From positions 2,370,001 to 2,402,000 of the forward strand of contig NZ_CP042905.2 of NCBI RefSeq assembly GCF_008000775.2: a DNA stretch of 32,000 bases. The letters are read 5' to 3'. Shown here piece after piece: positions 1 to 32,000 of this stretch (position 1 is its first letter; every line of letters begins with the position of its first letter). A program made the translations under genes and the position numbers. The stretch is from Promethearchaeum syntrophicum. Its GTDB lineage: Archaea > Asgardarchaeota > Lokiarchaeia > Sigyniarchaeales > Promethearchaeaceae. The notes beneath the pieces were generated by a model. The model did not search any database. It was not told the origin of the DNA and saw nothing but the letters and a program-made list of their open reading frames with translations.

Positions 1-135
1 TTAATAATTTCGCTTTTTAGACCTGGTCGAGTAAATTTCTGGGCACTTTGGTATTTAGGGGATTTAATTGAAATATTGGTATATATTATCGCTTTAATTA
101 TTAGAATTGCGATTGAAATTGCTTCCAGTAAATAG
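1..135 (+). CDS. 3' end of a gene that starts upstream of the window; hydrophobic C-terminus
   Basis: Frame 1 is open from base 1 to TAG at 133-135 (...LIISLFRPGRVNFWALWYLGDLIEILVYIIALIIRIAIEIASSK*). It is absent from the ORF track because no start lies inside the window. 44 stop-free codons is long for DNA this AT-rich. Confidence 0.35.
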   Translation, partial: LIISLFRPGRVNFWALWYLGDLIEILVYIIALIIRIAIEIASSK

Positions 136-175
136 AAATAAGAAGTTGGAAAGATAGCGGAAAAAAGTAAAATTT

Positions 176-499
176 TCACTCATTCCGCGATATTCTTGGA
201 AATATCATTAACCCCAATATTACTAAAGCGGTAAAAATCAACCCAATGCTCAAAAATGTGATGGAAATCGGAACTTGTTCGAAAATTCCTATAATTCCTG
301 AAATAAGCGAAAGCATCATAACAGTGACCGATGTAAAAGTATTGATTCTAAGGATTGGAATTCCAGATGCATTTCCACAACAACTGCAGCTCTCACAACA
401 ACTATCACAACAGCCCTGAGCACAATTATCACAACAACTTTGGCAACTATTTTCACAGCTCTCAGTGCAACTCTGGGAGCAATCATCACAACAGCTCAA
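176..499 (-). CDS. Small membrane protein with a cysteine-rich, metallothionein-like N-terminal head
   Basis: 107-aa ORF with a TTG start preceded by GGAG at an 8-nt spacer. Residues 1-41 hold 16 Cys in a C-x3-C / CC rhythm, with only S/D/E/Q/N/T/A/G in between (MSCCDDCSQSCTESCENSCQSCCDNCAQGCCDSCCESCSCC). Two hydrophobic helices follow. Confidence 0.6.
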   Translation of the reverse strand: MSCCDDCSQSCTESCENSCQSCCDNCAQGCCDSCCESCSCCGNASGIPILRINTFTSVTVMMLSLISGIIGIFEQVPISITFLSIGLIFTALVILGLMIFPRISRNE

Positions 500-636
500 A
501 TTAAATCTCCTATCTAAATTAAAAAGATAACTTTACAGTACTAAGTATGGCTTAAAAATGTAGCTTAAATATATCTAATTTGAAATAAAACCTCCAAATA
601 ATTTAAAAAGGAAATTGAAGGATAGTTAGACATCAA

Positions 637-1446
637 ATGGAAGAAAAATCACAGGTTCAAAAAACCAATAAAATGCTTCAAAAAAGTATGATCAGCACTG
701 TCATTTTAGGGGCTTTAGTTCCTTTTACTTTATTTCTTTTATTTTTATATCTGGATTGGTTTCAAGTCCTAAAATTTGACATATCAAGTAGATTTAACTA
801 TTGGAGTATGGTTTTTTTCATTTGTCTAAGTTTTATTTTATTTCTCAGTTTCATACATATTACTGTTCCCATTAAAAACCTTAAAAAGTGCAATAGAGAA
901 AGAAAAAACGTCAATCTAGATAATGATAACAAGGATAACAAAGATTGTGAAGATAGTAAAGAAAAATCAAATTTTAAGAGCGTTTATCTTAAGATAGGTT
1001 GGATTACTCTGAAAACCTCTCATCATAAGCCAGGAAATATTAATCATGAATTAAAAATTGGGGAGCATAATATTTGTTGTGGGTGTTATGGTGGTGCATT
1101 GGGATTAATTATAGGGGAGATTATTGGTTCTCTTTATCTTTTTTATTATAATGAACCAAGTAAAATAATTGGGCTAATCTCCTTTTTTCTTGGAATAATT
1201 CTTATTTTGATCTCATTTGCGAAATATATTTGGGAAGTTTATGATTGGAAGCGGTTATTGTTAAACTCATGCTTGGCATTGGGAACTTGGCTCATTATTA
1301 TCGGGATTAATATATACTTTTTAAATTTTTATTCGGTTCTTTACTATTTCATAGTAGTACCATTTATTGGGATTCAACGTTTAACTCTTTCCAGTTTAGA
1401 TCACCAAGTTAATAAAGAGAATAAAGAAGAATCTAGCCAAGCATAA
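637..1446 (+). CDS. Polytopic membrane protein, DUF2085-like core with an N-terminal 2-TM extension
   Basis: 269 aa with about 6 hydrophobic segments. The central SHHKPGNINHELKIGEHNICCGCYGGALGLIIG resembles the H-x-x-P ... C-x-x-C-x-G-x-Y-x-G signature I remember for DUF2085. The family call is from memory only. Confidence 0.6.
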   Translation: MEEKSQVQKTNKMLQKSMISTVILGALVPFTLFLLFLYLDWFQVLKFDISSRFNYWSMVFFICLSFILFLSFIHITVPIKNLKKCNRERKNVNLDNDNKDNKDCEDSKEKSNFKSVYLKIGWITLKTSHHKPGNINHELKIGEHNICCGCYGGALGLIIGEIIGSLYLFYYNEPSKIIGLISFFLGIILILISFAKYIWEVYDWKRLLLNSCLALGTWLIIIGINIYFLNFYSVLYYFIVVPFIGIQRLTLSSLDHQVNKENKEESSQA

Positions 1447-1477
1447 GCTTTTTATAAATTAAAGTTACTGGTTAAGC

Positions 1478-2200
1478 ATGGATAGTGATCAACCGAGTAT
1501 TAAAATCAAGAAATATATTCGTTTATATAACAATGAGTTTATAAGGGATAAAAAGGATGAAAATAATCCTATATTTTTAAGCTATATAATTATAAATTTT
1601 ATACCTTTTCCAGTAATCTGTATTCTAGCTTTATTGTTTTTCCTTTATCGTGAGGAATTTAGTTTAATTATTGCAGAAGTTATAATAGTAATTATTGGAT
1701 TAATTGTGCTAATCTCATTTTTATTAACTCTATGGTTATCAAGAAAGACTTTTATTAAACTATATTATTTGCAAACAAATTTCTTTGAAAGACTTCGTTA
1801 TGAAAAAATAAAATTCACTTTAGAAAAAGAAAAATTTTCACCTAAATTAGAAATTGAAGTTGATAAATACTCAATAAGTAATCCCACAGTAGAATTTATT
1901 AATCATACCAAGAAAATGTCTGAAAAAATGCGAAAAAAAACAAAAATAGAGAGTAGTTTATGTTGTATTTTCTTTGTTGCATTATTTATAATTGGTATGT
2001 TAGAAGGAAAAATCGATTATAATATATTTTTCTATTTGTTACTATCTTTTATTGTTCCAATAGTATTTTTAGCCTATCTTTGTATAAGTTTTCAATCTGT
2101 TGATTATTTTTTGATGGCAGTGTTAGGAGCGGATATAGAAAGGTGGCATTCTATTCGGTTGTCTGATAAATGGAAGAATAAAGCAAATTATACTGTTTAG
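1478..2200 (+). CDS. Hypothetical membrane protein (about 4 TM)
   Basis: 240-aa ORF, 31 nt after the previous gene on the same strand. It has long hydrophobic stretches and is followed by a T11 tract. I recognise no motif. Confidence 0.65.
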   Translation: MDSDQPSIKIKKYIRLYNNEFIRDKKDENNPIFLSYIIINFIPFPVICILALLFFLYREEFSLIIAEVIIVIIGLIVLISFLLTLWLSRKTFIKLYYLQTNFFERLRYEKIKFTLEKEKFSPKLEIEVDKYSISNPTVEFINHTKKMSEKMRKKTKIESSLCCIFFVALFIIGMLEGKIDYNIFFYLLLSFIVPIVFLAYLCISFQSVDYFLMAVLGADIERWHSIRLSDKWKNKANYTV

Positions 2201-2217
2201 ATTTCCAATTAATGATA

Positions 2218-2228
2218 TTTTTTTTTTT
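2218..2228 (+). terminator. Oligo-T (T11) tract after the 240-aa membrane protein gene
   Basis: 11 consecutive T starting 18 nt after the stop at 2198-2200. Archaeal RNA polymerase terminates at oligo-T runs. Confidence 0.45.
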
Positions 2229-2276
2229 CAAAGAAAGAAATATAGAATAAAAAGAATAATATCAAATTAGAAGGAA

Positions 2277-2903
2277 ATGGAGAAGAACAAAATTACTAAA
2301 GAACAGCAATTTCTAGTATCTAAAGCAAATGAAGAAGATAGTTCAGGTATTCACAAAATTTTAATAAAAAACTTGATAGAAGTGAAAGATGTTAAATCTT
2401 TAACTCCGAAAGAAAAAAAACTCTTGAAAGAACATGGGTTTTTGCGTAAAGAAGTGCCTGAAAGTTATTATCTTGGATTAATTAAAGATTCCGAAGTAGA
2501 TATATACATTGCAAAGAATTTGAAGAATGAGATTATAGGATTTGCAAGCTTTCATTTAAATAAAGCAGATATTAGAAAATTTAGGAGTTCGGTAGAGAAG
2601 ATTGATGCTACTAGCCCAGAAAATTTAGATATACTAACGAATTCAGAAAATAAATTTATCTATCTTGATCAAATTGCTGTGGATCCAAAATACCATCGAA
2701 GCGGAATCGGAAAACTAATATTTCAAAAAGCACTCCAAAATTTTACAAAACCTATCGTATCATTTATTGTTAAAATACCGTTGGATAATCTTGCTTCAGC
2801 AAAATGGCATGAGAGGGTGGGTTTTACTCAAATTGCACAAGTCGAAGGAAATTATAAAGAAACTAAGTTTAATTGGTGCGTTTATCTATTCGAAAAAGAA
2901 TGA
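2277..2903 (+). CDS. GNAT-family N-acetyltransferase
   Basis: 208 aa. The acetyl-CoA-binding motif A is LDQIAVDPKYHRSGIGKLIFQKAL (Q/R-x-x-G-x-G/A), followed by a C-terminal beta-strand region typical of GNAT. Confidence 0.85.
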   Translation: MEKNKITKEQQFLVSKANEEDSSGIHKILIKNLIEVKDVKSLTPKEKKLLKEHGFLRKEVPESYYLGLIKDSEVDIYIAKNLKNEIIGFASFHLNKADIRKFRSSVEKIDATSPENLDILTNSENKFIYLDQIAVDPKYHRSGIGKLIFQKALQNFTKPIVSFIVKIPLDNLASAKWHERVGFTQIAQVEGNYKETKFNWCVYLFEKE

Positions 2904-2952
2904 AAGAATTGCTGTTTTATTATAAATAAGCATAAATTGCTTCTTAGCTACA

Positions 2953-2960
2953 TTTAAAAT
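2953..2960 (+). promoter_or_regulatory. TATA-like box (TTTAAAAT) centred about 26 nt upstream of the M23 peptidase ATG; leaderless geometry
   Basis: TTTAAAAT lies at 2953-2960 and the ATG at 2983. There is no Shine-Dalgarno-like purine run in between. Confidence 0.35.
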
Positions 2961-2982
2961 TATTCAAGATACAGAATTTAAT

Positions 2983-3663
2983 ATGAAGAAAAAAGTGAAA
3001 AATGGGATAATCACCATTTTTTTATTAATAGTTATAGGGGGTGTAGGATTTACCTTATACAAGATAATAAACGACCCTGATTTTGATCCTGGAAATTTAC
3101 TAAATCAATTTGATAATGAGGATAGATATGATGATTCAGTTCTTGATTATATGGGTGTTATTTATGAAAATCAATCCGATATCAATGCAGTGAATGAGGC
3201 ATATTCCAATACAGAAAATTGCCCATGGGGTTTTATTCATGAAGGCTTTGATTACTTTATGAATAATAATACTGCTGTATTAGCTGCAACACCGGGAAAA
3301 GTGTATGATATTGCTTTTACAGATAACGGTGAAGGTGTTGATAATCGATATTACGTTGCGATTTGGATTCGATTCAATGAAACAGTAGAAATTGGTTATA
3401 ATTTTGAGAGTTGGACAACAAATGAATCAAATTGGGAAAATCAAAAAAGCATGATTACTATTCAAGTAGATGATTGGGTTGAACAAGGGCAAGAAATTGG
3501 AAGATTTCTACAAGTTGGGGAAGGGGCTCATATTCACTTTGATGTTATTGAAAATAATGAGCGTCAATGCCATATTAGATATTATTCTCCAGAAGCTTTT
3601 ATAGAAATTATGGAATTAATCCACTTTTATCATAGTGATTGGGATTATTGTTATATCGAATGA
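2983..3663 (+). CDS. Membrane-anchored M23 (LytM/lysostaphin-type) metallopeptidase
   Basis: 226 aa with an N-terminal anchor (IITIFLLIVIGGVGFTLY). It has H-x3-D (HEGFD), AATPGKVYDI, and GQEIG...GAHIHFD (the H-x-H motif), which form the canonical M23 zinc site. Confidence 0.8.
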   Translation: MKKKVKNGIITIFLLIVIGGVGFTLYKIINDPDFDPGNLLNQFDNEDRYDDSVLDYMGVIYENQSDINAVNEAYSNTENCPWGFIHEGFDYFMNNNTAVLAATPGKVYDIAFTDNGEGVDNRYYVAIWIRFNETVEIGYNFESWTTNESNWENQKSMITIQVDDWVEQGQEIGRFLQVGEGAHIHFDVIENNERQCHIRYYSPEAFIEIMELIHFYHSDWDYCYIE

Positions 3664-3678
3664 TTTTTTTTTTTTTTT
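3664..3678 (+). terminator. Oligo-T (T15) tract immediately after the M23 peptidase stop
   Basis: TGA at 3661-3663 is followed directly by 15 T. Confidence 0.5.
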
Positions 3679-3783
3679 CTACAGATTTGATTAAATTTTT
3701 AAGATCATGCAAAAATAACATATTTTTCTTTTCATAATTAAGTATATTGATAAAAAGATGAACAAATAAGCAAAAAAATTTAT

Positions 3784-3796
3784 AAAAAAAAAAAAA
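3784..3796 (-). terminator. Oligo-T (T13 on the minus strand) after the metalloprotease gene
   Basis: An A13 run on the plus strand lies 19 nt beyond the minus-strand stop at 3815-3817. It is convergent with the T15 tract of the M23 gene. Confidence 0.45.
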
Positions 3797-3814
3797 GGAT
3801 TAATTATTCACATT

Positions 3815-6043
3815 TTATGCAGGAATATTATATCCAAGATCAACAGTATAACTAGTTAATTTGGCATTTCGAGATACCATGCGTACTGCAATATAATAAG
3901 TTCCTGCAGTTGGGACATTAAACGAACAAGTTTCAGGATTTGTTCCAGCATTTCCTATTGCAACTGAGTCTGTATAATCAGCAGAATTGCATATATATAA
4001 ATCCAGATTATAATTATTGCTCCACGAAAGAATGGCATCAATCATACCAGGTTGTACATCAATAGCAAAATAGTCAACCTCAAATTTCAGAAGATCTCCT
4101 GTCAACGTTTCTTCAAAATAAACGACATCTCCAGAAACTTCATTATCTACAGTGATTGTTAGGCTATCTTCACCATAATTACCGGCTGCATCATATGCTC
4201 GTACAGTTATTACATGATCACCATTAGGTACAGATTTCGTATCCCAAGTCCATGCGTAAGGAGAAGAAGAATCGGTTGTCCAACTCCCCCCATCAATAGA
4301 GTATTGAGTATAACTCACCCCAATATTATCTGTTGCTGTGGCTTCAATAGAAATGAAATCACTAACAATTGCACCATTTATTGGAGACGTAATACTAACA
4401 ACTGGATCTACAGTATCTGATGGAGTACTTCCTTGTTCAATTGAGAAGGAATAATCAACTAATCCAACATCAGCACTGGAGATCATCAAAACATAACCGT
4501 TGTCAACAAATCCCGCTAAACCAAAGGGACTGGTTGTTGTTTCAGTGGCATCATCTAACGTCAATGTTTCTATTGCTGTATAAGTAGGAACATCGCTAAT
4601 GAGTTCAACAGCGATTAAAGTTACTAAGAAATCGGTTTCTGTGGTTCTTCTTCCACCGGCGGGTGCTCCATCATCTCCATTAAATGAAAACATTGGATCA
4701 TATTCTGATTGAATTTGATTGAATTTCACATAATCAGATCCATAGGACCCCAATTCATACACACCAGTAGGATCTCCTAAATAACTCGAAGTTTCACCGA
4801 AATCAGATCCATATACATCGGAAACAAATGCTTCGTTAATATCATAAATCCGAATTTTATCCGGTTCTAAATCATCGAGATTAAAAGTAGTATAATCATA
4901 TTTTCCCCCGCCAATTGTGTCTGTATGAATTAGATTTGCTATTCGCCAATCATGGTAAACATCATCAAAGGTTTCTGAATATCCAAAATATGTTAACGCT
5001 TGATTAATTCCGGTAATTCCAGGAACGCCATTTTGAACAAAATAACTCAAGAAAGCGGCTCCGCCATAATGATCGGAGAGATAAACAGCCCACATTAAAG
5101 CTGCTCCGTAATCTGCAAGAATATTAATTCCACCTTGATCTTCCCATACGGTTAATGAATTATCAGGAGTTGCAAGATACGCTTCAATATCACCCCAAGC
5201 TACCCCATATCCACAAAGAGGTTCTGCATACATAGAACACCCTTCATTCATAAAAGTATCATCATTAGAATTGTAATCGTCGTGGATTAAATGTTGATAT
5301 TCATGAGCAACTACTCCCTCGTAAAGATTGGGTCGTAGAGCAGTATCACCAATTCTATTTTCCCAATCCATGCAATCAATGGAAATAATATTGCGATCAA
5401 AAGCTTGTTCTAAGACTCCCCAATAAAAACCCACAATATAATAAGGATAGGTTTGGTCGTAGTAATTATCATCACGAATATTGGAAACAAGCATTACAGA
5501 ACGTCCAGTTTCTTCATAGTACGCATCTCCTTGTTGGGCTGAACTTCCATCATGGAAATCAGGTGTACCAAAGTAAGAAGTGTCGATGGGATATATATTA
5601 GTGTCAAATTCATCGATCATATAAGCAACTTGGTCATCAGTTATCACTGGCAAATCTCGATCATCTGGAAAGCTTAAATCGAGAGCTACCCAAATTTCAA
5701 TATTATTTCCAACACCTCGGAGTTCAAAGGGAACAGTAATTGTCCCTGTATTAGAATCATAGCTATACCAATCTACGATATCACCGTCTGCGTAATAGGT
5801 TAAAGGTTCAACAGCGGCAGAACTTGGCACTTCGGAAGAAGCTATAGTCCGATCAGGTGTTGAAACAGCAGGTAAATTTTCCATTGTTCGCGCTCGTATT
5901 TCTGGACCCATATCAATAGGTTCATATGCAGAATAGTCAAACTGTTTATTTTGATTTTTTTGCAATGCTACCCCGAATGTAAGGATACTTGAAAAAACTA
6001 TAACGAAAACTAATGAGAAAATTATAGATTTATTCTTTTTCAT
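3815..6043 (-). CDS. Secreted zinc metalloprotease (gluzincin-type HExxH...NEG; M30/M9-like) with Ig-like and pre-peptidase C-terminal (PPC)-like domains
   Basis: 742 aa with a signal-like N-terminus (MKKNKSIIFSLVFVIVFSSILTFGVALQ). VVAH247EYQH251 is followed 15 residues later by NE267G. The C-terminal part has PVVSITSPINGAIV...DHVITVRAYDAAGNYGEDSLTITV (Ig-like) and then DYFAIDVQPG...AGTYYIAVRMVS (PPC-like). The family number is uncertain. Confidence 0.85.
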   Translation of the reverse strand: MKKNKSIIFSLVFVIVFSSILTFGVALQKNQNKQFDYSAYEPIDMGPEIRARTMENLPAVSTPDRTIASSEVPSSAAVEPLTYYADGDIVDWYSYDSNTGTITVPFELRGVGNNIEIWVALDLSFPDDRDLPVITDDQVAYMIDEFDTNIYPIDTSYFGTPDFHDGSSAQQGDAYYEETGRSVMLVSNIRDDNYYDQTYPYYIVGFYWGVLEQAFDRNIISIDCMDWENRIGDTALRPNLYEGVVAHEYQHLIHDDYNSNDDTFMNEGCSMYAEPLCGYGVAWGDIEAYLATPDNSLTVWEDQGGINILADYGAALMWAVYLSDHYGGAAFLSYFVQNGVPGITGINQALTYFGYSETFDDVYHDWRIANLIHTDTIGGGKYDYTTFNLDDLEPDKIRIYDINEAFVSDVYGSDFGETSSYLGDPTGVYELGSYGSDYVKFNQIQSEYDPMFSFNGDDGAPAGGRRTTETDFLVTLIAVELISDVPTYTAIETLTLDDATETTTSPFGLAGFVDNGYVLMISSADVGLVDYSFSIEQGSTPSDTVDPVVSITSPINGAIVSDFISIEATATDNIGVSYTQYSIDGGSWTTDSSSPYAWTWDTKSVPNGDHVITVRAYDAAGNYGEDSLTITVDNEVSGDVVYFEETLTGDLLKFEVDYFAIDVQPGMIDAILSWSNNYNLDLYICNSADYTDSVAIGNAGTNPETCSFNVPTAGTYYIAVRMVSRNAKLTSYTVDLGYNIPA

Positions 6044-6226
6044 AGTTTACCACAAATATGTAATATATAATCACTTTAAAAAAATGATTAAGTTGTTTTT
6101 GTTCATTTTGGTTATAAATGTTGTTAATATTTTTTCTATTATTATAAATAGGAAAAAAAAATTCCCACTTTTGTATTAAAAAAAGTAAAATAAGAAATTT
6201 AAAAAAAATCATTTGGGATTATTACG

Positions 6227-6472
6227 TCATTGCATTTTTTTGAGAACCCATAATATTATCACTGATATAATAAGTGAAACTCCCACAAATATGGTCCCGT
6301 ACAATGGATCAAATGCATCAACAGCATAAAATAGTGTGATAAGTTGAGCTACCAATCCGATTACAAAAACTAATTGCAAGTTTTTTAGGAAATTATTTTC
6401 CTGTTCATCCATTTTCACTCTAATGGAATCCCGTTCTCGAGTAAGTAATTTTCTAATTTCCTTAATCAACAA
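6227..6472 (-). CDS. Small hypothetical membrane protein (2 TM)
   Basis: 81-aa ORF (TTG start; an internal ATG at residue 21 is an alternative). It lies 12 nt downstream of the 153-aa ORF on the same strand and has two hydrophobic helices. Confidence 0.45.
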   Translation of the reverse strand: MLIKEIRKLLTRERDSIRVKMDEQENNFLKNLQLVFVIGLVAQLITLFYAVDAFDPLYGTIFVGVSLIISVIILWVLKKMQ

Positions 6473-6484
6473 TAAGAGATTCTC

Positions 6485-6946
6485 TTAGAACTCCCATCCG
6501 TGGAGAATTTTAACCATTTGTTTAAATAAACGCGTTTTAAAAACGGAAGTAAAAATTAATCTGGGCGTTCTTGAGACTTGTAGATCTTTATAAATTTTGA
6601 GGACCACAATATTAATTTCTTCATCAATTTTTTCCAATTTATCTGAGCGAGTAGACATACCTAAAGCATATTTAAAGTATTTTCCTTCAATATCAAATTC
6701 TTTTTTATCAATTTCAGAGCTAGTTTCCCACCAAATCCAGTTATGATGCCAAGGAGATGCTTTTTCACCGTATGTTTTCTTTTCGCTACAATTATTTGTT
6801 TCCTGAAAATTTACAAATTCGGATTCGAAATTATCTAATCCGTCTTTCATATTTAATCCATTTGATAGTAGAATGTTTGTTGGATAAGAAGAGAAAATTA
6901 AATCATCAATACTCATAAAATCAGAGAAATCCAATCTTGCTTGCAT
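6485..6946 (-). CDS. Hypothetical protein, no recognisable motif
   Basis: 153-aa ORF whose ATG is preceded by GGAG at an 8-nt spacer. An AT-rich TATA-like stretch (TTTAAAAATATATAAAAATA on the minus strand) lies about 80 nt upstream. There is a Trp-rich patch, SPWHHNWIWWETS. Confidence 0.6.
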   Translation of the reverse strand: MQARLDFSDFMSIDDLIFSSYPTNILLSNGLNMKDGLDNFESEFVNFQETNNCSEKKTYGEKASPWHHNWIWWETSSEIDKKEFDIEGKYFKYALGMSTRSDKLEKIDEEINIVVLKIYKDLQVSRTPRLIFTSVFKTRLFKQMVKILHGWEF

Positions 6947-7269
6947 TACAACTACTCCTTCTGGAAATACTTGTGCCTCAATTTCAATTTTCCCTTTGAT
7001 TTGAGGATTATCCTTTCCAATAAAGCTATTTTTATATATTTTTAAACATATGGGTAAAAATTAGTGCCCGGTAGTTGCAATCCATTTAAGAGGTATCAGA
7101 TTTCCTTCGGAATTTCTAAATTCCTAATTTTCCTTAACTCTTCTACTATAATTATCACTTTCCAAAAATAGATTTTTCATTTCTTCCGAAGAAAAGTTAA
7201 AGCAAGAGTCATAAAGTTTCCAAAAAACTAAAGTTGTTTTAAATTTAATATTTTCATTTTCAAGCTTAT

Positions 7270-7425
7270 ATGATCACCAAGGCTTTCGAAGATGATGTAA
7301 TAATATGCACTTTTAATAATAAAAAGCTATATGCACAAAAATGTAATTTGAAGATTTATTTTTTCCGTTCAAAAAATTATTCTGAAAAATTAACCAAAAA
7401 ACAAAAAAAAAAACTAACGACTTAA
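7270..7425 (+). CDS. Possible 51-aa mini-protein (below the ORF-track threshold)
   Basis: ATG at 7270 to TAA at 7423-7425: MITKAFEDDVIICTFNNKKLYAQKCNLKIYFFRSKNYSEKLTKKQKKKLTT. An AT-rich TATA-like stretch lies about 20-30 nt upstream. Its Lys-rich tail is encoded by the same A11 run that reads as a terminator for the opposite strand, so only one reading may be real. Confidence 0.2.
   Translation: MITKAFEDDVIICTFNNKKLYAQKCNLKIYFFRSKNYSEKLTKKQKKKLTT
7403..7413 (-). terminator. Oligo-T (T11 on the minus strand) abutting the stop of the start-less frame 7414-7716
   Basis: An A11 run on the plus strand lies immediately beyond the minus-strand TAG at 7414-7416. Confidence 0.4.
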
Positions 7426-7716
7426 AGTGAAGATACTTTGAGATTTTGTGAGTGTTTCTATTAGAGAATTAATTGTATCGTCAACAAATTCAATATTTAT
7501 TGTCTCTAAACGTTTTTTCAATCCATTTTTTAAAACAAACACTGTATCATTATAGTTTATTTGGTTATAATTTAATTTGTGTTGAAATCCATTATCATTA
7601 AATGCAATTCTAATTAAACCTTTACACGCCAGATAGGGTCTATGTGTTAATTCGGAAAGAGAATGACCTAAAACATTGATTATTTCACTAATTTTGATCC
7701 CCCTCCAACATTTGGT
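7414..7716 (-). pseudogene. Start-less 100-codon frame, +1 relative to the 7-TM gene; probable detached C-terminal domain (frameshift, sequencing indel or recoding)
   Basis: Hand translation gives TKCWRGIKISEIINVLGHSLSELTHRPYLACKGLIRIAFNDNGFQHKLNYNQINYNDTVFVLKNGLKKRLETINIEFVDDTINSLIETLTKSQSIFTLSR*. No ATG/GTG/TTG occurs in the first 58 codons. It overlaps the end of ORF 7688-8491 across a G5 run (plus-strand C5 at 7699-7703) and ends at a T11 tract. Confidence 0.45.
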
Positions 7717-8491
7717 TTATAATTTCCTCTTCAGTAATCCCAACATCAGCTTTATTTTCGACGATATATCCACGATTTAAGAAATTCTTCAATTTTTTTG
7801 GCATTACCCAAGCTAAAAACTGCATAACCATTATTGTGGCGATCATTATCATTTGGATGTAAAATACATAATCGTGAAGAATTCTATTAGTTAAAATATC
7901 CAATAAATCAGGAAGACTGACAAACATTTCAAAAAATGCTGAATATATAACTAAGAGTAAACGTTTTTTAATCCAAGGTTGTACTTTTTTATCTTTAATT
8001 TGATGGAACGACTCCAATCCGGAATAAGCTAGCCATCCGAAGACTATTATTGCCCAAGTGATGGAAAAAGTATTATCCAAAATTTTCCCTGTGCGAGATA
8101 ATATAATATCATCATATTGATTTAGAAGAAGCAAAATCTTAGGAATAATAAGAATAATATAGTTAACTGTAGTAAAAATGACGATTGATTTAAAAGAACT
8201 TTTTTTATTCTCATGAAATGTGAATTTTGTAAAGAAATTCATTCCCATATATACTGCATACATGATAGTATAATCAATTAATTGGACTGCTAAATTAAAA
8301 CCCCAGACAATAAAAAAACAAATCATGAGTATATAAGAGATACCTAAAATGATCATTCCTTTATCCAATTTATCTTTTCCTCGTACAACTAAGAAAATAC
8401 CTGCTATTAATGATAGAATTGCGGCTGGGACTAAAATAATGATTTGGATAATTTGTTCTGTCATCAGAAGAATGAATGAAACTACTCTCAT
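7688..8491 (-). CDS. Seven-TM membrane protein (sensor/receptor-like N-terminal module)
   Basis: 267-aa ORF with seven hydrophobic helices by eye and a short charged tail, ...GITEEEIINQMLEGDQN*. The architecture recalls the 7-TM input modules of signalling proteins. I can name no diagnostic motif. Confidence 0.7.
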   Translation of the reverse strand: MRVVSFILLMTEQIIQIIILVPAAILSLIAGIFLVVRGKDKLDKGMIILGISYILMICFFIVWGFNLAVQLIDYTIMYAVYMGMNFFTKFTFHENKKSSFKSIVIFTTVNYIILIIPKILLLLNQYDDIILSRTGKILDNTFSITWAIIVFGWLAYSGLESFHQIKDKKVQPWIKKRLLLVIYSAFFEMFVSLPDLLDILTNRILHDYVFYIQMIMIATIMVMQFLAWVMPKKLKNFLNRGYIVENKADVGITEEEIINQMLEGDQN

Positions 8492-8743
8492 TTAAATATT
8501 CGTAAATTTGAATTTCTTCTTTTTCTTATGAAAAAATGGAAATATCAAAGATATCTGATAAAAATTTTGAGAGAAAACCATAAATGTGTCTTTTATTACG
8601 GATTTTTCTACGAAACCGTTATCGAAAAAAAGACTAAAATAAAGAGTAATTAAAAAATAATCCAAATTATAGACGAGCTTCCATATGTTCAATGTGGGGC
8701 TTGTATACAACAGTGTCCTCGGAATTTTCAAATTTTCGACCAA
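8492..8743 (-). CDS. Doubtful 83-aa ORF, in the same frame as and abutting the 7-TM gene (TAA then ATG)
   Basis: It has a TTG start and contains promoter-like AT-rich sequence. Still, 83 stop-free codons is long for this composition. A single TAA (8492-8494) separates it from the ATG at 8489-8491 in the same reading frame. Confidence 0.25.
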   Translation of the reverse strand: MVENLKIPRTLLYTSPTLNIWKLVYNLDYFLITLYFSLFFDNGFVEKSVIKDTFMVFSQNFYQISLIFPFFHKKKKKFKFTNI

Positions 8744-8903
8744 TTAGCTAAGGTAGTTCAAGTGATAGAAAAAACACAAGTTATCGGAAAAAACATTTAA
8801 TTTATCGGATTAAACTTTATATTCGTTCAATTTTACATTTTTTTTGTAGATAATTATATACAAAAATATGTTGTCAAAAAACTTCATTTAGGAAATCTCA
8901 ATT

Positions 8904-9842
8904 ATGGATCTATTCACACATTTACTAATTGGTGCGGTCATTTATTTCTCGGTTTTTGGTAAAATTATGACCGAATTTTTATTCATTGCATTACTTTTTG
9001 CTGTTTTACCAGACTTTGATATCATTTTGGCACCTCTTCGGCGTTGGATAAAATCAGATTACATGGAACACAGGGGAGGATCACATTCCTATCTAATTGG
9101 GATGTTGGTCTCTTCGTTAGTTAATGTAATCTATGCGCCTATTACTGGAAAAAATTTTATATTAGGATGGTTAATAGGTAGCATTTTCTATGCACTTCAT
9201 ATTTCATTGGATCTCCTCACAACTACAAAAATCCCTGTTTTTTATCCAATATCAAAGAAAGAACTAAGTTTCTATTCCGAAAAAGCAGGAAGTCTTTTTA
9301 CAATGATTGTTTCAATTGGTTTCTTTGCGATTCTCATTCCAATTTACAGAGCAGGGAATTTTCAATTATTCCGATATGTGTCTTATGGGATCACACTTTT
9401 CTTCGTAGTATATTATCTCTATCGAATTTTGCTTAAACTCAAAATATCAAAGAAATTAAATTTCAAACAGAAATATTTGCCCGGTTTTCTACCGATTTAC
9501 TATTTGATCTATGAATATAATATAACTGACAATCAAATCATGGTTAAATTGAATAAGAATTCCTTATTAACCAAAGCTCAACCTATTGTTGAATTTGAAA
9601 CAGCTTTTTCAGGAAATGAACTTAATTTGTATCAAAAAGCACTCCAGATGTGCAATGAAGATTATTATCGAAACAAGTGGACCAAATTTCCTATTATAAG
9701 TCGGGAGAATCATCATTTCTCCATCAAATTTTTCTTTCTTGAAACCATGATGAACGGAAAGACTATGAGCTTACTTTATAATTATGATATCAACAATGAA
9801 CTTTATGAAAAATCAATTCAGAGTTATGGGAAAATAGGATAA
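8904..9842 (+). CDS. Membrane-bound metal-dependent hydrolase, DUF457/YdjM-like, with a C-terminal extension
   Basis: 312 aa. The N-terminal MDLFTHLLIGA, LPDFDIIL and HRGGSHS motifs are typical of the YdjM/YbcI (DUF457) family. About 130 extra C-terminal residues are of unknown type. Confidence 0.75.
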   Translation: MDLFTHLLIGAVIYFSVFGKIMTEFLFIALLFAVLPDFDIILAPLRRWIKSDYMEHRGGSHSYLIGMLVSSLVNVIYAPITGKNFILGWLIGSIFYALHISLDLLTTTKIPVFYPISKKELSFYSEKAGSLFTMIVSIGFFAILIPIYRAGNFQLFRYVSYGITLFFVVYYLYRILLKLKISKKLNFKQKYLPGFLPIYYLIYEYNITDNQIMVKLNKNSLLTKAQPIVEFETAFSGNELNLYQKALQMCNEDYYRNKWTKFPIISRENHHFSIKFFFLETMMNGKTMSLLYNYDINNELYEKSIQSYGKIG

Positions 9843-9868
9843 GAAAAAAAGGAGAATTATAGATAGAA

Positions 9869-9877
9869 TTTTTTTTT
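9869..9877 (+). terminator. Oligo-T (T9) tract after the DUF457 gene
   Basis: T9 begins 27 nt after the stop at 9840-9842, in a convergent gap. Confidence 0.35.
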
Positions 9878-9880
9878 ATT

Positions 9881-10558
9881 TTAACTACTTGTTACTATTG
9901 GAATTGCATCAAGTAGTAATTCTGCTTCTCCGTGGAGTTCTAACAATTCTTTACGATGTTTGGATTTTCGAATTACTTTCTTTAGCAACTTTACTGCATC
10001 AGTATATTCGAAATCACGAAAATCTTTTCTCGCTTGTAGAAATTCCTCTGTGAGTTTTTTAAAGGTGCGCATTTTTAACACATCGGCTGAGACCTTGGTT
10101 GTTTTTCCTTTATAACAGATTGTAACTATGTTATTTTTAATAATTGGAGGTATTACAGGAAATTGACTAACAATTAAGGAAATAAAATGCCTTTTATAAT
10201 CTCGTTTGATTTCTCCCGTATCTCCAATATCTTTTTCTTTTTTTATTTTTTTAATAATAAGATCAATTGTGGATGTCATTATAATTGATCCCAGTAAACT
10301 GACTATAATTGCTACAAAAACATTTGAAATTTGGGATGTAATCAATATTAAGATAATTGCTTCTACTACATAAATTCCTACTTTTAGTAAAACTTGTTTT
10401 TGGTTTACCTTTTTTTGTTTAGCAATAAATTCTTCCAAATTCTGAATTGCCTCGATATTTAATTCTTGAATTTGATCAAGACGTGCTTTTTCTTCTGGAC
10501 TTAATTCCACAAGTTCAAGATTTTCATCAATATCTTTTTTATTCCTATTTGAATTCAT
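9881..10558 (-). CDS. Hypothetical bitopic/2-TM protein with coiled-coil N-terminus and helical C-terminal domain; translationally coupled to the surface protein gene
   Basis: 225 aa. Its ATG overlaps the upstream TGA as ATGA (10555-10558), and a strong AAGGAGGA lies 7-8 nt upstream inside the preceding gene. It has two hydrophobic helices (residues about 60-105). Confidence 0.65.
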   Translation of the reverse strand: MNSNRNKKDIDENLELVELSPEEKARLDQIQELNIEAIQNLEEFIAKQKKVNQKQVLLKVGIYVVEAIILILITSQISNVFVAIIVSLLGSIIMTSTIDLIIKKIKKEKDIGDTGEIKRDYKRHFISLIVSQFPVIPPIIKNNIVTICYKGKTTKVSADVLKMRTFKKLTEEFLQARKDFRDFEYTDAVKLLKKVIRKSKHRKELLELHGEAELLLDAIPIVTSS

Positions 10559-13425
10559 TTTAAATCCTCCTTCTCCTTATTAATTTCCTCTATTGGGGAA
10601 ATAAATTCTTCTTTTGTAATTTTTGCTTCTTCAGATAAATTTTCAAATTCAGCTTTATGAGCTTCTTGAGATATTTCATCCAAAGTTGAAATACATTTGT
10701 TTGTATCCCCTGTCCGATATAAACTGAAGGATGTTAAATATCCTAATGATAAAGAATAAAAACTATTCAGTATGATTAGCTCTGCTTCATCTCTAAATTT
10801 CAAGTATTTATCTACAACATTTAAGAGCATATCTCTCAAATTCTTCGGGAGATAATTCCAGAGTTTATCTAAAATGGTAACAACCCTTTGCCAATTAATC
10901 TGAGTGGAAATTGGAACTGTTTCTTCTAAAGTTATTGGTTCTTCTGATTTCTGTAAATCTCCGTCAGCTTCTTTATTAACATCACCTTTTCTATCACTTT
11001 TAACATCTGATTTTGTTTTCTTACCCAGTTTATCTCGTGTTTCTTTTAAAAATTCGACAATTTTATCAGAAGGTATAAAATTACTAGCAACAGCTCCCAA
11101 GGCAGTTCCGATAAATCCGCCTAATACAATAATCGGTGTAAAGAAAGGATTTGGTTCTTCTTCAGGGGGAATTTGAACAGTAACACTGATAATATCTGAT
11201 GGTTCACTAGATCCTGATGCATTATTTGCAACGATTACAAAATAATACGTTCCATTACTGAGACCAGTAACATTATAATAAGTCGTTTCTACAGTGTCTA
11301 ATAGATTCATTCCCTCTACAGATGAAATTGGAGTATTTTTATTTGTCATTTTTCCACTGGATTGAGGATTAGTGGAAGAATAATAAATACTATAATTTAC
11401 GGCTCCCTCAACAGCGAACCAGCTTAAGAGAAAATTACCATCATCATCTGTGGCATTAATTGGATCAATGATCGGAGTTAGAGGAGTGAAATTTTGTGGT
11501 AAAATTCTAACCTCAGTCCAAACACAATTAGAAGCATTACTTTCTACTGAGTTATTATATGCAGTTACAACGTAAAAATAAGTCCCGTTTGATAAACCAG
11601 AAATGTTATAACTAAAGTTTGGAGCAGTATCAAAAATTGATAGACGATCGATATTTGTTATAAAAGTGGATGAACTGTAAATATTGTATCCCGTCGCATT
11701 TTCTATTGAATCCCAATTTAGAGTAATATTGCCATCAGAATCAGTACTCTCTAAAGCTTGTAAGACAGGTGTTTGTAAAATTAAAGATGGTGAAGGATTC
11801 AGAGCTTCATCATATATTTCTTGCCAATAATCAAAAGTTAATGGTAAATAATCAGAAGCATTCCCGAAACTACTGGTGCCATTGTAAATCCGATCATATG
11901 GTGTATCATATATGCCATTAGTTGCAATCGCTCCTGGATAGTAAACTGAATAATTATTCCAATAATTACCGTAATCAGTGAAATTCCAATTATTCAAGTC
12001 TTGATTTGCATCATATGATATGTTATATAGAAAATTGCCATAAATCGAATTGAGCTCAGAATTTGAAATGTAAAAATCATATCCATCTGTGTTATTTACA
12101 ATATTCCAAGTGAAGATATTATTGTCCGCTGAACTTAAGTAAAATGACGATTTCCAATCGTTAAGACCTCCACAATAATTTAATAAATTCAATGAGATAT
12201 TTGCATAATCACACCATTGCATGTCAAATCCTTGATCACAATACTCGATTATATTTTCATAAATATTTATTAGATCTGTAAACGAAACAGATATTCCTGA
12301 GCTTGAAGAATTTGTAATAGTGTTATTGAAAATGTTTGTATCAACTGCATATCTACATCTTATACCTACATTGTTTAAGATAATTTCATTTTCGAAAATT
12401 GAAAGGTTCAAACAATCATCATTAAAAATTCCTGAATTATCATTATCTATTACAATATTTTCTCTTATAATTGAATGATTCGAATTTTCCAGCGCTATTC
12501 CATCATCAAGGTTTTTTGATACGTTATTATTTTTTAAATCTAAGAAAACAGAATCTTTCATAAAAATTGCATGAGGAGCACCATCAAAATCATAAGAATA
12601 ACTTAAACCATTATTTGAGATGAAATTTGATTCAAATGAAGAATTTTCAATATTTTTTCCATAAATTCCACGCATCCAATTACTTGATAAGTTATTATCA
12701 AAAACTGTTATATAATTAGATTCACTAGCATATAATCCAGTTCCAGTACTCATTTCACTCATTGCTTTATTTTCAGTCATATTATTCCCAGTAAAAATTG
12801 AATTATTTACATTTTTTAACTCAATTCCCGAGAAGAAATTTGTTGAAAAATGGGAATTAGAAATGTTGATAAAATCTGAATTTGTTATGGAAATACCTGA
12901 TCCTTCTCCTGTTATCCATGATTCTTCCATTCGTCCATTATAAGAACAATTTGAATTTGAAATTATAATATTGGAGACATTTTCCATGAAAATACCGTCT
13001 AATTCTGAATGATGAAATGAACAATTATTAATTTTAAAATTTTCTACAGAAGAAAGATTTAAATTTGTTATATTATAGCCCATTCCCAAATCCGCTCCAA
13101 AAATTTCCGTATTATTAAGTATTGCGAATTTTGTTGTATTTTGAATTAAAAGTCCACATTCATTTAATGAAGCATTTATTGGATCATAATATAACACATA
13201 TGGATCGTTTAGTGTGCCTGATCCTCCTCCCATAGTAGCAGCCGCAGCAGCTAATTCAGAATTCCCTACAATTTGGTGAATTGCTGAGGATTTTGGAGAA
13301 GGTTCATTTTCAATATTTAAATCTTGAAAATTGTTAGAATTAATTGATGAGAAGAAAGTTAAAACTATAATAAGAATTCCTAAAACCAAGTACAGATTCC
13401 TATTTTGTATCTTAATTTTTTTCAT
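10555..13425 (-). CDS. Large surface protein: signal/anchor, right-handed parallel beta-helix region, two FN3-like domains, TM helix, about 170-aa cytoplasmic tail
   Basis: 956 aa. Residues about 85-470 are Asn/Ser/Ile-rich ~22-residue repeats (for example ISNSNCSYNG, ITNSDFINISNSHFSTN, IENSSFESNFISNN) typical of PbH1/NosD-like beta-helices. Residues 552-750 form two FN3-like repeats. The TM helix is at residues 761-783 (FFTPIIVLGGFIGTALGAVASNF). I count about 38 N-x-S/T sequons by hand. Confidence 0.85.
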   Translation of the reverse strand: MKKIKIQNRNLYLVLGILIIVLTFFSSINSNNFQDLNIENEPSPKSSAIHQIVGNSELAAAAATMGGGSGTLNDPYVLYYDPINASLNECGLLIQNTTKFAILNNTEIFGADLGMGYNITNLNLSSVENFKINNCSFHHSELDGIFMENVSNIIISNSNCSYNGRMEESWITGEGSGISITNSDFINISNSHFSTNFFSGIELKNVNNSIFTGNNMTENKAMSEMSTGTGLYASESNYITVFDNNLSSNWMRGIYGKNIENSSFESNFISNNGLSYSYDFDGAPHAIFMKDSVFLDLKNNNVSKNLDDGIALENSNHSIIRENIVIDNDNSGIFNDDCLNLSIFENEIILNNVGIRCRYAVDTNIFNNTITNSSSSGISVSFTDLINIYENIIEYCDQGFDMQWCDYANISLNLLNYCGGLNDWKSSFYLSSADNNIFTWNIVNNTDGYDFYISNSELNSIYGNFLYNISYDANQDLNNWNFTDYGNYWNNYSVYYPGAIATNGIYDTPYDRIYNGTSSFGNASDYLPLTFDYWQEIYDEALNPSPSLILQTPVLQALESTDSDGNITLNWDSIENATGYNIYSSSTFITNIDRLSIFDTAPNFSYNISGLSNGTYFYVVTAYNNSVESNASNCVWTEVRILPQNFTPLTPIIDPINATDDDGNFLLSWFAVEGAVNYSIYYSSTNPQSSGKMTNKNTPISSVEGMNLLDTVETTYYNVTGLSNGTYYFVIVANNASGSSEPSDIISVTVQIPPEEEPNPFFTPIIVLGGFIGTALGAVASNFIPSDKIVEFLKETRDKLGKKTKSDVKSDRKGDVNKEADGDLQKSEEPITLEETVPISTQINWQRVVTILDKLWNYLPKNLRDMLLNVVDKYLKFRDEAELIILNSFYSLSLGYLTSFSLYRTGDTNKCISTLDEISQEAHKAEFENLSEEAKITKEEFISPIEEINKEKEDLK
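11176..11772 (-). repeat. Tandem internal duplication encoding two FN3-like domains
   Basis: LESTDSDGNITLNWDSIENATGYNIYSS...YNISGLSNGTYFYVVTAYNNSVESNASN aligns with INATDDDGNFLLSWFAVEGAVNYSIYYS...YNVTGLSNGTYYFVIVANNASGSSEPSD (residues 552-640 and 648-750). Confidence 0.6.
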
Positions 13426-13446
13426 AGAATTAATTTCGATTTTCGC

Positions 13447-13454
13447 TATATATA
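13447..13454 (-). promoter_or_regulatory. TATA-like box (TATATATA) centred about 26 nt upstream of the surface-protein ATG; leaderless geometry
   Basis: The minus strand reads GGATATATATAGCGAAAATCGAAATTAATTCTATG, with the ATG at 13425. Confidence 0.35.
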
Positions 13455-13485
13455 TCCTTCGGTGATGGGATGATGAAAGGAATAT

Positions 13486-13495
13486 AAAAAAAAAA
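13486..13495 (-). terminator. Oligo-T (T10 on the minus strand) closing the GRE operon
   Basis: An A10 run on the plus strand lies 8 nt beyond the minus-strand stop at 13503-13505. Confidence 0.45.
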
Positions 13496-13502
13496 CAAGA
13501 TT

Positions 13503-14405
13503 TTAATGATTAAAATTAAGTACTTTGGGCCTGGTTTTCAAGGTGGGATAAATTATACCTGGCAGAGGAGGCATACTATTATATACCTCATCAATTTCGA
13601 TAATTCCACACTTTACATTTCCAAATTTCTGTGTTCCGATAAAAGTTCCTTGGACAACTAAATTTATTAATTCGATTTCATCGGCAATCACTGCAAAAGT
13701 TGACACGTGGGCTCCAATCTTCAATTTTTCTAAATCTTCTTTAAAATGTGAATAAGTAAAAATTAATTTGCTTCTATCTGGTGCTCTTAATTGAAAGCAT
13801 GGAATAATTATAGGGTATCCATCATCAGGATCAATAATGCTGATAAATTTAGGATTAAAAGGATTGTTATATAAATCATATCCAAGTCGATGAAGTTTAT
13901 CTTCAGAGTTTGAATCATTGGCTTTACGTTTGGCAAAAAGATCTAAAATTAAACCCTTTGCGATTGGTAAAATTTTAAGATCCATTACTGGAGTGACACT
14001 TTCAACAGAATTATAGTAAGCTTTCTCCACATTCATATAAGTATTATAACGTAACATTTGTCCTCTTGAAAAATATTCGCAATCTTCTCCTCCTGTCATT
14101 CGATGAGTATAGATCATTTTTGCTTGAAGAAATTTATAAGGCATAACAGCATTCATGTAAAATGCGCCTTGCTTTGGGTTTTGTAATACATTACGTTTAC
14201 TTGTTCCTTTTGTAAATTCTCCCCATACTACTTGGTCGGGTGTTTTCGCTCTATTAAAAGAAATCATTGTAATATGAGGCCACCCCCGAGGATCAATAGT
14301 AGCGAGTAATTTTAACCCCACTTCCATTTCTGACAGTTCTATTCCTTCTTTAGAGAATTTTGAATTCCACACTTTTGCTTTTTTACTCATTTTCATCTTT
14401 TCCAT
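13503..14405 (-). CDS. Tandem split-barrel (PNPOx/FMN-binding-like) protein, third gene of the GRE operon
   Basis: 300 aa. Two halves each carry the pattern I associate with pyridoxamine-5'-phosphate-oxidase-like barrels: LLATIDPRGWPHITMISFNRAKTPDQVVWGEFTKGTSKRNVLQNPKQGAFYM and FISIIDPDDGYPIIIPCFQLRAPDRSKLIFTYSHFKEDLEKLKIGAHVSTFAV. It lies 43 nt downstream of the activase. Confidence 0.65.
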   Translation of the reverse strand: MEKMKMSKKAKVWNSKFSKEGIELSEMEVGLKLLATIDPRGWPHITMISFNRAKTPDQVVWGEFTKGTSKRNVLQNPKQGAFYMNAVMPYKFLQAKMIYTHRMTGGEDCEYFSRGQMLRYNTYMNVEKAYYNSVESVTPVMDLKILPIAKGLILDLFAKRKANDSNSEDKLHRLGYDLYNNPFNPKFISIIDPDDGYPIIIPCFQLRAPDRSKLIFTYSHFKEDLEKLKIGAHVSTFAVIADEIELINLVVQGTFIGTQKFGNVKCGIIEIDEVYNSMPPLPGIIYPTLKTRPKVLNFNH

Positions 14406-14448
14406 ATTTATATTTTTTCCTCATATATTGAACATAAAAAAAAATCCT

Positions 14449-15417
14449 TTATTTTCGAGTTAGACCTGTCCAACTAACATTTTTTACACCAGTTGATTCG
14501 GCAATTTGGAGAAATATCTCCATTTCTTTGGAGGTAAATAATTCAAGATTCTCACAAGGGTAAGGTAGATCCATTCGATGATATTTATCCTTCGCTAAAT
14601 TATTAAATGCTAAGAGATCCCATCGGTCAATTTTGTTTTCCAATTTTTCAAAAATAAACCTTCCAATTTCATGAATATTCTCATTTGATGCAGTGAATTC
14701 AGGAATAATCGGTGTTCTTACCCACATTTTTTTATTTGTTCTTTCAATTTTATTCAAGATCCAAAGTGCATTTTCCAAAATAATTTCATTAGATTGTCCC
14801 GTAAATTCCTTATGTTTAGAAGGGTCCATCTCCTTAAGATCATACAAAATTAGATCAACATAAGGGATAATTTTTTCAAGATTTTTCTTTGAAACAAATC
14901 CACAAGTATCTAATGCGGTGTGAAATCCTTTTTCTTTACATTTTTGAAGAAATTTCGAAACAAATTCTGCTTGAAGGGCAGATTCTCCCCCAGAAACTGT
15001 AATTCCTCCGTCTTTTGAGTTTAAATAATATGCAGCATCCTTTTCTACAATTCTAAGTAAATCATCTAAAGAAATTTCTTTACCTAATTTTCTAAGAGCA
15101 GTAGTTGGACAATTTTCAACGCACAATCCACATTGTGAACATAATTGGCGATTAATACTTATCCCATCATCTTTCAATTGAATTGCGGTATCAGGGCATA
15201 TTTTAACACATGTTCCACATCCAATACACCGAATAGAAAACCATTGTATTGAAGGTTCTGGAAAAAAGGATTCTGGATTATGACACCAAGCACATTTCAA
15301 ATTGCATTTTTTAAAAAAAACTGTAGTACGTAAACCTGGGCCATCTTCAGTTGACATCCTTTGAATTTCAAAAATATTTCCAGAGATAGATTTTGCCATT
15401 TTTAGAATTCTCTCCAA
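14449..15417 (-). CDS. Glycyl-radical enzyme activating enzyme (radical SAM, with two extra ferredoxin-type clusters)
   Basis: It has C38NLKC42AWC45HNPE (CxxxCxxC), GPGLRTTVFF, and CIGCGTCVKICP plus CSQCGLCVENCP. It lies 25 nt after the GRE gene. The likelier start is the ATG at 15399 (MAKSISG..., GGAGA 11 nt upstream) rather than the TTG at 15417. Confidence 0.9.
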   Translation of the reverse strand: MERILKMAKSISGNIFEIQRMSTEDGPGLRTTVFFKKCNLKCAWCHNPESFFPEPSIQWFSIRCIGCGTCVKICPDTAIQLKDDGISINRQLCSQCGLCVENCPTTALRKLGKEISLDDLLRIVEKDAAYYLNSKDGGITVSGGESALQAEFVSKFLQKCKEKGFHTALDTCGFVSKKNLEKIIPYVDLILYDLKEMDPSKHKEFTGQSNEIILENALWILNKIERTNKKMWVRTPIIPEFTASNENIHEIGRFIFEKLENKIDRWDLLAFNNLAKDKYHRMDLPYPCENLELFTSKEMEIFLQIAESTGVKNVSWTGLTRK

Positions 15418-15442
15418 TCATTATCTATTAATAGTTTAATTT

Positions 15443-17959
15443 TTACATATTGTGCATTTCTCGTGCAATAATTTCATCTTGGAGTTCTTTTCCTATAGAT
15501 ACAAAATATGCATTATATCCCGTTATCCTAACCAATAGATTGTGGTATCCGTCGGGATTAACTTGAGCATCTTTAAGCATATTTGCATCTAATATGTTGA
15601 TTTGTAAAGCTGTGCCTCCGTTCTCTATATATCCCTTCAAATATGATTTAAATTTCTCTTTTAGTTCTGGATTACGTAGCAATGAAGGATTAAATGTCAA
15701 TGTATGGCTAGCGCCATTAGGTAAAAAGTTAATATAATCTCCATTTTCATCCTTACCTCCTAAAACGGTACCAACAGAATTCGTTACTGCAGTAGGTCCT
15801 TGAATATCTGCTCCGTTCGTTGGTGAAATCGCATTAGAAAGGAATTGTCCTCCTATTCTTCCATCTGGTGTTGCTGGTGTAAAACCTGCATCCTCTCCAG
15901 CCCAGTAATTCCATGATAACATTCCTGGTCTATAGGTAAAATCTGTAGGTGTTTTATATTTGAAGCATTCTTGAGACCATATTTCCATTACTTTTTGTGC
16001 AAGTTCATCTGCTTCATCATTATCATTTCCATATTTCGGAGCTCGATTTTTTATGAGTGAATGCATAATTTTCCATTCTTTTTTACCCTTGAAATCATTT
16101 TCCATAGCTTCTTTTAATTCAGCAATTGTGAATTTTTTCTCGTCATATACAAACTTCTTTATTGCGAGTAACGAATCGACTAGAGTCGCGAAACCAACCC
16201 CTTCAATCGTGATAAATCGAATTTCAGGACCCCCATTTCTGACATCCAAGCCTGAGTTGATACATCCCTTTACCATTGAGGATAAATATGGTGTTGGTAA
16301 CCATCTGGCACGGAATTCTTCAGAAATATTATACGTATCAACAGTATACTTAATTTGATATCTTATCTGCCTAACCCAAGCATTCCAAAATTCTTCCCAA
16401 GTTTTAAAATCTTCTGCTAATCCCGTTTTAAGACCCATAAGTATAGGTTTTTTCTCTTTTGGATGGAGCATTATTACATTTTGATTTTGATTTGCGCTTT
16501 TACCATTATTCAATGTCAACAATATACTCTTAACCAAGTTAGGATTGCAATTTACCGTTCCGCTGCGATCATTTCCTTGCATTGTATTTTCCAAACATCC
16601 AACACATGCATAATCCCAAGCTTTTTCTTTTGGAATTCCTTGCCTCATCATTCCCGCTATAGATCTCTCATCAAAATTTAGAATAAAAGGAGCACCTTGA
16701 GATTTCGTTATCATATTTACTATAATGTCTAGTAATTTATCTGGAGAATTTCTGTGTAAGCGAACATTTGGTTTAGGTTCAAGAATTGGACTCCATTCAT
16801 CAATTACCTCAAGAATGGTGTAAGTTAAATCGTTTGTAAGATCTTCTCCATTAGAACCACATCCAGATAAGGTCATAAGTTGTCCAAAACCTGCTGTGAT
16901 TCCTTGGTTTCCAATGCGCATTTGAGCATCATAGGCAGTATTACAGTGAAACCAAAAGGATCCAAGAATTTCTTTAGCAAAATTTTTAGTAATGTTCTTT
17001 TCATCGATTACATCTTTTTTATATAGATCCCATAAATGTTGATCAGTTCTTCCAAATGATAGCCCTGGTCCTGGATAACTTTCTTCTGCCATTACAAGCA
17101 TATGGATTAACCAAAGAGATTGAACACCTTGCCAAAATGTTTGAGCTGGCTCCCAAGGTACAATTTCAAGGTTATTTGCCATTTGCTCAAGTTCAAGTTT
17201 TCTAGTGTCGTCATTCACCTCAGCTGCCAACCTTCTACATTCTTCGGCATATTTTTGGGCTAATTTTCGTGGAATTTCTGAAGCTTGAATAATAGCTCTT
17301 ATTTCGTTGCCTATTGGGCTTTTTTTTTCTTTCAAACTAAGTTGATTATATCTTTCTTTAGCATCATTAAAAACCGATTTAAAACCATTATTAATTATAA
17401 AATCGTAATCCGGAATGATATGTCCAGCAGTTGCACCTACATTCCCGAAACCATGATTATGATATTTAAAAGTACTATGTCTGACGTTTAAATTTAGTTT
17501 ATCAAATATTTTTTGCTCTTTTTCATTTAAACATTTACTTAGTTGTGTATTGAATCGCCCCCCCGCTAAGAGTTCAGGTCCAATTATCTCTTGAGGAATT
17601 TTATTTAACATGACTTTTTCCAAAAATATTATTCGTCTCTCTGGGAGTGATTTAGACCAGAAATCTTTAGGCAATTCCACTTCTTCAGCCATTAATGCTA
17701 AAGAAGAACCGAAAATACCACGTGTTTTATTTCCAAGATAAAAATAAATTTCAGGAACAATATAATAATCAGTTTCTGCAAAGGGTCTATCATCTAAGAG
17801 TCCGGTTGTAAAAGGCATATATTCATTATTCCATTCACGCTTCACTCCTAAAAAGTAATAGTCTCTTAGCCATTTATTACGTGGAGATAAATCATGTGGT
17901 TCAGCAATTCGATATTTTTGCTGTTCACCTAACGAATCCTCTTTTTCTGTAGTTACCAT
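15443..17959 (-). CDS. Glycyl-radical enzyme, PFL2/dehydratase-lyase type (substrate unknown)
   Basis: 838 aa. The C-terminal fingerprint is LLVRITG814YNAYF. The single-Cys loop is ACVGC455LE457. It also has GHIIPDYDFIINNGF, SFGRTDQHLWDLY, and FTPATPDGRIGGQFLSNAISPTNGADIQGPTAVTNSV. The SD-like GAGG lies 5 nt before the ATG. Confidence 0.9.
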   Translation of the reverse strand: MVTTEKEDSLGEQQKYRIAEPHDLSPRNKWLRDYYFLGVKREWNNEYMPFTTGLLDDRPFAETDYYIVPEIYFYLGNKTRGIFGSSLALMAEEVELPKDFWSKSLPERRIIFLEKVMLNKIPQEIIGPELLAGGRFNTQLSKCLNEKEQKIFDKLNLNVRHSTFKYHNHGFGNVGATAGHIIPDYDFIINNGFKSVFNDAKERYNQLSLKEKKSPIGNEIRAIIQASEIPRKLAQKYAEECRRLAAEVNDDTRKLELEQMANNLEIVPWEPAQTFWQGVQSLWLIHMLVMAEESYPGPGLSFGRTDQHLWDLYKKDVIDEKNITKNFAKEILGSFWFHCNTAYDAQMRIGNQGITAGFGQLMTLSGCGSNGEDLTNDLTYTILEVIDEWSPILEPKPNVRLHRNSPDKLLDIIVNMITKSQGAPFILNFDERSIAGMMRQGIPKEKAWDYACVGCLENTMQGNDRSGTVNCNPNLVKSILLTLNNGKSANQNQNVIMLHPKEKKPILMGLKTGLAEDFKTWEEFWNAWVRQIRYQIKYTVDTYNISEEFRARWLPTPYLSSMVKGCINSGLDVRNGGPEIRFITIEGVGFATLVDSLLAIKKFVYDEKKFTIAELKEAMENDFKGKKEWKIMHSLIKNRAPKYGNDNDEADELAQKVMEIWSQECFKYKTPTDFTYRPGMLSWNYWAGEDAGFTPATPDGRIGGQFLSNAISPTNGADIQGPTAVTNSVGTVLGGKDENGDYINFLPNGASHTLTFNPSLLRNPELKEKFKSYLKGYIENGGTALQINILDANMLKDAQVNPDGYHNLLVRITGYNAYFVSIGKELQDEIIAREMHNM

Positions 17960-18034
17960 TTTTCCTCATTTATGCTATTTTTTATAAATTGATTAATATA
18001 TTTCGCTTAACAATATATATGTTTGCTAATATTG

Positions 18035-18054
18035 ATGGAAACCATGGTTTCCAT
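18035..18054. promoter_or_regulatory. Perfect 20-bp palindrome ATGGAAACCATGGTTTCCAT; candidate operator between the GRE operon and the TetR gene
   Basis: I checked the reverse complement by hand and it equals the sequence itself. It sits about 15 bp from a minus-strand ATATATAT box (18013-18020) upstream of the GRE gene. Confidence 0.5.
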
Positions 18055-18096
18055 TATAATTTTTAATCAAATATTTCCAATTTTATATAAATGAAG

Positions 18097-18118
18097 GTTT
18101 AACACAAAAATGTTAAAC
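18097..18118. promoter_or_regulatory. Inverted repeat GTTTAACA-n6-TGTTAAAC just upstream of the TetR start
   Basis: The 8-bp arms are exact reverse complements. It lies between TTTTATATAA (18081-18090) and the TetR ORF, where a transcription start would be expected. Confidence 0.4.
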
Positions 18119-18128
18119 TAGGAACTAC

Positions 18129-18755
18129 TTGAATAAATTTTCAATATTTTTTATTAATTCTTTGGACAATATTATATTAATAATGGATGTATCCGACCAA
18201 AATTTTGAAAAAAAACAAGAAATCGCTAATAAATTTATGGAATTTTTCTTAAAGCATGGGATGGTTAAAACTATTGTTAACGATGTTTCTAAAGAACTCC
18301 ATATGAGTAAAAAAACTATTTATAAGTATTTTAAAGGGGGAAAACAAGATTGCCTATATTTTATTTTTTCAAACATTGGTCACCAAGCCCGTATGATTAT
18401 TGAAAAAGATATAATGAATTTAAGCTCATCTTGGGAAAAAATCGAATATTTAATTCGCCAAATATATGAAGTTTCAGTTCCCTATGTCTTAGGTAATGCA
18501 GCTGAGAATGATGAAGACTATGTTGTTGAAAATCGAATAGTGGGAAATGCTTTTAAAGATGTTTTTCAAGATCTTTTTATTAAAAATATAAATCAAGGAA
18601 TTAATAAAAAGGAATTTTCAACCAGTAATGCAAACCAAACATTTAATTTTATCTATGGGGTAATTCTAGAGAGTATGATTATGATACATGATGATCCTGC
18701 TATAAATATTTTAGATCAAGTTATTAAAACAGTTAGAAAAATCCTTAAGAAATAA
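18129..18755 (+). CDS. TetR/AcrR-family transcriptional regulator, divergent from the GRE operon
   Basis: The N-terminal HTH is KKQEIANKFMEFFLKHGMVKTIVNDVSKELHMSKKTIYKYFKGGKQD, followed by a helical ligand domain. The start is ambiguous: TTG at 18129 (AGGA about 7 nt upstream), or ATG at 18183 (MDVSDQN...), which gives the usual short N-terminus. Confidence 0.85.
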   Translation: MNKFSIFFINSLDNIILIMDVSDQNFEKKQEIANKFMEFFLKHGMVKTIVNDVSKELHMSKKTIYKYFKGGKQDCLYFIFSNIGHQARMIIEKDIMNLSSSWEKIEYLIRQIYEVSVPYVLGNAAENDEDYVVENRIVGNAFKDVFQDLFIKNINQGINKKEFSTSNANQTFNFIYGVILESMIMIHDDPAINILDQVIKTVRKILKK

Positions 18756-18843
18756 ATGAAGTATCTTAAATTAATCAATAAAAAAATCGATCATCTTTAC
18801 ATACAGTTATTAAAGGCTCATATTCAAGCATTTAACATTCGTT

Positions 18844-18874
18844 AAAAAAAAAACCACCCTTGTCGAAAAAAAAA
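18844..18874 (-). terminator. Two oligo-T tracts (T10 and T9 on the minus strand) downstream of the beta-propeller gene
   Basis: The plus strand has A10 at 18844-18853 and A9 at 18866-18874. They flank a short GC-richer segment (CCACCC ... GGGGGTTTGG) that could pair weakly. Confidence 0.35.
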
Positions 18875-18945
18875 GTTAATAGGGGGTTTGGTCGTTCAAA
18901 TTTGTTAACGTAAATTCTTAAGACGTTATGGTGGTGACGGAAAGG

Positions 18946-20253
18946 TTATTTCTTTTTCTTTGTTAATCCAAATAAAAGACCACCTAGAATTAATCCCACC
19001 AATGCGCTACCCCCCATAAGAATGTAATGGGAGAGATCCAAATTTTTTACTAAATCTGATAAATTGCTCAGAACTGTACCAGGGACCACATCGATTTTAT
19101 ATACAATGAACATTCCATCATTAGTTAAGATCGATACTACGGTTCCATCATCAGAAATTTGCACTAAAGATATTTCTGAACTATATGTATTATGATTCAT
19201 AATTGAACGGCCTACTTCTGCATCAATTATCATCACCATTCCATCATATATCCCAGCGACTGCAATTTTTCCATCAAGAGAAATTTTTGTAGCTCTAACT
19301 TGCGAGGTAGTAGCTATTTCCCAAGTAAGGTCTTTTGCATTACGGGCATAACATCTCACCCTTTTATCCGAAGCGTCCGCAGTATAGGAACCAATAATAA
19401 TCTTATCACCTGATTCTGTCATCGAGAAACCTTTATAAGCAGCTTCAATAATCGAATTCCATAAAATATTTCCGCTCAAAGTATCCCAAACTGTTACATT
19501 ATCTCCAAATGGGCCTACATCTAAACCACTTGTAACCATTGTCGATCCGTCATCACTTATTTCAAGGGTTGCCACAGATGAAGATAATCCTTGTTTTTTC
19601 CATAATTGATCTCCAGTATAGCCATCTAAACACAATACTGTTCCATTTGCAAACCCCAAACCCAATGTGGATCCATTTCTATTGAAATTAGCTATATTTG
19701 GATAATCGAATATTGATTTTCGCCACATCTCATTTCCATTGGTCCCATTTATACCAATTAAATTATATGCTAATTCACTACTGACATATATTGCGAGAAA
19801 AAAAACTCCTCCATCTGCGCACATTAATGCTTTATTGACACTATTTATTCCATAATCAAAAGCCCACAAATCATCAGTCCCTGTTTTGCCATAGCAATAA
19901 TATTTATTTACATCCGCATCAACAAATGAGATTTTTGAACCATCCTCATTGATATCTACATAGTATGACAAAACATGAGATGTCAAATTCCAAATGATTT
20001 CAGATTCGCCATCAAAACTTTCAGGAACAGAATAAAGAATAACATTATCTACAGTATCTGCCACAACATATTTTCCATCTTTCGACATTTTCATATTATT
20101 TCCAAAAGTGTTATCACTAAAATCTGTCATCATAACAATCGACACTTCAGGCGGTACATAATCTTCTGTTTCAGCATTTGCTGAAGCAATATATGAGGAA
20201 ACCATTAACATTGTTAAGAGAATCCCCATCATCATTAAGTTTACTTTTTTCAT
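18946..20253 (-). CDS. Secreted, C-terminally membrane-anchored beta-propeller protein (PQQ/WD40-like repeats)
   Basis: 435 aa with a signal-like N-terminus (KVNLMMMGILLTMLMVSSYIASANA). Recurring blades contain DGS/DGK...(V/I)xxG and G(D/N)xxW motifs (GNEMWRK, GDQLWKK, GNILWNS). The C-terminus ends with YILMGGSALVGLILGGLLFGLTKKKK. Confidence 0.75.
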   Translation of the reverse strand: MKKVNLMMMGILLTMLMVSSYIASANAETEDYVPPEVSIVMMTDFSDNTFGNNMKMSKDGKYVVADTVDNVILYSVPESFDGESEIIWNLTSHVLSYYVDINEDGSKISFVDADVNKYYCYGKTGTDDLWAFDYGINSVNKALMCADGGVFFLAIYVSSELAYNLIGINGTNGNEMWRKSIFDYPNIANFNRNGSTLGLGFANGTVLCLDGYTGDQLWKKQGLSSSVATLEISDDGSTMVTSGLDVGPFGDNVTVWDTLSGNILWNSIIEAAYKGFSMTESGDKIIIGSYTADASDKRVRCYARNAKDLTWEIATTSQVRATKISLDGKIAVAGIYDGMVMIIDAEVGRSIMNHNTYSSEISLVQISDDGTVVSILTNDGMFIVYKIDVVPGTVLSNLSDLVKNLDLSHYILMGGSALVGLILGGLLFGLTKKKK

Positions 20254-20367
20254 TACAAAATACCTCGATTTTTTATTACTACTATCTTTGTATTTAGCTA
20301 AATAAATGTTCCTCTTGTAGAATTTGAATAAAATATCGATAAGTCATAGTTAAATTACCAATCATCA

Positions 20368-20616
20368 ATGGAAAATCTATTTCATAGAATGAAATTAAAT
20401 GTGATAAATTTATCAAAAATAGCCAATAGCTTTGAAACTCAAGTATCTGTAAAAGTTTACGCAAATAAATTTCCAATCACTGTATCGGGAATTAAAGGAA
20501 GAAGAAATTTCATCTATGGAATATTATTAGAAAGTATAATTATGTTACATGATAATCCTGGTGTTAATATTAAAGATCAAGTTATTTTAACATTGAAAAA
20601 AATCGTTAAAAAATAA
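20368..20616 (+). pseudogene. Truncated relic of a second TetR-family gene (C-terminal part only)
   Basis: The last 108 nt (20509-20616) align without gaps to the last 108 nt of the intact TetR gene (18648-18755), with 86/108 identical by my hand count. FIYGILLESIIMLHDNPGVNIKDQVILTLKKIVKK* aligns with FIYGVILESMIMIHDDPAINILDQVIKTVRKILKK*. No HTH-encoding part is present upstream. Confidence 0.6.
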
Positions 20617-20677
20617 GTTACCTTTCATTTGATTAGATTCATAATTCTAGCAACATTGATTATTTTGGAATAAAGCA

Positions 20678-22342
20678 ATGAGACCGAACCAATATCAAAA
20701 ACAACCTAATTTTAAGAAAATTGTAAATTCAAATGATCCATCCCAAAACAAAAATATAAAAAATCAAATTCGTGACCTCCAACCGGGAGATTACTATAAA
20801 GGAACGGTCAAAATTCTACGAAAGGTTAAACCTGGGCCTCTAATTTTATCTGTTTTTGATGGATCAGGAAAAATTGACGCCATTGCTCGAGATAGTTTAT
20901 TCAATGAGATGAAAAGAAATACTACTGGTATTACAACTTATGATTTTGGTAATATTAAAATAAAAGATAATCGAAAAAAGAAAAAAACATCCCAATCTTC
21001 TAATAACTTAAAATCAATTACCGAAGATGATATTCACGTTGATGATGTCTTTGAAATTCAGGGAAAAATTGGCGTTCATAGAGATAAATTGGAAATTGAG
21101 TTAGATTCTTTGAAAGAAGCGACTATGGATTTTAATGCGCTGATAAATAACCAATCGGAACCGTTAAGAAATACTTTTAGCATCAAATCCGAACGATATG
21201 AAGCCATGAAACCTGTTTTCCTACGCATTGCTCAACGAATACGACATGCAATCATTGATGATCAACCCATAGTAATTCGCCATCATAATGATGCTGATGG
21301 TATATGTGCAGGTTTAGCTGTCGAACAAGCTGTTTTGAATGTTATGGAACGCCGAGAACTTCCATCGAAGAATCGAATTTATCGGAGTCCGAATATTACT
21401 CCATTTTTTGATCAAATTGATCTTTTTCGAGATATAAGCAAATTTACAAGATATTCTAAACAATTTGGTGATAAATCCCCTCTACTTTTATTATTGGATA
21501 CTGGATCAACACCCGAAAATCATTTTGCATTACAAGTATTACAATCTTTCAAGTTTGAATGTATAATAGTTGATCATCATAATCCAGGAACTATTAAGAA
21601 TGGAAAAAGTGTGGTTTGTGATTTGATCGAATTCCATCTCAACCCATATCTATTTGGATATGATAGTCAAACATGTGGTGGGATGCTTTGTTACGAACTT
21701 TCTCGATTTATTGATGAAGAATACGATCAGCCAATATATCCCGCCGTTGCTGCCCTTGGTGATAGGTGTGATATTCCTGAGGTGGATTTGCTGATTGCCC
21801 AATCCCAAAAGAACAGAGAAGAATTATTTCAAATGGCTATCGTCTTAGATTATTTGGCTTTCCAATATAAATTTGATCCAGGCGAAGGCGTATATGAGAA
21901 AGTTTTCACCAACTCAGATATTTTAAATATCATTGGAACCAAAGTAAAATCTTTATTTGCAACCAAATTGGAGAGTATGTTGCCCCACATCAAAAGTGAA
22001 GATATAAATGGTATATGTTTTACTATCATTGAATTAGAAAAATTCACACAGCGTGGAAAATATCCGACCTCTGGAAAAGTGCTAGGAATAGTCCATGATT
22101 ACATCTTATCTCAGAATGATGCTCAACCAGTTTTCACCGTTGGGTATTTTGAAGATGGTATCATTATTCGTGCTTCTCAACCAATTCTTCCTGTTCCTAT
22201 ATTATTAGAGAAAATGGAGCGAAAACTTCCAAATGCAAATGTTGAGGGTGGAGGGCATGAACAAGCGGGATCCATCAAATTTATATCTGTTTTTGGAGAA
22301 GATGTGTTAAATTTTATCAAAACTCAATTACAGAAAATTTAA
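20678..22342 (+). CDS. RecJ-like DHH/DHHA1 nuclease with N-terminal OB-fold (archaeal RecJ/HAN/GAN-type)
   Basis: 554 aa with an OB-like N-terminus (GDYYKGTVKILRKVKPGPLILSVFDGSGKIDAIA...FEIQGKIGVHRDKLEIEL). DHH motifs are IVIRHHNDADGICAG, LLLLLDTGS, IIVDHHNP and ALGDRCDIP. The DHHA1 motif is GGGHEQAGS. Confidence 0.85.
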   Translation: MRPNQYQKQPNFKKIVNSNDPSQNKNIKNQIRDLQPGDYYKGTVKILRKVKPGPLILSVFDGSGKIDAIARDSLFNEMKRNTTGITTYDFGNIKIKDNRKKKKTSQSSNNLKSITEDDIHVDDVFEIQGKIGVHRDKLEIELDSLKEATMDFNALINNQSEPLRNTFSIKSERYEAMKPVFLRIAQRIRHAIIDDQPIVIRHHNDADGICAGLAVEQAVLNVMERRELPSKNRIYRSPNITPFFDQIDLFRDISKFTRYSKQFGDKSPLLLLLDTGSTPENHFALQVLQSFKFECIIVDHHNPGTIKNGKSVVCDLIEFHLNPYLFGYDSQTCGGMLCYELSRFIDEEYDQPIYPAVAALGDRCDIPEVDLLIAQSQKNREELFQMAIVLDYLAFQYKFDPGEGVYEKVFTNSDILNIIGTKVKSLFATKLESMLPHIKSEDINGICFTIIELEKFTQRGKYPTSGKVLGIVHDYILSQNDAQPVFTVGYFEDGIIIRASQPILPVPILLEKMERKLPNANVEGGGHEQAGSIKFISVFGEDVLNFIKTQLQKI

Positions 22343-22714
22343 ATCATATTTTTCATACAATTTATTTTTTTAATTATATTTCTTGAAAAATTATTGAAAT
22401 ATTACAAAAATATTCGTTAAAATCATAATAAAAGTTCCTCATAAACAGAAATTATTAATTTTTATCAATAAATATTAAAAAACTACTTGTATATCTTTCG
22501 CGACATTTATATCTAAATTCTTTATTTTTGTCGTGTTTTTAAGGGATTTTGATAAGATTTTTACATTTTGGTGCTTAAATATAAAGTTTTTAAATGTAAT
22601 ATTAAGGAAATGCAGAAAATTTGTACTATCCCCTTAGAAAGTTTCTAATAATACAATATTAATAGAAATTAAATACTTAATTTTAATGTATATTTTACAA
22701 CTCTCGGGATTAAT

Positions 22715-23221
22715 ATGACATTAGATGAAGCATTTTTAAAAATAAGGGCAAATATTGGTGACTCTGTTGCTCAGAATTATTTTACTAAGCAAATTCAAAA
22801 AAATATTGAAAAAAGTAAAGAGCTAGGTATAAAAATCGATACACTAAGTATGTCTTTGCAGATGGAATTCTCCCGTATTCAAGGAACAATGCTCCATCAA
22901 TTGAAAACTAAATCAACAGGTAGATCTTTAAAAGATATAATTATGAATGGCTTAGATACAATTTTAGAAATTTACGGGCAAGATGAATTTTATAAAGATT
23001 TTCTTATGGAATTATTAGGTGAACTGATCGAATGTTTAACCTCGAAAGCCATCCAATCTTATCTCTTAATAAAAGAATTGAATCTTATTCATGATTATAA
23101 TCAGATTGTAAGTTCAATACAAGATTTAGAATATCAAGATGTAATACGTATTTTAAAGATTCTCATTATATCTTCCACAATAAGAAGACATGAGAGAAGG
23201 ACTTTTATTAGAGGTTGTTAG
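22715..23221 (+). CDS. Hypothetical all-helical protein
   Basis: 168-aa ORF after a 372-bp AT-rich gap. I recognise no motif and no hydrophobic segments. Confidence 0.5.
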   Translation: MTLDEAFLKIRANIGDSVAQNYFTKQIQKNIEKSKELGIKIDTLSMSLQMEFSRIQGTMLHQLKTKSTGRSLKDIIMNGLDTILEIYGQDEFYKDFLMELLGELIECLTSKAIQSYLLIKELNLIHDYNQIVSSIQDLEYQDVIRILKILIISSTIRRHERRTFIRGC

Positions 23222-23296
23222 ATTAAAAAATAAAATGCTGCATCATATTACATTAAATTGATTATATTTTTTGCTCTTTAATCTCATCAATACAAA

Positions 23297-24601
23297 TTAT
23301 GAAATGATAGACCTTTCTTCTGAAAACTTCTTATATTCTTGATTATCAATAATTTGCTTTACTAATTGCACTACTAGCCAAATTTCTTCATATGTATTAT
23401 ATAAGGCAATAGGGGCAATACGAATAACATTGGGAGGTCGAAAATCTGGAATAACATTATGACTAAGTAAGGCTTTATTTATTTTATAAGAATCCTTTGT
23501 CCTCCCTAAAGCGATATGACCACTCCGTCGATTAGGATTTCTAGGTGTGTCGATTGTGAAATTATATGGTTCTTTTCCAAGATAATAATCCACTAGAAAT
23601 ATCAAATAACTGGTTAATTGAAGCGATTTTTTTCGAATTTCTTCAATTCCAGCTTCTTTAATTATTTGTAGAGATCCTTCAACTCCTCCAGCCCCAATTA
23701 TTCCAGGAGATGATATTTGCCAACCCCCTGCATGATGTGCTTGTTGAAATTTAATGGACATATCAAATTGCTTCTCCTTAACATATCCAAACCATCCCTT
23801 AAGTTTATTTTGAAGATTAAAATGACGTTCATTTATATATAGGAATGCGGATGATCCTGGACCGCTATTTAGATATTTATAACTGCACCAAAAAGCAAAA
23901 TCAACATCCCATTTATCAAAATGATGAGGAACCGCCCCTATTGAATGACAACAATCAAATCCAATTAAAATATTCCGTTTGTGTGCTTCCTGGGTCAGAA
24001 ATTCCATGTCTAATAGTTGACCACTTCGATAAAGAACTGAAGGTAAAATGATTAAGCATATTTCATCTGTCATCAGTTCGACAATTAGATTTTCATCCAA
24101 AGTTTTTCCATTAGAACTAGGCACTAAAACTAGATTTTTCTCAGGATTTAATCCTTTTAGTTGAATTTGACCTTCGATTGCATAAAGATCATTTGGGAAA
24201 TTTAATTCATCTGCTAATATTTTAGTACAATTTCCGTATGGATTATAAAAGGTACTAACCAAAGAATGAAGATTTACTGTTGTAGTTCCAGTCATTATTA
24301 CTTCAGAAGGTTTGGCTCCAATAATCGGTGCAATATTTTCACCCATTTTTTCACTTATATAAAACCAAGGGATTTTTCCAGTTAACCATCCATTAATTCC
24401 TAGTGTTTTCCATTCATATATTATCCGTTCGATGGATTTTTCTGAATCTTTTGATAATAATCCTAATGAATTACCATCTAAATAAATCGAATCTTTAGGA
24501 ATATAGAACCGATCTCTAAATTTATTCAAAGGATCATCTCTATCCAATTTTTGAGCAAAAACCTTGGAAGGTTCAAAATTATACTCATAGCTATTAGTCA
24601 T
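23297..24601 (-). CDS. kynU: Kynureninase (PLP-dependent, aminotransferase class V fold)
   Basis: 434 aa. It has LDGNSLGL near the N-terminus and the PLP-lysine block DFAFWCSYKYLNSGPGSSAFLY, which matches the W/G-C-S-Y-K-Y-L-N-x-G-P-G signature of kynureninases. The length is typical. Confidence 0.85.
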   Translation of the reverse strand: MTNSYEYNFEPSKVFAQKLDRDDPLNKFRDRFYIPKDSIYLDGNSLGLLSKDSEKSIERIIYEWKTLGINGWLTGKIPWFYISEKMGENIAPIIGAKPSEVIMTGTTTVNLHSLVSTFYNPYGNCTKILADELNFPNDLYAIEGQIQLKGLNPEKNLVLVPSSNGKTLDENLIVELMTDEICLIILPSVLYRSGQLLDMEFLTQEAHKRNILIGFDCCHSIGAVPHHFDKWDVDFAFWCSYKYLNSGPGSSAFLYINERHFNLQNKLKGWFGYVKEKQFDMSIKFQQAHHAGGWQISSPGIIGAGGVEGSLQIIKEAGIEEIRKKSLQLTSYLIFLVDYYLGKEPYNFTIDTPRNPNRRSGHIALGRTKDSYKINKALLSHNVIPDFRPPNVIRIAPIALYNTYEEIWLVVQLVKQIIDNQEYKKFSEERSIIS

Positions 24602-24622
24602 TATGTTAAATAAAATGAGGGT

Positions 24623-24631
24623 CTATAAAAA
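24623..24631 (-). promoter_or_regulatory. TATA-like box (TTTTTATAG) centred about 26 nt upstream of the kynureninase ATG; leaderless geometry
   Basis: The minus strand reads GATTTTTATAGACCCTCATTTTATTTAACATAATG, with the ATG at 24601 and no SD-like element. Confidence 0.35.
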
Positions 24632-24809
24632 TCTGCATTAATCGGAAATAAGTTCATGGAATTAATCCATAATAAGATTTGAAAAATAATCGGCTGTGTT
24701 CCATTGAATATTTGTTAAAATTAATGTTCTTTTTTGAAATTATCAAAATGGGATTCTTTAAATATATGAATTATATCTAATTTAATTAAAAAAATAGGAG
24801 GTTGCTGGA

Positions 24810-25076
24810 TTGAATGAAAAAAAGTCCATGCTGGATTGGATGAAAAGAAATGAAAAAAAATTCAATGTCCCTAACAAATCGGAAAATAAAACTGATAAAA
24901 GTCGCTTCCATGCTATGAAAACAAAAAAAAAAGAAGAGTATATAGAGAAAATTCCGCAGAAATCACTTGATATTTTTACTAAAGAAGAAGAACAACCCTC
25001 ATTTTATGATGAAGACTTTAATTCTGACGATTTCAAACAAATGACAAAGAAATGGACAGATAAAAATTTAGATTAA
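24810..25076 (+). CDS. Small highly charged (Lys/Glu/Asp-rich) hypothetical protein
   Basis: 88-aa ORF with a TTG start and a textbook GGAGG (24797-24801) 8 nt upstream. No TM segment and no motif. Confidence 0.5.
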   Translation: MNEKKSMLDWMKRNEKKFNVPNKSENKTDKSRFHAMKTKKKEEYIEKIPQKSLDIFTKEEEQPSFYDEDFNSDDFKQMTKKWTDKNLD

Positions 25077-25126
25077 AATACATTATTGGAAAATTAAATC
25101 TCAAAAGTCAAAATTAATAAAAAAAA

Positions 25127-27199
25127 TCAGAATTCAATCGAAATCCAGTAAACTGGATGATCGGTTTGGGATTCTGGGCTCGAAATATAATGTGCTTCAT
25201 TAATTATAAACTCAGGAGAAACAAAAATATGGTCAATTCTCCTTGTTCGATTAACATCATTTTCATCGAAATGATCTGGGTATAGAGAGAGAAAAGAATC
25301 TACTAATAATGCAGTCGAAGCATTATAATAAGTTGAATTTTCTCTAGAATTAAAATCTCCTAGTGAAATAACATTACTAAGACCCTCAATTCGAGACATC
25401 AAAGTTTGGATATGGGTTAATTTGGCCTCAGCAGAACCATCAGGATGTGAATTAAACACATTAAAGATATTTTCACCTACTGTTATTTGGGCTTGAACTG
25501 TACCAATTTCATCTTCATCAGAATATGTGAAAATCGAGATTGCATTTGAAATGGGATACCTTGATAAAATGGCTGCACCATAAGTACCTGTTACTTTCTT
25601 AGGCCCATAATATGAATAGTAGTTAAGTTTATCTGCAAAAAATCTTACTACATCTGAGTTTCCCCCTCCTATTTTAGCAGAATCTGATTCTTGAAGTGCT
25701 ATTATGTCAGGGTTAATTTCTTGTATTAATCGTAATTGAGATTCATAGTTTTTATCTCCTGATTCATTAACTCCCATTTGAACATTGAATGTCATTATTT
25801 TTAAAGAATTAACACCTTGACCTGTTAAAGTTTCAGGGGTTGAGGTCGTAATAATCCCTCCTAAAATCGTTCCAATTAAGATAAAACATATGAAAATTGT
25901 AGCAGATAAATTTTTTTTAGGAAAACCTTGGAATTTTTTCAACTGAATTGAGCTTTTCTTAATCAATAAAGTAGAAATAAATAATCCAATCCCAATTAGA
26001 AGAAATGGAAGCCAAAAGAGATTTCTAAATACTAAACTAATTGCCCCAACATAACCCCAAATATTAGTAAATATTATGATAAATGCCATAATGATAATAA
26101 CAAATCCTCCGAGAGTAAATCCTAATGAAATTTGTCGTTTTAAAGGATTAATATTTATCAATTCACGAGTAAGCAGCATAAAATTAATAAAAATAATTGG
26201 AGATAATAAAAGCATTACATATAATGGTATTTGTTGGTACCAATATGGTGCTGCTACTATTATAGCGGGTGAACTTGGAGTTTCTGGGAATTTAATTGTA
26301 TGTACGAATATCGTAAGGACTAGACTTAGGGAGAAAAGGAAATTCCATAACCAAATCATCCAATTTTTTAATGATCCAAACCATTGGGGTTTAAATAGAG
26401 TAATTAATGCATAGATTGAAATCATTATCGTAAGAATGATAATAATTGCTAGATAGTTTCCTTGAGTCCATCGAGATATAACTGTAGGACCTTCAAATGC
26501 AAAATATATTAAAAGAAAAGTATTAATAATCCCAATTATCAATAGAAAAACTTTAATTCCTTTTTTAAAATTGCCGTTGGTATTCTTATTTATAGGAAGT
26601 TCATCGTCTACTTCTTTATTTTGATTTGTTTCATCTTGGTGATTAGATTCGTTTAATTTCTCAAGAGAAAGCAATGAAAATAATCCTATTATTGCTAAAA
26701 TTCCTCCAATTGATTGATACCAACTATACATTGAAATATCAATAGTATAATTAAGTGTCCTAAACAGTATTGACAATCCCGTCCCTATTGCTAAGCTTAA
26801 TCCATAATTTAACCCATTGGATTTTTTAGTGATTGAAGAACTAAAGAGCAAATAACTTGGAAAAAATATCATAAAAGCCCCTACACCGAACCCAGCTGTA
26901 ATGATTTTGCCTAAAGTAGCAACCAATGGTGTTATCAACCGGGCAACAATTAAAACAATGCCTGAAATTTTTATCAGCTTCATTGAATAATCTTTTTTTG
27001 TGAAGATTAGAAAAATCGAAGGTAATAAGAATAACAATCCTGCAGCCTTTTCATCAACTGAAGTATTAAGCAAATCAAGCATATATATTGCGGAAATGAG
27101 TTCAGTTATCATTTGTAGAAAAAACAGAAACAAAACACTTAAAAGAATCATTTCGATGTTGATTTTATCCAAAAATTTTTTTGATTGTTCCATGTTCAT
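25127..27199 (-). CDS. Polytopic membrane protein (about 12 TM) fused to a C-terminal endonuclease/exonuclease/phosphatase (EEP) domain
   Basis: 690 aa. The N-terminal ~450 residues are hydrophobic helices. The C-terminal EEP motifs are LKIMTFNVQMG, IIALQESD, GAAILSRYPI, VFNSHPD, LGDFNS and RIDHIFVS. Confidence 0.85.
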   Translation of the reverse strand: MNMEQSKKFLDKINIEMILLSVLFLFFLQMITELISAIYMLDLLNTSVDEKAAGLLFLLPSIFLIFTKKDYSMKLIKISGIVLIVARLITPLVATLGKIITAGFGVGAFMIFFPSYLLFSSSITKKSNGLNYGLSLAIGTGLSILFRTLNYTIDISMYSWYQSIGGILAIIGLFSLLSLEKLNESNHQDETNQNKEVDDELPINKNTNGNFKKGIKVFLLIIGIINTFLLIYFAFEGPTVISRWTQGNYLAIIIILTIMISIYALITLFKPQWFGSLKNWMIWLWNFLFSLSLVLTIFVHTIKFPETPSSPAIIVAAPYWYQQIPLYVMLLLSPIIFINFMLLTRELININPLKRQISLGFTLGGFVIIIMAFIIIFTNIWGYVGAISLVFRNLFWLPFLLIGIGLFISTLLIKKSSIQLKKFQGFPKKNLSATIFICFILIGTILGGIITTSTPETLTGQGVNSLKIMTFNVQMGVNESGDKNYESQLRLIQEINPDIIALQESDSAKIGGGNSDVVRFFADKLNYYSYYGPKKVTGTYGAAILSRYPISNAISIFTYSDEDEIGTVQAQITVGENIFNVFNSHPDGSAEAKLTHIQTLMSRIEGLSNVISLGDFNSRENSTYYNASTALLVDSFLSLYPDHFDENDVNRTRRIDHIFVSPEFIINEAHYISSPESQTDHPVYWISIEF

Positions 27200-27305
27200 G
27201 AAATCAACGTTGGATTTTAAAAATCTTTTACTATTTGTGATATAATTTTGAATTAATATTTGCTATAAATTAATAAAATAAGTGAAGATTCCCTAAATTA
27301 TAATA

Positions 27306-28532
27306 ATGAAAGTTGAACTATTACTTCCAGCTCAAAATAAAAAATCAATTATTGCAGTGAAAGAATATGCTAATGCAGTATATTTTGGAACAGAAGCCTT
27401 GAATATGCGAATCAATGCTGATAATTTCATGATAAAAGATCTCCCCGAAATTGTAGATCTATGTCATTCTTTAAATATAAAAGCATATCTCACTAGCAAC
27501 GTAATTATTTATGAAAATGAGATCGAATATTTAGAAAATCAATTAAATCTAGCTAAAGATGCTGGGATAGATGCAGTAATTGTCCATGATATGGCTGCGA
27601 TTGAAATTGCCAAAGAATTAAAATTACCCTTTCATATATCTACACAAGCCAGTGTATCCAATTCAAAAGCCGCTCAGTTTTTTGAACGACTAGGTGCGGA
27701 ACGTATTATTTTGGCGCGAGAATTATCTTTAATGAAAATTAAGGAAATCATTAAAAAATTAACAAAAACTCAAATTGAAACCTTTGTTCATGGAGCAATG
27801 TGCACAGCAATTTCTGGACGGTGCTATATTTCTGCTGAAGTACATAAAGATACTCAGTATTCTGCAAACCGTGGAAAATGTCTCCAACCTTGCAGGAATA
27901 AATGGACAATGGTTCATTCAAATGGAACAGAATTAGAATATGAAGATGGATTTTTTTTAAACTCAAAAGATTTATGCATGATTGAACATATTCCAGAATT
28001 GATTAATTCTGGTATCTCATCTTTGAAAATTGAAGGGAGAATGAGAGATCCGCATTATATTGAAACGGTAGGTCAGTGTTATCGGGAAGCGATTGATAGT
28101 TTTTATGAAGATACATATAATCATAGTAAGGTCAAAAAATGGTTAGAAAATCTAAATACTGTTTATAATAGGGGTTTTTCAACAGGCTTTTATTTTGATC
28201 GGCCAGGGGTTAACGAAATTTCACGCGATCAATCAGGAAACCTTTCAAAATATCGAAAAATTCAAGTTGGAAAGGTGATAACCTATTATCGAAATGTAAA
28301 AGCTGCAAAAATAAGCCTCCATCAAGGACAATTGCGAATTGGAGATGAGATTATTATTGAAGGGAGTAAGATGGGTAATTATATAAAACAAAAAATAAAA
28401 TCTATCCAAATAAAAACCAAAGCAGTGACGCAAACCCCAAAATTAAACCCGGGGACTTCAATTTTAATCAGTGTAGAAGTAGATTCTCCAGTAAAAAAAA
28501 ATGATTATGTTTATCAATATTTGCCAAAATAA
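27306..28532 (+). CDS. Peptidase U32-family protein (Fe-S type; possibly an RNA/quinone hydroxylase-like member)
   Basis: 408 aa. ETFVHGAMCTAISGRCYIS exactly fits the remembered U32 signature E-x-F-x2-G-[SA]-[LIVM]-C-x4-G-x-C-x-[LIVM]-S. Two further Cys follow in NRGKCLQPCR. Confidence 0.9.
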   Translation: MKVELLLPAQNKKSIIAVKEYANAVYFGTEALNMRINADNFMIKDLPEIVDLCHSLNIKAYLTSNVIIYENEIEYLENQLNLAKDAGIDAVIVHDMAAIEIAKELKLPFHISTQASVSNSKAAQFFERLGAERIILARELSLMKIKEIIKKLTKTQIETFVHGAMCTAISGRCYISAEVHKDTQYSANRGKCLQPCRNKWTMVHSNGTELEYEDGFFLNSKDLCMIEHIPELINSGISSLKIEGRMRDPHYIETVGQCYREAIDSFYEDTYNHSKVKKWLENLNTVYNRGFSTGFYFDRPGVNEISRDQSGNLSKYRKIQVGKVITYYRNVKAAKISLHQGQLRIGDEIIIEGSKMGNYIKQKIKSIQIKTKAVTQTPKLNPGTSILISVEVDSPVKKNDYVYQYLPK

Positions 28533-28699
28533 TTATGATCCATTACGTAGATAATTGATATTCTATTAATCGGGCTTCTAAACCATGAAAATATATTTTT
28601 ATAGTAAACTAAATATTCGATGTTCCATTAGAAAAATTAGTTAAAGAATAAGAAACATCAGAAAAATGCTTTTTTACTTCTTATAGCAGGTATTACTAA

Positions 28700-30214
28700 A
28701 TGTTATTTACAGAAATGGATATTAATCCTCAAATTATACAAGCCTTGGAAGAGAATCAAATTATGTCTCCTACCGAAATTCAGGAGAAAAGTATTCCTCA
28801 TGGGCTTTCAATGCAAAAATCCCATGTTATTGGCCAAGCCAAAACTGGTTCCGGAAAAACACTCGCTTTTGCTATTCCTATTATCGAAAAAATAAATCCA
28901 AACAATAGAAATATACAAGCACTAGTTATCGTTCCAACTCGAGAATTATGTAAACAAAATGCAGTAGTTTTTCGTTCTATTACGAAATACAAGAAAATAA
29001 AGATTGTTGAAGTGTATGGTGGAGCTTCAATACGTTCTCAAATTGAGCAAATTCAAAGTGGTGGACAAGTTATAATTGCTACCCCAGGACGGTTAAACGA
29101 TTTAATTAGACGACGAATAATTAAGTTTAAGAGTGTTAATTTTGTCGCTTTAGATGAAGCCGATCGAATGCTTGATATGGGATTTCTTCCAGATATTGAG
29201 TTTGTGTTATTAGACGCAATGAGAAATATATCTCCTCGCTTATTTCTTTTTTCAGCAACATTATTTGACGAAATCAAAAAAGTTATTTACAAATTTACTA
29301 AAAAAGATGTTATTCATGAAATTGACGTTAGTAAAGATTCCTTAACCGTAGATAATTGTGATCAATACGCATATTATGTGAAGAATAACAAATTTTGGAA
29401 TTTTATTAAAATTTTAAATGACGAGCGACCAGCTTTTTCACTCATTTTTACTAAAACTAAACGAAATGCAGAAAAACTCTGTAATAGATTGAATAAAGCG
29501 AATGAGCTGAATTTTAATCTTAAAGTAGGATTTATTAACGGAGATTTATCACAAGCAAAACGTGAAAAAACTGTCTCTATGTTCCGTAATAAACAACTAT
29601 CTTGTTTAGTTGCAACAAATGTCCTTGCTCGAGGATTAGATTTTCCTAAAGTCACTCATGTATTTAATTATGATATGCCGCGTGATCCTGAAGATTATGT
29701 CCATCGTATTGGTCGGACTGCGAGGGTAGGAGGAGTAGAGAGAAATGTTGCTAGTGGTAAAGCTATTTCTATTGTTTCTGACGATCAGCGAGTTTTAATG
29801 AAAAAAATTGAAAAGCTCCTCAATAATAATATTGAAAAAAGGACAATACCAAATCTTTCAAATATGGAATTTGTTCCAGAAAAATACGATACGACTTTAA
29901 AGAAAAATGTAAAGCAAAAACAAAAAAGTAATCAAGGAAACAAACGTCAATTCGATAGGAAAAAGAAAAATCACAAGAATATTAAGAAAAATAGTAGTAA
30001 ACCAGAAGTTATTATTAAAATTGTACCAGAAAAACTCTCAACTAAATCAAATTCTTCACAAAAACTAAAAACACGAAGTCATTATACATCAAGTAAAACT
30101 TCAAATAATCAATTTGATAAGAAAAGAAGAAATCCTAAATTTAATAATAAGAAAAAGAAAAAGAAACAATTTTATTCAAAGAATCGACAGAAGATATCAT
30201 CTTCTGCGAAATAA
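28700..30214 (+). CDS. DEAD-box ATP-dependent RNA helicase with a long Lys/Asn/Ser-rich C-terminal tail
   Basis: Motifs present: Q motif (PTEIQEKSIP), I (AKTGSGKT), Ia (PTRELC), II (DEAD in LDEADRMLD), III (SAT), V (VATNVLARGLDF), VI (HRIGRTAR). The tail covers residues about 375-504. Confidence 0.92.
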   Translation: MLFTEMDINPQIIQALEENQIMSPTEIQEKSIPHGLSMQKSHVIGQAKTGSGKTLAFAIPIIEKINPNNRNIQALVIVPTRELCKQNAVVFRSITKYKKIKIVEVYGGASIRSQIEQIQSGGQVIIATPGRLNDLIRRRIIKFKSVNFVALDEADRMLDMGFLPDIEFVLLDAMRNISPRLFLFSATLFDEIKKVIYKFTKKDVIHEIDVSKDSLTVDNCDQYAYYVKNNKFWNFIKILNDERPAFSLIFTKTKRNAEKLCNRLNKANELNFNLKVGFINGDLSQAKREKTVSMFRNKQLSCLVATNVLARGLDFPKVTHVFNYDMPRDPEDYVHRIGRTARVGGVERNVASGKAISIVSDDQRVLMKKIEKLLNNNIEKRTIPNLSNMEFVPEKYDTTLKKNVKQKQKSNQGNKRQFDRKKKNHKNIKKNSSKPEVIIKIVPEKLSTKSNSSQKLKTRSHYTSSKTSNNQFDKKRRNPKFNNKKKKKKQFYSKNRQKISSSAK

Positions 30215-30221
30215 TTTTTTT
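30215..30221 (+). terminator. Short oligo-T (T7) directly after the helicase stop
   Basis: TAA at 30212-30214 is followed by T7, in a convergent gap with the GTPase gene. Confidence 0.3.
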
Positions 30222-30249
30222 AGCTTTTCCTAAGATGTTTGAAAGCGTT

Positions 30250-32000
30250 TTAAGAAGATTGATCTCTTTTTCTTCTTTGCGAAACATAAAAGCGCGCTGC
30301 TTTATTTATATCATCATCATTTAAGCTTTTCTTGTTTAATCTGATTCTTAGTTGCTCAACAAATTTTCGACATAAAGTAATCGAAAGAGATTCGCCTAAA
30401 TTCCTGATTTCTTCCCCGAGTTTTTCCGCTTCAATTGAAATTGGAGTAATTTCCACTTTAGGTTGCAAAATGAAATCTCCTAACGGATTTTTCTCCACTT
30501 TACTTGAAACTGGCTTAATTTTTCTGATTTCCGCTTTGGTTTGAGCGCGTACACCTTTACTAATTAAGGGAGACCGTTCTAGCGTAAGTTTTTTCTCTCT
30601 TGTTTGACCAGATTTGTAATTTGATAAAGAACTTTCTAAAAATTTCTCTTTCATTTCAATCCGAGAAGAATCAGAGGTTCCATTCAATCTATCTATGTTA
30701 ATTGGTGCGATTTTATGTGTTTTTATTTCAAAATCTTTAATTGGCGCCCCAGGAGGCATTTCTTTAATTGAATTATCTTTCTTGGTTATCAAATCACTAA
30801 AAAATGGATTTTTTTGATCCAATTTAGAAAATGTGGGGTCATTTTTTCTTTTAATCGAATCAAGGTTAGAAACGGGCAATTTTTTAATCTTTGGGACCCC
30901 AATTTTATCTCCAGGTAATTGATTTACCCCTCTAAAATCTTTAAATTGGACTTTTTCAGGAGCTTTAAACATATCCTTTTCCAATTTTTTCTTATCTAAT
31001 TGTAATTGCAATTTTTCTTCTAATTCTTTAATTTTATTTTGAAATACTTCTAAATATGCAAATTCTTGATAAATTTCACAAATTCCTATCAATTCTCTTA
31101 GAAGTTCTATCCCTTCTGTATATTTTTCTTCTGCTACAAAATTATTCGCTTCTATAAGTTTTTTTCTAAATTCTTGGGGAAGGGATTCCTTTAAACCAAG
31201 TATTTTGGTAAAAATCATTGATAAATTTCCTAAAACATTTTGATCAATAAGATTTATATCAAAAATTTCTACATCCTTTAAATAAACATGCCTTTCCTTT
31301 AAAGCAGAAGAAGATACGAAATTTTGATTATCAGCATGGGTTAGTATAATCGCCCAATTACTATATTTTCCTTCTCTTCGCTTTAAATTGATGAAAAATT
31401 TGATTTTTTCATCATTAAAATTTGAACCATCAATAATAAAAAATATTACATCAGATCCTCTCGTAAAATTATTCCAAAGAGGGGAAAAATCATCTCTTGC
31501 TATGAAATCCCAGAGATCAAAGAAAATATTGCCCATCTTAATCTTGTAATAAAAAGCAAAATCCATAATTTTATGACCATGAGATTTATCTTCTTGATTC
31601 AATATATTTACAATCGTAGATTTACCAGATCCTACTGGTCCAATCATGGTTATTTTAGGATGTAGGTAATAATGAGTTTCTTTTATGAAAATCGTGAATT
31701 CCTCTTTTTCTGGGGAAATTTCTTTAATTTTCTTTGGGTCTGGGAAATTTTTAAGAAATAATTTTGAAGCTCTCTCCACTTCTTTGGCAATTAATTTAGG
31801 TCTATCAGCCATATCTGTTACAAATAAAAAGAAAACGCCATTAGCGTAAACGAAATGCGTTTGGAAATCAAGTAAAGATTTGTTAAGAATTTTTCCTTCA
31901 ACTGGATTCGTAATATAGGATAGAAGTCTCTTTTTTAGTACTATTTCCAAAGCTTCCTTATCAAAAGCTTTAGCGAAGAAATATTGGAATACAATTTCAT
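30250..32000 (-). CDS. Multidomain longin-like + Arf-like small GTPase protein with coiled-coil/TPR-like and basic C-terminal regions; N-terminus lies beyond the window
   Basis: The ORF-track start (TTG at 31950) is probably not the true start. The frame stays open to base 32000 (...EIVFQYFFAKAFDKEALEIVLKK...). The P-loop is GPVGSGKST (nt 31618-31641). The interswitch/switch II block FDLWDFIARDDFSPLWNNFTRGSDVIFFIIDGSN aligns to Arf. The G4-position motif is LTHAD. Confidence 0.8.
   Translation of the reverse strand, partial: EIVFQYFFAKAFDKEALEIVLKKRLLSYITNPVEGKILNKSLLDFQTHFVYANGVFFLFVTDMADRPKLIAKEVERASKLFLKNFPDPKKIKEISPEKEEFTIFIKETHYYLHPKITMIGPVGSGKSTIVNILNQEDKSHGHKIMDFAFYYKIKMGNIFFDLWDFIARDDFSPLWNNFTRGSDVIFFIIDGSNFNDEKIKFFINLKRREGKYSNWAIILTHADNQNFVSSSALKERHVYLKDVEIFDINLIDQNVLGNLSMIFTKILGLKESLPQEFRKKLIEANNFVAEEKYTEGIELLRELIGICEIYQEFAYLEVFQNKIKELEEKLQLQLDKKKLEKDMFKAPEKVQFKDFRGVNQLPGDKIGVPKIKKLPVSNLDSIKRKNDPTFSKLDQKNPFFSDLITKKDNSIKEMPPGAPIKDFEIKTHKIAPINIDRLNGTSDSSRIEMKEKFLESSLSNYKSGQTREKKLTLERSPLISKGVRAQTKAEIRKIKPVSSKVEKNPLGDFILQPKVEITPISIEAEKLGEEIRNLGESLSITLCRKFVEQLRIRLNKKSLNDDDINKAARFYVSQRRKRDQSS

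Follow-up and report, generated by a model that had tools for sequence, protein, structure and literature searches.

A distinct glycyl-radical enzyme subfamily linked to a tandem split-barrel protein in Promethearchaeum syntrophicum, other Asgard archaea and bacteria

Glycyl-radical enzymes (GREs) are oxygen-sensitive radical enzymes. The window analyzed here, 32,000 nt of the cultured Asgard archaeon Promethearchaeum syntrophicum MK-D1 (contig NZ_CP042905.2, positions 2,370,001 to 2,402,000), encodes a GRE which is a member of a distinct subfamily outside every characterized GRE family, together with its radical-SAM activase and a 300 aa protein, here called X300, which is an internally duplicated and thus pseudo-dimeric split barrel of the PNPOx-like type. 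X300 and this GRE subfamily are linked almost obligatorily, whichever of the two is taken as the starting point, in archaea as well as in bacteria. Our tentative reading, held with slightly less than even confidence, is that the activase, the Cys-x-Glu GRE and X300 as redox partner form an autonomous, probably substrate-inducible catabolic module.

Results

An ORF check of the window found all three genes on the minus strand where an earlier note, made from the sequence alone, had placed them: the GRE at 15443..17959 (838 aa; QEE16874.1, DSAG12_02704 by gene order), the activase ORF at 14449..15417 and X300 (DSAG12_02702) at 13503..14405. The activase ORF can be read from a TTG at 15417, but the deposited protein QEE16873.1 (316 aa) begins at the ATG at 15399 (14449..15399), which puts 43 nt between the two genes and not the 25 nt that had been given. 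The T10 tract of the same note is present at 13486..13495 (minus strand), 8 nt past the TAA stop of X300, and is a probable archaeal oligo-T terminator. On the other side of the GRE lies a divergently transcribed TetR-family regulator (18129..18755, plus strand; TetR_N 26 bits, cut-off 24), the true start of which is likely the ATG at 18183, and between the two genes there is a perfect palindrome, ATGGAAACCATGGTTTCCAT (18033..18056), a probable operator. A TetR-like gene is also found beside the GRE in loci L001, L002, L009 and L032, and the palindrome core GGAAAC-N4-GTTTCC is kept in five out of five loci with such a gene; locus L082 has a GntR/FadR-type gene upstream. The regulator genes and the conserved palindrome indicate that the module is probably inducible. 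Expression in MK-D1 stands at RPKM 251.

Motif positions were located by script, and every motif reported earlier for the GRE and the activase was recovered. RITGYNAYF begins at residue 811 of the GRE (15503..15529, minus strand; Pfam Gly_radical 68.4 bits), making G814 the radical glycine, and VGCLE begins at residue 453 (16589..16603, minus strand), which gives C455 and E457, a lone Cys in place of a Cys-Cys pair, with Glu at +2; ATPDGR is at 696, GRTDQ at 303 and LENTMQGNDRSG at 456. In the activase the CX3CX2C motif CNLKCAWC begins at residue 38 and two ferredoxin-type cluster motifs, CxxCxxCxxxCP, follow at 64 and 93; the protein matches the NCBIfam model TIGR02494 with 317 bits, the cut-off being 174. 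Pfam assigns a PFL-like (414 bits) and a Gly_radical domain (68 bits) to the GRE.

The suspicion that this GRE falls outside the characterized clades was borne out. None of the NCBIfam equivalog models is reached, their cut-offs being missed by a factor of about 3, and the PFL2-3 subfamily model gives 420 bits against a cut-off of 678. Glycerol dehydratase (GDH) is the best PDB sequence match (331 bits) and also the top Foldseek match, with CutC, HypD and PD among the further best matches, but identity to GDH, HypD, CutC, YbiW and PflD is 26-33%, and structural alignment to all solved GREs gives TM-scores of about 0.70 at 20-26% identity. The substrate-contact residues differ, except for His180 (see below). 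Archaeoglobus fulgidus PflD (PDB 2f3o), a PFL2-type GRE whose function is debated and the sole structurally studied one from archaea, scores 252 bits at 23% identity and thus belongs to a different subfamily. Within the subfamily itself, bacterial and archaeal members are 46-72% identical and have all signature motifs in common, including invariant polar/aromatic motifs of their own (NQGIT, GNDRSGTV, SWNYW). These are unchanged from Asgard archaea to bacteria of 60% GC, which argues for a conserved substrate of the subfamily's own. The N-terminal 175 residues are likewise highly conserved in the subfamily and have no sequence match to any solved GRE.

DSAG12_02704 has been listed as 'Pyruvate--formate lyase' (Imachi et al., 2020, Supplementary Table 4, PMC7015854), in line with its PFL-like Pfam domain and with the NCBI/JGI names of orthologues ('pyruvate formate lyase family protein' or 'formate C-acetyltransferase'). 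Its assignment as MK-D1's formate-lyase for pyruvate or another 2-oxoacid is nevertheless almost certainly wrong. Two essential cysteines are restricted to PFL and TdcE (PMC13450708), whereas the loop of this GRE reads G454-C455; the scores are 93.8 bits with TIGR01255 (cut-off 994) and 305 with NF007437 (cut-off 1109), the E. coli PFL structures rank last among the PDB matches (58 bits), and plasmid-borne pflB genes share 22-24% identity with this GRE. With no Cys-Cys and scores far under the curated GRE family cut-offs, the annotation is unsupported.

Hydrocarbon activation has been proposed for GREs of Asgard archaea, namely Hermodarchaeota and Loki (Zhang et al., 2021; PMC8163825), whose sequences may correspond to the subfamily described here. 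The arguments made there apply to the MK-D1 proteins, the catalytic Cys being single and the activase carrying two extra cluster motifs, and the subfamily has a Hermodarchaeota orthologue (P0497, 67% identity; also locus L044). A single Cys and clustered activases are, however, common to nearly all non-PFL GREs. We give next to no credence to an alkyl- or benzylsuccinate synthase: the X-succinate synthases are the most distant of the PFL2-type structures (BSS 165 bits, MASS 200 bits; 20-21% identity), the BssD activase model reaches 195 bits against a cut-off of 496, and the alpha-beta-gamma architecture conserved in known members is absent, there being no beta or gamma small-subunit genes and intergenic gaps, of about 43 nt, that are too short for them.

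Alignment with GDH places C455 and E457 on C433 and E435, and Cys-x-Glu is a hallmark of GRE eliminases and isomerases (PMC13450708). Besides these two, seven GDH pocket residues were checked, of which one, His164, is kept as His180 (17420..17422, minus strand), a residue conserved throughout the subfamily; the other six are replaced (N156 by G172, H281 by P298, S282 by G299, Y339 by G359, D447 by V469 and Y640 by L681). The HypD Asp which holds the prolyl amine (in PWDAF) aligns with P298, and the Asp that CutC has at the GDH His164 position is a His here. The GRE could still be a divergent orthologue of a characterized eliminase or isomerase (GDH/PD, HypD and relatives, CutC, the C-S lyases or YbiW/PflD), as its best matches, the shared Cys-x-Glu and His180, and one JGI record naming an orthologue 'trans-4-hydroxy-L-proline dehydratase' would suggest; given the missed equivalog cut-offs, the altered GDH, HypD and CutC positions and the motifs invariant from Asgard to bacteria, we regard this as improbable. 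The Gly or Pro residues G172, P298, G299 and G359 stand where GDH, HypD and CutC have mostly larger ones, which, together with NQGIT, GNDRSGTV and SWNYW, suggests a larger, polar and possibly sugar-like substrate. It should be noted that AF2 confidence for the GRE is low precisely at the active-site loops.

X300 was correctly recognized from the sequence as two PNPOx-like split-barrel halves. Its AF2 model (pLDDT 84) matches PNPOx-like, FMN-binding, F420 and HupZ barrels in Foldseek with probability 1.0; the N-terminal barrel (about residues 14-140; 13986..14366, minus strand), with an ATxDxxGxPH strand and a G-T-S69-K70 ... N76-P motif, and the C-terminal barrel (about residues 165-285; 13551..13913, minus strand) are homologous (hhalign probability 97.7%, E = 1.8e-12), and each matches PNPOx-like PDB entries. 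MK-D1 X300 is below the Pfam PNPOx_N cut-off (17.2 against 28.1 bits), which its relatives exceed. The protein has no Cys motifs, and its C-terminal tail (residues 279-300) is strongly conserved and disordered in the model. HupZ, LDB0262/COG3576 (2htd), the Desulfovibrio FMN-binding protein and the F420 reductase MSMEG_3380 share the fold of each half (target TM-score up to 0.76) with weak sequence similarity (E = 0.003); each of these is a homodimer of single-domain chains of 120-150 aa, and X300 differs in being a fused pseudo-dimer. To our knowledge none of the four is linked to a GRE.

Searching with X300 retrieved 80 genome loci, all from Asgard MAGs, in which tblastn found a GRE in 61 and an activase in 75; GREs, supposed in the earlier note to be uncommon in the lineage of the host, are thus common in Asgard archaea. 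In 74 of the 81 Asgard loci X300 adjoins the activase, the GRE or both. Distant X300 homologues follow directly after a GRE or an activase in all six cases with informative context (seven looked up), and in the reverse direction X300 is present in 54 of 59 informative GRE-anchored metagenome loci. Some 55 of the 80 metagenome loci appear to be bacterial. GRE identity and X300 identity, taken pair by pair, correlate at r = 0.96. Conservation of the linkage across genomes, which the earlier note had proposed to test, is thus observed.

The module is also present in bacterial MAGs (Spirochaetota, Deltaproteobacteria) and on bacterial-type contigs, among unrelated neighbors, and no conserved neighbor beyond the trio was seen in the bacterial loci. 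The label "orphan" given to the operon does not hold in the sense of a one-genome oddity, as this is a large family, and some Asgard genomes do show recurrent neighbors. In about 40 Asgard genomes the module lies between tetrahydromethanopterin (H4MPT)-type biosynthesis genes, in the recurrent order DHPS-like and DUF1464, GRE, activase, X300, DUF447, MptD-type aldolase and beta-RFAP synthase. A role in H4MPT biosynthesis, such as making the aromatic arm, is nonetheless very unlikely, since MK-D1 and a second large Asgard context lack the flanking genes, the same module occurs in the bacterial MAGs among unrelated genes, and the TetR- or GntR-type regulators suggest catabolism. The arrangement suggests that the module was inserted into an inherited cluster. 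Some Asgard genomes have other recurrent neighbors, namely a sulfatase and an NMO-like flavoenzyme.

Discussion

The best reading of the GRE chemistry is of the Cys-x-Glu eliminase/isomerase type, although HPAD, a decarboxylase, likewise carries Cys-x-Glu and the motif alone thus does not fix the chemistry. The activase would use S-adenosylmethionine to generate the radical on G814; the C455 thiyl radical would take a hydrogen from a hydroxyl-bearing carbon while E457 removed a proton from the substrate hydroxyl, and His180 would assist departure of an oxygen leaving group on the neighboring carbon, a role adopted from that of GDH His164 (PMC13450708). The product would be a carbonyl compound, and the substrate none of the known GRE substrates. 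YbiW and PflD, GRE isomerases which open the ring of anhydro-sugar phosphates, share Cys-x-Glu and the His and are a precedent for GREs on sugar-like substrates; they are, however, 26-27% identical to the MK-D1 GRE and are found with PTS and sugar-phosphatase genes and not with an X300-type partner.

Of the characterized operons, the two closest have a comparable layout. The B12-independent glycerol dehydratase operon of Clostridium butyricum (dhaB1, dhaB2, dhaT) is the best match in both sequence and structure and likewise comprises GRE, activase and then a third gene; its GRE is 30-33% identical, with six out of seven pocket residues different, and its third gene is an iron alcohol dehydrogenase, not a tandem split-barrel protein. 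The HypD system of Cetobacterium (activase, hypD, proC) is a three-gene module ending in a product reductase, built on an eliminase that likewise has Cys-x-Glu and the positionally equivalent His; HypD has the second-best NCBIfam score (380 bits, cut-off 1100), but its partner is an NAD(P)H-dependent Rossmann reductase where that of MK-D1 is a flavin-type barrel. By analogy with dhaT and proC, X300 would most likely perform a redox step on the GRE product. A flavin may be bound by X300, whose role could be that of product reductase, electron donor or subunit. PNPOx-like barrels seldom use NAD(P)H, and X300 has no evident electron donor.

X300 next to the activase with no adjacent GRE (23 Asgard loci, some with the GRE off the contig), and next to the GRE instead of the activase in a rearranged operon (nine Asgard loci), fits a physical partner equally well as a pathway enzyme. 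X300 might then be an accessory of the radical machinery, either a flavin donor reducing the activase [4Fe-4S] cluster in place of flavodoxin, which the E. coli PFL activase uses (PMC13450708), or a non-catalytic GRE subunit or regulator with a role like that of the small subunits in BSS, HPAD and MASS. Its strict one-to-one association with a single GRE subfamily and the correlated identities are consistent with this, as are the conserved GRE N-terminus unmatched in solved GREs and the conserved X300 tail, whose predicted disorder might be that of a docking peptide. The activase and X300 ORFs as called overlap or abut in several bacterial loci, with start sites that are approximate, an arrangement that would also suit such an accessory. 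On the other hand, other GRE cassettes have spread with no reductant of their own, and neither GRE-X300 nor activase-X300 fusions occur among 270 listed homologues. The only described GRE subfamilies with dedicated extra proteins, HPAD (gamma), BSS (beta, gamma) and MASS (beta, gamma, delta), have small HiPIP-like Fe-S or rubredoxin-like subunits and not a 300 aa barrel devoid of Cys motifs. An accessory role is thus possible while falling well short of probable.

A full-text literature search returned no paper joining glycyl radicals with split barrels, and by that measure a duplicated flavin-type barrel is a kind of partner not previously described for GREs. GRE, activase and X300 together are a widespread, uncharacterized family. 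Were X300 to perform the redox step on the GRE product, the module would constitute, as we propose, a self-contained electron sink.

Organization of the GRE-activase-X300 module

The 838-aa glycyl-radical enzyme (GRE; 15443-17959, minus strand), deposited as QEE16874.1 under the label 'pyruvate formate lyase family protein', is followed by a radical-SAM activase and by the 300-aa protein X300, and the three genes form an autonomous trio. The longest ORF of the activase starts from a TTG and spans 14449-15417 on the minus strand, while the deposited protein (QEE16873.1, 316 aa) starts at the ATG at 15399. X300 (13503-14405, minus strand) is 100% identical to DSAG12_02702 of Ca. Prometheoarchaeum syntrophicum MK-D1, and a T10 run lies after its stop codon at 13486-13495. 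ORF calling returned the three reading frames, all on the minus strand, at the place given in the earlier note, and a script located all of the motifs that had been read by eye. For the GRE these are G814 in RITGYNAYF, C455 and E457 in VGCLE, ATPDGR (696) and GRTDQ (303); for the activase they are CNLKCAWC (38) and two CxxCxxCxxxCP motifs (64 and 93). The gap of 25 nt claimed between the GRE and the activase needed correction and is 43 nt, because the deposited activase begins at the ATG at 15399. No further ORFs are present in the operon, and its gaps of about 43 nt each have no room for small-subunit genes.

A Cys-x-Glu enzyme outside the characterized GRE families

Membership of the superfamily is indicated by the Pfam Gly_radical model (68.4 bits, cut-off 22.2) and by PF02901, the PFL-like barrel, with 414 bits. 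In alignment with the B12-independent glycerol dehydratase of C. butyricum (GDH), G814 of the R811-I-T-G814-Y motif falls on GDH G763 and C455 on GDH C433. The activase scores 316.7 bits with TIGR02494 (cut-off 174.35) and carries the CX3CX2C motif at residue 38 together with two ferredoxin-type motifs. Judged by these matches the enzyme is a PFL-like barrel with a Gly-radical domain, paired with a GRE activase, and the radical itself is predicted. The C455-L-E457 (Cys-x-Glu) loop is invariant throughout the GRE subfamily, i.e., the relatives of the window protein, and it aligns with the Cys-x-Glu pair of eliminases and isomerases in a comparison with GDH, HypD, CutC, YbiW and PflD. Such a pair has been described for all GRE 1,2-eliminases and isomerases, where the Glu hydrogen-bonds the substrate hydroxyl, and likewise for HPAD (PMC13450708).

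Two published assignments have to be weighed against these data. The present GRE, DSAG12_02704, is entered as 'Pyruvate--formate lyase' (RPKM 251) by Imachi et al. 2020 (PMC7015854, Supplementary Table 4). Two essential cysteines are found in PFL and TdcE only (PMC13450708); this Cys-Cys pair is absent from the GRE, where the loop reads V-G454-C455-L-E, and the protein scores below both PFL models (TIGR01255, 93.8 bits vs. 994.2; NF007437, 305.3 vs. 1109), with a match of 58 bits to the solved E. coli PFL. The second assignment is that of Zhang et al. 2021 (PMC8163825), who treated Asgard GREs with 29-33% identity, a single Cys and an Fe-S-rich activase as alkyl-/benzyl-succinate synthases. 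The X-succinate synthases (BSS, ASS/MASS) have an alpha-beta-gamma architecture with genes for small Fe-S subunits (PMC13450708), whereas the operon in the window lacks such genes and consists of the GRE, the activase and X300. These synthases also share just 20-21% identity with the GRE in structural alignment, score 165 bits (BSS) and 200 bits (MASS) in the sequence search of solved structures, and their BssD-type activase model TIGR04003 gives 194.8 bits vs. 496.45 for the activase of the window.

The GRE is likewise below the thresholds for the PFL2-3 subfamily (TIGR01774, 420.5 bits vs. a cut-off of 678.2, with a match that begins only at residue 176), HypD (NF043068, 379.6 vs. 1100), HpsG/HpfG (NF048009 and NF048011, about 357 vs. 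1000), CutC (TIGR04394, 343.6 vs. 1050), indoleacetate decarboxylase (281 vs. 1100) and HPAD (190 vs. 1150). Glycerol dehydratase is the best sequence match among solved structures with 331 bits, and the IslA structure gives 250 bits. The GRE-activase pair is thus of the Cys-x-Glu type and belongs to no characterized family. The proposal that the chemistry of this GRE is unassigned is supported on two counts, as every curated cut-off is missed and the residues of the pocket are mostly changed.

Active site and structural model of the GRE

The pocket was compared with C. butyricum GDH, Cetobacterium HypD, Klebsiella CutC and E. coli YbiW and PflD, the sequences of which were taken from plasmid records. 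Identity of the window GRE to the five enzymes is 26-30% globally and up to 33% locally. The substrate contacts of GDH, which we take to be N156, H164, H281, S282, Y339, D447 and Y640, are all present in the C. butyricum sequence, and of these the GRE retains only H164, as H180, with the other six replaced by G172, P298, G299, G359, V469 and L681, respectively. His180 aligns with His164 of GDH, which has been proposed to protonate the hydroxyl group as it leaves. In CutC this position is an Asp, and Gln193 of IslA lies approximately opposite His180, an estimate extrapolated from the alignment coordinates of the PDB search. P298 occupies the position of the HypD Asp that binds the substrate amine. 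The GRE thus places Gly or Pro where mostly larger side chains sit in the known pockets, and the subfamily has invariant motifs of its own, namely ESYPGPG (with a two-residue insertion), NQGIT, CLENTxQGNDRSGTV, LSWNYW and the TGYN Gly loop. Because of these replacements and motifs we tentatively suggest that the pocket may suit a larger, polar, perhaps carbohydrate-like substrate.

The AF2 model of the GRE (pLDDT 74, pTM 0.80) could be aligned along the whole chain with every solved GRE (TM-score about 0.70, identity 20-26%); the dehydratases headed the structural ranking, and the X-succinate synthases were near its end. The scaffold was modelled well, and confidence is lowest at the best-conserved loops of the active site, with pLDDT below 50 at residues 177-179, 297-299, 356-359, 451-468, 682-734 and 809-838; this is probably an effect of the shallow alignment (27 sequences) and not biology. 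The N-terminal 175 residues have no sequence match in the PDB. A novel domain was considered here and rejected, as the model aligns full length to known GREs, and from the model this segment is most likely a strongly diverged form of the helical region that GREs usually have at the N-terminus.

X300 is a duplicated split barrel

Three lines of analysis agree with the earlier reading of X300 as two split-barrel halves. In the AF2 model (pLDDT 84, pTM 0.82) both halves are beta-rich and a conserved tail is left disordered. Foldseek matched the model to PNPOx-like/FMN-binding barrels with probability 1.0 and target TM-scores of up to 0.76, the matches including 2htd, HupZ, FMN-binding proteins and an F420 reductase; at full length there were only loose matches to two-barrel proteins. 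Profile-profile comparison of the N- and C-terminal halves by hhalign gave a probability of 97.7% (E = 1.8e-12), which therefore indicates an internal duplication. The window copy stays below the gathering threshold of Pfam PNPOx_N (17.2 bits vs. 28.1), which is passed by its relatives P0133 (32.3 bits), P0378 (33.8), P0027 (29.0) and P0056 (29.1). With the family profile the N-terminal half matches HupZ and COG3576-type proteins, and the C-terminal half weakly matches GS26-type PNPOx. Conservation is strong in an alignment of 26 X300 sequences and includes an [ST]-K ... N-P motif in the N-terminal half, which resembles the cofactor-phosphate site of the PNPOx-like family and hints at a site for phosphate. 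X300 may bind a cofactor such as FMN, F420 or haem.

Linkage of X300 to the GRE subfamily

The distribution of the module was addressed from both ends. When the search was anchored on X300 all 80 species-level genome loci were Asgard MAGs, and with the window these make 81 Asgard loci. The order GRE, activase, X300 is found in 42 of the 81; in 23 the activase and X300 stand together with the GRE further off or off the contig, and in nine X300 comes right after the GRE. An exhaustive profile search gave 335 X300 clusters at 50% identity, and the family as a whole amounts to thousands of protein clusters. Of seven distant members that were looked up six had an informative context, and each of the six sits immediately behind a GRE or an activase; the GREs beside them belong to the same subfamily, with 46-54% identity and all motifs present. 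From the GRE side, a search with peptide patterns specific to the subfamily yielded at least 563 loci in metagenomes. Among the best 80 of these, 59 had at least 2.3 kb of downstream sequence, and X300 is carried by 54 of the 59; the remaining five are Asgard-type loci of the sort where several kilobases separate the GRE from the activase and X300. Over 93 loci the pairwise identities of the GRE correlate with those of X300 (r = 0.96), X300 evolving faster. The suggested co-occurrence of the 300-aa gene with this GRE clade is thus borne out in both directions, and X300 is an obligate duplicated split-barrel partner of the GRE subfamily.

About 55 of the best 80 metagenome loci look bacterial, with a GC content of 41-63%, and MAGs of Spirochaetota and Deltaproteobacteria are the source of the named members. 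The present subfamily also includes at least one GRE from Hermodarchaeota (locus L044; P0497). Around the bacterial trios no other gene is conserved: 120 flanking genes hold 170 Pfam families, none of which occurs in more than six genes. Genes for glycerol kinase and an alpha/beta-hydrolase recur only in a few bacterial loci that have other neighbors in common, and these few loci may be related to one another.

Regulation and genomic neighborhood

Between the GRE and a divergent TetR-like gene lies a perfect 20-bp palindrome, ATGGAAACCATGGTTTCCAT (window 18033-18056). The TetR-like gene spans 18129-18755 on the plus strand when the longest ORF is taken from a TTG; comparison with orthologues makes the ATG at 18183 the probable start of the protein. 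This arrangement, with a GGAAAC-N4-GTTTCC palindrome before the GRE, is found in MK-D1 and in four further loci (L001, L002, L009 and L032). The core is kept in all five loci with the regulator, even where the TetR-like protein is only 43-49% identical, and the palindrome is a probable operator. Beyond a 435-aa beta-propeller gene lies an 82-aa ORF (20368-20616, plus strand), the last 50 residues of which are 54% identical to the TetR-like C-terminus; it looks like what is left of a regulator gene after duplication. A gene of the GntR/FadR type stands upstream in one bacterial locus.

In 35 of the 81 Asgard loci (e.g., L007, L016, L040 and L050) a sulfatase of about 510 aa, cytoplasmic and of the Cys type, is encoded no more than two genes away from the module, before it in some loci and after it in others. 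All 31 full-length copies have the CxPxR motif, and among solved structures the sulfatase is closest to arylsulfatases, choline sulfatase and phosphonate monoester hydrolases. In 23 Asgard loci, often together with the sulfatase, there is a gene for an NMO/FabK-like FMN enzyme near the module; both genes are absent from the window. This linkage survives rearrangement, and we regard it as a lead to a sulfated precursor. The neighboring sulfatase and a weak BetI-like match had also raised the idea of a route from choline-O-sulfate through choline to trimethylamine, which was ruled out since the CutC model is missed and His180 stands where CutC has Asp.

In about 40 of the loci L003-L080 (e.g., L035, L047 and L071) the module lies between genes for H4MPT-type biosynthesis, with a DHPS-like gene (with DUF4346) and DUF1464 upstream, and DUF447, an MptD-type aldolase and beta-RFAP synthase downstream. 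In 41 loci the next gene after X300, in the same orientation, is DUF447, an FMN-barrel-type family. The idea that the module serves H4MPT biosynthesis was rejected because the module is also present in other Asgard contexts and in bacteria, and these flanks are regarded as inherited synteny. A rubrerythrin gene with a rubredoxin-like domain stands immediately before the GRE on the same strand in 20 Asgard loci (L035 and L047 among them); its product may shield the oxygen-sensitive GRE from oxidative stress.

Directly downstream of the operon a 956-aa protein (10555-13425, minus strand) has NosD-like right-handed beta-helix repeats, fn3 and a C-terminal membrane segment; related beta-helix proteins occur near the module in nine loci. 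The stretch from 4001 to 6000 is GC-rich (0.37-0.385 vs. 0.27-0.31 elsewhere) and coincides with the gene for a 742-aa protein with Big_7 and PPC domains (3815-6043, minus strand). Typical Asgard features of the window are a 566-aa protein with an Arf/Roc small-GTPase domain (30250-31950, minus strand), the 435-aa beta-propeller protein with its membrane anchor (18946-20253, minus strand) and a 554-aa DHH-family (RecJ/Cdc45-like) protein (20678-22342, plus strand).

Proposed function and implications

In the proposed mechanism the GRE would abstract hydrogen at a hydroxyl-bearing carbon and the neighboring oxygen group would depart, leaving a carbonyl product, on which X300 would then carry out a redox step. 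We favor X300 as a product-processing enzyme, probably a reductase, because the two closest characterized operons share the layout of the module: that of C. butyricum GDH consists of the GRE, the activase and an alcohol dehydrogenase, and that of Cetobacterium HypD of the activase, hypD and proC. An almost equally likely alternative is that X300 donates electrons to the activase or serves the GRE as a structural subunit. The GRE subunits covered by the 2026 review are only Fe-S or rubredoxin-like (PMC13450708), and a conserved barrel partner of the flavin type would add a new sort of accessory protein to those of the GREs. We consider it improbable that X300 feeds electrons to the GRE for a net reductive reaction, e.g., an RNR-like dehydroxylation of a sugar or polyol; if true, a reductive GRE would be a reaction class new among PFL-like GREs and the first functionally defined archaeal GRE. 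None of the archaeal PFL-like GREs has a known function, and whole clades are without assignment (PMC13450708).

GREs and their activases are well known, but this subfamily is uncharacterized and its kind of partner is new to the current GRE literature; in the library searched, no paper mentions 'glycyl radical' together with 'split barrel'. The subfamily is large and is present in a culturable organism, and its candidate ligand-sensing regulator and operator could serve as tools in a search for the substrate. MK-D1 is the first cultured Asgard archaeon, and in its metabolic model 2-oxoacid-formate lyases release formate for the syntrophic partners (PMC7015854). If X300 is a reductase acting on the GRE product, the module would be an internal electron sink for a syntrophic fermenter. 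If the GRE is not a formate-lyase, the formate branch of MK-D1 and the extrapolations from it to the Asgard ancestor and to eukaryogenesis would need another basis. The claim of hydrocarbon-degrading Asgard archaea, which rests on similar GREs, is weakened too.

Follow-up and report, generated by a model that had tools for sequence, protein, structure and literature searches.

The gene at the right-hand end of the window, by which we mean the whole 32,000-nucleotide stretch of the Promethearchaeum syntrophicum genome analysed here, is a real gene whose product joins a longin domain to an Arf-like G domain that has lost its switch and catalytic residues. Its product is a multidomain Lokiarchaeial protein in which the longin domain is followed by an ArfL G domain, TPR-like helices, a disordered linker and a C-terminal three-helix bundle (Table 1); ArfL is the Asgard-only 'Arf-like' group, whereas ArfR comprises the true relatives of Arf and SR-beta. 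The minus-strand reading frame is open from its stop codon at 30250-30252 up to base 32000, and its 582-residue in-window translation is 100% identical to the 593-residue protein QEE16885.2/WP_162306730.1 (P0001) of P. syntrophicum MK-D1, encoded on the 4.32-Mb chromosome of that organism. This match bears out two proposals of an earlier sequence-only reading of the stretch, namely that the protein is of Asgard origin and that its N-terminus is cut off at the window edge: only the 11 residues MLRQVFIYYDN lie outside. A TTG at 31950 was rejected as the start codon.

Table 1. Features of the longin–ArfL–X gene, with positions numbered from the first base of the window.
Feature	Position	Strand	Basis or remark
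CDS of longin–ArfL–X protein	30250..32000	-	Residues 12-593 and stop codon in window; residues 1-11 and start codon ~33 nt past base 32000
Longin domain, residues 1-122 (12-122 in window)	31666..32000	-	AF2, Foldseek
Arf-like (ArfL) G domain, residues 123-280	31192..31665	-	Pfam, PDB sequence search, Foldseek
G1/P-loop GPVGSGKS (G131-PVGSGK-S138), canonical	31618..31641	-	Sequence
Switch-I position, D157 in place of Mg2+-coordinating G2 Thr	31561..31563	-	Alignments to Arl8 and canonical sister clade
Degenerate G3/switch II, D175-F-I-A178-R179	31495..31509	-	Walker-B Asp kept; Gly to Ala, catalytic Gln to Arg
Degenerate G4, T231-H-A-D234 for NKxD	31330..31341	-	Sequence and family alignment
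Three-helix region after G domain, residues 281-353, TPR-like hairpin then long helix	30973..31191	-	AF2
Predicted disordered linker with conserved islands, residues 354-528	30448..30972	-	pLDDT below 50; alignment A1
Conserved C-terminal three-helix bundle, residues 529-593, basic end QRRKR	30253..30447	-	AF2; alignments A1, A7

The N-terminal domain gave no match above the gathering score to Pfam Longin (PF13774) or Clat_adaptor_s; one family member reaches Pfam Longin with 23.8 bits against a 26.2-bit cutoff (E 3.3e-5), and a search of the PDB with a profile of the domain returned weak, sub-threshold matches, mostly to longin-fold proteins (AP sigma and VAMP7). The AF2 model of the domain alone (pLDDT 93.7, pTM 0.85) places strands at residues 2-9, 12-18, 49-53, 56-63 and 66-72 and helices at residues 25-41, 78-95 and 107-122, an arrangement that corresponds to the longin topology beta-beta-alpha-beta-beta-beta-alpha(-alpha). 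Foldseek comparison of this model with the PDB matched VAMP7 (2vx8; E 1.6e-4, TMq 0.70) and, further, the sigma subunits of AP1/2/3, the N-terminal domains of AP mu, the SRX domain of SR-alpha, and Ykt6. Topology and structural matches (VAMP7, AP sigma, SRX) thus uphold the longin-like N-terminus that had been proposed from a sequence pattern. A roadblock fold was rejected on topology, the domain being without the N-terminal helix of roadblock, and roadblock proteins rank below longin proteins among the Foldseek matches.

Residues 123-280 belong to the Arf-like GTPases, as the sequence-only reading had held. Pfam Arf (PF00025) matches the protein with 35.3 bits against a 22.3-bit cutoff (E 1e-8), and Pfam Roc matches the G domain with 31.7 bits; a phmmer search of the PDB ranks Arl8A first (E 2.5e-6) and also finds Arf1 and Arf6, while Foldseek returns Arl3, Arl1, Arf1 and Arf6 (E about 3e-8, TMt 0.64-0.75) for a model with a G-domain pLDDT of about 90. 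Matches to NCBIfam ABC-transporter families were discarded, as they cover the P-loop only. No match was found with the Gtr1_RagA HMM, and the C-terminal part of the protein is helical or disordered, which places it outside the Rag/Gtr proteins. The best G-domain matches, eukaryotic Arf/Arl/Sar1/SR-beta and ArfR proteins, have the WD...PLW switch-II flank in common with the protein; unlike Arf-family members, however, it has no N-terminal amphipathic helix before the G domain, a 122-residue longin domain standing there instead. Inspection of the nucleotide-binding motifs revealed an intact P-loop and Walker-B Asp but substitutions at the switch-I Thr, the DxxG Gly, the catalytic Gln and NKxD: in place of the canonical G2 Thr, G3 WDxGGQ and G4 NKxD of the Arf family, the protein carries D157, WDFIAR and THAD. 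The normal P-loop and the aberrant DFIAR and THAD, all read directly from the sequence, are as first described.

Beyond the G domain, the AF2 model contains helices at residues 286-300, 304-320 and 324-353 (pLDDT 81-91). The 281-353 region carries a TPR-like hairpin motif, ANxxVxxExYxxAIxxLxxL; a profile search of the PDB with it gave weak TPR matches (E 0.002-0.05), a Pfam search found no family for it, and NCBIfam yielded no usable match. The linker of ~170 residues holds five conserved islands (KAPEKxxF, NPFF, GAPIxDFEIKTHxIxPINI, GQTRxKKLTLERSPL and NPLxxF; alignment A1), and the C-terminal bundle is formed by helices at residues 530-544, 551-565 and 572-592 (pLDDT about 80), for which Pfam, NCBIfam and PDB sequence searches found no relative. 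The long basic tail originally described is therefore only partly right, this part of the protein consisting rather of three segments: the TPR-like three-helix region, a linker with five islands and a conserved three-helix bundle.

The family search returned 131 cluster representatives at E<=1e-30. The degenerate G domains form one monophyletic clade of about 60-70 representatives next to a canonical sister clade. In the canonical clade, Thr, Gly and Gln are each present in 75/75 members and NKxD in 73/75. The degenerate set, which at 72 sequences takes in a few intermediates, retains the Thr in 3/72, the Gly in 9/72, the Gln in 2/72 and NKxD in 30/72, the switch-I position being N in 36 members and D in 21; the P-loop GxxxxGK[ST] is kept in 64/69 degenerate members and the Walker-B Asp in 69/72. 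Replacements of the DxxG Gly and the Gln are highly variable, and those of G4 differ among members as well (THAD, THSD, THQD, THKN, SHSK, SHSN and others), the [ST]Hxx form of the THAD type being restricted to one subclade. An NJ tree of the longin and G regions, which is crude and carries no support values, contains a single degenerate clade, beside or inside a clade of canonical LGX proteins, with NKxD-retaining and NKxD-lost subclades and with intermediates bearing WDF[TI]GEE near its base. Pfam Arf scores step down from 62-81 bits in canonical members to 44-52 in degenerate members with NKxD and 26-35 in the subclade of the P. syntrophicum protein. Because about half of the degenerate subfamily keeps NKxD, G4 appears to have been lost later than G2 and G3. 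The P-loop Lys is also gone from P0036, P0058 and P0059, and nucleotide binding would therefore be dispensable at least in these members.

By sequence criteria, the protein is a pseudo-GTPase: G2, both the Gly and the Gln of G3, and G4 are lost, and this loss is conserved across the clade. The prospect that it is a one-off degenerate copy is accordingly not borne out. On the further matter of whether DFIAR and THAD are shared by orthologues, loss of G3 proved to be clade-wide, but THAD did not. The orthologues span 29 to 87% identity, 27 aligned sequences all share residues F171, W174, D175, S183, W186, G192 and D194, and purifying selection on the family is evident as judged from the alignments. 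Such a conserved, stepwise degeneration of a whole clade appears to be previously undescribed.

A canonical paralogue, WP_147664160.1 (P0030-like clade), is encoded in the same genome. It has the MLRQVF... longin start, the LWDF...FSxLWxNFxxGSD scaffold, the TPR-like helices and a long low-complexity tail in common with the degenerate protein. In contrast to the latter, its G1-G4 motifs are full (GFSGVGKT, PTITGD, DFAGQ, NKQD), and it is without the conserved C-terminal three-helix bundle.

Three conserved genes, here called A, B and C, accompany the degenerate gene. Gene A encodes an AbrB-like N-terminus and a helical domain, with weak SpoVT/AbrB matches in Pfam, NCBIfam and PDB sequence searches; in MK-D1, 8 nt separate its stop codon from the ATG of the longin–ArfL–X gene downstream (L001, the locus encoding the 596-residue variant P0031, which comprises 326 bp of upstream DNA). 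Gene B encodes a protein of about 317 residues with four invariant Cys, for which Pfam, NCBIfam and PDB sequence searches returned nothing usable, and gene C encodes HEAT repeats and a long Glu/Lys-rich coiled coil. An Adaptin_N identity for gene C was rejected (20.5 bits against a 37-bit cutoff, in 1/15 members), leaving it a generic HEAT protein; none of the three has informative sequence relatives. Across 48 genome loci, gene B lies near the longin–ArfL–X gene in 44, gene A in 38 and gene C in 36, and at least one of them is present in 45. In 41 loci gene B precedes the longin–ArfL–X gene on the opposite strand, with a gap of 131-370 bp in 39 of these 41; in L004 and L012 the longin–ArfL–X gene, B and C are co-directional and 14-24 bp apart. 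MK-D1 has the full A/B/C cluster just past the window edge (L057/L058), its gene B, DSAG12_02717, having been found by a search with the B profile. Beside canonical paralogues, A, B and C were absent at both loci checked (n=2). This four-gene cluster with three uncharacterised proteins appears to be previously undescribed, and its synteny suggests a functional link, as distinct from a physical complex, between the longin–ArfL–X protein and A, B and C; because the sampled genomes all come from one class-level lineage, shared ancestry of gene order may account for some of this linkage.

We favor, with moderate confidence and judging from the motifs kept and lost, a reading in which the protein is a nucleotide-binding, non-switching pseudo-GTPase scaffold. 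With its P-loop and Walker-B Asp intact, the domain probably still binds nucleotide and Mg2+; with the switch-I Thr, the gamma-phosphate-sensing DxxG Gly and the catalytic Gln lost, it would neither hydrolyse nor switch, and members of the Promethearchaeum/Lokiarchaeum subclade have also lost NKxD, the motif for guanine specificity. Such a scaffold would be nucleotide-loaded, or nucleotide-free in some members, and its longin platform, conserved alpha-2 surface (SPLWNNFxRGSD) and tail motifs would join partners, the likeliest of which are the products of A, B and C in a putative physical complex. Some points run against a scaffold: a backbone NH is still present at the former Gly position, and the conserved D/N157 and D180 could in principle coordinate Mg2+ or water.

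To a working GTPase switch with non-canonical catalysis we give a lesser but appreciable likelihood. Here the missing residues would be supplied in trans by a GAP or a partner protein (A, B or C, for example), through longin dimerisation, or from relocated positions (D/N157, D180). Conservation of the P-loop and Walker-B Asp speaks for such a switch, as do the strongly conserved alpha-2/switch-II flank and the NKxD of half of the degenerate subfamily, which implies continued guanine-nucleotide binding. GTPase activity can survive the loss of the Gln by itself, as in HAS-GTPases and Rap/Rap1, which function without it; in the present clade, however, the Gln has been lost together with the switch-I Thr and the DxxG Gly, the variability of the Gly and Gln replacements speaks against fixation of a new catalytic residue at these sites, the P-loop Lys is missing in some members, and NKxD is missing from the very subclade of the P. 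syntrophicum protein. Longin-mediated homodimers of the kind that dimerisation would call for are predicted for MK-D1 longin-GTPases by Tran et al. (2024; PMC10933270).

A change of nucleotide specificity in the THxD subclade, towards ATP, XTP or another nucleotide, which would make these proteins a different NTPase or an NTP sensor, is distinctly unlikely. Replacement of NKxD by T-H-x-D, THKN or SHxx is in keeping with it, and there is a precedent in Ras-like proteins, which the Asp-to-Asn change in NKxD shifts towards xanthine nucleotides; the G4 replacements are nonetheless not conserved among themselves, resembling relaxed constraint rather than a new pocket, and the weak matches to ABC and AAA families that might be adduced span the P-loop only.

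The parallel with SR-alpha and SR-beta drawn in the sequence-only reading holds at the level of fold, SRX bound to SR-beta (1nrj_A) being Foldseek rank 5 for the longin domain, but nothing else supports a receptor role, and it is very unlikely that this archaeal protein acts in co-translational targeting, as an analogue or a forerunner of the SR-alpha(SRX)–SR-beta pair. A few family members match Pfam SRPRB weakly (21-26 bits); the SRPRB HMM, though, finds no match in the P. syntrophicum protein, the Arf score exceeds the SRPRB score in every member, VAMP7 and AP sigma are better matches to the longin domain, and the G domain is filed under ArfL rather than with SR-beta in the ArfR clade. The protein moreover lacks a transmembrane anchor, a hydrophobic N-terminus and an NG domain, and its gene has neither SRP nor translocon genes nearby. 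That it is a decaying paralogue without selected function, as the lost G motifs and the fully canonical WP_147664160.1 in the same genome might suggest, is scarcely credible and effectively refuted by conservation: the 593-residue frame is intact, orthologues at 29 to 87% identity hold invariant residues, there are dozens of cluster representatives, and the tail motifs, the C-terminal domain and the synteny are conserved.

The scaffold that we favor may be compared with eukaryotic systems in which a longin or roadblock platform works with a small GTPase, among them SRX/SR-beta, AP sigma/mu–Arf1, AAGAB–AP sigma and Ragulator–Rag; in these the two folds reside on separate polypeptides, whereas here they are fused. 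AAGAB–sigma3 (9ddt) and SRX–SR-beta (1nrj) are among the best structural matches of the longin domain. AAGAB is a pseudo-GTPase that acts as a longin-binding assembly factor; we claim no homology between it and the present protein. As a tentative and fairly unlikely extension, the longin–pseudo-GTPase and A, B and C might form an Asgard-specific stable complex, in which a permanently 'on' or nucleotide-independent Arf-like module, covalently joined to its own longin platform, organises an alpha-solenoid partner. If true, the combination of solenoid, longin and Arf-like G domain would recall adaptor and coat assemblies and AAGAB-type assembly chaperones, and adaptor/coat machinery would have in this complex a candidate prokaryotic precursor or analogue.

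The fusion as such, which the sequence-only reading had implied to be new, is not: Klinger et al. (2016; cited by Dey et al., 2016, PMC4917890) already reported longin–Arf-like fusions from Lokiarchaeota, and WP_162306730.1 itself appears as 'LGX' in the alignment of Supplementary Fig. 6b of Tran et al. (2024, Commun Biol 7:273; PMC10933270), having the same architecture as, and coming from the same organism as, the Lokiarchaeia LG/LGX/LGR proteins. The relevant section and Fig. 6b legend of that paper do not describe the missing G motifs, the degenerate subfamily or the A/B/C cluster, and a literature search on the target accessions and on archaeal pseudoGTPases returned nothing relevant. According to the same section, MK-D1 genes for small GTPases do not as a rule share operons with genes for roadblock, longin or TRAPPC3 proteins (Tran et al., 2024; PMC10933270). 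An Asgard Arf-like family, as first proposed, is supported by Pfam Arf and Foldseek, but the label ArfR is not: Table S3 of Vargová et al. (2024) lists the protein as ArfL, assigned by BLAST only, and the canonical paralogue WP_147664160.1 is tree-annotated ArfL in the same study. Together with these published labels, the position of the degenerate clade beside or inside the canonical LGX clade, in an NJ tree without support values, groups the protein with ArfL.

These findings leave unchanged what was already published, namely the existence of longin–Arf-like fusions in Lokiarchaeia. The debate on the origin of eukaryotic membrane traffic turns largely on Asgard small GTPases and longin/roadblock proteins, and to our knowledge almost none of them has a known partner or function. 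A published 'LGX' protein is now placed in a large and conserved clade whose members have lost the motifs of the GTPase switch and kept the fold and its surfaces; the apparent order of motif loss is traced, and the clade is tied to a fixed set of three neighbour genes. The result is a candidate complex that can be tested in two Asgard archaea available in culture, MK-D1 and Lokiarchaeum ossiferum. The canonical and degenerate paralogues also form a natural pair for dissecting the need for a switch.

The minus-strand frame from 30250 stays open up to base 32000, and the 582 aa translated from it within the window match P0001 at 100% identity. P0001 is a retrieved protein of 593 aa (QEE16885.2 / WP_162306730.1) that NCBI names 'ADP-ribosylation factor-like protein' and whose gene lies on the 4.32-Mb Promethearchaeum syntrophicum MK-D1 chromosome. 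The sequence-only reading had placed the N-terminus past the window edge, and 11 residues (MLRQVFIYYDN) are indeed absent from the in-window translation. Since these are the only residues missing, and they lie beyond the window, the TTG at 31950 is ruled out as the start. The G motifs also read as first described, with a normal P-loop (GPVGSGKS), DFIAR where DxxGQ is expected in switch II, and THAD where NKxD is expected at G4.

The predicted longin and Arf-like domains are both borne out. The closest PDB sequence matches of the target are Arl8A/B, Arf1 and Arf6, and a Foldseek search with the whole AlphaFold2 model (built on a 27-sequence alignment; pLDDT ~90 across residues 1-350) returned Arl3, Arl1, Arf1, Arf6 and Arl8 (E ~3e-8, TMt 0.64-0.75). 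Modeled separately (pLDDT 93.7, pTM 0.85), the N-terminal domain matched the VAMP7 longin domain (E 1.6e-4, TMq 0.70), with AP-1/2/3 sigma and mu N-terminal domains and Ykt6 among the further top matches and the SRX domain of SR-alpha (1nrj_A) at rank 5; Ragulator and Rag roadblock domains ranked below these longin-type matches. The modeled topology indicates a longin domain and rules out a roadblock fold. Sub-threshold signals agree with longin in a PDB profile search (AP sigma and VAMP7, E 0.08-1), and Pfam Longin was matched by one relative at 3.3e-5, below threshold. The coiled-coil/TPR-like region and long tail proposed to follow the G domain stand in part: a weak single-TPR signature is present (E 0.002-0.05), and the model resolves the tail as a disordered stretch followed by a three-helix bundle, for which our search for relatives detected none. 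Five short conserved motifs (KAPEKxxF, NPFF, GAPIxDFEIKTHxIxPINI, GQTRxKKLTLERSPL and NPLxxF) lie in the predicted disordered linker. In eukaryotic endocytosis, NPF-type motifs bind EH domains.

Features of the target protein, its window and related loci
Feature	Location	Basis
Arf	residues 113-235	Pfam, 35.3 bits (cutoff 22.3)
Roc	residues 113-235	Pfam, 31.7 bits
beta-beta-alpha-beta-beta-beta-alpha-alpha domain	residues 1-122	AlphaFold2
Ras-like G domain	residues 123-280	AlphaFold2
Three helices	residues 286-353	AlphaFold2
Disordered stretch	residues ~354-528	AlphaFold2
C-terminal three-helix bundle	residues 530-592	AlphaFold2
Five linker motifs	window 30448-30972 (-), residues 354-528	
DEAD-box helicase gene	window 28700-30214 (+)	
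U32 peptidase and membrane-protein genes	window 25127-28532; L002:8343-13460; L058:999-4504	
Glycyl-radical enzyme and activase genes	window 14449-17959 (-)	
742-aa Big_7/PPC ORF	window 3815-6043 (-)	
A/B/C cluster around target	L001:1-327; L057:2-3297; L058:6228-11796; L008:6662-11998	

Fusions of this type have been described. Dey et al. (2016), citing Klinger et al. (2016), report five Lokiarchaeum longin domains fused to Arf-like GTPases, and Tran et al. (2024) report models of all 74 MK-D1 small GTPases, 26 of them combined with roadblock or longin domains; their alignment of paralogues that contain longin domains shows WP_162306730.1 under the label 'LGX', and the figure legend and a Results section pass over its missing motifs without comment. 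Vargová et al. (2024, Table S3) list the target as 'ArfL', by BLAST rather than tree, a route that their Methods give for sequences unassigned by tree-based annotation; its canonical paralogue WP_147664160.1 carries the entry 'ArfL, tree'. The ArfL group is confined to Asgard archaea and separate from ArfR, which is the true sister of eukaryotic Arf/SR-beta (Vargová et al., 2024). The fusion was thus known before, and 'Arf-like' here should be taken to mean ArfL. Our literature search itself returned no paper that names the target accession, nor any that deals with pseudo-GTPases of archaea.

Searched with a profile, 1.84 billion cluster representatives yielded 131 hits at E<=1e-30, and alignment of the retrieved proteins separated a canonical group (n=75) from a degenerate one (n=72, including a few intermediates), which rules out the odd G domain as a peculiarity of the target. 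The P-loop GxxxxGK[ST] is present in 72/72 canonical and 64/69 degenerate proteins, and the Walker-B Asp in 74/75 and 69/72; the switch-I Thr falls from 75/75 to 3/72 (Asn in 36, Asp in 21), the DxxG Gly from 75/75 to 9/72 and the catalytic Gln from 75/75 to 2/72, with wide variation in the residues replacing Gly and Gln. The refuting outcome named in the sequence-only reading, orthologues with canonical DxxGQ/NKxD, fails for G3 and holds only in part for G4, where NKxD is found in 73/75 canonical and 30/72 degenerate members. In a neighbor-joining tree of the longin+G region the degenerate proteins form one clade of two subclades, the first keeping NKxD (WDFQLxD / NK[QRT]D) and the second, which includes the target, carrying [ST]Hxx; WDF[TI]GEE sequences, with Gly kept and Gln lost, lie near the base. 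Pfam Arf scores drop stepwise, from 62-81 bits in canonical proteins to 44-52 in degenerate proteins with NKxD and 26-35 in the target's subclade. A few degenerate members have lost the P-loop Lys (P0036, P0058 and P0059, with GPSPFDRQK, GGRTT and SGRTT), and at least these three are probably nucleotide-free. Together, the sequences indicate that selection has retained a fold that probably no longer acts as a conventional switch.

Three uncharacterized genes, A, B and C, recur around degenerate-subfamily genes at 48 genome loci, with at least one present in 45/48 and all three in 30/48. Gene A (38/48; ~340-490 aa) encodes a weakly SpoVT/AbrB-like N-terminus (GGITIPKKIR), a Lys-rich linker and a helical domain. 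Gene B (44/48) encodes a ~317-aa protein with four invariant Cys and no relative in Pfam or PDB searches, and lies upstream of the target on the opposite strand in 41 loci (gap 131-370 bp in 39/41). Gene C (36/48), adjoining B, encodes HEAT repeats and a long Glu/Lys-rich coiled coil. One lineage has the co-directional order target-B-C with gaps of 14-24 bp. In MK-D1 the complete set lies directly past base 32000: the A stop codon is 8 nt ahead of the target ATG, an alternative ATG overlaps that stop, and B (DSAG12_02717) and C come next on the opposite strand. None of the three was found at two canonical-paralogue loci examined. A GMPPB-like NTP-transferase often follows the cluster. The same cluster occurs at four loci in metagenome-assembled genomes labeled Hodarchaeota, Thorarchaeota or Odinarchaeota (L015, L028, L029, L051), which may mean either that the family reaches outside Lokiarchaeia or that the contigs are misbinned.

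Elsewhere in the window, the DEAD-box helicase gene, whose product has a ~120-aa C-terminal tail rich in Lys, Ser and Asn, is convergent with the target (stop codons 35 bp apart) and is absent from the matching position in Lokiarchaeum-like L002 and in L058. Further downstream, a U32 peptidase gene and one for a multi-pass membrane protein bearing a PGAP2IP-type exo/endo-phosphatase domain form a pair common to MK-D1, the Lokiarchaeum-like contig and a Promethearchaeum relative; another lineage (L004) has PIG-L and actin genes downstream of the target homologue. The U32 arrangement may be a gene order retained by descent, or may point to a connection with membrane glycolipid functions. A glycyl-radical enzyme (PFL-like + Gly_radical, 838 aa) adjoins its radical-SAM activase (322 aa). 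Window G+C is ~29-31%, raised in a single stretch (0.38 vs ~0.29) that holds the 742-aa ORF; this ORF has Big_7 and PPC (pre-peptidase C-terminal) domains and may encode a surface protein of foreign origin.

The best-supported interpretation is that the target is a pseudo-GTPase scaffold. With its P-loop and Walker-B Asp retained, the G domain has probably kept the ability to bind nucleotide and Mg2+, and would neither sense nor hydrolyze the gamma-phosphate by the conventional route. Partners, of which A, B and C are the most plausible, would dock on the fused longin platform, on a conserved alpha-2 surface and on the tail motifs. The main rival is that the target may still be an active switch, with catalysis in trans or by dimerization. 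Changed nucleotide specificity in the THxD subclade is possible, although its G4 replacements vary too much to resemble a new pocket. Structural matches of the N-terminal domain include eukaryotic precedents in which a longin platform pairs with an Arf/Rag-like G domain, namely SRX–SR-beta, AP sigma–Arf1 and the AAGAB pseudo-GTPase–sigma3 complex; the likeness is one of how the parts work and is no evidence of family membership. An SR-like role is unlikely. Simple decay is also unlikely: F171, W174, D175, S183, W186, G192 and D194 are invariant in the 27-sequence alignment, which also shows conservation of the tail motifs and of the C-terminal bundle.

The sequence-only reading was thus correct in its observations and, in large part, in its interpretation; the architecture, however, is already in the literature. 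What appears to be new is that the switch was lost stepwise, with the loss conserved in the degenerate clade, and the conserved four-gene cluster of the target with A, B and C, findings that are of moderate specialist interest and directly testable.
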